Below the pieces are notes generated by a model. It did no database searches. It was not told the DNA's origin and was given only the letters and a program-made list of their open reading frames with translations. Below are positions 1-64,000 of a stretch of 64,000 bases of DNA, in pieces (position 1 is the stretch's first letter; each line of letters opens with the position of its first letter). Source of the stretch: Verrucomicrobiota bacterium (GTDB lineage Bacteria; Verrucomicrobiota; Verrucomicrobiia; Limisphaerales; AAA164-E04). The stretch lies in assembly GCA_047947115.1 (NCBI GenBank), contig CP170459.1:3808001-3872000 (forward strand), read 5' to 3'. The translations under genes and the position numbers were made by a program.

Positions 1-192
1 AACGACGGCGAATGGATGACCAGCAGTACCATGATGGGATTGATGGGGCGCATGGCGGCCTATACGGGCAAGGAGATTACTTGGGAACAGGCGATGAATT
101 CGCAGGAAAAACTGGTGCCTGACTTCTTCGAACCCAACATGGAACTTCCCATCCGGCCGATGTCCCTGCCGGGCGTGACGCCTTTCGTTTAG
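1..192 (+). CDS. 3' end of a probable Gfo/Idh/MocA-family oxidoreductase (partial, runs off the window)
   Basis: Frame 1 is open from base 1 to TAG at 190-192 (NDGEWMTSSTMMGLMGRMAAYTGKEITWEQAMNS...PGVTPFV). This resembles the C-terminus of PVC Gfo/Idh/MocA proteins, and it lies directly upstream of a sugar isomerase gene. Confidence 0.65.
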   Translation, partial: NDGEWMTSSTMMGLMGRMAAYTGKEITWEQAMNSQEKLVPDFFEPNMELPIRPMSLPGVTPFV

Positions 193-227
193 TCGAGTCA
201 GTTGATGGTTTTAGAAAGTTCATCCTT

Positions 228-1169
228 ATGAAATTGAATGCACCTTTTGATCGACGCTCGTTCCTGTCCGTATCCTCTAGGGCGATGGCAGGTTCGTTTG
301 TTGCCGGATTATCCGGATTTCCATTTTTGAAACTCAAAGCCGATCACCATCTGGCTGGGGAGAAGCGGATCTATAAATCCGTCAAGATGGGCATGTTCAA
401 CGAAAACATTCCGTTGATTGAAAAGTTCAGGCTCATGAAGGAAATGGGCTTCGACGGAGCGGAACTCAACAGTCCGGGCGGTGTCAATAAGGAAGAAGCT
501 CTCAAAGCAAGCCGGGAGTTGAACTTCCCTATTCACGGAGTAGTGGATTCCATTCACTGGGGAACACGCCTTTCCGATCCGGACCCCGAGGTCAGGGAAA
601 AAGGATTGCAGGGCCTGTTGACTGCCATTCGCGATTCTCATTATGTGGGAGGCAACGCGGTGTTGCTGGTACCCGGTGCGGCACGTGATCCGGAGAAGGA
701 GTCTCATGGTCATGTATGGACCCGTTCCATTGAGCAGATTCGCAAGGCTCTGCCTACAGCTTCCAAGTTGGGGATTCGGATTCTGATCGAAAATGTGTGG
801 AACAATTTTCTTTACGATCCGAAAGGAGACAACAACCAGTCTGCTTATTTGTTGGCGGCCTATATTGACGAAATCAACAGTCCCTGGGTTGGTTCTTACT
901 TCGATATTGGAAATCACCAACGATTTGGAAAACCCGCTGAGTGGATTCGCACATTGGGCTCCCGTATCGCAAAACTGGATGTCAAAGACTGGGGAGTTTC
1001 CAATGGTTTCTGCAAAATCGGAGACGGAGACGTGGATTGGGCTGATGTGAGAGCTGCCTTGCATGAAATCGGTTACACCGGTTGGGCAACGGCTGAAGTC
1101 TCTGGTGGCGATCGTCATCGTATTAAAGAAGTCGGAGAACGCATGGATACCTACCTGCTGGGGCTCTGA
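228..1169 (+). CDS. Sugar phosphate isomerase/epimerase (xylose isomerase-like TIM barrel) with Tat signal
   Basis: DRRSFL twin-arginine leader. GFDGAEL, IENVWN, FDIGN, DVKD and TAEV metal-ligand motifs. Confidence 0.85.
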   Translation: MKLNAPFDRRSFLSVSSRAMAGSFVAGLSGFPFLKLKADHHLAGEKRIYKSVKMGMFNENIPLIEKFRLMKEMGFDGAELNSPGGVNKEEALKASRELNFPIHGVVDSIHWGTRLSDPDPEVREKGLQGLLTAIRDSHYVGGNAVLLVPGAARDPEKESHGHVWTRSIEQIRKALPTASKLGIRILIENVWNNFLYDPKGDNNQSAYLLAAYIDEINSPWVGSYFDIGNHQRFGKPAEWIRTLGSRIAKLDVKDWGVSNGFCKIGDGDVDWADVRAALHEIGYTGWATAEVSGGDRHRIKEVGERMDTYLLGL

Positions 1170-1202
1170 TTTGGAAATGAATTCACCCAAAAATTAAATA
1201 TC

Positions 1203-1238
1203 TGAGAATGCCGGCGAAAAGTCGGCATTCTCATTTTT
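1203..1238 (+). terminator. Rho-independent terminator
   Basis: Hairpin TGAGAATGCCGGC-GAAAA-GTCGGCATTCTCA followed by TTTTT, 33 bp after the stop codon. Confidence 0.85.
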
Positions 1239-1566
1239 CTCCCCAGCCCCTTCTGTGAAGGTATGCCCCCCGAATGCCCGGAACGTTCGGTTTGTCATGT
1301 AAGATGGTGGTTCTTCGGATTGTGGCAGACGAACGGCACTTCAAGATTCAAAGGCGGGATGGTTCCGGGTTTTATACTGATTGCCAAAAGTATTTGCGCA
1401 TAAGGGGTTCGCTGATGCTTCTTATCCTCACGCCCTCCCGCATTCGCGGGATAGAGACGCAGTGACGCAGAGTTTTTTCTGAAATTACTTTTGGCAAACG
1501 TTATAAGTGCGGCATGGATTTAAGTCCGTATTTGCATCATGAATCAAATACAGTGATGATCAGGTC

Positions 1567-3468
1567 ATGAAAGTGACAGTGATCTTTTGGTGTGCGGTTT
1601 TCACTGCGAGTCTGCTTCAGTCAGGTGAGATACTTCGCTCTCCCAATGGGCACCTTGAGTTGTCCTTCGCATTGAAGGATGTGGAAGGGGAAAACGCTTG
1701 CCCTGTTTATCGTGTCTCCTATCAGGGCAAGCTGATCCTGGCTGATTCCAGACTTGGGTTAAGCGTAACAGACGGTCCGAACCTGGAGAACGGATTCGAA
1801 CTTCAAAATCGTCAATTGGATCGTCACGACAGCTATTGGACTCCGATCTACGGTGAACGAAGCGTGGTGCGGGATCATTACAATCAGTTGACCGTGACCT
1901 TGTCACGTGGTGGCAATCAAGCAAATGCCATTGACCTGGTTTTCCGTTGTTATGATGAAGGAGTGGCATTCCGTTACGAGATCCCCAAGCAAAATGATTC
2001 CACAAAACGACATGTTGTCAGTGAATTGACAGAATTCTCATTCACCCAGGATCATCCCGCCTGGTGTGTCAACTCGGCCCAGGGAGTTTATTCCCAAAAG
2101 AGCATCGACTCGATGGGAAGCGGAGTGGAGAGGCCTTTGGTGATTGAAGTGAATGATCACTCATTTGTCGCCATTGCCGAAGCTGGTTTGGTCGACTATG
2201 CACGAATGAAATTGCGCGCTTCCAACAAACGCGCCCACACAATCCAAAGTGAGTTATCCAGTGACGTAAGGTATTCCTTACCATTGAAGACGCCCTGGCG
2301 TGTGTTGATGGTTGGAGATGGTCCGGGCGCTTTGCTGGAGAACAACGATCTGATTCTGAATCTCAACGAAGCAAATGCCATTGAAGATCCCTCCTGGATC
2401 AAGCCGGGAAAGGTGATCCGAGAAGTTACCTTGACCACTCAAGGCGGCAAGGCATGTGTCGATTTTGCCGCCAAAAACAAACTGCAGTATGTGGAATTTG
2501 ATGCGGGATGGTATGGAAACGAATACGATGATACATCCGATGCCACCACTGTGACGGTGGATCCAAAACGCTCACCCGGACCCTTGGATTTGCCTGATGT
2601 CATTCAATACGCCAATGAAAGAGGAATAGGTATCCTGCTTTATGTCAACCGGCGCGCTTTGGAACGCCAGTTGGATGAGCTCCTTCCGCTTTATCAACAA
2701 TGGGGTGTGAAAGGATTGAAATACGGATTCGTCAATGTTGGATCTCAAACGCATACCAGTTGGTTGCATGAGGCTATTCGCAAGGCTGCAGCCCATCAAT
2801 TAATGGTGGATGTTCATGATGAATATCGTCCGACCGGGTATAGCCGAACCTATCCGAATTTCATGACTCAGGAAGGGATAGGTGGCGATGAAACGGCACC
2901 AGCCAATGAGCAGACCTTGACCATACTGTTTACCCGTATGTTGGCAGGTGCAGGGGACAATACGATTTGTTATTATGACGATCGAGTGGATCGAAATGCG
3001 TCGCATGCCTATCAACTGGCCAAAGCGGTATGTTTTTACAGCCCTTGGCAATTTTTATATTGGTATGACCGACCGGAAGGATCGCCCCGACGAAAAGGTG
3101 GGGCAGGGGGACAGAAAGGAGTCATCGGGGACGAGCCGGAGTTGGAGTTTTACAAGAACGTGCCAACGGTTTGGGATGATACCAAAGTATTGCAGGGGAG
3201 TATCGGCCAATATGCGGTCATGGCCCGGCGCAGCGGATCCGAGTGGTTCATTGGGTGCATGAACAGCGGAGAAGGACGAACGTTTGACATTGCCCTGGAT
3301 TTTCTAAATCCAGAAAGGGAATACCTGGCTCATGTTTATTCCGATGATGAACAAATTCAAACACGCACACGTGTTCGCATCGATCGGTTGGAAGTGAACG
3401 CAACTACCGTGCTTACAATGCAAATCGGGAAACAGGGAGGTCAAGCTGTCCACATTATGCCTAAATGA
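1567..3468 (+). CDS. Glycoside hydrolase family 97 protein
   Basis: Signal peptide. FRCYDEGVAFRY, TPWRV, SWIKPGK, DAGWY, RPTGYSRTYPN and VPTVWDDT are GH97 motifs. Confidence 0.92.
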   Translation: MKVTVIFWCAVFTASLLQSGEILRSPNGHLELSFALKDVEGENACPVYRVSYQGKLILADSRLGLSVTDGPNLENGFELQNRQLDRHDSYWTPIYGERSVVRDHYNQLTVTLSRGGNQANAIDLVFRCYDEGVAFRYEIPKQNDSTKRHVVSELTEFSFTQDHPAWCVNSAQGVYSQKSIDSMGSGVERPLVIEVNDHSFVAIAEAGLVDYARMKLRASNKRAHTIQSELSSDVRYSLPLKTPWRVLMVGDGPGALLENNDLILNLNEANAIEDPSWIKPGKVIREVTLTTQGGKACVDFAAKNKLQYVEFDAGWYGNEYDDTSDATTVTVDPKRSPGPLDLPDVIQYANERGIGILLYVNRRALERQLDELLPLYQQWGVKGLKYGFVNVGSQTHTSWLHEAIRKAAAHQLMVDVHDEYRPTGYSRTYPNFMTQEGIGGDETAPANEQTLTILFTRMLAGAGDNTICYYDDRVDRNASHAYQLAKAVCFYSPWQFLYWYDRPEGSPRRKGGAGGQKGVIGDEPELEFYKNVPTVWDDTKVLQGSIGQYAVMARRSGSEWFIGCMNSGEGRTFDIALDFLNPEREYLAHVYSDDEQIQTRTRVRIDRLEVNATTVLTMQIGKQGGQAVHIMPK

Positions 3469-3527
3469 CAAATCCATCATAGATTCCGACTTGTGCTGCC
3501 AGATTTAAGTGTTACCCATAAAATTCA

Positions 3528-4265
3528 ATGTTGAACGATTCAAGTCAAACAACTGGGTGGACCATTCAAAAACGTCCTGCCGCTGAACGTGGTCGCGCAG
3601 AACATGGTTGGTTGCATGCACGATTTACCTTCTCCTTTGCGGAATATTTCGATCGCAATCACATGGGATTTCGTTCACTGCGGGTGATGAACAATGACAT
3701 CATTGAACCGAAGGGGGGATTTCCAACCCATCCCCACAAGGATGCGGAAATTTTTACATACGTGATTTCCGGACAACTGGAGCATCGGGACAGTATGGGC
3801 AACGGGTCCATCATTACCCCCGGCAACCTGCAATACATGAGCGCGGGTTCCGGAGTGAGACACAGCGAGTTCAATCCCTCAGAGGATTCCCAAACTGAAT
3901 TGTATCAGATCTGGCTGCTCCCCAACCAATCAGGTGGAACTCCGCTTTATGCCGAGAAGCAATTGGGGGGTTCCGCCATTGAAGACGGCTTGACGTTGCT
4001 CTTTTCGGGAGGCAATAAACCCGGTATTACACACATACGACAAGATGCCGAGATCTTCTTTGGCAAACTTTCTGCAGAAAAGAGCCTGACGGTATCAGCG
4101 GATGAACAACATCCTCATGCCTGGTTGCAGTTGATTTCCGGTCAGGTGAACTTGTTGGGCGAAACGCTTGATAAATCTGATGGTCTCGCCATCAGCGATC
4201 ATCCAGATAGTTTTGAAGTATCCGCCACATCTGATTCCAAGTTTTTGTTGTTCCGATTGGAATGA
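3528..4265 (+). CDS. Pirin family protein (YhhW-like)
   Basis: HGWL..RFTFSFAEY, GFPTHPHKDAEI, MSAGSGVRHSE and QIW motifs. Confidence 0.92.
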   Translation: MLNDSSQTTGWTIQKRPAAERGRAEHGWLHARFTFSFAEYFDRNHMGFRSLRVMNNDIIEPKGGFPTHPHKDAEIFTYVISGQLEHRDSMGNGSIITPGNLQYMSAGSGVRHSEFNPSEDSQTELYQIWLLPNQSGGTPLYAEKQLGGSAIEDGLTLLFSGGNKPGITHIRQDAEIFFGKLSAEKSLTVSADEQHPHAWLQLISGQVNLLGETLDKSDGLAISDHPDSFEVSATSDSKFLLFRLE

Positions 4266-4355
4266 TCATACAAGTTTCGTCACAAGAAATCTCTGTCAGC
4301 CAGATTTTGGAGACGTGATCCAGAACATTTTAACGCATCAAACCATACGATAAAC

Positions 4356-4880
4356 ATGAAAATACTCGCCTTTGGAGCCAGCACCAGTTCGGAGTCCATC
4401 AATCGACAACTCGCCAACTTTGCAGCCAACCAGATCCAAAACGCTCAAGTCACCGACCTGGATTTACGTTCGCTCAGCTTACCCTTGTATAGTTCAGATG
4501 AAGAACAGGCCAACGGGATACCTGACGACGCCCGGCGCCTGTTCGAGTTGATTGGTGACCATGACGCTGTGGTCATATCACTCGCCGAACACAACGGGTC
4601 ATACGCGGCAGCTTTTAAGAATCTTTACGATTGGGCATCTCGTGTGGAGCAAAAACTGTGGCAAGGAAAACCGATGCTATTGCTTTCCACATCCCCCGGT
4701 CCTCGCGGGGGTGCCACCGTGATGGAGGCGGCCAAAGCGACATTCCCCAGAATGGGAGCCGATCTGCGTGCCAGCTTCAGCCTGCCATCCTTTTACGACA
4801 ATTTTGACGTAAACCAAGGTGTGCTCAATGCGGACCTTGCTGCGCAACTCCAAAGCGCTATTGCCGCCATGGACACATGA
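4356..4880 (+). CDS. NAD(P)H-dependent FMN reductase
   Basis: Flavodoxin-like N-terminus (AFGASTSSESINRQL). EHNGSYAAAFKNLYDW and STSPGPRGG motifs. Confidence 0.9.
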   Translation: MKILAFGASTSSESINRQLANFAANQIQNAQVTDLDLRSLSLPLYSSDEEQANGIPDDARRLFELIGDHDAVVISLAEHNGSYAAAFKNLYDWASRVEQKLWQGKPMLLLSTSPGPRGGATVMEAAKATFPRMGADLRASFSLPSFYDNFDVNQGVLNADLAAQLQSAIAAMDT

Positions 4881-5011
4881 AATTTCAGTAGATGCAAGGA
4901 AGGGGATCGATCCCGCCGCTACTTTATTCCCTCGGTATTGTTCAGCAATGGTTTGGTAAGGGTGACTACGAGGAGAAAGTGGGCACGTGGAGAAACGCGT
5001 CCCTTCAATGC

Positions 5012-7441
5012 CTAGCGAGTCGCTTTCAGGAGTATTGGTTTGCCGAGTGTGCGTAGTTCCAGTTTGAGGGCGGGTTCATTACCCTCGAATCGATAGCCCA
5101 GATTGATGGTTTGAACGCCTTGAGTGATCTGGAGGTTTTGGTCTTTGATGGGGGTTTTCTCCAGTTCATGCCAGGATGCATCGTAAGTGATCACCTCAGA
5201 TTGTCCGGAATACTTCAGCGTTTCACCAGGCTTCAGAGTGGATTTCAGATCCAGCGTCGTTGAACCATTGATTTCGAGTGTCACGTCGATGGCCGGTGAT
5301 TTTCCTGTGGAACGGATGATGAATTGCAAAGATTGAGGTTCGTATGGGTTGTCGAATTCATACGTTGAAAATGCAATCATGCCGGGCTGTTCATTGTGTT
5401 GGTGATCCTTTTTGAAGGAGTAGACAGGATGGAGTTGCCATGTTTCCTCTGGAGCGGGTTCGAGTTGAAATTCGTTCTGGATTTGCTGCAGTTGGGGTTT
5501 GAGGGATTCGGGAAATGCACCTTTCATACGCGCTGTTTCCCATTGGTTGATTTTTTCGATTATCCGAGAACCCATACCATTTTGATCAACCGTTTGATGG
5601 CTGGTTGCGAGGGCAAATCCGGCATCAAACCCTGCGGCCCGAGCCAGCAGCCATTCTGCATCCTCAACGGTGGTTTCCGCGTTCATCTGAAACCATCCCA
5701 ACATGCGGGGCATCAGATTGCGACTGTAGTAGGCCTGGTTCTTTAATCGATAGAGAGTCTGGCTTTCACGAAAACCGGCATACCATGGTTCGCCCCAGTT
5801 CATGCGGGTGTAAATGTGCCAGTTGTAATGGCCCGGATTGCTGGCGTCATTGATGACTGCTCCCTGAAGTCCGGGTTTCAAACGATCAAACCAAGCCTTG
5901 GTAAAGAGGGTTCTTCCGTATTGCCCCATGCCCGTCGACCAGTTGCCTTCGAGTCCGTCAAAGGATATCTGGGAAAGGTTCGTTTGATTGAATAAATCGG
6001 CGATGTTGCGGGCGATTTCGACGGAAAGGTCAGCGTTGCTCAAAAAAACACGGTAGCCATGGTCCATCAGTTTTGAAACTTTCTCACCTGTTGGATGCTC
6101 CGTGGCCGTCGTGTTCCAGGCCCCGCGTTGGCATCCGGTGAGGATCCACGGGTCTGATTCGGTCACTTGTTGATAGCGTATCAGTTCATCGCCAATCATG
6201 ACGGTGTTCATGGTCGTTTTCTTCTGAAAGAACAGGGGATCATCGATAGGGATGCGATCCTGTGAGGCATCCACTGGAGTGCTCAGGAAAGAAGTTCCGA
6301 CCACTGCCAGGCGCGGGTCCGGTTTCGGGCTGACGTAGGGATCGTTGGGTTTGATGAAATTCGAAAGCGTATGAACCCCAAGACGTATTCCGGATTCCCT
6401 GGCCCGCGCGACGCAACGCTCCATACTGGTCCAGTTGTCGGGAAATTGGCTGGTATTGAGTTGGAAATGTCCCCAGGTCTGAAATGGTCCGCCGTGATAA
6501 AGGTATCGCAGTCCCGCGCCTTTGGTGAGAGCGAGGGCATCGCCTATATTTTTTTCGCTGAACGACACGATCAAATATGAAGCCGTCGCATCCGGTGAAA
6601 CCTTGCCCCAGACACCGTCTATCATCGGGTGAGGCAGATTTTCGGCCAGTTCGATGGTGCCCAGAGATTCAAGCGCCTCTGTAGCAGCACATCCGAACAA
6701 TGCGATACGGCTCCCCACCAAGCCCCCGTCGTGATGTTTGGGGGCAAGGTAATGTTCATGTCCCCAGTTGGCGATTGTTCGGTCCTCGCTTCGATCACGG
6801 CAGTAGGCCTGGATCACGCTGCCGTAGTCCTTGTGCTCCGCTGTATTGCCTCGGTAGAGTTGCTCTCCTTCAAACTTGACGGAGATATCGGAAAAATCCG
6901 ATCCGTCAAAAATGTTGAACATCGGCATGATGTCGTCCTCCGATCGAGGGAAACCGCCCAGTGTTTTGGGGTTGAGGGATTGAATTCCGATGGCGTAATC
7001 CTTGTTGCGAACCACTCCGACGGTTTCGCCGACAATGGCTTTGATGGTTGTGGGATATGGCCCCCAAACCAGCAAATCAGCCTTCCCTGCAGGTTCGATG
7101 GAAAGCAGCTCCAGGGTGATATGACTTTGTTTTGATTCGAATCCAATCACGGCCTGGATGCCGGTTTTCTCAAAAAACAGCTCCATAGCAGAATCATCAT
7201 CCCGCCACTTCATTCGGTCGGGTGTATGAAAATCACCATCCACTCGCAAACTGATGACCGGCGCGTCGACAGATTCCGGGAGGTATTCGATGCCGCTGGC
7301 AGGATTCTTAAAAGAACGTATCTGTCCTTGTTCGAACTTGATGGTGAAAGATTCCGTTGAGAGATCTTCACCGTAAGCCCGTGCGGAAGTTCCCAAATAG
7401 AACGCAGCCAACGCGAAGATTAAAGAAAAAGAACGTTGCAT
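5012..7441 (-). CDS. Large exported hypothetical protein, possibly glycoside-hydrolase-like
   Basis: Long ORF (track 5012..7516). Start placed at ATG 7441, which gives the signal peptide MQRSFSLIFALAAFYLGTSARA. No family confidently recognised. Confidence 0.7.
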   Translation of the reverse strand: MQRSFSLIFALAAFYLGTSARAYGEDLSTESFTIKFEQGQIRSFKNPASGIEYLPESVDAPVISLRVDGDFHTPDRMKWRDDDSAMELFFEKTGIQAVIGFESKQSHITLELLSIEPAGKADLLVWGPYPTTIKAIVGETVGVVRNKDYAIGIQSLNPKTLGGFPRSEDDIMPMFNIFDGSDFSDISVKFEGEQLYRGNTAEHKDYGSVIQAYCRDRSEDRTIANWGHEHYLAPKHHDGGLVGSRIALFGCAATEALESLGTIELAENLPHPMIDGVWGKVSPDATASYLIVSFSEKNIGDALALTKGAGLRYLYHGGPFQTWGHFQLNTSQFPDNWTSMERCVARARESGIRLGVHTLSNFIKPNDPYVSPKPDPRLAVVGTSFLSTPVDASQDRIPIDDPLFFQKKTTMNTVMIGDELIRYQQVTESDPWILTGCQRGAWNTTATEHPTGEKVSKLMDHGYRVFLSNADLSVEIARNIADLFNQTNLSQISFDGLEGNWSTGMGQYGRTLFTKAWFDRLKPGLQGAVINDASNPGHYNWHIYTRMNWGEPWYAGFRESQTLYRLKNQAYYSRNLMPRMLGWFQMNAETTVEDAEWLLARAAGFDAGFALATSHQTVDQNGMGSRIIEKINQWETARMKGAFPESLKPQLQQIQNEFQLEPAPEETWQLHPVYSFKKDHQHNEQPGMIAFSTYEFDNPYEPQSLQFIIRSTGKSPAIDVTLEINGSTTLDLKSTLKPGETLKYSGQSEVITYDASWHELEKTPIKDQNLQITQGVQTINLGYRFEGNEPALKLELRTLGKPILLKATR

Positions 7442-7625
7442 CTGAAGCGATTGAAGCATGGTTTGAATAATGGAATACACGCAAACAAGGTTGCTACTCC
7501 CCATGGTGTTCGTCAAGCACCTGTCTTGGCTCCAGTGATGCTTGGCACCTTTTCATTGATACGGATGTCGAGGAGGCTTAGGTTCCTTTCATACTCCCTG
7601 TCATGGATGCAGGGATGAGTTAAAA

Positions 7626-8459
7626 GTGAAACGTAAGCATCAGGACTTCATCAAACAGGCGTTCTCGACTTTCTGGGTCGGGGCGCTCGGATTATTGTTT
7701 GCGTACCCCTTTCTTTGGATGGCGATGTCGGCGTTTAAAGAAAACAACCAGATTTTCCAGCCCCTGCAGTTTTGGCCCGCCAACTGGAACATGGAGTATT
7801 TCCGCCAGCTCACATCAGGCGAATGGATTCCTTTCTGGAAGGTCCTGGTCAATTCCCTGATCATAGCCTTGGGGCAGTCTCTTGGGGCCGTTTTTCTGAC
7901 GTCTCTAGCAGGTTTCACCTTTGCCAAACATCGGTTTCGCGGGCGTGGTTTTTTGTTTGTGACCTGTTTGTGCTTGATTGTTTTGCCTCGTCAGATGCTC
8001 GCCATCCCACTGTTTCAATGGATTCATAAAGTGGGATTATATGACTCGATGTTTGGAGTGATTTTGCCGGGGATGGCAAGTGGTTTGGGAGTTTTATACT
8101 TTACCCAGGTGTTCAAGCAGATGCCGAATCCATATCTTGAAGCCGCCCGCATCGAAGGGGCGGGGGAGTGGCGAACTTATTGGCTGGTATTGCCCCTGCT
8201 TGGTTCATCCTTGCTGAGTTATGGGTTGATCCATTTTATTCTCGCGTGGAACGAACATCTGGTTCCCATGCTGGTCTTGAACACGCCGGATCATCAGACC
8301 CTGCCTTTGGCGCTGAGCAGCCTTTATGGAAGCAGCCTTCGTTTCCCTTATGCCGTCCTGATGGCGGGTTCTTTCATGGCGATGATTCCCACCACCATTT
8401 TCTTTTTGATTAGTTACAGACGTTTCAAAAACTCACTTGCCAATGTGTTGAACAGTTAG
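7626..8459 (+). CDS. Carbohydrate ABC transporter permease (MalG/UgpE-like)
   Basis: Multiple TM helices. YPFLWM, NSL, EAARIEGA (EAA loop) and AWNE motifs. Confidence 0.9.
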   Translation: MKRKHQDFIKQAFSTFWVGALGLLFAYPFLWMAMSAFKENNQIFQPLQFWPANWNMEYFRQLTSGEWIPFWKVLVNSLIIALGQSLGAVFLTSLAGFTFAKHRFRGRGFLFVTCLCLIVLPRQMLAIPLFQWIHKVGLYDSMFGVILPGMASGLGVLYFTQVFKQMPNPYLEAARIEGAGEWRTYWLVLPLLGSSLLSYGLIHFILAWNEHLVPMLVLNTPDHQTLPLALSSLYGSSLRFPYAVLMAGSFMAMIPTTIFFLISYRRFKNSLANVLNS

Positions 8460-8460
8460 A

Positions 8461-9159
8461 TCAAGCTTTTTTCTTTGCGTAACTCCGTTTGCCGAAGAGC
8501 GAGGTGCCGATGCGGGCCATCGTGGAACCTTCCTCAATGGCGATTTCGAAGTCGTTGCTCATTCCCATGCTGAGCACGGGAAAGGGGACGCCCATGATGT
8601 ACTCGCATTCTTTGCGAAGGTTGTTCAGTTGTCGAAACACCGGGCGTGTTTTTTCGGGTTCGGGCGTCCAGGGTGCCATCGTCATGAATCCGTGGATTTC
8701 GAGACGATCCAGGTCGTTCAGGTTCTCAATTTGTTCAAGCACTTCGGCGGGACTGAAACCGTGTTTGCTGGCTTCCCCGGACACGTTGACTTCGAGCAGT
8801 ATTCGGGCGGTTCTTGCCTGTTTTTCGCAGGATTCCTGCAGGGCTTCCGCAAGGTGAAAGCTGTCCACTCCGTGGATCATGTGAAACAATCGCACGGCGT
8901 CACGTGCTTTGTTGGTTTGAAGGTGCCCAATGAAATGCCATTCGGCGTTTCTTGGCCCTTGGGGAATCTTGAGTTTGGCCTCCTGAATCTTGTTTTCACC
9001 AAAACAGTTCAAACCCAGTTCCGACGCCTCATGGACACGGTCTATTTTGTGTCCTTTGCTGACGGCTAGCAGGGTGACTTCGGAAGGATCGCGTTGCGCG
9101 TTTTCGCATGCGGTTGCGATTTGTCGTTGTATGATCGATAGATTGGTTTCCAAATCCAT
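8461..9159 (-). CDS. yggS: YggS/PROSC pyridoxal phosphate homeostasis protein
   Basis: LLAVSK, FGENKIQE, WHFIGHLQTNK and LSMGMSNDFEIAIEEGSTMARIG motifs. Start trimmed to MDLETNL. Confidence 0.95.
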   Translation of the reverse strand: MDLETNLSIIQRQIATACENAQRDPSEVTLLAVSKGHKIDRVHEASELGLNCFGENKIQEAKLKIPQGPRNAEWHFIGHLQTNKARDAVRLFHMIHGVDSFHLAEALQESCEKQARTARILLEVNVSGEASKHGFSPAEVLEQIENLNDLDRLEIHGFMTMAPWTPEPEKTRPVFRQLNNLRKECEYIMGVPFPVLSMGMSNDFEIAIEEGSTMARIGTSLFGKRSYAKKKA

Positions 9160-9184
9160 GTGCATGCAAATGGCTCTGTGATGT

Positions 9185-10687
9185 CTACTGATTTTCCTTT
9201 GAAGCCACTCGCTGGAAGTCGAGTTTTTCAAAGGCGGATAGCTTCATGTCGATGGGACCATATATGTCGCTGCTACCATGAATCAAGTCCCCGCCGATAT
9301 CCTTAAGAAGAAACTGAAGGTTGCCCCCGCCTACCAGAGTGGCGTTGACTTCGCCCTTGCGAACCGGGCGGACGGTGTCCTGAATGCCCCCTATTTCAAT
9401 TTTCTCCACCTCCTCCAAGCCGATTGCCGTGATGGTTTCCCCCATCTTGAATTGAAGGCTATCGACGGATGCCTCAACGAGGTTCCCAACGAGTTTGTCC
9501 CCGTTGCGGAGTGTGAGCAAATCTTGAGTGGCCTGGGGGCGGTTGGCTGGGGGCGCTTCGAATCGTCCGTCCCATTCACGGATCTTGATGTTGCTGACGC
9601 GTAATGCGCCCTGGCCCTGGTGGACGAGTCGAATGCCTTTGCCCATTCCGGCAAATCCTCCCTGATCCACCCATCGTTTGACCATTTTGCCATTCACAAG
9701 AAGACTGATGCTGTTGTCTGCTTTGTTGGTGCGGACATCGATGTGGGCTTTTTCTGATTGGCGGAAAATGGGTGTTTGCGTCATGCCGAGGTACTGGAGT
9801 GGTTCCTTTTGTTTTACCATCAAAACGTTGACGGCATAGCTGGTCAGTTGAAGACTGTAAAAGCCTCCGAAATCCGGTTCGAGATCCTTGTCTGCGAGAC
9901 TGACTGGTTGGAGGTAATCCGTATAAAGCGCTACCGCCAGGTTGAGGGATCCTTTCCATTCCATGTCAAATTCCATGCGCATGCGGTCGGGCATGCCGAT
10001 GATGCGAGCGATGGAGGCTGCTTTCAGTGCGTAAAACGCACCATTGCGGTAGGCCCAGTCTCCGCCGTCCAGTTCCTTGGTCGTGACCTTGCCCATCGTC
10101 CATCCTTCCAGGCCTTTGGGACCTTCAAAGATGAACTGGGTATCCGAGTGCATGAATTCCGCCCATTGCCAGTGTTGGCGCGGGACTTTCAGGCGCCCGC
10201 TGAACGGAGTGTCTATGGTCAGGAATTCGGCGTCCAGTCCTACCCAATCTCCAGTATAATTGTCTCCGTTTGCGAGTTGCAGCCGCATGCGTTCCCTCGG
10301 GAGAGCGGTCCCTTTCGGGCGATCGCCGAGCACGATTTCATCCAGTGTTTCGGAATCAAATTCAAACGGTACGTCAATATCGGATCGGTTCCAGAAAGTT
10401 TTGCCGGGTTGTTGGAAGGTTTGAAGCATACCGGACAACTGATCGCCGTTCACCAGCAGAAGCATGTCCTTGGACAAGGGGGGCGTTGCCGGTTTCAATT
10501 CGGGAAGAGCCACCGTCGCCGGTTCGTTGGTCGTCGCTGTGGATGCAGACACGCCCTGGGCATCCGCTGCGGTTGTTTCCGCATCGGGGTTTACGACAAT
10601 GTCCTGTGCCCGCAACCTTCCGGTGAGGATGCAACAGAGACTAAGGGCGATGATCCATGTTCCAATATGTGTCCGCTGCTTGCTCAT
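9185..10687 (-). CDS. Exported hypothetical protein, paralog of 10641..12050
   Basis: Signal peptide from ATG 10687. Repeated L.NGD.L.G beta modules. Lies in the moxR operon. Confidence 0.75.
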   Translation of the reverse strand: MSKQRTHIGTWIIALSLCCILTGRLRAQDIVVNPDAETTAADAQGVSASTATTNEPATVALPELKPATPPLSKDMLLLVNGDQLSGMLQTFQQPGKTFWNRSDIDVPFEFDSETLDEIVLGDRPKGTALPRERMRLQLANGDNYTGDWVGLDAEFLTIDTPFSGRLKVPRQHWQWAEFMHSDTQFIFEGPKGLEGWTMGKVTTKELDGGDWAYRNGAFYALKAASIARIIGMPDRMRMEFDMEWKGSLNLAVALYTDYLQPVSLADKDLEPDFGGFYSLQLTSYAVNVLMVKQKEPLQYLGMTQTPIFRQSEKAHIDVRTNKADNSISLLVNGKMVKRWVDQGGFAGMGKGIRLVHQGQGALRVSNIKIREWDGRFEAPPANRPQATQDLLTLRNGDKLVGNLVEASVDSLQFKMGETITAIGLEEVEKIEIGGIQDTVRPVRKGEVNATLVGGGNLQFLLKDIGGDLIHGSSDIYGPIDMKLSAFEKLDFQRVASKENQ

Positions 10688-12050
10688 ACTGTTGCGATTG
10701 AAGTTTGAGGTTGAACTCGATCTGCCGAATGGCTCCGCTCTTGAACTGAAGATCCCCAAAGTGCTGGCTTTCTCCGATTAAAAGATCGTCATTCCAAGAA
10801 ACGAGATTAAAAGACAGGCTGCCGCCACCCGCAAAATGAGCGCGAATTGCCCGGGGGTTGCCGGGAATGGCGTCCTCTGTGGCCGGTTCGTTGTTGAACT
10901 GGATTTGTTTGATACGTTCCATGGGAATGCGGATATCCCGTTCTTTGCGCAGCTTGAAATGTACTTTTCTATCCTGAATTTCCACCACATCCCCCTTGGG
11001 CTTGTCATGATTGATCAGGTAGAGCACGTCACTTTCCGGGGCTTGGTCCAAGTCCAAATCCGATTCATCCGTACCGTCCCACTCCGTGACCAGCATGTTG
11101 CTCAGGGAAAACGAGGAGGCGCTGAGTTGTGATGCGAGTGAAATGCCCCGGCCCTCGGCGACAAACCCCCGGTTGTCACGGAACGTTGCCGCCAGTATGT
11201 CGTCGATGTAGACGGCAAATTTGGCCGTTTCCCGATGAGCCCGAATGCTGAATCGTGCCTGATTGCGGCCGGAAAGGTTCTCGATGCGCGTTTGTCCCAA
11301 TGTCAGGACGCCGGTGCCTGGTTGAACACGTTGGAACGATACAAATTGCGGGCTTAAAAAGAAAATGTAGGAGCCTTGTCGGTAATCAAATCGATTGAAG
11401 GTATCGGTAAACAACGTTACGCTCAGCTGGTAGGGTTGATCCCATTCCAGGTCAAAGGACAGGTTGCAGGAATCGGTCAAATCGAAATTGCGTCCCAGAA
11501 CACCCCGGTTGACGATGCGCAACTGACCGTCGGCATAGGCCCAGCCGTTTTGCCCCTGACCCATTTCCCATTCACTGATGTCATTCGGGCCTTCATACAG
11601 AACCTTGTATCCGCTCATGAGAAACGCGATGCGTTTCAACGCGGAACGATCGGTTACCAGTCGACCGCCAAACCAGGTCGTCAAGGCAACCCTTTCCTGA
11701 CCGAGGAAATCCAGATTGCCGTAGATCAAGTCTCCATTGGTAAATTCAATCCGGCATTCCGGCTGTATCAGATTCTGAACGCTGGTGCGGGGGTTCAGTC
11801 GCAACCGTGAAAGATGATCCAATTGAAAGCGTACCGAATTGCTGGAAAGGGGATGCTTCCATTGCAATCCATCCGATTCGGACAACCCCTTCAGCTCGCC
11901 GTGCAGATCGGATCCGTCTGTCAGTTCAAGGATTTGATCGGTTGAGGAAGATTGCCCTTGTGTGTTGATTCCGGAAGCAACCAGGATTGCGATGACCAAC
12001 AGGCATCGTGTGAATAAAGCGAATGATCTGGTCAAGACATCAACGTTCAT
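10641..12050 (-). CDS. Exported hypothetical protein, paralog of 9185..10687
   Basis: 469-aa ORF with signal peptide and L.DG/NGD modules. Overlaps both neighbours. Confidence 0.75.
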   Translation of the reverse strand: MNVDVLTRSFALFTRCLLVIAILVASGINTQGQSSSTDQILELTDGSDLHGELKGLSESDGLQWKHPLSSNSVRFQLDHLSRLRLNPRTSVQNLIQPECRIEFTNGDLIYGNLDFLGQERVALTTWFGGRLVTDRSALKRIAFLMSGYKVLYEGPNDISEWEMGQGQNGWAYADGQLRIVNRGVLGRNFDLTDSCNLSFDLEWDQPYQLSVTLFTDTFNRFDYRQGSYIFFLSPQFVSFQRVQPGTGVLTLGQTRIENLSGRNQARFSIRAHRETAKFAVYIDDILAATFRDNRGFVAEGRGISLASQLSASSFSLSNMLVTEWDGTDESDLDLDQAPESDVLYLINHDKPKGDVVEIQDRKVHFKLRKERDIRIPMERIKQIQFNNEPATEDAIPGNPRAIRAHFAGGGSLSFNLVSWNDDLLIGESQHFGDLQFKSGAIRQIEFNLKLQSQQYEQAADTYWNMDHRP

Positions 12051-13050
12051 AGATGGGGAGAAATCGATAGTTCAATGCCAGTGACAATAGGGAAGCGGAC
12101 GTGCTGAAGGTGGAGCCGAATTGACCATCCCAACTTCCGTTCGAGTTTTGAGCCTGTTTCAGCTCGGTGATGTTTTCCCTGTTCCACGCGTTCCAGTCTT
12201 CCGGAGAGGCGTGGAAGAAGGCCTGCGATCCGTAATAAAGGAAGTAATGATAATAGCTCGATGATTTGTTGGATCGTTTGAGAAAAGTGAAGGCGGATTG
12301 AAACGCCGCGGTTTCCTTGCGCTTGGCCAGCGCCAGCACCAGGCAGCCGATGGCTGTTCGGGGGCCGTTGGGGCCGGACGCAGATGTATAGCCGAAACCT
12401 CCGTCGGTCGATTGACAAGTCAAAAAGAATTCCAGGCCCTTCTCAATCGCTTCCTGAGGGACGGACAATCCAGCGTTGCGCGCGGCGAACAAGGCGACCA
12501 TTTGCGCCCCACTGACGGTGGTGTCCGCATCCTTGCTTTCAGGGGAATAACGCCAGGCATTCTTTGGATTGTTGGACTGGCTCGTGAGAATCAGGTTGAT
12601 GGCCAGTTCCAGAGCCGGTCCGATGCGCTCGTCAATAACGGATCCGTAGGCTTCCGCCAAAGCGAGCGTGGCGAATCCGTGGTTGTACATGGTCCTGCCA
12701 ATGTAGCCGGTTCGGGGGTTTTGTTCGGACAGGATGAAGTCCAGAGCCCGGCTGACGGTCAGGGCGTAAGGTCCATGATTGGGATCGTCCCCGTGTGCCA
12801 GAATACTGACCATTGTCAATCCGACCACGCCGGGCTCCATGCCGTAGGGCCGGTCGTCCCAATTACCTCGTTCCGTTTGGGTGGAGGAGAGGTATTGGAG
12901 ACCCTTAACATAAATACGGTCGACTTCCGTTGCCGCCAGATCAATCTGATCGGTGAACAACTGTTGTGCCTGTAATGGAACCGCGACAAGCGGAGCGAAC
13001 AACAAAGTGCGCAACAGGATGAGCAGAATCTGGACGCGATCAGGCATCAT
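12040..13050 (-). CDS. Prenyltransferase/squalene-oxidase-repeat (QW-repeat) protein
   Basis: Repeats Q..RGNW, Q..DGGFGY and QNSNGSW. MYNHGFATLALAEAYG and DTTVSGAQMVAL motifs. Signal peptide. Confidence 0.85.
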   Translation of the reverse strand: MMPDRVQILLILLRTLLFAPLVAVPLQAQQLFTDQIDLAATEVDRIYVKGLQYLSSTQTERGNWDDRPYGMEPGVVGLTMVSILAHGDDPNHGPYALTVSRALDFILSEQNPRTGYIGRTMYNHGFATLALAEAYGSVIDERIGPALELAINLILTSQSNNPKNAWRYSPESKDADTTVSGAQMVALFAARNAGLSVPQEAIEKGLEFFLTCQSTDGGFGYTSASGPNGPRTAIGCLVLALAKRKETAAFQSAFTFLKRSNKSSSYYHYFLYYGSQAFFHASPEDWNAWNRENITELKQAQNSNGSWDGQFGSTFSTSASLLSLALNYRFLPIYER

Positions 13051-16000
13051 GGGTTGTCTCCATTCTCATTGGCTGAATTGGCTGTTGCAGGTGGTGTGAG
13101 CTGTTCCAGTTTCTGGAAGTAGGCCTCAAAAGAACTGCGAAATTCAACGGGCAGATTTGCCGCCTGACCGCTTCCCCGCGAAACACGGCGTGATTCACCT
13201 TCGTCGCCATCGTCCTTGCCTCCCTGATTGGAGGATTCCTGCTGGGTATCGCCACCTGCGGTGCTGCCCCCGCCGGTCTGACTGTTGGCCTGTTCGCCCA
13301 TTCCCTGACTGGCCATCATCATCTGCATCATGAAGGACATGGCCTGGTTGGCACTGGATGAACTGCTGCCCTGTTGGGCCTGTTCGTTCAGGATGTTGAT
13401 CAGATCGGTCAGAGCGTGAATGGAATCTGTCTCTGGTTTGACCGCTCGATCATCCGTCTGTCCGCGCGCCAGAGCGTCGGCCGCGTTGGCCATGTGGGAA
13501 TGAACTTCCTCAAAAATGGGATCCAGAAAAGGCATGGGCAATTCGGCTCGGACATCCAGCACCTTATCCTGCATCTCACTCTGTTGCCGACTGAGTTCCT
13601 TTGCTTTTTCGAGAGTGACTTCGGGAGGAGCGGACTGCTGTCGTTGCAGTAGTTTCGTCTGCATGCGCAGATTCAGTTCACTTTCACGGGTTCGCAACAA
13701 GGCCATCAATTGTTCAGTGAAATCCTGCTGTTCACCTTCGCCGCCGCCTTCACCGCCGCCACCACCTTCGGAATCCTGTTCCGGTTCCAGATGCTTGGCC
13801 CAATCTTCAAACTGCTTCGCCCAGACAGCAACCTGATCGGCGGCTTCCATGGTGATGTTTTTCATGATCAGTTCGCGGGACGAAACCAGGCCTTCTTCGG
13901 TCTGTTTTTCTTTCATGTCCTCGCTGACTTCGCCGTAAGGCTCCTTTTGGGTGCGTTCGTAAAAACGGCCTATTTCTTCCTGAATTTCCTTGGATTGCGT
14001 GGCGGTCTCGTTCTGGGTTTCGCCCAGTTTGTCGTGGAGAGCCCGCCAGCGAGGCGCCAATTCATCCGGGAACAGGCCGATGGTATCCTCGGCCCCTTCC
14101 ATCAGGGTAGCCTCCAGTTCGGTTTCGGTACGACTCAAGGACCTCAGGCGTTGGGCCAGAGTCAAAGCCTGCAATTGATCAAGGTCCTCGTTCACCATGG
14201 CCTGGAGTTCCTCCAGTCTTTCCATGATTTCCTGTTCGGTTTGCTGGGCCTCCTGCATGGCTTGTTGGGCATTTTGGGATGCCGAACTTTGGGAGGATTG
14301 AGGGCTTTGAGATGATTGAGAACTTTGCGGACTCTCTGAAGCTTGGGACGCCTGTGCGGCCTCGTTCAATGATTGTGCGGCCTGTTGCATCTTGTCATTG
14401 GCCAACTGTTGCATCTCGCTCAGAGTCTCCGACCATTCCGACATGACTTCGTCGGTGAACGCCGGATTACGCATGCCTTCTCGCAGGGTTTCCATGCCTT
14501 TGCGGGCGAGTTCAGCCAACTGGGCGGCATTCAGTTTCTGGTCGGTTGCCTGATCTTCCAAACGTGCTGCCAAGTCTTCAGGGGACAGGTTTTTCATGTC
14601 CTCCAGGGCTTCCGCTGTTGCTCCGGCAATGGATTGTTCCAGGCGGGATACATCTTCAAGCTGGGTCAGGAGCGCTTCGAGTTCCTGTCGCACCCGTTCG
14701 GCGTGTTCGACCGAGCTGACAATGTGGATGCGGTAAATCGGAGTTTCGGTCGGTGTTCGTCCGGGAAAGAAATCAGTGACGAAACCGGTTAATTCCACCA
14801 CATCCCCGGGTTCCACGTTGTAAAGGTTCGGGCTGAAATAAAAGGAAACCTTGAGCTCTTGTTGGGATGGGTTCAGGGCTCCATCCCTGAAATCGAACTT
14901 CAGGGTGTCTTCCGAGGGCTGGATGCCGTTCATCGTTCCCCAGTTGATGCCGAACTCATTCACACCGAAATCGTCGCGCACCTCGGTTTTGAGCTCCAGG
15001 GCTTCTGTTTCCAGAATGGCTATTTCCCTCGCCATTTCCGGGAATTGAAACGATGGCGCCTGATCTTCACGCTGGCGGATGGTCAGGTTCCATGGTTGCG
15101 CGTTGGTGAATCCATATCGGTCTTTCCAACCCAGATCCGCATGGTAAATGTTGGTGGTTTCCATCCAGTCCGTGGAGAAATTCTCATCTTCAATGTTCAC
15201 CTGAGCCAGTTCCAGACTGCCCCACAGGAGGTTTACAGATTGCAGTTCACGGTTGATGGTTCCTTTCAATTGGACTTTGGAACCTTTCAAAAGATCCAGA
15301 CCTCCCGAGGTGACGTCGGAAGTTTCGTCTTCGTGTTTGAGGTAGTCCGGCATCCGGATCGTTGCCTGTAGCGACGCCAGGGTGGGGCGTTGCATAGGGG
15401 TCACATTGGATCGGGCGGATCCGTCCCCGACCGTGACCTGCATGGCTGTTTCCTTGAATTGGCCGGGTATTTCCAGTCGAATCTGATTGTTTTCCACCTT
15501 GCCGGTCACCTGATAACCCGACTCCAGATGAACCGTGACTTGATCGGGTTTCCAGAAGGAGAGGTAATTGACCTTGGCCTCCATCCAGAAAGGTTCGCCC
15601 CGGATGGTAAGGTGTTCTTGTTTCAAAGGCTCCACCGTGACCAGTGTGTATCGTGTGATATCTCCGCCCGGGTTGATCCAGCGGCTGAGGGCATTGGAAA
15701 AAGCGCCCGGCAGAAGGACAATCAGGATCAGGGAAACGACCGCCAGCAGGATGGAAGTGAAGCCCAATCTGCGCAGCCACGTGCTGGAAACAGCCAGCGT
15801 GAAATCGCAATTTTTGGCATCCGCGTCCACTTGCCGTACGGCGGCCTCGTAGAGTTCTTCTGAATAATTGGTTTCGTCGGAAGTATCTTCGGTCAGTTCC
15901 ACGATACCCAGCAAACGGTCACCCAGGATCCGATACCGACGTTGCACCAACCGTGAGTAGTCACGCAAATGACGCTCCGCAATCATCCAGCGCCATCCCC

Positions 16001-16253
16001 ACCAACCGACGGCAAGACCCATGATGGTCAAAGCGCCCAACAGCAGCACCCCTCGCACCATGCTCGGAGTGTCCTGCATTCGGTCCAGGGCGAACACGCA
16101 GAGAAAGGAGGACAAGCAGGCAAACACGCACCAGACACCGCACAGAGCCAGCTCGGCGCGCCAGAGCTTTGCCTTCAAGTCGGCAAATTGCCTCTGCAGG
16201 CGCTCCGGCAAATGATGCGGTTCGATGGGTTGATTGTTGTTCACTTTCTGCAT
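13047..16253 (-). CDS. Membrane-anchored long coiled-coil protein (DUF4175-like)
   Basis: Three N-terminal TM segments, Ig-like middle with D.AP and DDFGV motifs, Q/E-rich coiled coil, C-terminal LP.EFR...EAYF. Confidence 0.75.
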   Translation of the reverse strand: MQKVNNNQPIEPHHLPERLQRQFADLKAKLWRAELALCGVWCVFACLSSFLCVFALDRMQDTPSMVRGVLLLGALTIMGLAVGWWGWRWMIAERHLRDYSRLVQRRYRILGDRLLGIVELTEDTSDETNYSEELYEAAVRQVDADAKNCDFTLAVSSTWLRRLGFTSILLAVVSLILIVLLPGAFSNALSRWINPGGDITRYTLVTVEPLKQEHLTIRGEPFWMEAKVNYLSFWKPDQVTVHLESGYQVTGKVENNQIRLEIPGQFKETAMQVTVGDGSARSNVTPMQRPTLASLQATIRMPDYLKHEDETSDVTSGGLDLLKGSKVQLKGTINRELQSVNLLWGSLELAQVNIEDENFSTDWMETTNIYHADLGWKDRYGFTNAQPWNLTIRQREDQAPSFQFPEMAREIAILETEALELKTEVRDDFGVNEFGINWGTMNGIQPSEDTLKFDFRDGALNPSQQELKVSFYFSPNLYNVEPGDVVELTGFVTDFFPGRTPTETPIYRIHIVSSVEHAERVRQELEALLTQLEDVSRLEQSIAGATAEALEDMKNLSPEDLAARLEDQATDQKLNAAQLAELARKGMETLREGMRNPAFTDEVMSEWSETLSEMQQLANDKMQQAAQSLNEAAQASQASESPQSSQSSQSPQSSQSSASQNAQQAMQEAQQTEQEIMERLEELQAMVNEDLDQLQALTLAQRLRSLSRTETELEATLMEGAEDTIGLFPDELAPRWRALHDKLGETQNETATQSKEIQEEIGRFYERTQKEPYGEVSEDMKEKQTEEGLVSSRELIMKNITMEAADQVAVWAKQFEDWAKHLEPEQDSEGGGGGEGGGEGEQQDFTEQLMALLRTRESELNLRMQTKLLQRQQSAPPEVTLEKAKELSRQQSEMQDKVLDVRAELPMPFLDPIFEEVHSHMANAADALARGQTDDRAVKPETDSIHALTDLINILNEQAQQGSSSSSANQAMSFMMQMMMASQGMGEQANSQTGGGSTAGGDTQQESSNQGGKDDGDEGESRRVSRGSGQAANLPVEFRSSFEAYFQKLEQLTPPATANSANENGDNP

Positions 16254-16323
16254 ACTGCTTCAGCTGTTCCGGTTCGTCAAATACGCTTCCCCCGGTTTTG
16301 ATTTGATTTCATCGATTCTCGAA

Positions 16324-18525
16324 TCATACCAGACCAAAATACTTCCTTCCGATCCAATAAATGGACATGAGCCCCAGCATCAAACCACCCCATGCCGGGT
16401 GCGACCAGAGTCGAAACCGGATTTCGATGGGTTTGGGTTCGGGGAGCACCGAGATCTGTTCGATCAGGGATTTCAAACCCGATGTGTCCACCTTTTTACC
16501 TCTTGAAACCCTTGTCAATTCTTCCAGAACATCTCCGCGGGCGGGTTGCCCGATTTTTTCCACGACCGGACGCAACACTTCCAGGCGGGTTTCCAATTTC
16601 CGGTCCTCGTCCGGGGCTTGGATGTTCATGACGTGGATGCCGGATTCGCGCGTTTCCATGGTGGCGTGAAAGACACCCCAACCACCTTCCTCCGCTTCCA
16701 TTTGAAAAGTCTCCTTGCGCCCGCTGGGGTGGGTGACGGATGCAGTGACTTTTCCTTCCTGAAGTGGGTAACCGCTCCGATCCATGATGCTGGCGCTGAG
16801 ATAAACCGTTTGTCCCATTTCAGGTTTCTCCGGGGTGTAAGTCAGGCGGATGCCTTCGTCTTCCGAGATGTGCCTTTGATGTGCCATCCAGCGCACCACC
16901 TGACTCCAGAACCGATAGTGGTAGAGATCTTCCACTCCCCGACGCCATCGCCAGGCGCTGTCCGTTCCCATGAACAGAACCTTTCCATTACCAAAAGGCC
17001 GGATGGCCAGTAGCGGGATGCGCCCCCAGTTGTTTCGGATGGAATCATGCACGGCGAGGATTTCGGAACCGGGCCTGCCTTTTTCAACCGCCGTCGACCA
17101 GTAAAAGCCCGGCAACTGACGCCAGAGTTCCGTGTTTCGATCAGATGAAATATCAAAGCGTGTCAGCCAGTGACCTGCGCCCAGTCGGGTCAAGGCCAGT
17201 TGTGATTCATTCTGGAGCCCGATGCCTTCTGGGCGTTCCAGGTCGAACTGCACCGGAATCATCTCCTCAATTGCCGATCCCAACCAAGTCGTATGACGCC
17301 CGCGTCGACCGGGCATCAGCACAAGTCCGCCCGCTTGTTGCTCGACGAGCCCGCGAATCAGTTCGGCATCTTCCGGTGTCAATCCGCTTTCTCCAATGCC
17401 GACATCGCCAAGAAAAACCACGTCGTATGGCGCGATCAAATCCTTGCTGTCGGGGAACTGACTCAAATAATGACTGCCGCCTCCCATGCCGCCTTGGGGG
17501 TGAAACAACAGACAGGACATGTCGACGCCAGGATCACGTTCCAGCGCGTTGCGAAGATAGCGGTATTCCCATCGCGGATAAGAATCGATGACGAGCACCT
17601 TGAGGGTTTCCATACGGACATTGATGGTGAACTCTGCTTCGTTGTTATCGGGCAACGCTTCTCCAACCTGAACCGGAAGTGAGAGCGTCAACGAGCGTTC
17701 CCCGATTTTCTGCGGTGACCAGACAAGAGTTTCCTGCAAATCGGTGGATGCCGGCAGTGTGATTTCCTTTTCTGCCACGACTTCGCCTTCGTCGCTCAAA
17801 GTCGCAATGAAGGTGAAATCTTTCTGCATGCGGTTGTGCGCATGGAAAGGGATGGAAATTTGTTCGCCCATCAAACCGTAGGCGGGAGCGCTCACGGTCG
17901 ATAATTCAATGTCCGGCAGGGGAGTTTCACGGCCGACCTGTACGGCGAAGACCGGAACGGAGTGATTGCGGTATTGGGCTCCAGCCAGGGCGGGGGAATC
18001 ACCGAGATTCCAATCCCCGTCTGAGAGCAACAGGACGGCCTTTAGGTTGGATTCCCGTTGCAAGACGGATTCCAGAGCACGATTGATGTCGGTGCCTTCG
18101 ACCTCGATGTCTGCTGTTTCCTCTTTACCTTCGGCAGGTGGTTGGGCAAAGGCGTCGACCAGAAGTCGTGAAGTGGATTCCAGTGGTTTGAGCAGATCGG
18201 ATGCCAGTTGTTCGCTGACCCATTCGGAACGTGAAATGACCTGGTTTGTGTGGATGACATCGCGGGTGGTCATACTGCCGGAAACATCGTTCAGCACTAC
18301 GACCGCCGGTTCTTCGGCCCATTCCACCACTTGAATCCGTTCCGGCCGCAAGAGCGTGAGCAGTAGCAGCAAAATGATCAACACGCGAAAAATCTCCAGT
18401 CCCAGGATCTGTCGGGATTTCATGTTCGCCAGACAAATCCTCCAGGAAAACCAAAGGGCGAGCCCTCCCATGACAAGGGCCATCAGAATCAGCAGCGGTG
18501 AACTTGCAAAGGTCCAATGACTCAT
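16324..18525 (-). CDS. vWA + glutamine-amidotransferase-like membrane protein
   Basis: DVSGSM (MIDAS), LLSDG, PRWEYRYLRNAL and AWRWR motifs. Start ATG 18525 overlaps the upstream stop (ATGA). Confidence 0.8.
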   Translation of the reverse strand: MSHWTFASSPLLILMALVMGGLALWFSWRICLANMKSRQILGLEIFRVLIILLLLLTLLRPERIQVVEWAEEPAVVVLNDVSGSMTTRDVIHTNQVISRSEWVSEQLASDLLKPLESTSRLLVDAFAQPPAEGKEETADIEVEGTDINRALESVLQRESNLKAVLLLSDGDWNLGDSPALAGAQYRNHSVPVFAVQVGRETPLPDIELSTVSAPAYGLMGEQISIPFHAHNRMQKDFTFIATLSDEGEVVAEKEITLPASTDLQETLVWSPQKIGERSLTLSLPVQVGEALPDNNEAEFTINVRMETLKVLVIDSYPRWEYRYLRNALERDPGVDMSCLLFHPQGGMGGGSHYLSQFPDSKDLIAPYDVVFLGDVGIGESGLTPEDAELIRGLVEQQAGGLVLMPGRRGRHTTWLGSAIEEMIPVQFDLERPEGIGLQNESQLALTRLGAGHWLTRFDISSDRNTELWRQLPGFYWSTAVEKGRPGSEILAVHDSIRNNWGRIPLLAIRPFGNGKVLFMGTDSAWRWRRGVEDLYHYRFWSQVVRWMAHQRHISEDEGIRLTYTPEKPEMGQTVYLSASIMDRSGYPLQEGKVTASVTHPSGRKETFQMEAEEGGWGVFHATMETRESGIHVMNIQAPDEDRKLETRLEVLRPVVEKIGQPARGDVLEELTRVSRGKKVDTSGLKSLIEQISVLPEPKPIEIRFRLWSHPAWGGLMLGLMSIYWIGRKYFGLV

Positions 18526-20540
18526 GATGCCCCTCCTGTGGTTGATGGTTGGACTTTTTTCAGGAAGGCGGTTTGAGCAACGGTCCCGGGACCGGTCATC
18601 ATCAGCCAACTTTCAACCAGGAGGAACAACAGCATCAGGAACAGGAACACCCTCCAGATTTCACCCTGCAGTTTGGTGTCGCCCTGACCCGCTTTGTCCT
18701 GAAACATCTGGAAGTTTTGACCTTCGAAAAGGGGTTCGACTTCTTCCTGAGTGGTGATTGCGAGGTCATATTCCGAAGCCGGTGTGTTGACCGCTGCCAA
18801 TCGGTCACCCAAGCGGTAAACTCCCGCATGCCAGGCCATCTGGTGTTCGGATCCTTCTTCGACCGGCTGCCAGCCTGCTTCCAGATCGATTTCGCTGATC
18901 TCGCCGCAGGTCCAGTAAAGGGTGCTTTCCAATCGACGGGTTCCATCCTGGCTCATGCGTTGCAGCATGGGCAGCAGCACCGGGCCCTGATCGAGTCCCG
19001 ACCAGTCTCCGATGGGAAGTGTGGTGACGAAATAAATGGAACCTTGCCCGACCTTTTGGTGTACCAAAAGCGGTTCCCCGTCCGAGAAAGCGGCCACGAC
19101 GCTGTCGTTATGTTGGAGTCGACGTCGTTTCAGGACTTCCAATTGATCCAATGGAATACTGAAACCCTCATTGGTATCCGCCAAAGGTCCGGTGTCCTTT
19201 TCCCATCTGCCGACGACAAAAGTTCCAAAATTCGGCGCCGTCTCCAGATCCATCCAACGAACTCCCGCGAAGGTGGTTTCACTGTTGTTGGGGAAATAAT
19301 CGGGGAAACAGACGACCACGCCCCCTTCGGTGGCGAACTGCATCAGCTGGGTCGCTTGCTCTCCTTTGGGTAGTTCTCCCTGCCAGGTGATCAATGAAAT
19401 GTCTGAAGTTTGCAGCGTGTTTCCGCCTGGCAGGCTGCTTAGTTCTGCGGGTAAGAGATTACCGCCTTCGATGCGACCGGCTGCAAGTGAAAGCACATTG
19501 CCAATGTAAGTATGGCCGGCGAAGGCGAGCGCTTGATGTGACAATGCTTTGCCATAAACAAAATGGAGTGCGTTGTTGCGGGCGTTGCCGTCGGCGGGAA
19601 GCGTCAGCGATCCCCAACCGGCGTCCTGCACTGCGCCCAGATCCCATTGATCCTGCCAGCGGACCTGAGCCGCTTCCATGGGGATTTCGACTCCGGCGGA
19701 AAGACCGTTGATGGTTCGGGTGGCAATCAGTGTTTCTTCGGCGAGTTGGGATTGGGTGACATCCGTGACCAGTCTCAGCGTTCTGCCTTTCTCGGAAGTC
19801 GTGATTTTAAGATCAGCCAATTGCAAACCGACATCCTGTTCTGTTTGCTCGTTGACCGCCAGCAGTCGGAATCTGAGCGATTGCGGCAGGTTCTCAAATT
19901 GTTTCATCAGTGAACCCCAGCGGTCGTCGCTCGGTTGCCAATTGGAACGTTGCAGGTCGGAAGCAATCCAGATTTCGGTCGTTCCCGCCTGGTTGTCGAT
20001 CAGCCATTGAAGGGACCGTTGCAGGAGGGACGGGATATTCGCCGAAGTATCGGTGGGTTCGGCCATGGCGTGTTCCTTGAGCTCCTCCATGTTGGTCACG
20101 GTCTGAGCTGAGGAAGAGGCGCTGTCAATCAACACGAAATGAGAATGCCCGATGTAGGCGGTGGCGGCTTGTTCCAATAGTTCCAATGCTTGTTCTCGCC
20201 TCGATAAAGATGTGGCCGCAAGACGGGTTTCCATGCTCGATGATCGGTCCAACAGGATCAAGACCGTGTCGGGTGCTGAAGCAAAAGCCCATCCCATCCA
20301 ACCGCCGGACAGGGGGCGAGCCAGGAATAAAATCAACATCAACACGGCAAGGGTGCGGAAAAGCAGAATCAGAAACTGCTTGAGCTTGGCTTTGCTGACT
20401 GAGCTGCGTGATGCAGCCACCAGAAACCGCATGGCCGCCCATTGCTGGGTGCGATGTCGCAATCTGTTCAACAAATGAATCACCACCGGCACCAGTATCA
20501 GGGGCAATCCAAAGAGCAGTATGGGCTGGAGAAATGTCAT
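18522..20540 (-). CDS. BatA-domain / vWA membrane protein
   Basis: MTFLQP...PVVIHLLNR.R...WAAMRFL BatA N-terminus. DRSSSM and SDLQ vWA motifs. C-terminal TM. Confidence 0.85.
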   Translation of the reverse strand: MTFLQPILLFGLPLILVPVVIHLLNRLRHRTQQWAAMRFLVAASRSSVSKAKLKQFLILLFRTLAVLMLILFLARPLSGGWMGWAFASAPDTVLILLDRSSSMETRLAATSLSRREQALELLEQAATAYIGHSHFVLIDSASSSAQTVTNMEELKEHAMAEPTDTSANIPSLLQRSLQWLIDNQAGTTEIWIASDLQRSNWQPSDDRWGSLMKQFENLPQSLRFRLLAVNEQTEQDVGLQLADLKITTSEKGRTLRLVTDVTQSQLAEETLIATRTINGLSAGVEIPMEAAQVRWQDQWDLGAVQDAGWGSLTLPADGNARNNALHFVYGKALSHQALAFAGHTYIGNVLSLAAGRIEGGNLLPAELSSLPGGNTLQTSDISLITWQGELPKGEQATQLMQFATEGGVVVCFPDYFPNNSETTFAGVRWMDLETAPNFGTFVVGRWEKDTGPLADTNEGFSIPLDQLEVLKRRRLQHNDSVVAAFSDGEPLLVHQKVGQGSIYFVTTLPIGDWSGLDQGPVLLPMLQRMSQDGTRRLESTLYWTCGEISEIDLEAGWQPVEEGSEHQMAWHAGVYRLGDRLAAVNTPASEYDLAITTQEEVEPLFEGQNFQMFQDKAGQGDTKLQGEIWRVFLFLMLLFLLVESWLMMTGPGTVAQTAFLKKVQPSTTGGAS

Positions 20541-20587
20541 GCGCGCTGGCTGGTCCGGTCAGGTTGATGGTTCGATGACTCCTCCAT

Positions 20588-21502
20588 TTAACGGAAATTC
20601 AGGGCTTTGGCTCGGTCGATCAGGAAATCCGCCAGCACTTTGTCGAAGGGTTGCGTTGTCATTATCTCGCGATAATCGCTGTTGCATTCATGACACCCTC
20701 GTTGAAGGGCTTCCTGGAAATGGCGGAATTGTTCCAGATAGGCATCCCGCACCATGGCCGGTTCGGTGACCATGCTGAAACTGCTTTCCAGGTCGGCAAA
20801 GCGTATGGGGCGGTCGAAATTGAAATCGAGTTCCTGTCGATCCAATATGTGGAAGACCCCGACGTCGTGTTTTTGGAAACGCAGGTGCTGCAATCCGTTG
20901 ATCAGTGGATCAATGTCGGTGAAACAATCGGAAAAAATCAGAACCAACGCCCGTCGACGCGCCTTTTCGGCCAATTCATGCAGGGTTTCTGCCAGACCTG
21001 TTTCACCCTTGCCTTTCACCTCTGTCAGCAGGTTCAACATCAATTGAAGGTGCGAAGGCGTTCGTTTGGGGGGCAACTCGGTGATCACCTTGGGACCGAC
21101 CGTCACCAATCCGGCAGCATCTCCCTGCTGGATGAGTTGATAGGCCAGGTGGGCAATGAGCTTGATGGCGTAATCCAGCTTGCTTGTGTCTCCACTGGAG
21201 AAATTCATCGAACCGCTGCAATCCAGCACAAAATAACAACGCAGGTTGGTTTCTGCTTCGAATTCCTTGAGGTAATAACGGTCCGTTCGACCAAGCACCC
21301 TCCAGTCCAGGCGACGCAAATCGTCGCCGGGAACGTATTGACGGTATTCAGCGAATTCAACACTGGAACCGCGGTGCGGGCTGCGATGCATGCCTGATAC
21401 GGAGCCTTCCATGGCAAACCTTGCGACCAAAGGCTGCGCCGAGAGTCGAGCTGCCACTTTGGAATCGATCAATCCGCTGTGTTTGGATTCGTTTTCTGCC
21501 AT
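20588..21502 (-). CDS. DUF58 domain protein
   Basis: GMHRSPHRGSSVEFAEYRQYVPGDDLRRLDWR and DCSGSM motifs. Confidence 0.93.
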   Translation of the reverse strand: MAENESKHSGLIDSKVAARLSAQPLVARFAMEGSVSGMHRSPHRGSSVEFAEYRQYVPGDDLRRLDWRVLGRTDRYYLKEFEAETNLRCYFVLDCSGSMNFSSGDTSKLDYAIKLIAHLAYQLIQQGDAAGLVTVGPKVITELPPKRTPSHLQLMLNLLTEVKGKGETGLAETLHELAEKARRRALVLIFSDCFTDIDPLINGLQHLRFQKHDVGVFHILDRQELDFNFDRPIRFADLESSFSMVTEPAMVRDAYLEQFRHFQEALQRGCHECNSDYREIMTTQPFDKVLADFLIDRAKALNFR

Positions 21503-21572
21503 GAATTGTTTTTTATCCTGTCCCGCTGATATATTTTCTACTTCCGGATCATCCCCGAGAACGGAGAGGTGA

Positions 21573-22607
21573 TCAGGCCTTGTCCCGTTGAAGTTGAACC
21601 AGTTGTTCGATCACGGATCGACTGGTTGTCCCTTCCGCCTGGGCTTGGAAATTGGTCAGGATACGATGAGCCAGAACGGGTTCGGCCACCGCCTCAAGAT
21701 CTTCCAGGCGGGCCATGTAACTGCCCTGCAGCACCGCGCGAGCCTTGGCGCCCCGAATAAGATATTGAATGGCGCGTGGGCCGGCTCCCCAGGTGACCCA
21801 TTGTTTGACAAAAGAAGGGGCCTCATCGGTGTTGGGACGTGTTTGTCGCACCATTTCCACGGCGGTGTCGTAAATATGATCCGGCACCGGCACTCGCTGC
21901 ACCACGTCCTGAAACTTGAGGACTTCCTCCCCGTTGATGAGTTTCCTTAGTGTTGGGGCCGATTTAGCGGTGGTTTCGCGGGCGATGCGCTTTTCTTCCT
22001 CGGCACTGGGATAATCCACATTGATGAAAAACATGAATCGATCCAACTGCGCTTCAGGCAACGGATACGTGCCCTCCTGTTCAATGGGGTTCTGGGTGGC
22101 CAGAACGAAGAAAGGGGAAGGCAGGGTGTAAATGCGTCCAGCCGCCGTCACGCGATGCTCCTGCATGGCTTCCAGCAGCGCGGACTGGGTCTTGGGAGGT
22201 GTGCGGTTGATTTCGTCCGCCAAAACGATGTTGGCGAAAACAGGGCCTTTGGTGAACACGAAAGCGCGTTTGCCGGGTTGATCGGTCTCCTGGAGGATGT
22301 CTGTGCCGGTAATATCACTGGGCATCAGATCCGGTGTGAACTGGATGCGACTGAAATCCAGTGACATCACCTGTGACAAGGCATTGATAATGGTTGTTTT
22401 AGCCAGGCCGGGAACCCCCATCAGAAGCGCGTGACCACGGGCCAGAATGCAGATGAGCAAGCGCTCGATAACGTCCTGTTGTCCAATGATCGCCTTGCTG
22501 AGTTCGTCGCGCATCTGTTGGTACAGATCTCGCAAGTGATTAATGGCTTCCAAGTCGCCTTCACTGGGCTTGCCTACCTGGTCAAGATTTTTAGGGTCCG
22601 TGCTCAT
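21573..22607 (-). CDS. moxR: MoxR-family AAA+ ATPase
   Basis: GVPGLAKT (Walker A), RIQFTPDLMPSD, LADEINR (Walker B) and ATQNPIEQEGTYPLPEAQLDRF. Confidence 0.95.
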   Translation of the reverse strand: MSTDPKNLDQVGKPSEGDLEAINHLRDLYQQMRDELSKAIIGQQDVIERLLICILARGHALLMGVPGLAKTTIINALSQVMSLDFSRIQFTPDLMPSDITGTDILQETDQPGKRAFVFTKGPVFANIVLADEINRTPPKTQSALLEAMQEHRVTAAGRIYTLPSPFFVLATQNPIEQEGTYPLPEAQLDRFMFFINVDYPSAEEEKRIARETTAKSAPTLRKLINGEEVLKFQDVVQRVPVPDHIYDTAVEMVRQTRPNTDEAPSFVKQWVTWGAGPRAIQYLIRGAKARAVLQGSYMARLEDLEAVAEPVLAHRILTNFQAQAEGTTSRSVIEQLVQLQRDKA

Positions 22608-22706
22608 GAGATAGTCCGACTAATCAAGAGGAGGTTGAGGTTCAGGTCAATCACGTAATTTTGGCCATTGACGGTTTGGTGATTTGTCCTGTTTGATTCT
22701 CTGGCA

Positions 22707-24275
22707 ATGACGCAGAAAATTCAACGTGCTCTCATTTCCGTATCCGACAAAACAGGACTGGTTCCTTTTGCCAAGAAATTATCCGAAGCAGGGGTGGCCT
22801 TAATCTCGACAGGCGGCACCGCCAAAGCCATCCGCGATGCCGGAATGGTTGTGACGGATCTCAGTGATTACACCGGTTTTCCGGAAATGCTGGATGGAAG
22901 GGTCAAAACCCTGCACCCCAAAGTACACGGTGGCCTGCTCTACTTGCGCGAGAATGAAACCCATTGTCAGACCGTATCCGAACACGGCATCGACCCCATC
23001 GATCTGGTGGTGGTCAATCTCTATCCCTTCGAAGCCACCATCGCCAAGCCCGATGTCAGCCTGGAAGAAGCCATAGAAAACATCGACATCGGGGGGCCTT
23101 CGATGTTACGCAGCGCGGCCAAAAACCATCAGAGCGTCACCGTTGTGGTGGATCCTTCCGATTATGATAAAGTTGCTGACCAAGTCACGGAGCTGGGTGG
23201 AACCACACTGGAGTTTCGCCGAGGTTTGGCCGCAAAGGTGTACGCCCGGACTGCTGCCTATGATGCGGCCATTGCCAACCATTTGGCGCGAGAATTCGAG
23301 AAACTGGATGCTGACAGCGCCCAGGCCAGCGCCACTCCTTCCAATATTCATCTGCACATTCCAAAAGGTCAGGAATTGCGATATGGCGAGAACCCTCACC
23401 AGGCCGCTGCTCTTTATGGTGATTTTCAGGAGTATTTTCAGCAATTGCACGGGAAAGCGCTTTCTTACAACAATATCCTTGATCTGACCGCTGCCCAGAG
23501 TCTGATCGCCGAATTTGAAGGTCAAACTCCGACACTCGCCATTCTGAAACACACAAACCCTTGCGGCGTCGGGCAGGGCAGCCAACTGGCCGAGGCCTGG
23601 GAAAAGGCTTTCGCGACCGATCAACAGGCCCCATTCGGGGGGATTATCGCTTCCAATGTGGAAATGGACGGTCCTTGTGCCGAAGCCATTGCTGGCATTT
23701 TTAGTGAAGTCATCGTAGCCCCGTCATTCAATGCCGATGCTCTTGGGATTTTGCAGAAGAAAAAGAACCTGCGATTGATGAAGGCCAAACAGTCACAGAT
23801 CAGTTCCGGCTGGCAGATCCGAGCAGTCGGTGCCGGATCTTTTCTTGCACAGGCTTTTGATCTGAAAATGGTCGGGAAAACCGATCTTAAAGTCGTGACC
23901 GAACGCGCTCCCAGTGAGGACGAACTCAATGCCATGTTGTTTGGCTGGCGAGTGGTGAAGCATGTGAAATCGAATGCCATCGTTTACACAGCTAAAGACC
24001 GCACCTTGGGTGTCGGCGCCGGGCAGATGAGTCGAGTGGATTCCAGCCGGATCGCCGTTTGGAAAGCAGGTGAGGCCAAGTTGAGTCTGCAGGGAAGCGT
24101 GGTTTGCAGTGATGCTTTTTTCCCGTTCCCGGATGGACTCATCGCCGCCGCGGAAGCCGGTGCCACAGCCGCCATCCAACCCGGTGGATCGGTGAGGGAC
24201 GAAGAAGTTATTGCTGCCGCCAACGAGCGCGGTGTGGCAATGGTGTTCACCGGGAACCGGCATTTCCGGCATTGA
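22707..24275 (+). CDS. purH: Bifunctional AICAR transformylase/IMP cyclohydrolase
   Basis: [41 protein letters not shown] and terminal RHFRH. Confidence 0.98.
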
Positions 24276-24396
24276 TTCCTGGTTTTCATCAGCAATGGAG
24301 GGGCAAATACCGTTTTGCCCCCATTTCAGACCTCTTGGCTTGGGCTACTGGAAATACTGCGATGGATACACCATAACTCGTCTTTCCCGAAAAAAT

Positions 24397-24429
24397 AAGC
24401 GCATCAGTCTTCAGGACTGATGCGCTTTT
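24397..24429. terminator. Bidirectional Rho-independent terminator between convergent genes
   Basis: Perfect 13-bp stem AAGCGCATCAGTC-TTCAG-GACTGATGCGCTT, with an A-tract before and a T-tract after. Confidence 0.85.
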
Positions 24430-24448
24430 GTGTGAAATCAAGTTGGGC

Positions 24449-25297
24449 TCAGGGTTTGAAACCGATGTTGCGCCATTTTTCTTCGAACTGGGCCTGGCGT
24501 TTGTGGGTGTAGCCGTATTTCATAAACCAAATGTCCTGTTTGTCCTGATCTGATGTGGCCGTCACGCCAAACTTGGAACCGCGGGGCGATGCTTTGGAAG
24601 CCTCGAGCATGCCTTCGCCTTTCCACTTGTGACTGTCCGCGTGGCCGTCCGCGAAGCTCAGTGTACTGATGTTAATATGCCAAAGTGCCACGGCATCCAC
24701 CCATGTAAACACTGCCGGATCAGGGTTGATGAGCCATGAACCAAGGTTCCAGCCCCGGTTGTCAGCTTCCTCAACGAAAACATAACTGCGTGAAGGAAAA
24801 ATGATGGCATCCATTTTCTGGATTGAATTGGCAGAATCTTCACCATCCAAACCACCGGCGCCGCCGTAGCTGTCATAGGCCCAGCCTTGCCCTGGCTTGA
24901 GTTTGGTCCTGCCGTCACCCGGACAATGCCACGAACCAACCGCCGAGGCGTAAGGGAATAATTTGCCTTGGCGCAATCCTTCATGTGCTTCGGCGAGCGC
25001 TTTGGCCTGTCCGGTTAATGTTTTGTCCTGAACGGGCTTGGGACCTGTCCAGAAATCACGACCCTGCCGGTAGGTGCTCATGCCGACGACACGTTCCTCG
25101 TTGTCCCCGGCATACATGAAAAATGCGAGACCGAGTTGTTTTTGGTTGCCCAGACACGCGGCACCGGTGGCCTTGTTTTTGGCCTTGCCCAGTGCGGGTA
25201 AAAGCATGCCTGCAAGAATGGCGATGATGGCAATCACCACCAGCAGTTCAATCAGGGTGAATCCTGAACGATCAAGAGTTCGGTTTGAGAGTCTCAT
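24449..25297 (-). CDS. Prepilin-type N-terminal cleavage/methylation protein with H-X9-DG motif
   Basis: [30 protein letters not shown] and [11 protein letters not shown] motifs. Start trimmed to ATG 25297. Confidence 0.9.
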
Positions 25298-25365
25298 GGG
25301 ATGTATCTTTGTTAAAGTATTGCTGCCGGTTGTCAAGTTTTCGGAACGGAAAGATTCGAAGGCCA

Positions 25366-25815
25366 TTACACACCCGTCTCCATATGACACCATGGTTTTT
25401 CCGTGGATACATCCACCATGGCCGGGTCGTCTGCTTTGGCGGGTGAGAGTATTGCCAGGAAGACCAGGCGTTCGTCGAAAGGATTATACGTTCCATGAAC
25501 CTCGCCCATGGGAATAAAGGCTGTATCTCCTGGGTTGAGAATACGCTTTTCCTTACCAACCCATTGTTCTGCTTTTCCGCTGAGGACGTAAATCAATTCC
25601 TCCCTGGTCGGATGGTGGTGAAATGGATGGCATTTGCCTGGTTCCATGTTTGCGCGGACCATGAGAAGATGCTCGTTGTTGACGATGTCTTCACGGCAGA
25701 GCCACTCATCGAGTGTCCATGGGGAGGGCACATCCACTTTCTCCGAGACGGAAACAAAGCGCCGTTTGCTGACTTCCTGATTCAAAGGGATATCTCCGTG
25801 TTGATTCTTGTTCAC
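25366..25815 (-). CDS. Cupin domain protein
   Basis: [18 protein letters not shown] and [14 protein letters not shown] cupin motifs. Confidence 0.88.
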
Positions 25816-25837
25816 ATCATGTAGTGTACCATTTGGG

Positions 25838-27799
25838 TTATTCTCTCAAGTTGGCGAGAAATTCGATCAGATCCCGGAATTCTGCTTTGCTTAAAACGTA
25901 TCGCAAATGATTCGGCATCGGGGATAGCCCCAATTCACGTGATCGAATATCTGATTTTCGAAGCGTCACGGGACCATCTTCCGGAGAAGTCAGCTCAACA
26001 ATTTCCGACGTTTCCCTTTTGAGCAAGCCTGCGAAAGCCTTTCCGTCGTTCATGGTCACCAGAAGGTTTTCATATCCGGGTGCAATCGCCTTATTGGGGA
26101 GTAGTAGAGCTTCCAGCAGATAGGTGCGATCGCGCTGGGATCCGATGGTGGCAAGGTTGGGACCCACCCCATCCCCCTCCAGTATGCCGTCGGTGATGGC
26201 TCCAGCCTGATGGCATCTGGAGCAGGATGCCTCAATTTTCTCGAGGAAGATGCTTTTACCTCGGTCTGCGTTGCCGCCTTCCAGGCAATCGTTATAGAAC
26301 CGCAATAATGCTTCATCGGAAAGTTCCGCTCCAGGTGTGTTGACCAATGGCTTGCCAGGGGAAGCAGGAATATGTTCGATACGGACAATTTGTGCATCCT
26401 TATTGTTTTCCCAGCCGGTTCCAAATTCGATGATATAAAGGGCTCCATCGGGACCCAATTCCATTTCTGCCGGCCGCTTTAGTTTGATATCAGGCGCGAA
26501 CGGTTCCAAACTCGGAGCGCCCTGTTCATCCGTGCGCACCGCCAGGATCCATCCGCGCTCCCATTCGTAGATAAACTGAACGCCGTCATATAGCGGCGGG
26601 AGTTTACGTTCCGATTCCAATTCAGCCTGATAATGATAAAACGGTCCGGCACAAGCGGTGCGTCCGCCACTGGCTGCGAGTGGAAATCGAATCGAAGGTG
26701 CGTATGGATACCAGATCCAGGCTGGGCGAGCGGGAGGAAGTTGAACCGGTCCAGTGTTCTGGGGGGAGTGGTTCTTGGGGCTGTTGACATCCTGTGCCGG
26801 ACCTGATGACCGGGTGTCAAAGTCGTATTGACGATAGGGTTTGTTGTCAGCGATCACGAAAGGCCAACCGAAGTTGCCGGCGGTTCGTGTGCGATTGATC
26901 TCATCGAATCCTGCGGGGCCGCGATTCGCATCGAGCTCGCGAGCGTCTGGCCCCACTTCGCCCCAACTGAGTGTTCCGGTCTCTTTGTCGATGGCGATGC
27001 GAAAAGGGTTACGGCATCCCATGACGTAAATTTCCGGTTTGGTGTTCGGTGTGCCAGGGGGAAACAGGTTCCCTTCTGGTATGGTGTAGGAGCCGTCTGG
27101 ATCGGGATGGATGCGCAGAATTTTTCCTCGTAGATCGTTGGCGTTACCGGCGGACCGTGCAGCGTCCCAAGGGTAGCGCCCATCACGGTAGTCCGTTGGA
27201 TTGTATCCGCTGGAAGCAAAGGGATTGGTATTGTCCCCGGTGGAGATGAAGAGATTGCCTTCGGCATCGAATGCAAGGGAGCCGGCCTCATGGCAACAGA
27301 CTTCACGTTGCACCGGGACCCGCAGCACGATTTTTTCCGAACCGAGATCGAGTGTGTCGCCTTTGAGCGTAAATCGGGAGACCCGGTTTTCGGGCACATC
27401 CCCCGCAGGGGAATAGTAGAGGTAGATCCATCCGGTTTTTTCGAATTCAGGAGCCAAGGTCAGTCCGATCAGGCCGGATTCCCAACTGCCATGATCCGGT
27501 CCCTGGGTGCTGCCCGGATTCAGGTTGCCGTGTACGTCCAATGTCGCAGCGAGCACGGTTCGTTGTGTGTCCGGTTTCCAGATTCGAACCTTGCCGAAGC
27601 GCTCCACAAAAAGCACACGACCATCGGGTAACACTTCGAGTTCCATGGGATTGTCGACATCGGTTTCCAATACGACTTTCCGGAACGTTGGAAGTGTTTC
27701 AGCTGAAGGCTGTGCCTTGAGGCTGGCCGCCCCAATGCAAAGCATGCCTGAACTTAAGATCAAACGTGTGTATAGATTGGCGAGTAAGGTTTGTTTCAT
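25838..27799 (-). CDS. PQQ-dependent sugar-dehydrogenase-like beta-propeller with C-terminal c-type heme domain
   Basis: CCHEAGSL, STGDNTNP, DLRGKILRI and GCRNPFR motifs. C-terminal CSRCH, GPNL and SPMP (PVC-type heme-binding domain). Confidence 0.85.
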   Translation of the reverse strand: MKQTLLANLYTRLILSSGMLCIGAASLKAQPSAETLPTFRKVVLETDVDNPMELEVLPDGRVLFVERFGKVRIWKPDTQRTVLAATLDVHGNLNPGSTQGPDHGSWESGLIGLTLAPEFEKTGWIYLYYSPAGDVPENRVSRFTLKGDTLDLGSEKIVLRVPVQREVCCHEAGSLAFDAEGNLFISTGDNTNPFASSGYNPTDYRDGRYPWDAARSAGNANDLRGKILRIHPDPDGSYTIPEGNLFPPGTPNTKPEIYVMGCRNPFRIAIDKETGTLSWGEVGPDARELDANRGPAGFDEINRTRTAGNFGWPFVIADNKPYRQYDFDTRSSGPAQDVNSPKNHSPQNTGPVQLPPARPAWIWYPYAPSIRFPLAASGGRTACAGPFYHYQAELESERKLPPLYDGVQFIYEWERGWILAVRTDEQGAPSLEPFAPDIKLKRPAEMELGPDGALYIIEFGTGWENNKDAQIVRIEHIPASPGKPLVNTPGAELSDEALLRFYNDCLEGGNADRGKSIFLEKIEASCSRCHQAGAITDGILEGDGVGPNLATIGSQRDRTYLLEALLLPNKAIAPGYENLLVTMNDGKAFAGLLKRETSEIVELTSPEDGPVTLRKSDIRSRELGLSPMPNHLRYVLSKAEFRDLIEFLANLRE

Positions 27800-27838
27800 G
27801 ATGACTGGTAGCGCTTGCGTGATACTATTTGCTATTAA

Positions 27839-27983
27839 CCGCAGATTGCACAGATTTTCGCAGATGTTTTAACAAAAGGCGGATTGTTTTTATCGGAATG
27901 TCCTTAGGTAAAGGTGACCGACAACCAAAACGCCATCATGGGCGTCATTTCATTATATCTGCGTTAATCTGTGCAATCTGCGG
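27839..27983. repeat. Intergenic 27-bp inverted-repeat element with 9-10 bp internal periodicity
   Basis: CCGCAGATTGCACAGATTTTCGCAGAT (27839-27865) pairs with ATCTGCGTTAATCTGTGCAATCTGCGG (27957-27983), 25/27 complementary. Confidence 0.85.
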
Positions 27984-28095
27984 CTTAAAATAAGCCAATG
28001 ACACTGATTTCAAAGTATGCTGTGAATATCAATACTGCGTCAAGTTTGCAGCAAGATGGTTATGAAGGATTGCGGAGGTTTCCTTTGACCTGAGG

Positions 28096-29310
28096 GTGAG
28101 TTGTGAGGAGTATGGCTTTATGCAACGCTCAAACGAAAACAGTAATGTACTTCATTTTATCTCACGAATGTTCCATTTCGTAAGGTTGATTGGTTTTCAA
28201 CTGTGGGTTCTGTTTGTTTGCTCATCGATGTGCCTTGGAAATGAATGGAATCTTCAATCACCGACAGATTTTCAGGTAGTGCAAAGAAACCAACTGCAGA
28301 GTGGGATGCTGCCTGTTGAAGGGGCCGTTGCCTGGTCCGCGGGTGGAGTTGGAAAACTGGAAATTCGTGTCAAGGATGCAAATCAAGGCCAATGGTCGCT
28401 GCTGGGCGATGTTGTCAGCGGTCATTCTTTTTCGTTTCTGCACCCGATGAAATCCGGAGGCTGGTACCGTCTTGAGTTGAGGATTGTTTCAAATGACCAA
28501 CTCGTGACTGACCATGTCATTGATCACGTCGGGGTGGGGGAGGTTTTCGTGGTTGCGGGCCAATCCAATTCCGCAAATCACGGTGAAGAAAAACAGAAAA
28601 CAACCACAGGCAGGGTGGCTTCCTTCGATGGGAAAAAAACTTGGCGCTTGTGTGAAGATCCCCAACCTGGCGCCAGTGGGCGAGGGGGAAGTTTTATGCC
28701 GCCTTTAGGGGATCTGCTTGCTCTTGAGTTGGAGGTTCCGGTGGGGTTCGTGGCTTGTGGTATCGGGGCGACAAGTGTGCGTGAATGGCTGCCTGAAGGT
28801 TTTCGTTTTCCAAACCCGCCGACATTGACCGGGCGTGTGAGACAACTCGACGATGGGCAATGGGCCAGTGATGGAAGGGCATACACCATGTTTCTTCAGT
28901 GCATGCAGGCCTTAGGCAAGCGCGGCTTCAGGTCTGTCCTTTGGCATCAAGGTGAAAGTGACGCCAACCAGAAGGATCCGACAAGAACGCTTTCGGGTTC
29001 CCTTTACCGGGATTACCTGAAAGCATTGATACAGTCTTCGCGCCGTGACATGGACTGGAACGTTCCGTGGTTCGTGGCACAGGTCAGTTATCATGTGCCG
29101 GGTGATGAAGCGTCACCCGATATCCGCGCCGCACAAGCCGCCCTGTGGCAGGATGGAACAGCCTTCCAGGGACCAGATTCCGATGCTTTGAAGGGAGTTT
29201 TGCGTGAAAACAATGGTCTGGGGGTTCATTTCAGCAGTGAAGGGTTGAAAGTGCACGCGAGTCGTTGGGCAGAGAAAATTCTTCCATGGATCGAGTCGTT
29301 GGAAGAGTGA
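28096..29310 (+). CDS. Sialate O-acetylesterase-like (SASA/SGNH) carbohydrate esterase
   Basis: VGVGEVFVVAGQSNS, LWHQGESD and GVHFS motifs. The true start may be slightly downstream. Confidence 0.85.
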   Translation: MSCEEYGFMQRSNENSNVLHFISRMFHFVRLIGFQLWVLFVCSSMCLGNEWNLQSPTDFQVVQRNQLQSGMLPVEGAVAWSAGGVGKLEIRVKDANQGQWSLLGDVVSGHSFSFLHPMKSGGWYRLELRIVSNDQLVTDHVIDHVGVGEVFVVAGQSNSANHGEEKQKTTTGRVASFDGKKTWRLCEDPQPGASGRGGSFMPPLGDLLALELEVPVGFVACGIGATSVREWLPEGFRFPNPPTLTGRVRQLDDGQWASDGRAYTMFLQCMQALGKRGFRSVLWHQGESDANQKDPTRTLSGSLYRDYLKALIQSSRRDMDWNVPWFVAQVSYHVPGDEASPDIRAAQAALWQDGTAFQGPDSDALKGVLRENNGLGVHFSSEGLKVHASRWAEKILPWIESLEE

Positions 29311-29347
29311 ATTCAAAAGGGGATTTAAAGATGAATACCCTTTACAT

Positions 29348-31591
29348 GGAGGGGCAAGCTCCGTCTTGAACCCACTTCAGACCTTGTGGCATCGGAACGA
29401 TTATCAAGCTGCCGTGGAAACGCCTCAGGCCAACGGATACCCAAGACTTCCCCCGTTCCACCTATCTTGTTTAAGAATGCTTTTAGGAGGAGATATGGGA
29501 CGAGGTGGAACTCATCCCTCCGAGATGGAACAATGGAGGGGCAAGCTCCGTCTTGAACCCACTTCAGACCTTGTGGCATCGGAATGATTATCAAGCTGCC
29601 ATGGAAAAGCCGCAGGCCAACGGATACCCAAGACTTCCCGCGTTCCACCTATCTTGTTTAAGAATGCTTTTAGGAGGAGATATGGGACGAGGTGGAACTC
29701 ATCCCTCCGAGATGGAACAATGGAGGGGCAAGCTCCGTCTTGAACCCACTTCAGACCTTGTGGCATCGGAATGATTATCAAGCTGCCATGGAAAAGCCGC
29801 AGGCCAACGGATACCCAAGACTTCCCGCGTTCCACCTATCTTGTTTAAGAATGCTTTTAGGAGGAGATATGGGACGAGGTGGAACTCATCCCTCCGAGAT
29901 GACGAAATGGAGGGGCAAGCTCCGTCTTGAACCCACTTCAGACCTTGTGGCATCGGAACGATTATCAAGCTACCGTGGAAACGCCGCAGGCCAACGGATA
30001 CCCAAGACTTCCCGCGTTCCACCTATCTTGTTTAAGAATGCTTTTAGGAGGAGATATGGGACGAGGTGGAACTCATCCCTCCGAGATGGAACAATGGAGG
30101 GGCAAGCTCCGTCTTGAACCCACTTCAGACCTTGTGGCATCGGAATGATTATCAAGCTGCCGTGGAAACGCCGCAGGCCAACGGATACCCAAGACTTCCC
30201 GCGTTCCACCTATCTTGTTTAAGAATGCTTTTAGGAGGAGATATGGGACGAGGTGGAACTCATCCCTCCAAGATGACGAAATGGAGGGGCAAGCTCCGTC
30301 TTGAACCCACTTCAGACCTTGTGGCATCGGAACGATTATCAAGCTGCCGTGGAAACGCCGCAGGCCAACGGATACCCAAGACTTCCCGCGTTCCACCTAT
30401 CTTGTTTAAGAATGCTTTTAGGAGGAGATATGGGACGAGGTGGAACTCATCCCTCCGAGATGGAACAATGGAGGGGCAAGCTCCGTCTTGAACCCACTTC
30501 AGACCTTGTGGCATCGGAATGATTATCAAGCTGCCGTGGAAACGCCGCAGGCCAACGGATACCCAAGACTTCCCGCGTTCCACCTATCTTGTTTAAGAAT
30601 GCTTTTAGGAGGAGATATGGGACGAGGTGGAACTCATCCCTCCAAGATGACGAAATGGAGGGGCAAGCTCCGTCTTGAACCCACTTCAGACCTTGTGGCA
30701 TCGGAACGATTATCAAGCTGCCGTGGAAACGCCTCAGGCCAACGGATACCCAAGACTTCCCGCGTTCCACCTATCTTGTATAAGAATGCTTTTAGGAGGA
30801 GGTTAGGGGCGAGGTGGAACTCATCCCTCCGAGATGACGAAATGGAGGGGCAAGCTCCGTCTTGAACCTACTTCAGACCTTGTGGCATCGGAACGATTAT
30901 CAAGCTGCCGTGGAAACGCCGCAGGCCAACGGATACCCAAGACTTCCCCCGTTCCACCTATCTTGTTTAAGAATGCTTTTAGGAGGAGATATGGGACGAG
31001 GTGGAACTCATCCCTCCAAGATGACGAAATTGAGGGGCAAGCTCCGTCTTGAACCCACTTCAGACCTTGTGGCATCGGAATGATTATCAAGCTGCCATGG
31101 AAAAGCCGCAGGCCAACGGATACCCAAGACTTCCCGCGTTCCACGTATCTTGTTTAAGAATGCTTTTAGGAGGAGATATGGGACGAGGTGGAACTCATCC
31201 CTCCAAGATGACGAAATGGAGGGGCAAGCTCCGTCTTGAACCCACTTCAGACCTTGTGGCATCGGAATGATTATCAAGCTGCCATGGAAAAGCCGCAGGG
31301 CAACGGATACCCAAGACTTCCCGCGTTCCACGTATCTTGTTTAAGAATGCTTTTAGGAGGAGATATGGGACGAGGTGGAACTCATCCCTCCGAGATGACG
31401 AAATGGAGGGGCAAGCTCCGTCTTGAACCCACTTCAGACCTTGTGGCATCGGAATGATTATCAAGCTGCCATGGAAAAGCCGCAGGGCAACGGATACCCA
31501 AGACTTCCCGCGTTCCACCTATCTTGTTTAAGAATGCTTTTAGGAGGAGATATGGGACGAGGTGGAACTCATCCCTCCGAGATGGAACTAT
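29348..31591. repeat. Tandem array of 12 x 187-bp units, each a pair of inverted REP-like hairpins (REPIN/BIME-like)
   Basis: Unit starts at 29348, 29535, 29722, 29909, 30096, 30283, 30470, 30657, 30844, 31031, 31218 and 31405. Units differ only by a few substitutions. Confidence 0.97.
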
Positions 31592-31670
31592 TGAGGGCGG
31601 GGAAGTCCCCCTGAATATTTCAAACTTGCTACGGGATGCGGCTCGTTCTAATGCTTGGGGCATGTTTTCA

Positions 31671-32732
31671 ATGAGATTGTTATCCACATTGTTGAGTTGT
31701 GCCCTGGTATGCGCTCTGGTTGTGCTATCCGGATGTTGCACTTGTTCTAAAAAAGCGTCCTACTCGGAAGATCCCGGTACGGAGGGTGACGGTGATTTTG
31801 TGGTGGGTCCTGAGTATTCGATTGATCCGGATTTGACCGACAAGGGGAATCCCAAAGGAATGAGTTTTGAGTTCAGCATGAAGCTGGCGGACAGCAAGAT
31901 CTTTCGTGGCGACGATTCCACCCTTGAGCCTGAAAAAAAACCTGTTCGCACGGAGCGCAAGATCTTTGTGTATGTTCCCGCTGCATATCAGGACGGAACG
32001 GAAGCGCCCATCTTGGTCATGCATGACGGTCCAAGTCGACTGGATCTAGTGCGTCATGCGTTGGACAACCTGACAATCTCTGAGGATCCGAATCGCAGGC
32101 TGCCGCCATTCATTGTGATCTCCGTTCAGAACGGTGGAAACGATGGAAAGAACAGTCAGCGTGGTTTGGAATATGACACCATGTCCGATCGATTGGCCTT
32201 GTTCATCAATGATGAAGTATTGCCGGCCGTATTGAGTCATCCTGATATTCGAGCCGCCTACCCAAACATCGCTTTCACAGATAATCCCTGGGGCAAAGGC
32301 GTCATGGGGTGCAGTTCGGGTGGCGCGGCTGCATTAACCATGGGCTGGTTTCGGCCAGATCTGTTTCGCCGTTTGATCACCTATTCCGGAACCTTCGTGG
32401 ACCAACAGGATGATGACGCTCCTGAGGAAGCGGATTATCCTCTGGGCGCCTGGGAGTATCATTCCAACATGAAATTGATCGAGAACACAGAAAACAAACC
32501 GCTGCGAATCTTTACCCACGTGTCCGAGCAGGACAATCGTTACAAGGATCCCGAAGAGACCTATCACAACTGGGTGATGGCCAACGAACGCACCGCCGCC
32601 GCATTGAAGGCCAAGGGATACCATTACCGATATGTGTTCAGCAAAGAATCCCGGCACTGTGACAAGCGTGTCTTTGAGCACACCCTGGCCGATACCCTGG
32701 TATGGATGTGGCGAGGTTACCGAGGAGAGTAG
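31671..32732 (+). CDS. Alpha/beta-hydrolase esterase (enterochelin-esterase-like), probable lipoprotein
   Basis: Lipobox LSGC. VYVPAAY, QRGLEYD and GCSSGG (GxSxG) motifs. The track's 5' extension lies inside the repeat array. Confidence 0.85.
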   Translation: MRLLSTLLSCALVCALVVLSGCCTCSKKASYSEDPGTEGDGDFVVGPEYSIDPDLTDKGNPKGMSFEFSMKLADSKIFRGDDSTLEPEKKPVRTERKIFVYVPAAYQDGTEAPILVMHDGPSRLDLVRHALDNLTISEDPNRRLPPFIVISVQNGGNDGKNSQRGLEYDTMSDRLALFINDEVLPAVLSHPDIRAAYPNIAFTDNPWGKGVMGCSSGGAAALTMGWFRPDLFRRLITYSGTFVDQQDDDAPEEADYPLGAWEYHSNMKLIENTENKPLRIFTHVSEQDNRYKDPEETYHNWVMANERTAAALKAKGYHYRYVFSKESRHCDKRVFEHTLADTLVWMWRGYRGE

Positions 32733-32738
32733 TTAATT

Positions 32739-34046
32739 TTATGGGCGATTGCGGTATTTGTTGTAGAGGCGGGTGTGTCGGCTTTCGAGTGAGACACGCT
32801 CGCCTTGAATCCACATTTCGGTCACTTGAGAACGAATGTCCAGCAGCTCGCCCGTGAGTGCGATCAGTGACGCTTCCTTGCCTGATTCGATTGATCCCAG
32901 ACGATCGCCCATTCCCAGTATCTGGGCAGGATATAGCGTGATTCCCTTCAATGCCTCTTCTTTGCGCATCCCAAAAGCCACGGCTTGCGCGGCAGAATGA
33001 GGAAGATTCCGTATCGACGAAGCGGCAAACCGGCTGATCCCTTCACTGAAGATCACTTTGACACCGGCCTCAGCCAAAATGGAGGGTGCTGAATAATGAG
33101 CGTCATAACTGTCTTCACCACGACTTGGGAGAGTAAAGGTTTTGTCGTAAATGACCGGGATTCTGTGTTCTGACAACATGTCGGCCAACCGCCAGGCGTC
33201 TCTGCCGCCTACCAGAACCATCTTGTAATCGTTCTCATCAGCCCATTGAACTGCTGATGCGATCTGGCGCTTTTCATCCGCGTGAATGAACAGGGGAGTT
33301 TTGCCTTTGGCCCAGGAGGTCGTGGAAGCCCAGTTGGGGATTTTGTGAGCCTCTTCGTTTTGCTCACGATGGGATACGTAAGCCTTGGCGGATTCGAAGA
33401 ATTCTGCGATTTCGCGCACACGCTGCTTTCTCTGCTTGGCTTGGTCTTTGGGGGATTTCCAATTGGAAGGATTGTTGGATAATTCTTTGGGGCGATCGTT
33501 CAGGGACATGGATGGCCACCAGACATGCAGACCCACTGTCGGTTTCACCATCAGGTCTTCAACGGTCCAGCCACTCAGCTGGATGACGCCGGATTGACCG
33601 CTGACGGTTCCTCCCAGGGGGATGGGTTGGGCGTGAGTGATGCCGTTGGCGCGTGCGACGGGGATCAGTTCCGATTCGGGATTAACCGCGCGCCAGGACA
33701 GGATTTCCGGTGTCCATTGGCCGACTTCGTCCGTGTCGAGCGTGGCTCGAACGGCATTGATTTCAAGAAGCCCCAGTGTCGTGGTGGTCGCAACCATGCC
33801 GGGGTAAAGATGCTTGCCGGCCAGGTTGACGATGCGATCGGCCACGGTGTCGATGGACTCCGCGACAAGGGCAATTTTCCCGTCACGAATGAGCACGTCT
33901 CCCTGATCCAGATTGCCGCGGGTGATGGTGTGGATCGTGGCTCCTTTGAGTAGGATTGTTTCGGATCTTGCCTGCAGGCCAAAGAGGCAAAGCAAAAGGG
34001 CGGCGAGGTATATGTGTCCGGTCCGTTGTTTCAACGTTTTCTTCAT
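32739..34046 (-). CDS. Amidohydrolase-family protein (lacks the HxH metal motif)
   Basis: GKHLYPG, ITLYPAQILG and GSIESGKEASL motifs. ATTTTLG stands in place of DxHxH. Confidence 0.85.
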   Translation of the reverse strand: MKKTLKQRTGHIYLAALLLCLFGLQARSETILLKGATIHTITRGNLDQGDVLIRDGKIALVAESIDTVADRIVNLAGKHLYPGMVATTTTLGLLEINAVRATLDTDEVGQWTPEILSWRAVNPESELIPVARANGITHAQPIPLGGTVSGQSGVIQLSGWTVEDLMVKPTVGLHVWWPSMSLNDRPKELSNNPSNWKSPKDQAKQRKQRVREIAEFFESAKAYVSHREQNEEAHKIPNWASTTSWAKGKTPLFIHADEKRQIASAVQWADENDYKMVLVGGRDAWRLADMLSEHRIPVIYDKTFTLPSRGEDSYDAHYSAPSILAEAGVKVIFSEGISRFAASSIRNLPHSAAQAVAFGMRKEEALKGITLYPAQILGMGDRLGSIESGKEASLIALTGELLDIRSQVTEMWIQGERVSLESRHTRLYNKYRNRP

Positions 34047-34108
34047 GATGTGAAAGGTGTCAAAAGGTTTAAAAGTCATGTGGGGTGTTGATGGATTCAA
34101 TGGCCGGT

Positions 34109-36988
34109 TCAGTCGTCGCAGTGTATGATGCGGCCTTCATCCTGTTTCTCGAGAGCGCGTTGGAAGAACAATTGCCATGTGTGCCATTCTTCCTCGTTCT
34201 CGGAGGATGGATCGCTTGAAGAGGGTTTGAAGTTGACTGCCTTTTTGGCTTTTTCCAGAAGTCGTGCTTTTTCTCTGGTGCGTTGAGTGGTTCGGTCCGA
34301 ATCCGAAAAGCGGTCGAAATACTTCACCCCTTCAATCCAGGTTTCCAGGCAAGTGGTTCCTGAATCCAGTGGTGGTTTGGACCAGATAACAAAGTCTGCG
34401 TGCTTGCCTTTTTCAAGCGAGCCTACGAGGTGGTCGATCTTCAATTGTTGGGCAGGGTAGAGGGTGACAAAATTCAGTGCTTCCTCTGGTGGTGTGTTCC
34501 CATATTTGACCGCTTTGGCAGCTTCCAGATACATGCGGCGGGCCAGGTCGCTGTCATCCGAGTTGAAGGACACCAATGCACCCCGCTCATGCATCAGGCT
34601 GCCGGCATAGGGAATGGCGTCGATGACTTCGAACTTATAGGCCCACCAATCGGTAAAGCACGATGCACCGGCGCCATGAGCGGCGATCTCATCTGCTACT
34701 TTGTAGCCTTCCAACACATGTTGAAGCGTGCCGACTCGAACACCGAATGATTCCATGACACGCAGAAACATCAGGATTTCATCCTGGCGGTAGGAGTGAC
34801 AATGAATCCAGCGGCGACCTTCCAGGATCTCAACCAGAGCTTCCATTTCAAGATCGCGGTCCGGACGTTCTCCTTCTCCGTCGTGAAAAACCTTCCACGC
34901 AGCCTGGTATTGTTGGGCGGCCGTGAAGCGGTTTTCGTAAAACACGGGTACCCCCATGCGGGATTGAGGAAAGCGCGTGGTGCGATCATTGCCCCAGTTG
35001 GATTGTTTAACGTTTTCACCCAGGGCAAACTTGATGCCTCCCGGCGCTTCCTTGAAAATCAATTCGTCCGGACCTTTGCCCCAACGCAATTTGATGACGG
35101 CATTTTGTCCTCCGATCGGATTGGCCGATCCGTGGAGCAGATTTGCAATCGTCAATCCGCCTGCGAGCTGATAGTAGATGTTTTCCGTTTCGGAATTCAC
35201 GACATCCGCAATACGCACCATGGCAGTGGAGGGATAGGTCCCTTCGTTGACACCTCCCATGATCATGCTGTGGGAATGGGCGTCGATCAAGCCGGGGGTC
35301 ACGTATTTGCCGGTGGCGTCGATAACCAGGCACGTGCCAAGGTCACCGGAAGGGAGGCTCAGGTTTTTTCCAACTTCCAGGATGTGTCCGTGCTGGATCA
35401 GCATGTCGCCTTGCTCGATGATTCCCAATGCCGAACTCGTCCACAGTGTGGCGTTTTTGATTAGAAGGGTGTCTGGTCCTTCTTGTGTTGGAAACTCTTC
35501 TAGAGGAGAACGGGCAATGCGGGAGTGTTTTTCTTCTCCTTTGGTGTCCTTTTCCTTGTATTCTTTTTTTGCGTCCGGATCAAATGCTTCGTTGGCGTAC
35601 CTGACCCCTTTCACCCAGGTGGATTCGATGGGGTGATCCGGATTGAAATAACTGTCTCCATGAACAATGGTGAAGTTGGCTAGCTTGCCTTGTGCCAATG
35701 TGCCCATGGATTCGGATAATCCAAACAGTTCGGCGGGAATAGTGGTCAGTGCCGCCAGTGCCGTTGTCTCAGGCAATCCTCGCTCGACAGCTTGCTTGAG
35801 CTTTTTGCGAAATTGTTTGCGATCGTTGAGGGTGTAAAGGGTGAGTGCGATGCGGTGTCCCTGGGAAGCCAGGACGCTTGGTACTTCCGGCGCCCAGTCC
35901 CAATGCCGCAACAGGTCCAGATCAACCGCTTCCCAATCCTCCTCTTCAGGAAGGGAAGGGATCTCAGGAAAATTGATGGGCACAATGAAAGGAGCATCGA
36001 TCGAAGCAAGCAGATCCGGGCGGCGCCATTCTTGTCCCTGCGCAATCAGGTTGAATCGCAGCCCAAATTCATCCGCAAGCTTTGCCGCACGTGATGACAT
36101 GAGAACGCTTCCTGGTTCAATGATGACGGATTGACTTCCGTTGAGAGGGGCCTTCAGTGCTTCCAGTGAGGGATTGTAGTTTTTTTGACTGTCGTTTCCG
36201 GATCGTACAGCATAATCCTGTGTGTCGATGAATGTCTGCCGGATGGCGCTGATCACGCCCATTAATGATTTAGGGTATTCGTCGCTTTTGCTGGCGCGGC
36301 TGTTGAAACCAAGATGTTGGAAGGTTTCAGCCTTTTGAATCAGCTCGTTCGGAGAGGCTTCGCCGGTCAGTGAAACAGCGCCTGTACCGCGAATGATGCC
36401 TTTGGATGGACTGAGGTGCACGGCGGTGAACCCGAGGTTTCGCAGTTCTTTACGTTGCCCGGGTTCAAAATGCCAGTCGTCCAGAACGGAATATTCCGGT
36501 GTGATTGTGGAGAGTGATGACCCGGGGCCTTCGCTGCCCGGATCCGGTTCGTCTCCCGTCATGCCATAGAAATTCCAATCCCCGGCTGCGCGGTGATCCT
36601 GCAGGTTTTGATGGTCGTGATGGTTTGATTCTGTTGCCCCTGTTGTGCGGACCTGTGTTCCATCCGGGGACACCACATAATAAGGATCGATCAATCCCGG
36701 ATAAACAGTGTATCCCCTCATGTTCCATACACGGCTTCCCGCGGGTGTCGGGCCACCTTTCGAAACGGAGACGATGTGCCCCTCGGCAATCACCAAAGTT
36801 GCATTGGTCAAGGTCAGACCGGGTGACACAACCACAGTGGCTTCGGTAAAGGTGTGGTAATCCAAAGGTTGTGGATCGTGACCGGGTGGTTGGAGGTCTG
36901 GACGATAAACGGCCGCCTGGCCGCATGTCAGGGTGGCAACGATGCTGCAGACCGAAACCCAGACGTAAAAAGTGGATGTTTTCTTCAT
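34109..36988 (-). CDS. Double-domain amidohydrolase-family protein
   Basis: Two amidohydrolase repeats. The C-terminal one has TPGLIDAHSH, KFALGEN, HCHSY, QHVLE and NSD. Confidence 0.88.
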   Translation of the reverse strand: MKKTSTFYVWVSVCSIVATLTCGQAAVYRPDLQPPGHDPQPLDYHTFTEATVVVSPGLTLTNATLVIAEGHIVSVSKGGPTPAGSRVWNMRGYTVYPGLIDPYYVVSPDGTQVRTTGATESNHHDHQNLQDHRAAGDWNFYGMTGDEPDPGSEGPGSSLSTITPEYSVLDDWHFEPGQRKELRNLGFTAVHLSPSKGIIRGTGAVSLTGEASPNELIQKAETFQHLGFNSRASKSDEYPKSLMGVISAIRQTFIDTQDYAVRSGNDSQKNYNPSLEALKAPLNGSQSVIIEPGSVLMSSRAAKLADEFGLRFNLIAQGQEWRRPDLLASIDAPFIVPINFPEIPSLPEEEDWEAVDLDLLRHWDWAPEVPSVLASQGHRIALTLYTLNDRKQFRKKLKQAVERGLPETTALAALTTIPAELFGLSESMGTLAQGKLANFTIVHGDSYFNPDHPIESTWVKGVRYANEAFDPDAKKEYKEKDTKGEEKHSRIARSPLEEFPTQEGPDTLLIKNATLWTSSALGIIEQGDMLIQHGHILEVGKNLSLPSGDLGTCLVIDATGKYVTPGLIDAHSHSMIMGGVNEGTYPSTAMVRIADVVNSETENIYYQLAGGLTIANLLHGSANPIGGQNAVIKLRWGKGPDELIFKEAPGGIKFALGENVKQSNWGNDRTTRFPQSRMGVPVFYENRFTAAQQYQAAWKVFHDGEGERPDRDLEMEALVEILEGRRWIHCHSYRQDEILMFLRVMESFGVRVGTLQHVLEGYKVADEIAAHGAGASCFTDWWAYKFEVIDAIPYAGSLMHERGALVSFNSDDSDLARRMYLEAAKAVKYGNTPPEEALNFVTLYPAQQLKIDHLVGSLEKGKHADFVIWSKPPLDSGTTCLETWIEGVKYFDRFSDSDRTTQRTREKARLLEKAKKAVNFKPSSSDPSSENEEEWHTWQLFFQRALEKQDEGRIIHCDD

Positions 36989-37131
36989 AAAACAAACATT
37001 TGGTTTGATTTGGACGGGAAGAGCATGACCTGAAGAGGGTGGCATTGACAACCCTTTTGAGCCCTTTCAGGCAATAAACCGGGAACGAGTTTCCTTGGCT
37101 TTTTCTTAATCCTCCATACACTTGCGCTCGC

Positions 37132-39135
37132 ATGAGGTCGGTAATTTTCATTTTAAGCTTGCTGCTCCTTCCTATGGTTGGGATCGGGTCTGTGTTTTCA
37201 CTCCATGGACAAAGCGCGGGATTGGTTTTCCCTCATCCTCAATCTCCGGACACCGAGCGTTTCCATTCCAGTCGCAACGGACGTGAACTCCCGCTTCCCG
37301 CGCAGAACCCTGCTTTCACCTTTGCCGTTCTCGGAGACCGAACCGGTGGCCCTGCTGAAGGTGTTAAGGTGTTGGCTCAGGCGGTGGATGAGATCAATTT
37401 GCTGGAACCGGATTTGGTGATGACCGTGGGAGATTTGGTGCAGGGATCCGGGAAACAGGTGGAATGGCTCATTCAGATGCGGGAGTATCGCGGGATCATG
37501 GATGGTCTGTTGATGCCCTGGTTTCCGGTGGCCGGGAATCATGACGTCTATTGGATGGCAAAAGAAAAACCTCCAGGCGAACACGAATCCAACTACGAAC
37601 AACATTTCGCGCCGCTCTGGTATGCCTTTGAACATAAGAACAGCTGGTTCATCGTGCTCTACTCCGACGAAGGCAATCCTGAAACTGGGGAGAAAGCCAC
37701 CGGTAAACCAGCGTCCCAGAAAATGAGTCATCGACAGTTTGCGTGGCTGAAAGACACTCTGGCGAAGGCAGAAAGTGCGGATCATGTTTTTGTATTCATT
37801 CACCACCCGCGCTGGCTGGGAGGAAACTACGGTGATGATTGGGAAAAGGTCCATGACGAATTTGTTAAAGCGGGCAACGTCAAAGCCGTGTTCGGAGGTC
37901 ATATACACCGGATGCGCTATGACGGTCCCTTCGATGGTATCGAATACGTCACCCTGGCCACCACCGGAGGCAACCAAAGCGGCATCTCTCCGGCAGCCGG
38001 CAACCTGCATCAATTTCACATGGTCACCGTACGGGACCAGCAAATTGCCATTGCATCTTTGCCGGTAGGCGAGACGATGAATGTCCGTAAAGTGACCGGG
38101 CAAGTCAGTGATGGCACACGCAAGCTCAATGCCGTGGCACCCAGATTCAATCGACGATTCCAGGTAGATTCAGAGGGTGGGGCGGATGACCTGGTTCGCT
38201 TGCGCCTCGACAATCCTGCCGCTCAGTCCATGCAGGTGAACCTGGAACTTAACAGCGCCGATTCCAGATGGATTTTCTCTCCCGACAAAGTGGATGCAGT
38301 CGTGAAACCCGGCGAATCCCTCGACTTTATGTTCCGGGTGTTTCGTTGGAAAAATTCACTCGACCTCTCCTGGCGCTCCCCTGATTGCAAACTGCAACTC
38401 GCCTTGGTGGATCCTCAAAACGGCACCTTCCCTCTCAAAGACAAGCGCTATTTCATTCCATACTCCATCGATCTGCCGACACCCGTTCTGCCGCGAGTAG
38501 AATCGGTTTTGGAACTGGACGGGATGGATGCCCATTTGAAAGTTTCGGCTGATCAATTGAATCTTGGTAATGGATCACTGACCGTTGAATGCTGGTTGAA
38601 CGCGCCCTTTTTGCGGGAGGACCTCACATTGATCTCGAACATGGAGGGGAATACCGGATTTAAACTGGGGCTTCAGAACAGCCGTCCAATGTTTCAGGTC
38701 CGTTTGGCTGACGGTTCTCTGGTTTCGCTGCAAGCACCCGAATCATCCTTCATTCACACCCGTCAGTGGCATCATTTGGCTGGCGTGTTCGGTTCCGGCA
38801 CGATGTCCATTTATCTGGACGGCATCCAGGTGGTTCAGGAATCGGTTCAACAAGAACGTGCGGCCAGTAACTCGAATTTGCTGATTGGCAGGGACACCCT
38901 CCTGCCATCGAAAGAACGCGGTTATTTTGCTGGCAGGCTGGACAGTATTCGTATCTCAAACACCGCACGCTATGATCGGCAAATCTTCCGTTCTTCCCGT
39001 CGATTCCTGCCCGATCGCGAAACCAAGCTGTTGTTGAACATGGATGACATACGAGTCCTCTGGCTATATGACGAATCCTCCAACAAAGCCCACCCTGAAG
39101 TCTTAGGCGGAGCCACCATTCAGGCTGAACAATAA
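37132..39135 (+). CDS. Calcineurin-like metallophosphoesterase with C-terminal LamG domain
   Basis: GD, VGDL, GNHD, HHP and GHIH motifs. TVECW, WHHLAGV and GRLDSIRIS mark the LamG domain. Confidence 0.88.
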   Translation: MRSVIFILSLLLLPMVGIGSVFSLHGQSAGLVFPHPQSPDTERFHSSRNGRELPLPAQNPAFTFAVLGDRTGGPAEGVKVLAQAVDEINLLEPDLVMTVGDLVQGSGKQVEWLIQMREYRGIMDGLLMPWFPVAGNHDVYWMAKEKPPGEHESNYEQHFAPLWYAFEHKNSWFIVLYSDEGNPETGEKATGKPASQKMSHRQFAWLKDTLAKAESADHVFVFIHHPRWLGGNYGDDWEKVHDEFVKAGNVKAVFGGHIHRMRYDGPFDGIEYVTLATTGGNQSGISPAAGNLHQFHMVTVRDQQIAIASLPVGETMNVRKVTGQVSDGTRKLNAVAPRFNRRFQVDSEGGADDLVRLRLDNPAAQSMQVNLELNSADSRWIFSPDKVDAVVKPGESLDFMFRVFRWKNSLDLSWRSPDCKLQLALVDPQNGTFPLKDKRYFIPYSIDLPTPVLPRVESVLELDGMDAHLKVSADQLNLGNGSLTVECWLNAPFLREDLTLISNMEGNTGFKLGLQNSRPMFQVRLADGSLVSLQAPESSFIHTRQWHHLAGVFGSGTMSIYLDGIQVVQESVQQERAASNSNLLIGRDTLLPSKERGYFAGRLDSIRISNTARYDRQIFRSSRRFLPDRETKLLLNMDDIRVLWLYDESSNKAHPEVLGGATIQAEQ

Positions 39136-39167
39136 AAAATCCCCTGAACACAAGTGAACAGGGGATT
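39134..39167 (-). terminator. Rho-independent terminator between convergent genes
   Basis: Stem AATCCCCTG (39138-39146) / CAGGGGATT (39159-39167), with a T-tract on the minus strand. Confidence 0.7.
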
Positions 39168-39196
39168 AGTAGGACTGATATAATGATTGAAATCGA

Positions 39197-40039
39197 TCAA
39201 CGTGTCTTTCCTGGCTTCAGAGCCGAGGTGCGTTCCGACATCCAGAGCACATCAGGATTGTCGGGAGAAGCAACATTCAGGGGAATCTGAGTGCCGTACT
39301 GAGGGGCTTGAACCGTTCGGTTATCGACCCATTTTTTGATCTCAGAGTGACCATCCGCGAACGAGAAACCGCAGGCCCCATTGTGGTAACTGGCTGGGAA
39401 ATCGATGATACGCGCTTGACCCATCGTATGCGGATGCTGAATCTGTACGGCGAAAGCGGCATCGTTAATACTTCCGGGATGTTCATCAATCAGAATCCAC
39501 GTATTCGATGGACCCGGATCGATCATATCTGATTCCTTCCCAAAAGTTCGATAAAGGCTGCCAGGCAACCATGAACCATTATCGAACGCCTGGCTCATGG
39601 AATTACTGCGCACCCTAGGCCGAACCTCACCGGCGACCTTGACGGTTGCCTTGTCTGCGGGGCATTTGAAAATTTCGCGGCTTCCACCCGTATAATCCCA
39701 GAGAGGGCTTTTTTCGATATGCATGGTGGGGTCCCAATTGGCGCGATTGCCGCCGTCGTAGTTGAGACTGCCATCGATCCATTCCGGTCTGCCATTGACC
39801 GTGTTCAGGGACGATACCAACCAACCGCTGTTGTCATCGGTATAATAACGCCAGGCCAGCATGAGCTGTCTGAGATTATTCATGCAACTGATGCCCTGCG
39901 CCTTGGTTTTTGCCTTGCTCAGAGCAGGCAACAACATGCCGGCCAAGATAGCGATGATCGCGATGACCACCAGCAATTCGATCAGGGTAAACCCGCCCTT
40001 GGCAGAAGAAGACCTTCGCCGAACGTTCATGTATTTCAT
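39197..40039 (-). CDS. Prepilin-type N-terminal cleavage/methylation protein with H-X9-DG motif
   Basis: [44 protein letters not shown] and [17 protein letters not shown] motifs. Start trimmed. Confidence 0.9.
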
Positions 40040-40253
40040 CATAAGCTTCCTTAACTCTGGAGTATGTTTAATGGGATCAAACAGACCATAAGAAGCCTGC
40101 TGGAGCGTGTCAACGAATTCCGACGGGAGTATGAACACAAGGAGTCCAGTAACGGCCTCAATTTCGCTTACCCCACTACGCACAAAAACTTCACCAGAAT
40201 TTTCTTGCTTAAGCCTTCAAAACCGAGTTCATTAACGCCTCGACCTGCTGGGC

Positions 40254-40346
40254 GGAGAGATGGCTGAGTGGTCGAAAGCAACGGTTTGCTAAACCGTCGT
40301 CGTGGGATAACTGCGACCGCGGGTTCGAATCCCGCTCTCTCCGCCA
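40254..40346 (+). tRNA. tRNA-Ser (anticodon GCT)
   Basis: GGAGAGA/TCTCTCC acceptor stem, ACGGT-TT-GCT-AA-ACCGT anticodon arm, long variable arm, GGTTCGAATCC T-loop and encoded CCA. Confidence 0.97.
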
Positions 40347-40437
40347 TTACTTCCTCCAGTATTGTGTCTTATGTTGTTTTTCTTGGTCCTAAATTGGGGT
40401 TTGGTGCTATTCTGTTGGCCAGTTAATTGACTAAATA

Positions 40438-40466
40438 TTGACTCATTTTCCCCGAAAGACTACTGT
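40438..40466 (+). promoter_or_regulatory. Putative sigma70 promoter of the integrase
   Basis: TTGACT (40438-40443), 17 bp, TACTGT (40461-40466). ATG at 40473. Confidence 0.55.
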
Positions 40467-40472
40467 TTACCT

Positions 40473-41618
40473 ATGGGTTCTACAAAAGTATCTGTTAGGA
40501 AGTATAACCATTCTAGAACAGGTAAGTGGGTAGTAGGATACCGCGACACTGCCGGCAGTAGGCGAAGAGAGTTCTTTGCCACAAGATCTGAGGCCAATTC
40601 CAGAGCTGACCAGCTTAAGGTTGATTTAAAAAACCTTGGCAATCGATCACTGGGACTGACTGATCAAATCCGCATTGAAGCTCTTGAATGCTCCGAGAAA
40701 CTTGCGTCTTTCGGGAAGACATTGTCCCAGGCCACTGAGCACTACATTTCTTATCTCCGGACCACTGAGCGCTCCACCATTATCCGAGACCTGGTTTGTC
40801 GTTATTTGGACTCCAAGAAATCCAAAGGCCGATCTGACCGACACATTAAAGATCTACGTTCCAGATTGTCCCGCTTTTCTGATTCGTTCGGTGATAAGTT
40901 CGTATCCACTTTGACTACCGAGCAACTGGATCAGTGGCTTTTGGGGCTAAATCTGAGTCCACAGTCAGTGAACAACTACCGGACAGTTTTAAACGGGCTT
41001 TTTAATCATGCACTGAAACTTGGTTATACTCAAACCAACCCAGTTGACGGAATTGATCGACATTCAGTCAAAGTGGCACCTCCTAACATTTTGACTCCTG
41101 ACCAGTTGAAACGACTTCTGGCTGCTTCAAATCCCCTTCTTGTGCCTTATATCGCGATTGGTGCATTTGCTGGTCTGCGTTCCGCGGAACTGGCCAGGCT
41201 TGATTGGCGCGATGTCCGATTGGATCGTGGGCTGCTTGAGGTCACTGCAGCCAACTCCAAGACAGCCTCCCGGCGGTTGGTTGAATTATCTGACAATTTA
41301 AAAGCCTGGCTTGAGGCATGCGTTCGCCTCAATGGCCCTGTTATGCCTTCGGGATTCCGTAAGTTGGTCACTAGTGCTTGGGAGGTGGTTTTCCCAAGCA
41401 GGAAGAGGGACAACGATCTTCGGAACAGTTTCGCCAGCTACCATTTGGCGCTGCACCAGAATGCTGCCTATACGGCTGACCAACTAGGGCATCGAACAAC
41501 TGCTGTTTTATATCAACATTACCGGGAACTGGTCTCTAAAGAAGAAGCCGAGCAATACTTCGCTATAAATCCAGAACGATCAGGCAACCTGATTATCATG
41601 TCAGCAGCCAGTGCTTAA
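40473..41618 (+). CDS. int: Tyrosine recombinase / phage-type integrase
   Basis: FAGLRSAEL (Arg I), SKT (Lys), NDLRNSFASY (Arg II, His replaced), QLGH and YQHY (catalytic Tyr). SAM-like core-binding domain. Confidence 0.93.
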   Translation: MGSTKVSVRKYNHSRTGKWVVGYRDTAGSRRREFFATRSEANSRADQLKVDLKNLGNRSLGLTDQIRIEALECSEKLASFGKTLSQATEHYISYLRTTERSTIIRDLVCRYLDSKKSKGRSDRHIKDLRSRLSRFSDSFGDKFVSTLTTEQLDQWLLGLNLSPQSVNNYRTVLNGLFNHALKLGYTQTNPVDGIDRHSVKVAPPNILTPDQLKRLLAASNPLLVPYIAIGAFAGLRSAELARLDWRDVRLDRGLLEVTAANSKTASRRLVELSDNLKAWLEACVRLNGPVMPSGFRKLVTSAWEVVFPSRKRDNDLRNSFASYHLALHQNAAYTADQLGHRTTAVLYQHYRELVSKEEAEQYFAINPERSGNLIIMSAASA

Positions 41619-41673
41619 ACGGGTAGGCGCAGCACTGCGGTGACATATTTCTTATTCAATTTCTAATTGGAAC

Positions 41674-42489
41674 ATGAAGGACGAACTATTGGACCGAAAG
41701 GAGTGGGATTTTACCGATATCCCTACGGATGAACTAGAATCGGCGTGGCAATACGAACTGGCCAGGACTGTAAAATCATGTGTGATGGATCAGGCGGTTT
41801 GTTCTAATAATCTGGCAGGTGATCCGCCGAGGAAACTTGATTTGAATAAGGATGACGATGCTATGCTTTGGTATGAGAACACTGTAGGTTGGTATGATGA
41901 TTGGGCTAGCTCAAACGAAATATCGGCACACACCTACCTCCCTTGGACCAGCTTACCAGCAAAGTATAAAACGAAATACTTGATCGCACACAAAGGGGAA
42001 ATCCCTGCCCACCTAACACATGATCACTGTTATACGATGCCATATTCCAGAACTCTCGTCCACCTGGAATACAACCCCTCCCCAAACTCCCAGGTCCTAC
42101 AAAAAAGACACAATTACTTAAAAGCTCAGGACAGACCAGTCACATCTCTACATTTATTTGAAATCCATTTCCGACGAGGTATCGATAGCCGGAGTTCAAT
42201 GATCAGCGATTTTAAGAAGTTTTTGGAGGAGGAATTTCCTAACATGCCTGATAAAGTTGGTCGCCCTAAGTCCAAGATGCCAGAGTTAACGAACCTCGCA
42301 ATCTTTAGGCTACTCATTCACTATACCCCTGATGAGACAATCAGCAAGATTGCAGGAACCTACTCACAAAGGCGCCGTATCAGTTTGAAAGAGCTGGAAA
42401 AAGCTGAAAAAGCTGTCTGTGCTCAAATGCAGGGATTCTGTAAACCTTACCGAACAAGATTTACTCCAAAGCCCCTGGGCCCGTCTTAG
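41674..42489 (+). CDS. Hypothetical protein
   Basis: 271-aa ORF co-oriented with int. No family recognised. Confidence 0.7.
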   Translation: MKDELLDRKEWDFTDIPTDELESAWQYELARTVKSCVMDQAVCSNNLAGDPPRKLDLNKDDDAMLWYENTVGWYDDWASSNEISAHTYLPWTSLPAKYKTKYLIAHKGEIPAHLTHDHCYTMPYSRTLVHLEYNPSPNSQVLQKRHNYLKAQDRPVTSLHLFEIHFRRGIDSRSSMISDFKKFLEEEFPNMPDKVGRPKSKMPELTNLAIFRLLIHYTPDETISKIAGTYSQRRRISLKELEKAEKAVCAQMQGFCKPYRTRFTPKPLGPS

Positions 42490-42700
42490 CTTAAGTCTCA
42501 AAAGCTGGGATTCCTTGGCGGCCCAAGCCCAATAATGAGTTTCGTTAATGGAACTCGTCTTTTATGATTGCATGCAAAAAGTGTAAACCATTTGTAAACA
42601 ATGGTTAAATCTATCTGTTTAAATTATCTCCCTCCATTAAGTATCGAAGTTTTTCGGAGTATTGCATCAGGGGACCATTGTCATGTTAGCTCCGGGAGAC

Positions 42701-42928
42701 ATGGCAAAAATAAAGAAGCAATCAACCCCAACTGAAGGAGCTCTCCTCACAAGAGAGCAGGTAGCTGCTAGGTTACAGATAACAACCAGGACACTCGATC
42801 TCTGGATCGACGCTCAGAAGATACCCGTCATCAGACTTACCTCTGGTTGTATACGGTTTCAATCTGAAGCCGTTGAAAATTTCATCCAGAAGCACACAAT
42901 TAATGCAAGTTGGGAGTTACCACTATGA
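42701..42928 (+). CDS. Excisionase/AlpA-like helix-turn-helix protein (HTH_17)
   Basis: LLTREQVAARLQITTRTLDLWIDAQKIPVIRL..GCIRF. GGGAG precedes ATG 42701. Confidence 0.88.
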   Translation: MAKIKKQSTPTEGALLTREQVAARLQITTRTLDLWIDAQKIPVIRLTSGCIRFQSEAVENFIQKHTINASWELPL

Positions 42929-43149
42929 AAAGTAACTCGATCGATAGCCGGGGTGATAGACTCCCATCCACCTCCACAACAAAAAATCTCAACCAGTAGG
43001 ATAAGCACAGACACCCCTTTTCGGGGTGTCTGGATGGATATCTGTACCTTGAGATTTTCCGTCACAATTTCACTTGCCAATGCAAGTCACCAGTAATCAC
43101 CGAGTTCAGGCATTGGACGACTCCGGCCCAAATTAGAAGGATAAATAAA

Positions 43150-43746
43150 ATGGATTCAAAAGAATCAAATAACACATTCGCGAACATCGACAAGTTTCGC
43201 ATCACACAAGATTTCGACGATATCAGCGTCGAAACTGCCTATACCCACATCCCGTTGCGTAAACCCGGCAAAACCGAATTCTTTAGAGTTAATCCCTCCG
43301 AGGAATCCCGCGGCCAGTTCCTATTCCTGGATTACAGTGAACCAGGGGCCATGACCAAAGACAAATATTTGATTGTACCAGAGCTGGTGAATCAAATACC
43401 AGATGTCTCGGGTGTGAAAGCCCATTTGGTAGTGACGGCTGTATCCAGACCAGAGAATGCACCGTTTCTTTGGCCGATTCGTTTACCAAACAAGACAATG
43501 TTTGGTCCGGATACTTGGGCTCTCTCCGACCTGGACATATTGAAGAGATCAGAAGAGGAGTGGTTGCGTAAAGAAACGAAAGCCGGGGTTCAAGGCTACA
43601 TGGCCGTCATCAGCAAAGCCGATTGGCCGGAACCCGAATTCCCGAACCTGAGTTTCCAGGAGATGCTCGCTAAAGCCATACCAGAGGAACGAATTATAAA
43701 GGATCAAAGCCACACTGTGATCCGCAAGATTAGAGGGGAAATATGA
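43150..43746 (+). CDS. Hypothetical protein translationally coupled to the DNA polymerase
   Basis: 198-aa ORF with AAGGA upstream. Its stop overlaps the polymerase ATG (ATGA, 43743-43746). Confidence 0.8.
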   Translation: MDSKESNNTFANIDKFRITQDFDDISVETAYTHIPLRKPGKTEFFRVNPSEESRGQFLFLDYSEPGAMTKDKYLIVPELVNQIPDVSGVKAHLVVTAVSRPENAPFLWPIRLPNKTMFGPDTWALSDLDILKRSEEEWLRKETKAGVQGYMAVISKADWPEPEFPNLSFQEMLAKAIPEERIIKDQSHTVIRKIRGEI

Positions 43747-45473
43747 ATCTGGCAGCCTTCAAGGAAATCTGGGTGATTGATTTCGAATACCAATCCCTAC
43801 CGGGTGAGAACCCAGATCCGCATTGCATAGTGGGTTTGGAAACCATCACCGGCAAGTCGATAAGAATGGGTGCAAAGGAACTTCGATCGTCGAAAGTTCC
43901 TCCATTCGGCATCGGCTCAGATTCCCTTGTCGTGGCTTACTACGTGCCAGCCGAGTTCAGTTGTTTTCTGGAACTCGGCTGGCCGTGTCCTGAAAATATT
44001 TTGGATCTTTGCGTAGAATTCAAGTGGCTGAAGTCAGGCGTGGCGGATGGACTCAAACGTGACTTGGTAGCAGCCCTGAAACACTTCCGACTTGATGCGA
44101 CGATCCCAGACGCGAAGGACGAATGGCGGCAACTTGCGATACGGGGAGGGCCGTTTACTACCCCGGAGATGGAAGGACTCATGGATTACTGTGCGGAAGA
44201 CGTATATGCGACGGCGGAGTTGTTGACTAAAATGCAGCCACAAATCGATCTCATCAGAGCTTTAATCAGAGGCTCATATTGCTGGTCTGTGGCCCTTATG
44301 GAACGCGCAGGTGTGCCAGTCGATATGGAGGCTTTGACGTTGTTGTGGGGGCAATGGAGCGCCATACAAAGCGGCCTAATAACCGCAACTGACAAATGGG
44401 AGATCTATGAGGGCAATACCTTCAAACGGGATCGGTTTGAGGCCTTCCTGAGGGATCACAAAATCCAATGGCCGAGGTTGGATTCCGGTCAACTCTGTTT
44501 AAAAGACGAGACATTCAGGCAACAGGCTAAAATCCATCCACGATTGATTGCCCCCTTGCACGAATTACGCACCACTTTGGGTAAACTGAAGTTAAACAGT
44601 TTGGCTGTCGGCAAAGATGGCCGCAACCGTGTGATGTTGTCCCCATTTCAATCAAAGACGGGACGCAACCAACCATCTAATTCCAAGTTCATTTTCGGAC
44701 CTGCTACTTGGATCCGAGGCCTTATAAAACCGGGTGCAGGCCGGGCGATTGCTTATATCGATTGGAGTCAACAGGAGCTTGGAATTGCGGCACGTCTTTC
44801 AGGCGATCGGAATATGATGGAAGCCTACTGTTCAGGGGACCCATACATCACTTTCGCGAGAATGGCGGGTGCTGTGCCGAAGGACGCTACCAAGCAAAGC
44901 CACCCAGCTGAAAGATCGCGATACAAACAGTGTATGCTTGCCGTCCAATACGGCATGGGAGCTGAGAGTTTGGCTCAAACTGCTTGCTTGGCTTTACTGG
45001 ATGCCAAAGTTCTTTTGCAAGCCCACAGGGACGCGTTCCCGGACTATTGGAAGTGGAGCCGACAAATAGAACAACAAGGATTTGGAAACGGGGAACTTCG
45101 ATCAGCGTTCGGTTGGCGTGTCCTTGTTAATTCGGACAGCCGTAGTGCCAGTGTTAAGAACTTCCCCGTCCAAGCCAACGGAGCGGAAATGTTGCGTCTG
45201 GCCATCATGAAAATGCACACGGCAGGGATCGAAGTAATCGCGCCGGTTCATGACGCAGTAATGATTGAGGCGGCTTCTTCTGAAATCGAAACCCATACGG
45301 TGAAGGCGCAAGAGTGCATGAGGTGGGCGAGCGAGCAGATCCTACCAGGATTCCCGCTGGATTCGGACGCAAAGATAGTCAAGTACCCTAACCGGTATAT
45401 GGACGAAGACCGGGGAACTGAAATGTGGAACACGGTCATGGGCATCGCAGGGGGTCCACTATATACCCACTAA
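43743..45473 (+). CDS. Family A DNA polymerase (3'-5' exonuclease + polymerase; no 5'-3' nuclease), mobile-element type
   Basis: ExoI IDFE, ExoIII YCAEDV, SKTGRNQP, motif A IDWSQQELGIAA, motif B RSRYKQCMLAVQYG, NFPVQ and motif C VHDAV. Confidence 0.93.
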   Translation: MNLAAFKEIWVIDFEYQSLPGENPDPHCIVGLETITGKSIRMGAKELRSSKVPPFGIGSDSLVVAYYVPAEFSCFLELGWPCPENILDLCVEFKWLKSGVADGLKRDLVAALKHFRLDATIPDAKDEWRQLAIRGGPFTTPEMEGLMDYCAEDVYATAELLTKMQPQIDLIRALIRGSYCWSVALMERAGVPVDMEALTLLWGQWSAIQSGLITATDKWEIYEGNTFKRDRFEAFLRDHKIQWPRLDSGQLCLKDETFRQQAKIHPRLIAPLHELRTTLGKLKLNSLAVGKDGRNRVMLSPFQSKTGRNQPSNSKFIFGPATWIRGLIKPGAGRAIAYIDWSQQELGIAARLSGDRNMMEAYCSGDPYITFARMAGAVPKDATKQSHPAERSRYKQCMLAVQYGMGAESLAQTACLALLDAKVLLQAHRDAFPDYWKWSRQIEQQGFGNGELRSAFGWRVLVNSDSRSASVKNFPVQANGAEMLRLAIMKMHTAGIEVIAPVHDAVMIEAASSEIETHTVKAQECMRWASEQILPGFPLDSDAKIVKYPNRYMDEDRGTEMWNTVMGIAGGPLYTH

Positions 45474-45588
45474 TATTATTAATTAAGATACAATATAAGA
45501 TATATAATAAGAGGCCTACAGGGTACCCCAAATGGGCAGGGGTGCCCGTCCATTTGGGCAGGGGTGCCCGTCCATTTGGGTAGGGGTC
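45471..45588. other. Putative replication origin: AT-rich tract plus 22-bp direct repeats
   Basis: 45471-45510 is 37/40 A+T. TGGGCAGGGGTGCCCGTCCATT occurs at 45533-45554 and 45555-45576, with a partial third copy at 45577-45588. Confidence 0.65.
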
Positions 45589-45603
45589 ACTTTTGAAGAG
45601 CAT

Positions 45604-45936
45604 ATGGCTGAGGAGCTATACATTCCAGACTGCATAGAGCAGAGGGGTTCCGGTAAACCTTTTGTCAAAGGGCCCATACCGTTGGATTGGGTGAAAAGTG
45701 CCTGCCAAGCCGGAGCGGCTGAGTTGGCTTGGTATTTGCGGTATAAGGAGGGTCTTGCCAAGTCCAAAACTATCCATATCAGACCGGGGGAGATGAAAGT
45801 CTTTGGTCTGTCTGAGAAAGTTCGAAGGCGGCAGGTGAAAGCTCTGGAGGTCGCTGGGTTAGTGAAAATTATTTCAAGGCCGGGTCAAAGTCACCGGCTT
45901 GTCATTTTGGACTCCCCAAGTGGTGGGGGGCTTTAG
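45604..45936 (+). CDS. Small winged-helix DNA-binding protein
   Basis: FVKGPIPLDW...FGLSEKVRRRQVKALEVAGLVKIISRPGQSHRLVIL (HTH + wing). Start trimmed to ATG 45604, after the repeats. Confidence 0.75.
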   Translation: MAEELYIPDCIEQRGSGKPFVKGPIPLDWVKSACQAGAAELAWYLRYKEGLAKSKTIHIRPGEMKVFGLSEKVRRRQVKALEVAGLVKIISRPGQSHRLVILDSPSGGGL

Positions 45937-45947
45937 AAAGGAAAACA

Positions 45948-46217
45948 ATGGTAAAATTAGCAGAAAAGTCAAAGTCGATATACGACATCGCCCACAACCT
46001 CATCTGTGGGAAGTTGAGAAAAACAGGAAAGACACAAACTCCCGATGTAGCAATTGAAGAGCTGGTCCAACTTACTGGAGTCACTAAGGAGTTAGCCACC
46101 GATGCGGTTGAATATATTTTCTTCTGCTTGGAAGATATGTCTGGAACGTTCGATACCGAGGAGGAAGCTGATGAAAACGCACGGGAACTTCTGTGGTTCG
46201 TGTTTCAAGAAAAATGA
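45948..46217 (+). CDS. Small hypothetical protein
   Basis: 89-aa ORF with AAGGA upstream, 11 bp after the wHTH gene. Basic N-terminus, acidic C-terminus. Confidence 0.6.
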   Translation: MVKLAEKSKSIYDIAHNLICGKLRKTGKTQTPDVAIEELVQLTGVTKELATDAVEYIFFCLEDMSGTFDTEEEADENARELLWFVFQEK

Positions 46218-46225
46218 CATCAACC

Positions 46226-46252
46226 AGCCTGCCCCTGTTCCAGGGGTAGGCT
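46226..46252 (+). terminator. Hairpin closing the replication operon (terminator-like, no U-tract)
   Basis: AGCCTGCCCCTG-TTC-CAGGGGTAGGCT, 8 bp after the stop codon. Confidence 0.45.
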
Positions 46253-47127
46253 CCCCATCATGGTGAAGTTTCATCACTGAAGGCGCCCTTGATGTAGGTT
46301 GTTGTCGTCATCAGGAACGGTCCTGCAAGTTGCAAGACCTGGCAACCTGGCTATAAGAACTCCACGGGCCAACCATAGCACCAGTCGTACCATGAGGTTT
46401 ACAAAAACAGCTTCTCGGCATATGAACGCTTCGTGATCGTAACGAAGGAAAGTTAGCTTACTCAAACTAAACACCCAAACGGCTAGCCCGCCTCGTACCG
46501 CTGTCCCGGTCAACCAGGGATGGCTTTGGAGGTTCTTTCACTCTCACTCATCCGGTTCGCTTTCGGTAATGGATGCGACTGTCACCAAGAGAGTAGGGGA
46601 GAGGCCTCTCCTGTTCAAATCTGAATTTTCTCCACCTCATCGAGAGTTATATCGTCTCGAGCGCGATCGTAACGTTTGGTTGCAGGTTTACCCCCGGTTC
46701 AGCAATTGGAAATGTTTCCCGGATTTATTGTGGAACGTAACACACGGTATCTTATTCGTGTTGAATGCTTCAAATGAAGCGCCGAAGATACCGAAGGAAA
46801 TGTTTACGTGCAGCTATGAAGCTACCGTTCGTTGCCAGAATCACAGATGGCGGCTGGTGACAGCTTCGCCATATTTGGGCCCACCAGCGCGGATGGAAGG
46901 GGCGTTCAACTCTGGCGCGCCCCGTCCTTTGAGGAAATCGCCGCGACCGAGGCGCAACAGAAATCAATCAACCAACAACAATGATCCGAGAATGTTCACA
47001 CTTACTGAATCAACACCCATGATCTTTGGTTGAGACGGATCGCCGTTAAAGAACCGAATGCATGACTTTACAAGGACAACCCAATTCTATTACGATGCGC
47101 AGAGACCACCAAACGGAAGGAACGAAC

Positions 47128-48810
47128 ATGACACGAGTGAACACTATTATGGCCGTGATGAGTTATTTGCTCGTCATTGCGATGAACGGAGAGGCAACCT
47201 CTTCGTCGCGCCCCAACATCCTGCTGATTGTTGCCGACGATCTTGCCTATACCGACATAGGCGCGTTCGGCGGTGAGATCCACACGCCAAATCTTGATGC
47301 GCTCGCCAGGGCAGGCGTTCGGTTTACCCAGTTTTACTCCGCACCCACTTGTTCTCCGACTCGTTCGATGCTGCTGTCAGGAATGGACAATCATCAGGCC
47401 GGTCTCGGTAACATGGCGGAAGACCTGCGCGAGAACCAAAAGGGACATCCTGGGTACGAGGGTTACCTGAACATGCGGGTAGCGGCCTTGCCCGAGCTGC
47501 TTCGGGAGGCGGGCTACCACACCTACATGGCCGGCAAGTGGCATCTCGGTATGACGGAGGAAACGAGTCCGGCCGCCCGCGGGTTCGAGCACTCGTTCGC
47601 ACTGTTGCAGGGTGGGGCCGGCCACTTCACCGACCTGCCTCTTGTTGGTCCGAACCCGGCCAGTTATCGCGAAGATGGCAAACCTGTCTCGTTGCCGGCC
47701 GATTTCTATTCGAGTAAAACTTACAGTGAACGCATCATCCAATATCTTGAAAACCGGCCGAACGACGGTCGTCCGTTTTTTGCCTATCTTGCGTTCACGG
47801 CACCACACTGGCCCTTGCAGGCACCCGCCGAATCCATAGCAAAGTATGCCGGACGTTACGACGCAGGTTACGATGCGTTGCAGGCGTCCCGATTCGCGCG
47901 GATGAAGCAACTGGGATTGGCGACTCCGGTCATGCAGATGACTCCACGGATTCCAGGCGAGAAAGCCTGGGAAGCGCTTAATGGTGAAGAGAGAAAAATC
48001 GCGGCGCGCAAGATGGAGATCTACGCCGCCATGGTCGACGATCTCGATCGCTATCTTGGCACCGTTCTCGAGACGCTCAAACGTCGCCGGGAGTTCGATA
48101 ATACCTTCATCTTTTTCATGTCCGACAACGGTCCCGAAGGCTCCAATCTCGACGTAGGCTGGGAGGACCTCAGCAAGTGGGTGGCGCAGTGCTGCGACAA
48201 CCGATTTGAAAACATGGGCAGTGACGATTCTTACCTGTGGTATGGCCCTAATTGGGCACGGGCTGGTACCCCTGCATTGCGGGGAATCAAGGGGTTTGCT
48301 TCAGATGGTGGTATCCGTGTGCCGGCCATTGCCCACTTCCCGAAATCTATTCCCGGAGGCTCTCTCCAACACAACCTGGCCACGGTCATGGATGTGATGC
48401 CGACGTTGCTGGATGTTGCCGGAGTCAAGCACCCGCCGACTTTTCAGGGACGCGAGGTGCTGCCTTTGCGGGGAACATCGATGATACCCGCTCTCACCGG
48501 CGCCCGTGCACGCGTGCATGCCGAGGACTATGTGATGGGATGGGAATTGTTCGGCAATCGGGCCATCCGCCAGGGTGATTGGAAGATCGTCTGGCGGACA
48601 GTGGAATCGAGCTATCCAACCGTGCCTCGTGACCCCGAAATCGCTCATGACGTCTGGCGACTGTACCATCTTGCCGAAGATCCGGGCGAGCGGGTCGATT
48701 TGGCGGGAACACATCGTGACGTGTTGCAGGCCATGGTGGCGCACTGGGAAACCTATGTCAGGGAGACCGGCCTGGTACTTCCGGATTACAAAGCCAGTGC
48801 AACCCCCTGA
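47128..48810 (+). CDS. Arylsulfatase (Cys-type, AtsA-like)
   Basis: RPNILLIVADD, CSPTRSMLLSG (CxPxR), GKWHLG, APHWP and SDNG motifs. Signal peptide from ATG 47128. Confidence 0.93.
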   Translation: MTRVNTIMAVMSYLLVIAMNGEATSSSRPNILLIVADDLAYTDIGAFGGEIHTPNLDALARAGVRFTQFYSAPTCSPTRSMLLSGMDNHQAGLGNMAEDLRENQKGHPGYEGYLNMRVAALPELLREAGYHTYMAGKWHLGMTEETSPAARGFEHSFALLQGGAGHFTDLPLVGPNPASYREDGKPVSLPADFYSSKTYSERIIQYLENRPNDGRPFFAYLAFTAPHWPLQAPAESIAKYAGRYDAGYDALQASRFARMKQLGLATPVMQMTPRIPGEKAWEALNGEERKIAARKMEIYAAMVDDLDRYLGTVLETLKRRREFDNTFIFFMSDNGPEGSNLDVGWEDLSKWVAQCCDNRFENMGSDDSYLWYGPNWARAGTPALRGIKGFASDGGIRVPAIAHFPKSIPGGSLQHNLATVMDVMPTLLDVAGVKHPPTFQGREVLPLRGTSMIPALTGARARVHAEDYVMGWELFGNRAIRQGDWKIVWRTVESSYPTVPRDPEIAHDVWRLYHLAEDPGERVDLAGTHRDVLQAMVAHWETYVRETGLVLPDYKASATP

Positions 48811-48944
48811 CGCAGCAGCCGCTTCTTTATCCAATCAAAACCTTGGTGTGTCAGAAGGCAGATCATGCATGTTCCATCATTTCTTTTCTATTTTTTGAAG
48901 GGTTTTACCGATGGATTGCGCCATGATAGGTAGGCGAATATTGT

Positions 48945-49211
48945 ATGAGCGCATCAGAACCAACTGAATCACCTTCGGAACGCGAGTTATTCTTTGAAGC
49001 ATTGGGAAAAGCTTCGAGAAAAGAACGTGCCATTTTTCTGGACGGTGCCTGCTTCAATCGTCCGGATTTGCGGCGTCGGCTGGAGGAATTGTTGGATCTA
49101 ACGCCGAAAAGGTACCAAATGTTGCACAGGATCCCGAATGTTCTTATCAGGATTGTCATTAACCATGCATTCGACAAACTTGCGCATCCATCAGAACCCT
49201 ATGATGGATAG
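48945..49211 (+). pseudogene. N-terminal stub of a PVC-type Ser/Thr kinase
   Basis: ERELFFEAL...ERAIFLDGAC..RPDLRRRLEELL is the typical pre-kinase helical cap. Similarity stops near 49095 and no kinase domain follows. Confidence 0.6.
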
Positions 49212-49280
49212 GTAATAGCCAGTAAGTAGTATGCACTTTGACGCTTGAATCAATGCGAAATTTAGGTGTCCCCTATAGGG

Positions 49281-50136
49281 ATGCCCCGAATGAAAATATT
49301 ATCCAATCCGGAACGTGAAACGTATGATTCTCCACCACGTTTTAATTTACCAGAGCGAAAGGTGTTTTTCGATCTACCTCCGACGCTTATGCAAATTGCT
49401 GAAAATTTGCGTAATCCAGACAATCGTGCGTGTTTCATCGTTGCTTGTGGATATTTCAGAAGTACCAAGAGATTCTTTTCAGGAAAATGCCGACAGGAAG
49501 ATATTGATTATGTGGCCAAGAAGACAGGATTAACAATCGGTGATGAAACAAATCGCGGTCACGACCGATACAGAACTGTTCGACATCGGAAAGCGATAAT
49601 CGAGTTTTATGGATTCAAAGATTACGACACCGCTGCAAAAAGATTCTTGGAGAAGGAAATTGAAGCCATGGTGCAATCTCAGCTCAAGCCAAGACTCATT
49701 TTCTTTCGTTCAGTGGATATTTTGGTGGAACAAAAAGTTTCACCTCCTGGAAGCTCCTCATTGACCAAATTGATTCTGAACGTACTAAACCGCCACCGAC
49801 AATCCCTTATCGAAAGTGTGGATAGGATTCTTCCATTGGAAACACGCAAGGTATTGGATCATCTCACGGAAAAGGTAATCAACAAACATGACGAGCCGAT
49901 TAACCGCTACCGGCTGACACTTCTGAAAAAATGTTCCCAATCAACCAGGCCAACAAAGATCCGAGAAGGTGCCAGTGATCTTCAATTGCTCCGGAGTCTC
50001 CATGATTCCGTGTGCCCCATTGTCAAACAATTGGAGCTACCTCACGGTGCCATTCAATATTTCGCTAACAGCGTTATTCGATCGGACACATTCGACATAC
50101 TCCGAAGGACGGAGGAAGACCGGTATCTGCACCTAA
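49281..50136 (+). pseudogene. tnpA: Tn3-family transposase N-terminal fragment (DUF4158), truncated by IS1380
   Basis: MPRMKILS..E..YDSPPRFN..ERK.FF N-terminus. The frame runs into the IS inverted repeat after DRYLHL, about 285 aa of a normally ~1000-aa protein. Confidence 0.8.
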
Positions 50137-51722
50137 CCCGGATATTTCATCAAAACCAGAAATACCCACAAATTGGTTTTCATTGTAGCTCAAGGTTGAG
50201 TTTGGAGAGGTCAGACGCACCTTTTTAAGGTTCTTTTCGAATTGAGGATACACTCCCCCAATCCCCCATTGTTTTTCGACGTGCCGGGGCAGCACTCTGG
50301 GCATGTTATCCTGTGTTCAGTTTGGCGTGAATATGTGCAAAGAGTTTTTGATAGGGGTATGCCTGACTCATCAATAATCGAATGCGTCTTGTGTTTTTCA
50401 GGACGATGGTTCCAATTTTGAACAGTTTCAGTCGGATGGTGCTGACCTGGGCTCGAGCCATTTCACTTCCTTTCAATCCAACTCGGCGGATGGTTTCCAT
50501 CAGCACATAGGCAGCACTGCTGAGCAGGAGTCGAAACTGATTGCTCCACCATTTATGACAACTGGTTCGGTCGGCGAATAATCCAAGCTGTTGTTCCTTG
50601 ATGCGGTTTTCCATTTCTCCCCGAGCACAATAAATCTTCTCGTAGATATGCTGGGCATTGCCCGAAAGGTTACTCACCACAAATCTGGGATTGCTGCCCT
50701 GTCGATTATGTTCCGCTTTAATGATCACCATTCTTTCCTGATCCCAGGAATGTGCCTTGTATTGGAGACAGGCAAAGTGGCGTTGTTTTTCACCAGTCTT
50801 TTCAAAGAGAACAGCGGATTCTGAAATAAGGTTTTGTCCTTGTTCAAGCAATCGTGGGTTTTGGGCGATTCCAACAACATACTTCACTTCATGAGGTTCG
50901 CACCAACGCAACATTCTCCAACGACAAAACCCGGAGTCTCCCCGGAAGATGATGCGTACTTTGGTCCATTTTAGGCGCAGGCGTTGAACCAGCAATTTGA
51001 GAATAGCCCATGCATGACGTGCAGGATCAATATTGCTTGGGCGTAGATAACTGACCAAGAGTTGCTCGCCACAAAAGACATAAAGAGGAAGGAAACACCA
51101 GCAATCGTAATACCCGTGAAAACTGCGTCTCTCCTGGCCGCCATGAACTCGATCATCAGTTGCGTCAAAATCCAGAATCAGTTCTTCCGGAGCTTTTTTG
51201 AAAGAGTTGATAAAAGTTTCAATCAAGACTTTCGAAAAATCCATCGCTGTTTGGCGATCTGCCCGAGCTTCAAAGCGACACAAAGTAGGACTGCTGGCAA
51301 GCGAATCAGAACGTTCCACAGCACTTTGAATGAGTGGATCCTTTCGGAGGCAATCGTGATCGTTGAGATCTTCGTATCCCAAGGCCAGGCCGTAAATGCG
51401 TTGACGCAACAAATCGAGAGTGGAATGAGCCGTCCGGCCAGATTGACGAGGATCGGTCATCACCTTGGAAATCGATTTGGTAAGACCAAGTAACCGATCA
51501 GCCTGCCTTAAAAACAAAGCACCACCGTCCGAGGAAATGTGACCACCGCTGAAAGAAGCCTCAATTTTTCGTCGTTCAAGGCTTGGAAACTCAAAAGAAA
51601 TCTGGTTACACTTTGTCATTAGCGGAGTTTTTACTGGTTTTTGTTTCAACACCAACAACCATATGGGATTATCCCAAAAACTTCGCTAATTTTTTTTAAT
51701 TTAATGAAATATCCGGGTTAGG
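50132..51722 (-). mobile_element. IS1380-family insertion sequence
   Basis: Perfect 19-bp inverted repeats CCTAACCCGGATATTTCAT (50132-50150) and ATGAAATATCCGGGTTAGG (51704-51722) flank one transposase. The true ends may be 50137 and 51717. Confidence 0.93.
50306..51619 (-). CDS. IS1380-family DDE transposase
   Basis: SSDGG, GYEDLNDH, LDFDATDD, RGDSGF and YCARGEMENRIKEQ motifs. ORF is intact. Confidence 0.95.
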   Translation of the reverse strand: MTKCNQISFEFPSLERRKIEASFSGGHISSDGGALFLRQADRLLGLTKSISKVMTDPRQSGRTAHSTLDLLRQRIYGLALGYEDLNDHDCLRKDPLIQSAVERSDSLASSPTLCRFEARADRQTAMDFSKVLIETFINSFKKAPEELILDFDATDDRVHGGQERRSFHGYYDCWCFLPLYVFCGEQLLVSYLRPSNIDPARHAWAILKLLVQRLRLKWTKVRIIFRGDSGFCRWRMLRWCEPHEVKYVVGIAQNPRLLEQGQNLISESAVLFEKTGEKQRHFACLQYKAHSWDQERMVIIKAEHNRQGSNPRFVVSNLSGNAQHIYEKIYCARGEMENRIKEQQLGLFADRTSCHKWWSNQFRLLLSSAAYVLMETIRRVGLKGSEMARAQVSTIRLKLFKIGTIVLKNTRRIRLLMSQAYPYQKLFAHIHAKLNTG

Positions 51723-51738
51723 GAGATTGTTTTGTTTG

Positions 51739-51765
51739 GACAGGATGAACAGGATGGACTGGATG
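51739..51765. repeat. Three 9-bp tandem units (GACAGGATG/AACAGGATG/GACTGGATG)
   Basis: Read directly from the sequence. Lies just past the stop of the kinase gene. Confidence 0.6.
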
Positions 51766-51783
51766 ATGGATTGATTCTTGGGT

Positions 51784-54381
51784 TTATTTTGTTGCCTCCC
51801 GGTTGAGGATGGTCGTGTTCGGTTGGATGACGATTCGGAAGCCGATGGCTTCGGGGCGGGTGATGAAGACGGCGTTTTCGCGGGGGGGTTCGAATTCGTT
51901 GAATCGGTGTTGACCGAAATATCCACCGCCATGGAGTTTCCATTTCACGGGTTCAAAGTTGTTGGATTCGTCGCGATCCAGCAGTAGGTCGGAAGCGCTC
52001 CATTCCCAGGCATTGCCTTGCAGATCAAACAGTCCACTGGGGCTCGCTAAGCCCTGGCCGGTTGATTTCAGAAAGTTGATCGGGTCAATGGTTTGGTCGA
52101 GATAGTAATCCCGGTAAACCAATAGTCTCGCAGGATCTTCGACGGGGGTGATGCCAAATTGATAAGTGCCTTCCAAGTGTTCCGATTGCCAAAGTTCCAT
52201 CCAGTCTTTTTCTTGCGGCAGAGAGGTCAATGGACGTGCGAGTTCAAACATTTGGTAGCCGAACCAGTTTGCCATGCCGGATGCCGTGCGACGATCCAGG
52301 CCGGTGACCGGAAAGGTCGGTCCCATCCGGTCGGGTTGAAAGTTGAGTTGGCTTAGGATTAAGTTCGCGATTTCAGGGTTGTCGCTCAGCCAACGTGCGA
52401 AATCCATGATCCGGATTTCCCATATACTCCAATAAAGGTTATTCACTTTGATATACCGCATGTCCAATGCCTTCACCTTGTGTTGGGCCTTGTCCCATGC
52501 ATCATGCGCTTTCATACGCTGGGTTGAAACTTCGTTTGTCCAACGTTCATAGATGCGAGTGGCCTGTATCAGGTGATTCAAAGATTCCCGGTATTGTTCT
52601 GCCTGGAACAGTGCTTGTGCCTGATCCTTCATGCCTGGCACATCCGCAAGAAACTTTAATTCGGGAGGTCCGATCGATTCCGGGAAGAGGTTGATCCAAT
52701 GCTGTTCGGCTGCTTCAAAAAGGCTCCAATGTTCGCGAAAGATGGTTTCCTGATGAGTTCGGAGCTTCGACTCCTGTTCCCTGAGTGACTGAATGCCTTC
52801 TTGCCTGGAGCCGGAAGCAAGAAAATCCAGCGATGATTCATCGGTGGGGGCGGTATTTCCTGCTGATTTTGTGATCGTGGGAGAGGAGGTGTTGAGGCGC
52901 ACAATGGCGTCCCTGAGGCGGTGTGCTTCCCGGATGGTGGCCACCATATTTGTAGTTCTGTTGATTTCCTGATCCAGACGCTCAAATAAAGGTCCTGCCT
53001 CTTGAAATGATTCCGAGTCGAGTGCAGCACGTGCGGCTTGCAGGAGATCGCTGATGGCATCCCAATGTCCCTCGGCATTCAATCTTGGCTCCATCCACTG
53101 GCAGGCTGCATGGACGAAGTGCCATTGATTGGATGCCTGCATCCAGGTGGTGGAACCGGTGTTGTTGCCCGCCTGGACGGCTCCTTCCACTTCCATCTTG
53201 CGGTGCAGGATTTCCATTTCCATTTTGAGGGACCGGATTTGTTCCCGAACTTGGTTCATCGCTGATTTTGAACTCACGGCGCGTTCATTCCAGGTGCGGA
53301 TTTGTTCGGTTCGGTGCAGGAGATCCTGACGGGCAAAGGATGAAGACAGTATCGTTAATCCTCCGCATATCAAGGTCAGAATGCCTGCCTTGATTCCATT
53401 GGAAGCGGATCGCCAGCCGCGACGAATTTTCGAAAACCATCCTTCGGGTCGAATGCCCCGGTCAAGCGCGTTGGCAAACTCAACCAGGGAAGGAAATCTG
53501 TTTTCGGGCAGGTGATCCAATGCGCGATCGATGGCCTCGGTGAAGGGCATGGGTAAATCGGGGCGTTTGTCATACAGGCTTCCCGCCACGCCGAGTGGGA
53601 ATCTTCCGGTCAGCAATTCGTAGGCGATCACCGCCAGGGAATATTGATCGGCACGAGTGTCTGCCGAAGTGTTCTGTTCCAACACTTCAGGTGCCATATA
53701 GTAAGGGGTGCCTGCGGAAAGTTGGCTTACACTTTGGCGGAACAGGCTGCTATGCGGGGTGCGGATGACTTGGGCCAGACCGAAATCCATGACTTTGATC
53801 TCCCCGGATGGCAAAAGGGCGATGTTTTCCGGCTTGATATCGCGGTGGATGGTGGTGTTGTGTGCGTATATCAACGGGGCACAAATCGATTGGATCAACG
53901 AATGGACGTTGTCAATGGAAAGGGGCTTGTCCTCATCCTTCAGCTGCTTCATCCATTCCCGTAGGTTGCTTCCTTCCAATAGTTCCATCTCCAGAAAATA
54001 AATCCCTTGGAACTGATGGACGTCGAACACCTTGACAATGCCGGGGTGTGTCAGGCGTGAAGCGATCCTGACTTCATGGATGAAGTTATTGACGGCTTGT
54101 GGATCTTGCAACAGGGATGGGGAAATGCATTTCAAAGCGACCTCATGTCCGCGGTTCCGATCCATGGCCCGGTAAACGATGCTCATGCCCCCGCTTCCAA
54201 TGCGTTCAAGGATTTCGAAGCGGTCTTGGATGTGGTTGCCCACTTTTAATTCGCCTGCCGCCAGATCGATCCGGGATGCATGACCGGAAAGAGCCTCTTC
54301 CTTCGATCGCAGCTTCCGCTCACGACGATCCGGAATGGACCAAACCTGAGAACTTTTTCTTTCGGGCGGAGGAGTTTTCAT
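51784..54381 (-). CDS. Membrane Ser/Thr protein kinase with C-terminal FGE-sulfatase-like domain
   Basis: GSGGMSIVY, VALK, HRDIKPEN, DFG and GTPYYMAPE. TM helix. GLFDLQGNAWEW...IGFR. Start 54381 overlaps the upstream stop (ATGA). Confidence 0.9.
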   Translation of the reverse strand: MKTPPPERKSSQVWSIPDRRERKLRSKEEALSGHASRIDLAAGELKVGNHIQDRFEILERIGSGGMSIVYRAMDRNRGHEVALKCISPSLLQDPQAVNNFIHEVRIASRLTHPGIVKVFDVHQFQGIYFLEMELLEGSNLREWMKQLKDEDKPLSIDNVHSLIQSICAPLIYAHNTTIHRDIKPENIALLPSGEIKVMDFGLAQVIRTPHSSLFRQSVSQLSAGTPYYMAPEVLEQNTSADTRADQYSLAVIAYELLTGRFPLGVAGSLYDKRPDLPMPFTEAIDRALDHLPENRFPSLVEFANALDRGIRPEGWFSKIRRGWRSASNGIKAGILTLICGGLTILSSSFARQDLLHRTEQIRTWNERAVSSKSAMNQVREQIRSLKMEMEILHRKMEVEGAVQAGNNTGSTTWMQASNQWHFVHAACQWMEPRLNAEGHWDAISDLLQAARAALDSESFQEAGPLFERLDQEINRTTNMVATIREAHRLRDAIVRLNTSSPTITKSAGNTAPTDESSLDFLASGSRQEGIQSLREQESKLRTHQETIFREHWSLFEAAEQHWINLFPESIGPPELKFLADVPGMKDQAQALFQAEQYRESLNHLIQATRIYERWTNEVSTQRMKAHDAWDKAQHKVKALDMRYIKVNNLYWSIWEIRIMDFARWLSDNPEIANLILSQLNFQPDRMGPTFPVTGLDRRTASGMANWFGYQMFELARPLTSLPQEKDWMELWQSEHLEGTYQFGITPVEDPARLLVYRDYYLDQTIDPINFLKSTGQGLASPSGLFDLQGNAWEWSASDLLLDRDESNNFEPVKWKLHGGGYFGQHRFNEFEPPRENAVFITRPEAIGFRIVIQPNTTILNREATK

Positions 54382-56735
54382 TTCAGGTCTTTGGGCCAGT
54401 TTTTGATCACACATCGGAATCCGCTTTCCACCAGGCCGGCCGGTGGGTTCACCCGATATCCGACGCGCATCTGTTCCGGATGCAAGGTGCGCCATCCCCC
54501 GCCGCGCAGCGTGTAATGTTGTGTGCGATTGGGTGGGGGTTGAAACCTGTATTCGGAAGAAACCCATTCCATCACGTTGCCGCCAACGTCATATAATCCA
54601 TGCCCGTTGGCTTTGAATTGCCCCACGGGGGCCGTGCGGTCAAAACGATCGATCTTGCCGAAGTATTGATTCGATGCGTCAGCGCTGCTGAGGGTGTAGT
54701 AGTTGCCGTAGTTGGAAAAATCGTTTGAATTCCCATCCCATGGCAGTAAATCCGGGGCGTTGAAATGCCGCTCCTCCGGCCATTCGCCTGTTTCATGGGG
54801 AAGCCCGGCCAGTTGACTCCACTCTTCGTCTGTAGGAAGGGAATAGTAGGCATCCTCAGGCAATAAACCCATAGAGCGTTCTTTTTCGGTCAACCATTCA
54901 CAGAATTTGACCGCACCGTAACGAGTGATGGTGGATACGGGGTGTGCAGGAGTATTCAAAGCTGCTTCCTCCCGCCAGGAACGGTTTTCATCAAAGCCGC
55001 TTGAGGTAATGAAATGATAAAAATCAATGACACGTGTTTCCCAGATCGATACGCGCATGTTACCCACTTGAACGAAGAACATACCAAGACTGTTTTGAAA
55101 GCCTTGGGGTGGCTCTTTGGGCAGTGCTTCCCAATCGTTGGTCCAGAATGTGAATTGTTCCTGAATGCGGCGTGCTTCCACAATCTTATCGACCACCTCA
55201 GGGCCAGTTCCGGGGTTCTCCAACTGTTCGAGTGCGGCCGTAAGATTCTCTTGAGGCTCGGCATAAGGGGTGCCCCGCACCTTCAATGCATGCGCCCAGT
55301 CATCCCGTTTTTCCGCGGCAACTTTCTTTTCGGCGGCGAGCAGGGATATGAGCTCTGACTGAAGTGTGGAAAGGGATTCGTCGAGCTGTTGGATGGCGGT
55401 GTCCAATTGTCCCGTTTTTGCAGAGGCCAAGGTTGCAGTCTGTGACTTGGCAAGGTGCGCTATCCATGCGTCCCGTTCTTCTTTGCGGGTGGTAGTGGAT
55501 TGGTCGATGTGGTGTATCCACGTTCCAGTTTGCGAAAACAATCGAACCCATCTCTGACCTTTGGTGATTCGGATTCGCTCGGATTCGAGTTCGGTTTGAA
55601 GTTGGTTCATTTGAACCTGCAGCTTATTTCCGCTCAGTGCTCCCAATTCCAACATGGTGTCGATGGGGTATATGTGACCAAAGAGATTCTGTAAATGAGG
55701 GTGCAAAGCCGCATGTTGAAATCCATCTTTGAAAAGTTGAACGCGTTCCGCTTCCAGCTCGCGGGTCATTCGTTGCAGATCCGTGCGTGTCGTGGTCTCA
55801 GGGATGACTACTGATGTTTCATAAGATAATTCCTGCCAAAGCGGGATTAATAACAAGAGCAATGGCGCCCACACCAAACCCCGGGTCCATGCTTTCTTGT
55901 GGAACAATTGTTTGATGGATTTCGAGGAGGTGATTGTTCTTTTTGAAGTTAACTTTTCCCGAACCCCTTTCAATGCATGCATCAACGCTGGGAGATCTTC
56001 AAAGCGGTCCGCGGACGATGTTTCGGTGAGTCGTTGAATGATGGATCTGTGGGTTTGGAATGAGTCCGAATGATCTTTCAGTTGACTGCACTGGATGAGT
56101 TCGGTCCACAAAGTTCCCAGTGCGAATTGATCCGTTTTGAAATCGGGTTTGGCGTCGAGTTCATACATTTCGGGGGGCAGGTATTGCCCGGTGCGCAACA
56201 AAGCGGCGCTCGATTTCAAGCTGTCCGGTGATAGAAGGTGATGGAGTCCATATTCACTCAGGGATACCGTTCCGTCTTTGGACAGCCAAATGTTTTCGGG
56301 TTTGATGCCCGCATGAGCCCAGCCTGTTTGAACGCCCGCTTGCAGGACTTGGGAAATGGTTTCGACGATTTCGAGAATGGTTTCTTCTGTGAATTGTTTG
56401 GAGGGATCTGCTTTTGCCTGCTTGATGCGTTCTCGCAGGACCTGTCCCTTCTGGCGTTGCATGCTGATGTATGCGCCTCCTGCGTGGGGCGCAAAATCAA
56501 ACACGGTGACGACGGATGGGTGACGGAAATTCGTGGTGGTGGTGAGCCATTTTGCGGCCACATCAAACCCGCCGACTTCATCGATGATTTCTTCATCAAT
56601 CCATCGAAGTGCGACGGTTTCGTTTCGGACATGATCCTGAGTCAGCCAGACCTTGCCCGTTGATCCTTCACCCAGTTCTTCAAGGCATTCGTAACGGTTG
56701 GCGATCCAGGTTGAGTCGTTCCCTAGTTCTTCCAT
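54378..56735 (-). CDS. Membrane pseudokinase with C-terminal FGE-sulfatase-like domain
   Basis: Kinase fold with VALR, HAGIKPEN and EYG. TM helix. NSLGMFFV, LPTDEEW, GLYDVGGNVMEW, LRGGGW and GFRC motifs. Confidence 0.85.
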   Translation of the reverse strand: MEELGNDSTWIANRYECLEELGEGSTGKVWLTQDHVRNETVALRWIDEEIIDEVGGFDVAAKWLTTTTNFRHPSVVTVFDFAPHAGGAYISMQRQKGQVLRERIKQAKADPSKQFTEETILEIVETISQVLQAGVQTGWAHAGIKPENIWLSKDGTVSLSEYGLHHLLSPDSLKSSAALLRTGQYLPPEMYELDAKPDFKTDQFALGTLWTELIQCSQLKDHSDSFQTHRSIIQRLTETSSADRFEDLPALMHALKGVREKLTSKRTITSSKSIKQLFHKKAWTRGLVWAPLLLLLIPLWQELSYETSVVIPETTTRTDLQRMTRELEAERVQLFKDGFQHAALHPHLQNLFGHIYPIDTMLELGALSGNKLQVQMNQLQTELESERIRITKGQRWVRLFSQTGTWIHHIDQSTTTRKEERDAWIAHLAKSQTATLASAKTGQLDTAIQQLDESLSTLQSELISLLAAEKKVAAEKRDDWAHALKVRGTPYAEPQENLTAALEQLENPGTGPEVVDKIVEARRIQEQFTFWTNDWEALPKEPPQGFQNSLGMFFVQVGNMRVSIWETRVIDFYHFITSSGFDENRSWREEAALNTPAHPVSTITRYGAVKFCEWLTEKERSMGLLPEDAYYSLPTDEEWSQLAGLPHETGEWPEERHFNAPDLLPWDGNSNDFSNYGNYYTLSSADASNQYFGKIDRFDRTAPVGQFKANGHGLYDVGGNVMEWVSSEYRFQPPPNRTQHYTLRGGGWRTLHPEQMRVGYRVNPPAGLVESGFRCVIKNWPKDLK

Positions 56736-58012
56736 GTCACCTCCTCCAGAAGTGCCAGGTAGTTTTTGAAGATCTCTTCTTTGGTTGAGGAGGGCACACG
56801 ATGCGCGAGACCGTGTGCCAAGGACGCGTTCAAAGTATGCTCCATGTGCGTGATGGTCGCTCGACCCAACACCCAGGCTTCATCGGAGTCGATTTGGGAC
56901 TCGATCCGGGTTTTCAAATTTGAGGAAGTGATCAGGTCGTTTGCCTTCAACTTCATTGGACAGTTAGCCTCCTTATGATGTGGAGATTCCCACTCAGTGA
57001 ATAAGTGATGAAGCTGATCCAAGTTATCCAGGTAGCCTTGCATTTCCAACATCGTCCATTGAGCATCGATAACAGCTTTTCTTAGCATTCGGAAATTGTC
57101 CCGAATGATTTGCTCCAGTTTTTCCTCCAAAGGTAGTTGTTCTTGTCTGTCCTTAGGTGACAGTGTCGTTGTGCTAAAGTCGGATGGATACTTTAAATAA
57201 AGGTTTTCCTGTGCCCAGAGTGTGGTCCCATTCCGCTTTGGCAAATCTTCGATGGAATAACGATTCAATTGTACTTGATGCGGTTTGACATCCGGTCCGA
57301 GTTGAATGTCCTGTGTGCTTTCTCTGCCCCGGCTGAGAATGGATTGTTGGAAGGTATGAATTGGTGTTTCGATGTTGTTTATCCGGAACAGACCTGCGAG
57401 AGAGAAACGCTCACGGGCGGCGATGTGGAAACCATAAGGAACGGAGGAAAATAACTGCCCATCTTCAACGGACATGCCGAGGTATACTGTGTTGATGCCG
57501 ATTCCCATTGCCTCGGCCAGGCGGTATCGACTTGGAATGGCCCGTGCCACCCCCTCTGGCATTGGCGTTTCCGCTCTCCTGCCTGTCCAAAAACGTAGTG
57601 GCCCCAGAGGCGGAGTATAGTTGACCGGTTGGTCCAGGTCACCCCACGGATCGATCTGTTGAGAAGGGGCTTCGCTGAAGCGTTGAGCTAAAGCAGCCTT
57701 TCTGCCTGTTTCCAACGCTTTACGAATGTTCTGAAGATGGGAAAGATATGAGTTGCGTTGGCTCCATATGGACTGCCATGCGTTGCCCTGAACATATTGG
57801 TCCCCCAGTCGTTTGAGTGCTTCAAGGGCGGGGGAGATCATCGGTTCCTGCTGAGGCGGGTTGCTTGACGTTGTTCCATCCTGGGCATATCCAGTAAGCT
57901 GACCCGACATGCTGATCCCTGCGATAGTGAGTGATCGTATCAGGGCTTTCTTCAGCCAATGAATTCCTTCTGGCAGGAAATCGTGATCATCGGTTGAAAA
58001 CATTTGTTTCAT
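56723..58012 (-). CDS. Hypothetical protein, possibly exported
   Basis: 429-aa ORF overlapping the pseudokinase start, with a signal-like segment ending GYAQD. Confidence 0.7.
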   Translation of the reverse strand: MKQMFSTDDHDFLPEGIHWLKKALIRSLTIAGISMSGQLTGYAQDGTTSSNPPQQEPMISPALEALKRLGDQYVQGNAWQSIWSQRNSYLSHLQNIRKALETGRKAALAQRFSEAPSQQIDPWGDLDQPVNYTPPLGPLRFWTGRRAETPMPEGVARAIPSRYRLAEAMGIGINTVYLGMSVEDGQLFSSVPYGFHIAARERFSLAGLFRINNIETPIHTFQQSILSRGRESTQDIQLGPDVKPHQVQLNRYSIEDLPKRNGTTLWAQENLYLKYPSDFSTTTLSPKDRQEQLPLEEKLEQIIRDNFRMLRKAVIDAQWTMLEMQGYLDNLDQLHHLFTEWESPHHKEANCPMKLKANDLITSSNLKTRIESQIDSDEAWVLGRATITHMEHTLNASLAHGLAHRVPSSTKEEIFKNYLALLEEVTWKN

Positions 58013-58068
58013 GGATTGTGCCAGATGCTTTGCTCGAGCCGTTGACCATTATTGAACTCCATCCATGG

Positions 58069-58242
58069 TCATTCCCCATCTGGCTTGAGAACGTCGGAAG
58101 GGTTGGTGTAATCTTGTGAAGTTCGATTCTGGTTGGAGGGGCTTGCGGGGGCGGGATCGTCCAGATCCAGTAAATCCTTCAGTAACCCGGCCAATTGTTC
58201 CGGACCGGCAGTACGGAGATCTTTTTTTTCGTTTTTGTTCAT
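58069..58242 (-). CDS. Possible 57-aa small protein
   Basis: ATG 58242 to TGA 58069 (MNKNEKKDLRTAGPEQLAGLLKDLLDLDD...). Co-oriented between the sigma gene and the kinase operon. Below the track cutoff. Confidence 0.35.
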   Translation of the reverse strand: MNKNEKKDLRTAGPEQLAGLLKDLLDLDDPAPASPSNQNRTSQDYTNPSDVLKPDGE

Positions 58243-58470
58243 TGATGAGTGTTTGTTGCCTGGAGGTGCATGAGTGTTTTATCCGCAGATGTCATAGATG
58301 AACACCGATATTAAAAGGAACACAAATTGTTTGGATACCTGTGTAATGACTCGTCCCTGACAAGTCCATTCGTTGCGGTATGAACCAACTCTCTGTCCAA
58401 AATCCAAATCATCTGCAGGTTTCAAACTGCATAACTTTATTTTGATGTCCAAGATCGAGTCCCACATATG

Positions 58471-59241
58471 TTATACGTTTTTCGAAGGCGTTTCTTGTCG
58501 GGCAGGGGCAAAAAAACGCGATAAATAGCTCCATTCTTCTTCAAATTCCTGGGCGGATTCGGTGAATTCCGCGATAACTTGTTGGTAACAACGCTGAAAA
58601 ATACGTTTGCCGGTGGCGAGTTTGTTTTGCGCTTCCGCGCGGTTGCGCAAGCCCAGTTCCTGCACGAGGATGTCGTAGGATTCGGGTTGCACTTCCTCAA
58701 TGTGCGGTGCCAGCACGCGTTCGTGAAGGATTTCCCAGATGTCTGTCTGGTTCCTTTTGACACAGAGTTCGTGCGTGCGATGAATCGCTTCCCCGATGAT
58801 CTGTCGAACGAACCCCTGATCAAACACGCGTTGTTCCTCCTGTTCCAGCGCCGCCGTGGTTTCGGTTTGCAAGTCCTCCAGCGGCACAAAACCGTTGGGC
58901 GGACATCGTTTCATGGAAGATTCGCGCCTGATCTGGTCACAGACAAAATGCCTGATCGAAGTCATCAAAAAGGTCCGAAACCGTCCCTTGGTCTGGACAG
59001 CCTGAGCGAGCGCGTCCTTTGACAGCACACGATCCGTGACAAACTGCTGAACCATATCCTCGGCAACATCCTCAGTAACACGGAACTGACGTTTGACATA
59101 CTCGACCATCGCCGGGACATAGCGGGCACAAATATCATTCAAAGCCTCCACGCGCCTGCGATCCGGTCCCTCCGTCGCCTGGCGGACCACATGCCATTGC
59201 GTGGTGGCAAAGGTGCCCTGTTGGATGCGTTGTCGTTTCAT
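58471..59241 (-). CDS. ECF sigma-70 factor, PVC Ser/Thr-kinase-associated type
   Basis: FATTQWHVV N-terminus, AEDMVQQF, KGRFRTFLMT and a C-terminal HTH (SYDILVQELGL). Confidence 0.88.
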   Translation of the reverse strand: MKRQRIQQGTFATTQWHVVRQATEGPDRRRVEALNDICARYVPAMVEYVKRQFRVTEDVAEDMVQQFVTDRVLSKDALAQAVQTKGRFRTFLMTSIRHFVCDQIRRESSMKRCPPNGFVPLEDLQTETTAALEQEEQRVFDQGFVRQIIGEAIHRTHELCVKRNQTDIWEILHERVLAPHIEEVQPESYDILVQELGLRNRAEAQNKLATGKRIFQRCYQQVIAEFTESAQEFEEEWSYLSRFFAPARQETPSKNV

Positions 59242-59502
59242 GTCACTCAGTTGCTCGGTAACATTCTAAATTCAGAAGACATTTTCTCAAGTGAGGAAAT
59301 GAAGACTGTAAGGCATAGGAGGTGTGAGGGTTGAGGTTGTTGGACGCATGGTGAGGAGTTTGTTTTTCACATTTTTTTCTCCGATAGCGCAAGATTCGAT
59401 GCCTGGATGCGTAGAATATTATTGAGGTTATGCAGGGAGGGAGGAACCGACACCATTTCCGCTGAAAAAAAGCCAATAACCTACAAAGGAACTCACTGAA
59501 CA

Positions 59503-60615
59503 ATGATTTCGAATATGATGATGAACAAAGGGGGCATTTTTGCCATCGTGATAAGTATGGCTTGTAGCATGCAGGCCGCTATTTTGGTCGTGGACCAGGA
59601 TCCGAGCAATCAAGCAGCTGATTATAAGCAATTGCAGCCCGCGATTGATGCTGCACAAGCTGGGGATACCATTTATGTGATGCCATCGGCAACAACTTAC
59701 GAAAATGCCACCATTGAGAAATCGCTGATTCTTATTGGGGCGGGTATGGCAAAGGAGGTAGCATTTTCTGCAGCTCCCAGTCTGGAGTCCAGATTGGGAG
59801 AGTTGATTATTAAGGCAAACGACGTTTTTGTAACTGGCTTTGTATTTTCCGCAGAAGTTCAAGCTCTGGCTCCATCTCAGAACATCACCATATTCCGCAA
59901 TTATTTTGATGATTCAACTTACGATGGGGAATTAAGCGCTTATGCCGTTGAAACTCCCGAAGTGGCCACAACGATTTCCAATCTTCACATTATCAATAAT
60001 CGATTTTCGTCAAACTCCTCTAACAAAGTGCCTGTGGATCTGTTTCATTCAACTCTTGATGATAGTCGAATCCTAACCGAAATGGTTGGTCTTGTCTTCG
60101 CTAATAACATGGTGTTGGGCGGCGATGTTTCTTTCCCCAATGGTGATGGAGATATTTTCAACAACTATTTCAATGTTGATCGGATAAATCTTCGAGAATC
60201 TACGGCTCGTGATGGAACTCTGTATAGTGAGGGAAGGTTTTTTAATAACATCATTCATGCTGCTTACATTGTCGAAGGTAGACAAGAGGTGTCTCACAAT
60301 GCCTACAAAGATACAACTAATGCTTCTGTGGGGAAAACAGTCTACTTTTCTGATACAACGAATATTGAGTACGAGGATTTAACATCATTGATTGTCAATA
60401 GTGGTGGGTGGGGGTATTCACATGTTCTTGCTGTCGACAGCCCATTAAAAGGAGCTGGAATGAACGGAGATGACATTGGCATTCTAGGCGGGCTTCATGC
60501 CTGGAACCTCAACCATCAACCGCCCGTTCCCATCATCACCAAACTCCAGGCACCGCTTATTGTGGGTGCCGGTGAGAACCTTTCCCTGCAAATCGAAGTC
60601 CAACCCAACAACTAA
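59503..60615 (+). CDS. Secreted right-handed beta-helix (pectin-lyase-like) protein
   Basis: Signal peptide, LQPAIDAAQAGDTIYV, Asn-rich I.NN.F repeats and SPLKGAG..DIGILGG. Confidence 0.75.
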   Translation: MISNMMMNKGGIFAIVISMACSMQAAILVVDQDPSNQAADYKQLQPAIDAAQAGDTIYVMPSATTYENATIEKSLILIGAGMAKEVAFSAAPSLESRLGELIIKANDVFVTGFVFSAEVQALAPSQNITIFRNYFDDSTYDGELSAYAVETPEVATTISNLHIINNRFSSNSSNKVPVDLFHSTLDDSRILTEMVGLVFANNMVLGGDVSFPNGDGDIFNNYFNVDRINLRESTARDGTLYSEGRFFNNIIHAAYIVEGRQEVSHNAYKDTTNASVGKTVYFSDTTNIEYEDLTSLIVNSGGWGYSHVLAVDSPLKGAGMNGDDIGILGGLHAWNLNHQPPVPIITKLQAPLIVGAGENLSLQIEVQPNN

Positions 60616-60627
60616 GCCTTCAAGCTT

Positions 60628-62503
60628 ATGTTCACTCGACAAATTGGACATGCCACCCTGTTGGCAATGCTCTGCGCCCTTCCGCAGATGCATGGGGCAA
60701 CCGTCCCTGAATTGACGGACCCGCAAAAGCAGGTGACCCGACTGGAGTACTTTTACGATCAGGACCCGGGCTTTGGAAAGGGTGTTGCGGTCGATTTCGA
60801 AGCGGATGCCCAGGGACGCATTCAAATGAACCTGAACCTCCCGCTTGATGGCTTGAGTGTCGGGATGCATCAACTGTTCATCCGGGCATTGAACGGTCGA
60901 GACGAATGGAGTATCGCTCACAAACACACATTCTTCGTGACACCCTTTGCTGCACAGACAGTCCCTACAATAGCAAAAGGGGAATACTTTTTCGGAGAAG
61001 ATCCCGAAGAGGGAAATGGGACAACGCTGCTACCTGACAATCCATCGGGAGGGGGCGTTGCTTTTTCCATCCAGACACCTCCCATGCAGGCTGGGCATCA
61101 TACTCTCCAGTTCCGATCGCAGGATTCTTTTGGAAACTGGAGTATGCCCCTCAAACACACAGCGCTTCAAATACCCGACATTCGTGTGACGGGAGTGGAG
61201 TGGTCCGTGTTGGAAGGCGAAGAGACGATTGACTCCGGTATCCAACCTGTCATTCCACCAGTTTCCCGGTTTTCAGGTGAATTGAATACTTCCTTGTTGC
61301 CGGATGAAACATTCATCGAGCGCCCCTTTCAAGCTCAGGCGCGGTTGATATTGGAAGAACGGATCCCAACGGTCCTGCAGAGCTTGGATCTGGAAATACA
61401 AGCCCTGGCAGAGCCTTTACGCATCATCACCCCTCCACGAAGTCAGACCGTATCGGTCGGAGACCGGTTCTCATTGTCTGTAGCGGTTGAGGGAACCGGG
61501 GAAAAGACGTTCCAGTGGTTTCACAATGATCAACCGATAGCCGGCGCGGTCGGTGCCGATCTGGTGTTGTCAAATGTTCAATTGGCTGATGCCGGAAGTT
61601 ATTACGTCAAAATCGAAGGGATCATTGGCAATCTTCAGAGCCAGACAGCCATCCTGACGGTGAATGATCCCAATCCCCCAGTTGGTGAGATCGTGTATCA
61701 TCCCGCCGACTCCAATCAGGACGGACGGATCGTCATTGGAGAAGTCACCGCCTATGGTGCCGCCTGGAAACGTGGAGACACCTGGCCCACCGAACCCAAT
61801 CCGATTCCCATCGGCTACCTCACCCGAGCCGGTGCACTATGGAAGGGCGGGGAAGCCTACGAAAAGGATGCGAACGTTGCGCAGCCTCCGATGTGGTGGG
61901 TGAATCCTCAACAAGCCGCCAGGGCTCTTTTGGTGTATGCTCCATCGGTCAGTCAGAATAAAGTGGTCAGGGAGATCGAACAATCCTCAGTTCAGATTGA
62001 TGTTCAACTTGCTTTTCCAACACAGGTGTATGCAGTGGAGGAATCGATTCCCGTGGGCTACGTGGCCGTTGGCATTTCCCATGGCGGCCTATTTGATAAA
62101 GAGTCACATCAGGTACGCTGGGGGCCTTTTTTGGATGAGCAATCTCGGCCGTTGACTTACCAGATAGTCGCTGAACAAGGTGTTTCAGGTGATCCCACAT
62201 TCAAAGGCATGGCAAGCTTCGATGGATTGAGCGTTTTCATTCGAGACTCTGTTGAGTCTGAACCTTTGGAGACGGGCGAACCCTCGCTTGGTATACGTAT
62301 CGGAGAGGGGGGAGGCGCAAATTTCCATTCAGGGTGAGTTGAATGGAGGCTATGTGATTGAATCAAGCGAACGTTTGCAAGATGCGGTTTGGGTTGAGAT
62401 TGGATCGGTCATTTCAGGTGCCAATAGTTGGGAGCATAAAACTGATGTGCAGCATGCCCGGCAATTTTATCGGATTCGGAAAATACCTGCTGCCACGCGA
62501 TAG
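60628..62503 (+). CDS. Secreted Ig-domain protein, apparently frameshifted at a G6 run near 62307-62312
   Basis: The ORF to 62337 has two EYF..DP..G.G repeats, an I-set Ig domain and a HPADSNQDGRI EF-hand-like motif. A ...YVIESS..L..W...QFYRI tail continues in another frame to 62503. Confidence 0.7.
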
Positions 62504-62548
62504 ACACACCCTCACCGTTTGAACCTTTTGTTTCTAAGAAATCCATAC

Positions 62549-64000
62549 ATGAAAGACACTGATATCAGTCGATTCATAAAACCAGCTTTGATAATCCGTC
62601 AACTTTTGAAACATTCATTGCATTCCTTTCTGGTTTATCTCTGTGTTTGCATATTGGGTGGTTATGTACTCCCGCCAATCAATGCTCAGGATAGTAGTGG
62701 TGAAGAATCACCCATTCAGCCAAAGCAGCAACTGACCACACCCACAATCATCCAGCAACCACTTGATCGCATCGTGCCCGAGGGAACCATTCTATGGTTG
62801 ACGGTGGATGTGGAACATAGCAGTTCCGTGACTTATCAGTGGCAGAAAGGACGAACGAATCTTGACGGGTTTGGTACTACTTCCAGCCTTTACCTCGGTC
62901 GAGCGACACCTGATCTCAACGGTGAGTATCGTGTTTTGATTGGTTATGATGGAGGTGAGTTGGTAAGCCGTGTGGCACGTGTCATCGTGCAACCCGAGGA
63001 CGGGAGCAAGACGAACATCAGTTTCTACCCTTTGTTGACTGAAAAAGGAGCGAAGACATCTTACGAGGTTCCGAGTGGTTTTGATGGTGATACGGTGGTG
63101 AGTACCGAAGAGAACGTTAGCGTGGATGGTGATCCGGTTCTGGCTTACACCGATACCAGAGGAACGAATTTAAAAATCGGATCGTTCATCATTCCTCGGG
63201 AAGATTATCTCGTATCTTCAACATACGACTATGGTCGAACAGATGGAGGGATGAACTACTACGGATTCAAGGTAGTTGCTTCGACCAAGAACTCAGACCC
63301 GTTTCTTAGTGAATTTTTTGATAAGGATCAAATTTTTTCGATCACGCCAGTGCATGGTTTTCCTGCCAAACGTGAGACAATCGATCGAGAACTGCGCTCT
63401 GAACCATACTTCTTTTATCCCGAAGTCGTTGAGTTGGGTAAGATATATGAGAAAACCAACTCGGTTACGGAGGAAGGCGTTCAATACGATAATGAAGTGC
63501 AGTTTCCTAATGACAATATTGATTTCACGCACATGGACTCCACGTCCGAGCGAACCGAAACGATGCGCGTCGTTTATCTTCTGGATTCCATCAAGGACGC
63601 CTCGCCTTCGTCAAAGGATATCTACGCCGACCTTTTGGATGACGAAACCATGACAGCTCTCGTGGTGGTTACCGAACATAATGAAACATATCGCAAAGAT
63701 AATTCAGTGATGTATTTTGAAGATGGTAGCACTTTCCCAATGGGGCAGGTATATCAAAACGGATTGGTGCAATCCACATCGGTGGAATGGCGTGTCAAAG
63801 GTATCGGGCTGGTTCGTGTTGTTTCCTTGCAAGGCTTGTATTTGGATGAAATCCTGGAACAGCGTTTTTTCGATGTTGAACTGAACAACAACATGATCAT
63901 TGGGGGAACCTTTGATCAATGGCTTTACAGAAGGTTTGGTCAATTTGACATAGATGTCCCGGAGACAACGCGCATTGTCGGAAACACGGAACCACCGTTC
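62549..64000 (+). CDS. Large secreted Ig-domain protein (partial, runs off the window)
   Basis: ATG 62549, hydrophobic leader ending INAQD, then PTIIQQPLDRIVPEG...TYQWQKG...NGEYRV (Ig domain). Probably missing from the track because no stop is reached. Confidence 0.75.
   Translation, partial: MKDTDISRFIKPALIIRQLLKHSLHSFLVYLCVCILGGYVLPPINAQDSSGEESPIQPKQQLTTPTIIQQPLDRIVPEGTILWLTVDVEHSSSVTYQWQKGRTNLDGFGTTSSLYLGRATPDLNGEYRVLIGYDGGELVSRVARVIVQPEDGSKTNISFYPLLTEKGAKTSYEVPSGFDGDTVVSTEENVSVDGDPVLAYTDTRGTNLKIGSFIIPREDYLVSSTYDYGRTDGGMNYYGFKVVASTKNSDPFLSEFFDKDQIFSITPVHGFPAKRETIDRELRSEPYFFYPEVVELGKIYEKTNSVTEEGVQYDNEVQFPNDNIDFTHMDSTSERTETMRVVYLLDSIKDASPSSKDIYADLLDDETMTALVVVTEHNETYRKDNSVMYFEDGSTFPMGQVYQNGLVQSTSVEWRVKGIGLVRVVSLQGLYLDEILEQRFFDVELNNNMIIGGTFDQWLYRRFGQFDIDVPETTRIVGNTEPPF

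Follow-up and report, generated by a model that had tools for sequence, protein, structure and literature searches.

How a tRNA-integrated element is replicated when its replication slot holds a family A DNA polymerase (PolA) was the question raised by a locus of Verrucomicrobiota bacterium (Limisphaerales; AAA164-E04; GCA_047947115.1, CP170459.1, 3,808,001-3,872,000, forward strand). The whole stretch analysed, 64,000 nt, is called the window, the genome holding it G000, and its contig is cited in coordinates as C1. The genes listed in a sequence-only reading of this DNA (tRNA-Ser, tyrosine integrase, orphan, Xis/AlpA-like HTH, 198-aa ORF, PolA, 134-aa and 89-aa ORFs) were all confirmed, with every ORF on the plus strand. 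The window was found to contain the following features.

40254..40346, plus: tRNA-Ser(GCT), the integration target; the att core is its 3′ 66 bp (40281-40346)
40473..41618, plus: tyrosine integrase, 381 aa (PF00589 E 1e-8, phrog_1 E 2e-45)
41674..42489, plus: 271-aa orphan, with homologs in the same slot of a G000 sister island and of G002
42662..42928, plus: Xis/AlpA-like HTH, likely excisionase/regulator (HTH_17 E 1e-6, phrog_66)
42979..43067, plus: structured leader common to the primase-helicase sister islands (fold z -4.8)
43150..43746, plus: 198-aa partner (U), predicted gp32-like OB-fold SSB, translationally coupled to polA by a 4-nt overlap
43743..45473, plus: family A DNA polymerase, CHEAP subfamily (PF00476; 3′-5′ exo and pol, no 5′-3′ exo)
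45470..45512, no strand: AT-rich tract, predicted unwinding element (11.6% GC; TCTTAT repeats on the minus strand)
45496..45525, minus: diverged, inverted copy of the iteron/AT junction motif (consensus CACCCGTACA-TCTTAT)
45528..45593, plus: three 22-bp direct repeats, predicted iterons (starts 45528/45550/45572, cores exactly 22 bp apart)
45604..45936, plus: winged-helix protein (D), about 110 aa, predicted origin-binding initiator; its longest ORF (134 aa) runs from 45532
45948..46217, plus: 89-aa ORF, conserved in near-identical copies only
46226..46252, plus: GC-rich hairpin without a U-tail
46290..46352, plus: 63-bp block downstream of the replication slot, 97-98% identical in both primase-helicase sister islands
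46569..64000, no strand: island cargo (sulfatase, Tn3-family fragment, IS1380-type transposase, two Ser/Thr kinases, Ig-domain proteins)

Boundaries and cargo of the island

The attR was absent inside the 64-kb window and was found beyond its end, where an exact 66-bp copy of the 3′ part of the tRNA was present at C1:3894038-3894103 (window-equivalent 86038-86103), 45.7 kb downstream. With this copy as its far end, the island measures 45.8 kb, of which about 39 kb is cargo, and the compact element of about 6 kb that had been proposed was rejected. The cargo between the window and attR was found to contain photolyases, IS, LRR proteins and a TerS-like HTH. The 147-aa HTH protein adjoining attR matched Terminase_5 (E 1e-7, residues 7-53 only) and, weakly, PHROG terminases (TerS, E 6e-5). 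The earlier statement that primase, helicase, relaxase, terminase and capsid genes are absent held, among the island ORFs scanned with Pfam, for all but the terminase, whose absence is doubtful because of this protein.

No empty site was found among 30 relatives, none of whose loci matched the sequence past attR; the tRNA-Ser site of relatives contained other integrases in G001, G005 and G010 and none in G003 and G004. No attP junction of an excised form was found in the environmental sequence matches, which were assembled contigs only and in which depth is not readable as copy number. The Rfam scan returned the tRNA only, and the promoter and terminator scans gave matches at chance level. The hairpin noted earlier was found to be real (fold z -3.9 for 46215-46300); it lacks a U-tail, and the terminator scan did not call it. 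The 198-, 134-, 271- and 89-aa proteins had no model in Pfam, PHROGs or NCBIfam.

Polymerase of the CHEAP subfamily

The polymerase was found to contain the conserved catalytic residues D13/E15/Y149/D153, D340, K395, Y403 and D504. The F762 position was occupied by Leu in 99/99 polymerases, the motif A D was conserved in 99/99 and the ExoIII Y and D in 98/99. Residues 292-397 were identical to the available part of the Ideonella dechloratans CHEAP reference at 70 of 106 positions (ungapped, counted by hand). G000 also encodes a separate 948-aa Pol I, which was 23% identical to the window polymerase. The phylogeny suggested by the sequence-only reading separated the PolA from host Pol I as a distinct clade (support 1.0 for the split), and a host Pol I paralogue was rejected. 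The comparison of polA with that of L158 gave 174 synonymous and 92 non-synonymous codon changes, and polA is therefore under purifying selection.

In the available text of Czernecki 2023 (PMC10201439), CHEAP is PolA cluster #15, an active proofreading enzyme described as ‘cellular’ with ‘no known partners’; its reference enzyme proofreads and surpasses Klenow in activity, and of the subfamilies CHEAP lies nearest to the primase CCPol. The present polymerases belong to the same clade, with Leu at B3 and intact exo and pol motifs, and likewise do not replace Pol I. A Bythopirellula ‘thermostable polA_2’ stands in the part of that dataset available, and a like-named protein (P0049) was among the hits obtained here. 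The PLSDB plasmids contained no polymerase match at E 1e-30, and the INPHARED phages gave only a 26% partial match, with none above 51% coverage. A prophage-borne PolA3 group, as outlined in the accessible part of PMC12926913, may or may not take in the present clade.

In the matched sequences the spacing from TGR to motif A was always 34 (84/84), against 39 for E. coli Pol I (1qsl) and 40 for host Pol I (alignment). In PolA-SSB primases the last thumb helix before motif A is shortened, with six residues missing, according to the available sections of Rice 2023 (PMC10061031). This segment is short in the present polymerases too. The same shortened helix was also found in the Aquifex Pol I alignment, and it is therefore not diagnostic of priming.

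Conserved partners and distribution

The U gene was found directly upstream of polA in 80 of the 84 loci with room and in 54/55 held-out metagenome loci, followed by the presence of D downstream in 82/99 loci (strict) and 55/56 held-out metagenome loci; many of the loci counted are related and not independent. D was missing in nine loci and U in three viral loci. Reciprocally, a polymerase was next door in 11 of 12 U matches (801 genomes), the twelfth being a degenerate fragment. The co-occurrence check proposed earlier thus came out positive, and the unknown protein, PolA, wHTH and iterons behaved as the single unit that had been suggested. The CHEAP polymerase is a mobile-element gene with two fixed partners and a cis site, contrary to the cellular, partnerless enzyme portrayed in the available text of PMC10201439.

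The AF2 model of U had a pLDDT of 92. The top four rows of the Foldseek PDB search were all T4/RB69 gp32 (weak, E 0.017-0.06), and the top row of the VIA structure match was also gp32 (Z 4.7, rmsd 4.7, 143 aligned; weak). These weak but convergent fold matches predict U to be a gp32-like single-stranded DNA-binding protein. The prediction of a PolA-U complex scored 0.01. U had no usable match in the ESM Atlas, no match in the PDB sequence search and no relatives when viral contigs were searched with this protein alone; longer or fused forms were likewise not found, which is weak evidence. U-like proteins formed 5,819 clusters at 50% identity.

In 63/80 genome loci a recombinase was no more than 5 kb away (24/27 among the loci with room). 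Presence was sporadic (2/201 genomes of the order, 8/401 and 3/400), and G000 contained two copies of the module at different tRNAs. The module was found in very distant phyla; about 180 loci, seven att-bounded elements among them, had this gene set. In viral contigs, terminase, portal and capsid genes were found beside the trio, with a TerL match in 17 of 25 close viral loci; TerS/TerL/portal/MCP were also beside the trio in L016. Cargo islands, satellites and small prophages are best read as the users of the module. Defence genes were frequent cargo.

Repeats, AT-rich tract and winged-helix protein

Between polA and D, phased repeats of about 20 bp were found adjoining an AT-rich tract; in the available text of PMC2647930, host-dependent plasmid origins are arranged in this way. 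The AT-rich tract was near-identical in L158, though the trio region as a whole was only 79% identical. The likely start of D is the ATG at 45604, 3′ of the repeats. The predicted structure of D is a winged helix, and environmental variants contained an in-frame 9-nt insertion. D weakly matched RepA_N, DnaB/DnaD-like and phage initiator domains. As a fold the wHTH is common, and regulators of transcription scored no lower than initiators in the fold matches.

The junction motif was scored by a leave-one-out PWM with a threshold of 10 bits, replacing an earlier regex that missed the window and matched 35/309 controls. A score of at least 10 bits was found in 63/103 loci against 0/206 controls, in 49/89 loci outside the training set, and in 30/69 held-out loci against 0/69 controls; a detectable motif was absent from about 40-55% of loci. 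The window's own copy could be aligned with the motif and scored weakly (4.8-7.2, below threshold), and its close relatives L003 and L159-L162 scored 12-24 in the same inverted orientation. The junction site of the Leu island was the top-scoring site across the whole G000 genome. A best repeat period of 21-24 or 42-46 bp was found in 47/82 loci against 68/320 controls, and a 30-bp GC of at most 0.20 in 46/82 loci against 10/320 controls, an AT contrast that is inflated because the controls were coding DNA. The repeat/AT site was inverted relative to D in the subclade of the window but not in most others, and was located elsewhere in some loci.

Exchange with primase-helicase modules

Two sister islands of G000 were found to contain a Zn-ribbon/Toprim primase-like gene (weak, E 1e-3 to 4e-2) and an AAA_25 helicase gene (E 1e-24) in the interval between two non-coding blocks that also flank the trio, and G002 contained a third module in the slot, another PolA with a DUF3854/DUF5906 protein. 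The suggestion that PolA occupies the primase/Rep slot was thus strongly supported. Upstream modules and replication modules recombine in a homology block at 43014-43067. In the metagenomic locus L157, an integrase-orf-Xis block 93% identical to a G000 primase-helicase sister was joined to a trio 98% identical to that of the window, with the crossover inside this block. The same junction was found in the independent RNA-library contig X15, which covers 43014-45799 (one RNA library; coverage is not proof of transcription), and 43014 was also where runs X3 and X15 had loose contig ends. Since L157 joins a sister integrase block to a window-type trio, the replication modules are interchangeable. 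The leader alignment, of three sequences only, contained 22 pairs, two of them with compensatory change.

No primase or replicative helicase was found in Pfam scans of 237 of the 388 neighbouring ORFs, in 50 ORFs from the seven att-bounded elements (7.2-17.2 kb), or as a conserved neighbour family. The expectation under which the original idea would fall, that homologous loci normally include primase and helicase, was not borne out, as the Pfam-scanned loci lacked both. One exception was the viral locus L096, where a helicase-like gene (VapE/DUF5906) lies on the opposite strand at a distance of 5 kb; because the Walker-A regex screen missed this gene, that screen is not fully sensitive. The distinct class of element proposed earlier was not upheld: the trio is a portable module that swaps with primase-helicase genes and occurs with viral terminase, portal and capsid genes.

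Comparison with known systems

Pipolins, which are integrative cargo elements with a primer-independent PolB as hallmark and no primase or helicase, are the closest functional analogue; to our knowledge they contain no conserved SSB/wHTH/iteron set. The enzyme is of family B there and of family A here, and a pipolin was therefore rejected. PICI/P4-like satellites typically carry primase-helicase replication genes, SaPI being one case, which were absent here and present, as the classic type, in the sister islands. Their order of an integrase at the att site followed by AlpA/Xis was also found here. As far as the available texts go (bioRxiv 2020.12.28.424599, PMC9618062), these satellites, tycheposons and VEIMEs share with the island the tRNA integrase, Xis/AlpA, a small replication module and cargo or TerS/MCP (here a TerS-like gene at most), whereas the replication slot here is SSB-PolA-wHTH. 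The same texts mention ‘polymerases’ of unnamed family in some elements, which may include the present module unrecognised.

The closest known system is that of the PolA-SSB primases, with SCCmec CcPol-MP-Cch2, an A-family polymerase with catalytic residues being present in both. In the accessible parts of Rice 2023 (PMC10061031), all 17 pairs were in Bacillota and all were tied to a helicase, with the SSB as a small OB barrel between polymerase and helicase (also PMC7581432). On the same sources, the present module differs in containing no helicase (exception L096) and a stand-alone wHTH instead, a larger, predicted gp32-like SSB upstream of the polymerase, a full proofreading exo, and mostly tyrosine integrases at tRNAs in many phyla. 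TV-Pol elements, in the available text of Iyer 2008 (PMC2579912), likewise carry an A-family-related polymerase on mobile elements and proposed to prime, but are defined by D5 helicase linkage and a minimal polymerase core, neither of which holds here. With no D5-like helicase linkage or fusion found, TV-Pol was rejected. The literature search returned no description of an SSB-like, CHEAP PolA and wHTH trio.

Proposed replication and alternative explanations

The U protein, the CHEAP PolA, the repeat/AT site and D probably form the island's own replication module, acting with no element-encoded helicase. Because the cassette occupies the primase and helicase slot of the sister islands, it likely copies the excised island without either of its own. 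That the cassette replicates DNA, what each protein does and that strands are displaced are inferences. In this scheme D would attach to the 22-bp repeats and melt the AT-rich tract, the strands would be coated and kept apart by the predicted gp32-like SSB, and PolA, displacing one strand, would copy the excised circle. The scheme is weakest at priming. De novo priming by PolA, perhaps with the SSB, as in CcPol-MP, is put at slightly under an even chance; a primer supplied by a transcript or the host primase is nearly as likely, and some other source would be a minor prospect. That the three proteins are a self-sufficient replicon, in which D melts an iteron origin and PolA and SSB prime de novo and strand-displace, so copying entire islands, satellites and small phages and dispensing with primases and helicases of whatever origin, is possible but rather doubtful.

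Host Pol I extends the first primer of ColE1/ColE2-type plasmids, and in an initiator-only module the PolA and SSB would do the same after the wHTH opened the origin, with host DnaB/DnaG/PriA and Pol III taking over. The plasmid-like origin layout (PMC2647930, available text), the weak initiator matches of D, a bare wHTH, and a transcript primer, available because polA is transcribed towards the origin, would all suit this arrangement, which is nevertheless unlikely: a dedicated proofreading polymerase and SSB would be redundant because hosts already have Pol I, the swap replaces both primase and helicase, and the spread over very distant phyla fits independence from host replisome contacts. 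Helper-phage dependence is more improbable still, whether the module marks an origin and borrows the helper's helicase/primase or converts incoming ssDNA to duplex before integration. It agrees with the TerS-like gene by attR here and in the sister islands, with the packaging and virion genes that neighbour the trio in L016 and viral contigs, with the resemblance of U to phage gp32, and with second-strand synthesis as a role raised for PolA-SSB in the accessible part of Rice 2023 (PMC10061031). However, no helicase was found among the ORFs scanned even where a locus encodes a terminase, portal and capsid itself, and simple second-strand synthesis needs no conserved double-stranded iteron site.

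A non-replicative trio, in which an auxiliary polymerase serves repair, recombination or defence and the wHTH autoregulates through repeats in its own promoter, is very unlikely. The repeats do immediately precede D, the cargo often includes defence genes and CHEAPs are described as cellular auxiliary polymerases (PMC10201439, available text); yet the trio holds the core slot and exchanges with primase-helicase genes, and the varying orientation and position of the site relative to D fit an origin better than a promoter. Hardly credible is a decayed prophage that lost its primase, helicase and virion genes: the viral-contig relatives carry packaging genes, but the genes here are intact and under selection, the same set recurs in about 180 loci including the att-bounded elements, and no primase/helicase remnants were found among the ORFs scanned, phage-like loci included, so that this explanation was rejected.

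Implications

The finding of a mobile, probably replicative module gives partners and a likely role to CHEAP, a biochemically proven but orphan polymerase subfamily. Widespread as it is, the module escapes notice because no family model covers two of its three proteins. Its exchange with primase-helicase genes poses a sharp question, how a family A polymerase replicates an element without either; the cassette, at 2.8 kb, is small enough for a direct test. If priming and strand displacement are true, the PolA-SSB primase idea would extend beyond Bacillota, and the enzyme would be one for high-fidelity isothermal amplification. If the self-sufficient replicon is true, it would be a PolA counterpart of pipolins, with thousands of protein clusters in many phyla. 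The trio provides new markers for satellites and islands that current searches based on primases would probably overlook.

Gene trio and its polymerase

All genes named in the sequence-only reading were recovered at their places, and three of them were found to form a trio:

43150-43746, U, gene of a 198-aa protein
43743-45473, polA, gene of a CHEAP-type family A polymerase
to 45936, D, winged helix-turn-helix (wHTH) ORF of 134 aa

The window polymerase belongs to an already known clade, the CHEAP subfamily (PolA cluster #15), with 70/106 identities to the CHEAP reference enzyme in a hand count over residues 292-397. The exonuclease and polymerase residues were intact, and Leu was found at the F762 position in 99/99 clade members. 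The sequence-only reading had named a grouping with host Pol I as an outcome that would refute it; a tree built on 120 proteins put all 99 clade members in one group apart from host Pol I, with a split support of 1.0. In the parts of Czernecki 2023 (PMC10201439) drawn on here, the reference enzyme is credited with high polymerase and exonuclease activity, the subfamily is termed cellular, with no partners named, and the SCCmec primase CCPol is its nearest relative. The clade is not cellular; it moves on mobile elements within a fixed trio. Some CHEAP polymerases (P0104, P0106) contained an insertion of ~155 aa after residue 225 in the thumb region, a candidate processivity element, and a divergent U and PolA pair (L244, G282:C1:3101471-3104938) suggests more sister subfamilies outside the sampled clade.

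The loci compared were 80 genome loci, 25 close viral loci and 80 metagenome loci, each set being the best matches of its scan, the genome loci being from Planctomycetota, Proteobacteria, Acidobacteria, Nitrospinota, Myxococcota, Desulfobacterota-type bacteria, Verrucomicrobiota and one Bacillus relative. U was found directly upstream of polA in 80/84 loci with room, the other four being one ORF-calling artefact and three viral loci, and a wHTH gene was found downstream of polA in 82/99 loci, the other 17 being five ORF-start artefacts, three with the gene upstream and nine with no wHTH gene. Held-out metagenome loci contained U upstream in 54/55 and the wHTH gene downstream in 55/56, and the co-conservation that the sequence-only reading had put up for checking was thus borne out. 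A search of 801 genomes with U alone gave 12 matches, 11 of them with the polymerase adjacent. A tyrosine or serine recombinase was present within 5 kb in 63/80 genome loci (24/27 with room), often adjoined by a tRNA or tmRNA. The module was sporadic, being found in 2/201 genomes of the host's order.

Extent and content of the islands

The size of ~6 kb in the sequence-only reading was wrong. An exact second copy of the 3′ 66 bp of tRNA-Ser was found at C1:3894038-3894103, and the island is therefore 45.8 kb, made up of a 6-kb core and then ~39 kb of cargo, with a TerS-like HTH gene adjoining attR. This 147-aa gene (G000:C1:3893334-3893777; L002:8335-8778) has five copies in the genome, the others at C1:109729, 150853, 1700829 and 4516691, with 86-93% identity; it adjoins the att end in at least two islands and is possibly a packaging or mobilisation gene common to them. 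The cargo at 51784-64000 contained two Ser/Thr kinase-FGE proteins, large Ig-domain proteins and a sigma-factor-like ORF called by eye with no Pfam match, followed by two photolyase-family genes farther along. A non-coding stretch of 270-330 bp (46356-46680) was found to share 75-83% identity with two sites of genome G007 and with sites of G022, and in G007 it adjoins a tyrosine-recombinase-like fragment; it may represent one end of a further mobile element. The core was recovered in seawater and salt-marsh sequencing runs, and these together with the nearest named homologs make a marine member of Verrucomicrobiota the likely host.

A second trio island of the same genome (L003, C1:2602853-2642430) was found at tRNA-Leu(CAG), with 39.5 kb, a 31-bp att and four 22-bp repeats, its trio being 35/58/46% identical to that of the window. 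It contained no full-length integrase beside the tRNA; only a 209-aa tyrosine recombinase, encoded on the opposite strand downstream of the trio, was present.

Exchange of probable replication modules

Two sister islands of this genome (L004, L005) were found to have the same layout of integrase, orphan, Xis/AlpA, replication slot and TerS-like gene, the slot of both containing a Zn-ribbon/Toprim primase-like gene and an AAA_25 helicase. A structured block of 100 bp before the slot and a block of 63 bp after it were common to the window and the sisters. The metagenomic locus L157, at tRNA-Thr, contained the integrase block of a sister (93% DNA identity) fused to the trio of the window (98%), with the switch point in the common block (43014-43067); the same junction was found in X15, a contig of another study, and in L158 the trio was fused to the downstream side of that sister. 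The slot of the relative G002 held yet another pair, a family A polymerase (24% identity) and a DUF3854/DUF5906 primase-helicase-like protein (L149:2906-7023, G002:C125). The placing of PolA in the primase/Rep slot by the sequence-only reading was upheld by these swaps. Of the available signs of equal function, the strongest is that trio and primase-helicase genes alternate in a single slot.

A long hairpin leader (42979-43067, z -4.8; counterparts L004:14446-14553 and L005:6418-6526) was conserved before both kinds of module and doubles as the recombination block for swaps. It had no match in Rfam and could serve as an attenuator or as an antisense target. A CRISPR-Cas operon accompanied by an array-like region was also present in L004 (G000:C1:4516688-4538711), as was a MoxR/VWA/HEAT set; the att of this island resembles tRNA-Thr, yet the island lies far from that tRNA.

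Partner proteins and candidate origin

The model of U was confident (pLDDT 92), and by two methods its best structural matches were T4/RB69 gp32; phage SSBs were among its viral matches. Since the fold-match scores are weak, U is only predicted to be a gp32-like SSB. Its family comprised 5,819 clusters at 50% identity, with no model in the protein-family libraries searched. The last gene of the core showed a winged-helix fold in its model, in agreement with the sequence-only reading. Regulators and replication initiators matched it about equally, and an initiator role is inferred for D because of its linkage to the repeats.

Between polA and this last gene lie three 22-bp repeats and an AT-rich tract, in line with the AT-rich/iteron segment of the sequence-only reading. 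The homologs contained, 3′ of polA, two to four repeats, each 21-23 bp long, followed by a conserved junction (CACCCGTACA-TCTTAT) and an AT-rich tract with TCTTAT-like repeats. Scored with a leave-one-out matrix, the junction motif reached at least 10 bits at 63/103 loci and at 0/206 coding controls; held-out loci gave 30/69 and their controls 0/69, contrasts that overstate significance because the controls are coding DNA and the loci are related. The entire site was inverted in the window's subclade (L003, 24 bits; L159-L162, 12-17 bits). In the copy of the window itself the spacer is longer and the score weak (4.8-7.2), yet this copy aligned in register. The conserved cis site looks like a replication origin.

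In the acidobacterial elements L031, L053 and L058 the wHTH gene precedes U, and the junction motif was not found. In viral L098-L100 and L105, U and PolA come before genes for capsid, portal and terminase, with no wHTH gene; the motif was absent in L098-L100 (those scored), and a serine integrase was present in L099 and L100. Viral L094/L108 and L110 lacked U in addition to the wHTH gene.

Proposed mechanism and alternatives

That the trio is a replication module in some form is considered very probable, all versions taken together. The version favoured here, which we hold to be rather probable, is that on the excised circle the wHTH protein would bind the helically phased repeats and open the AT tract, the predicted SSB would keep the bubble open, and the proofreading PolA would copy the circle via strand displacement. 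The primer might be made de novo by PolA-SSB, or be supplied by a polA transcript entering the origin or by host primase. Two features suggest de novo priming, namely the kinship of PolA to CCPol and a shortened helix preceding motif A (spacing of 34 in the clade vs 39 in E. coli Pol I), which the part of Rice 2023 (PMC10061031) used here ties to priming in PolA-SSB primases; Aquifex Pol I also has a short helix there, so the feature is not diagnostic of priming.

Searches around the trio for a primase or a replicative helicase were negative save at one viral locus. The Pfam scan took in 237/388 neighbouring ORFs of at least 130 aa, the rest being mostly antisense shadow ORFs and genes past the tRNA; within the 237, no primase and only defence-type helicases (HsdR, Cas3, DUF4011) were found. 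Clustering of neighbour families found no conserved primase or helicase, and 50 ORFs scanned in seven att-bounded elements (7.2-17.2 kb) gave no match to either. One viral locus contained a VapE-like gene 5 kb from the trio. That the trio only initiates, the host replisome doing the rest, is judged unlikely, and dependence on a helper phage, or a role in second-strand synthesis, more doubtful still. A non-replicative role is very improbable, set beside the exchange with primase-helicase genes.

Packaging genes often come after the trio in viral contigs, TerL matches being present in 17/25 loci, some with portal and capsid, and one genome locus contained MCP and TerS with the trio. Cargo islands, satellites and small prophage-like elements thus all make use of the module. 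Decay from a prophage is barely credible: the sequence-only reading had tied it to homologous loci that normally contain primase/helicase and virion genes, and the scanned ORFs did not show a primase or replicative helicase as the norm.

Relation to known systems

As far as the portions of Bebel 2020 (PMC7581432) and Rice 2023 (PMC10061031) used here describe them, the PolA-SSB primase operons of SCCmec CcPol-MP type are closest in working, but they have a helicase, which the trio does not; the trio adds a wHTH protein, and its predicted SSB is larger and of a different kind. TV-Pol elements and pipolins were rejected as identities, and the island backbone is like that of PICI and tycheposons. 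No description of the trio was found in the open-access literature, subscription papers and the tycheposon/VEIME/PolA3 supplementary gene tables being outside this scope. The trio is very probably a replication module, new and widespread, carried by a known kind of element and open to direct testing.
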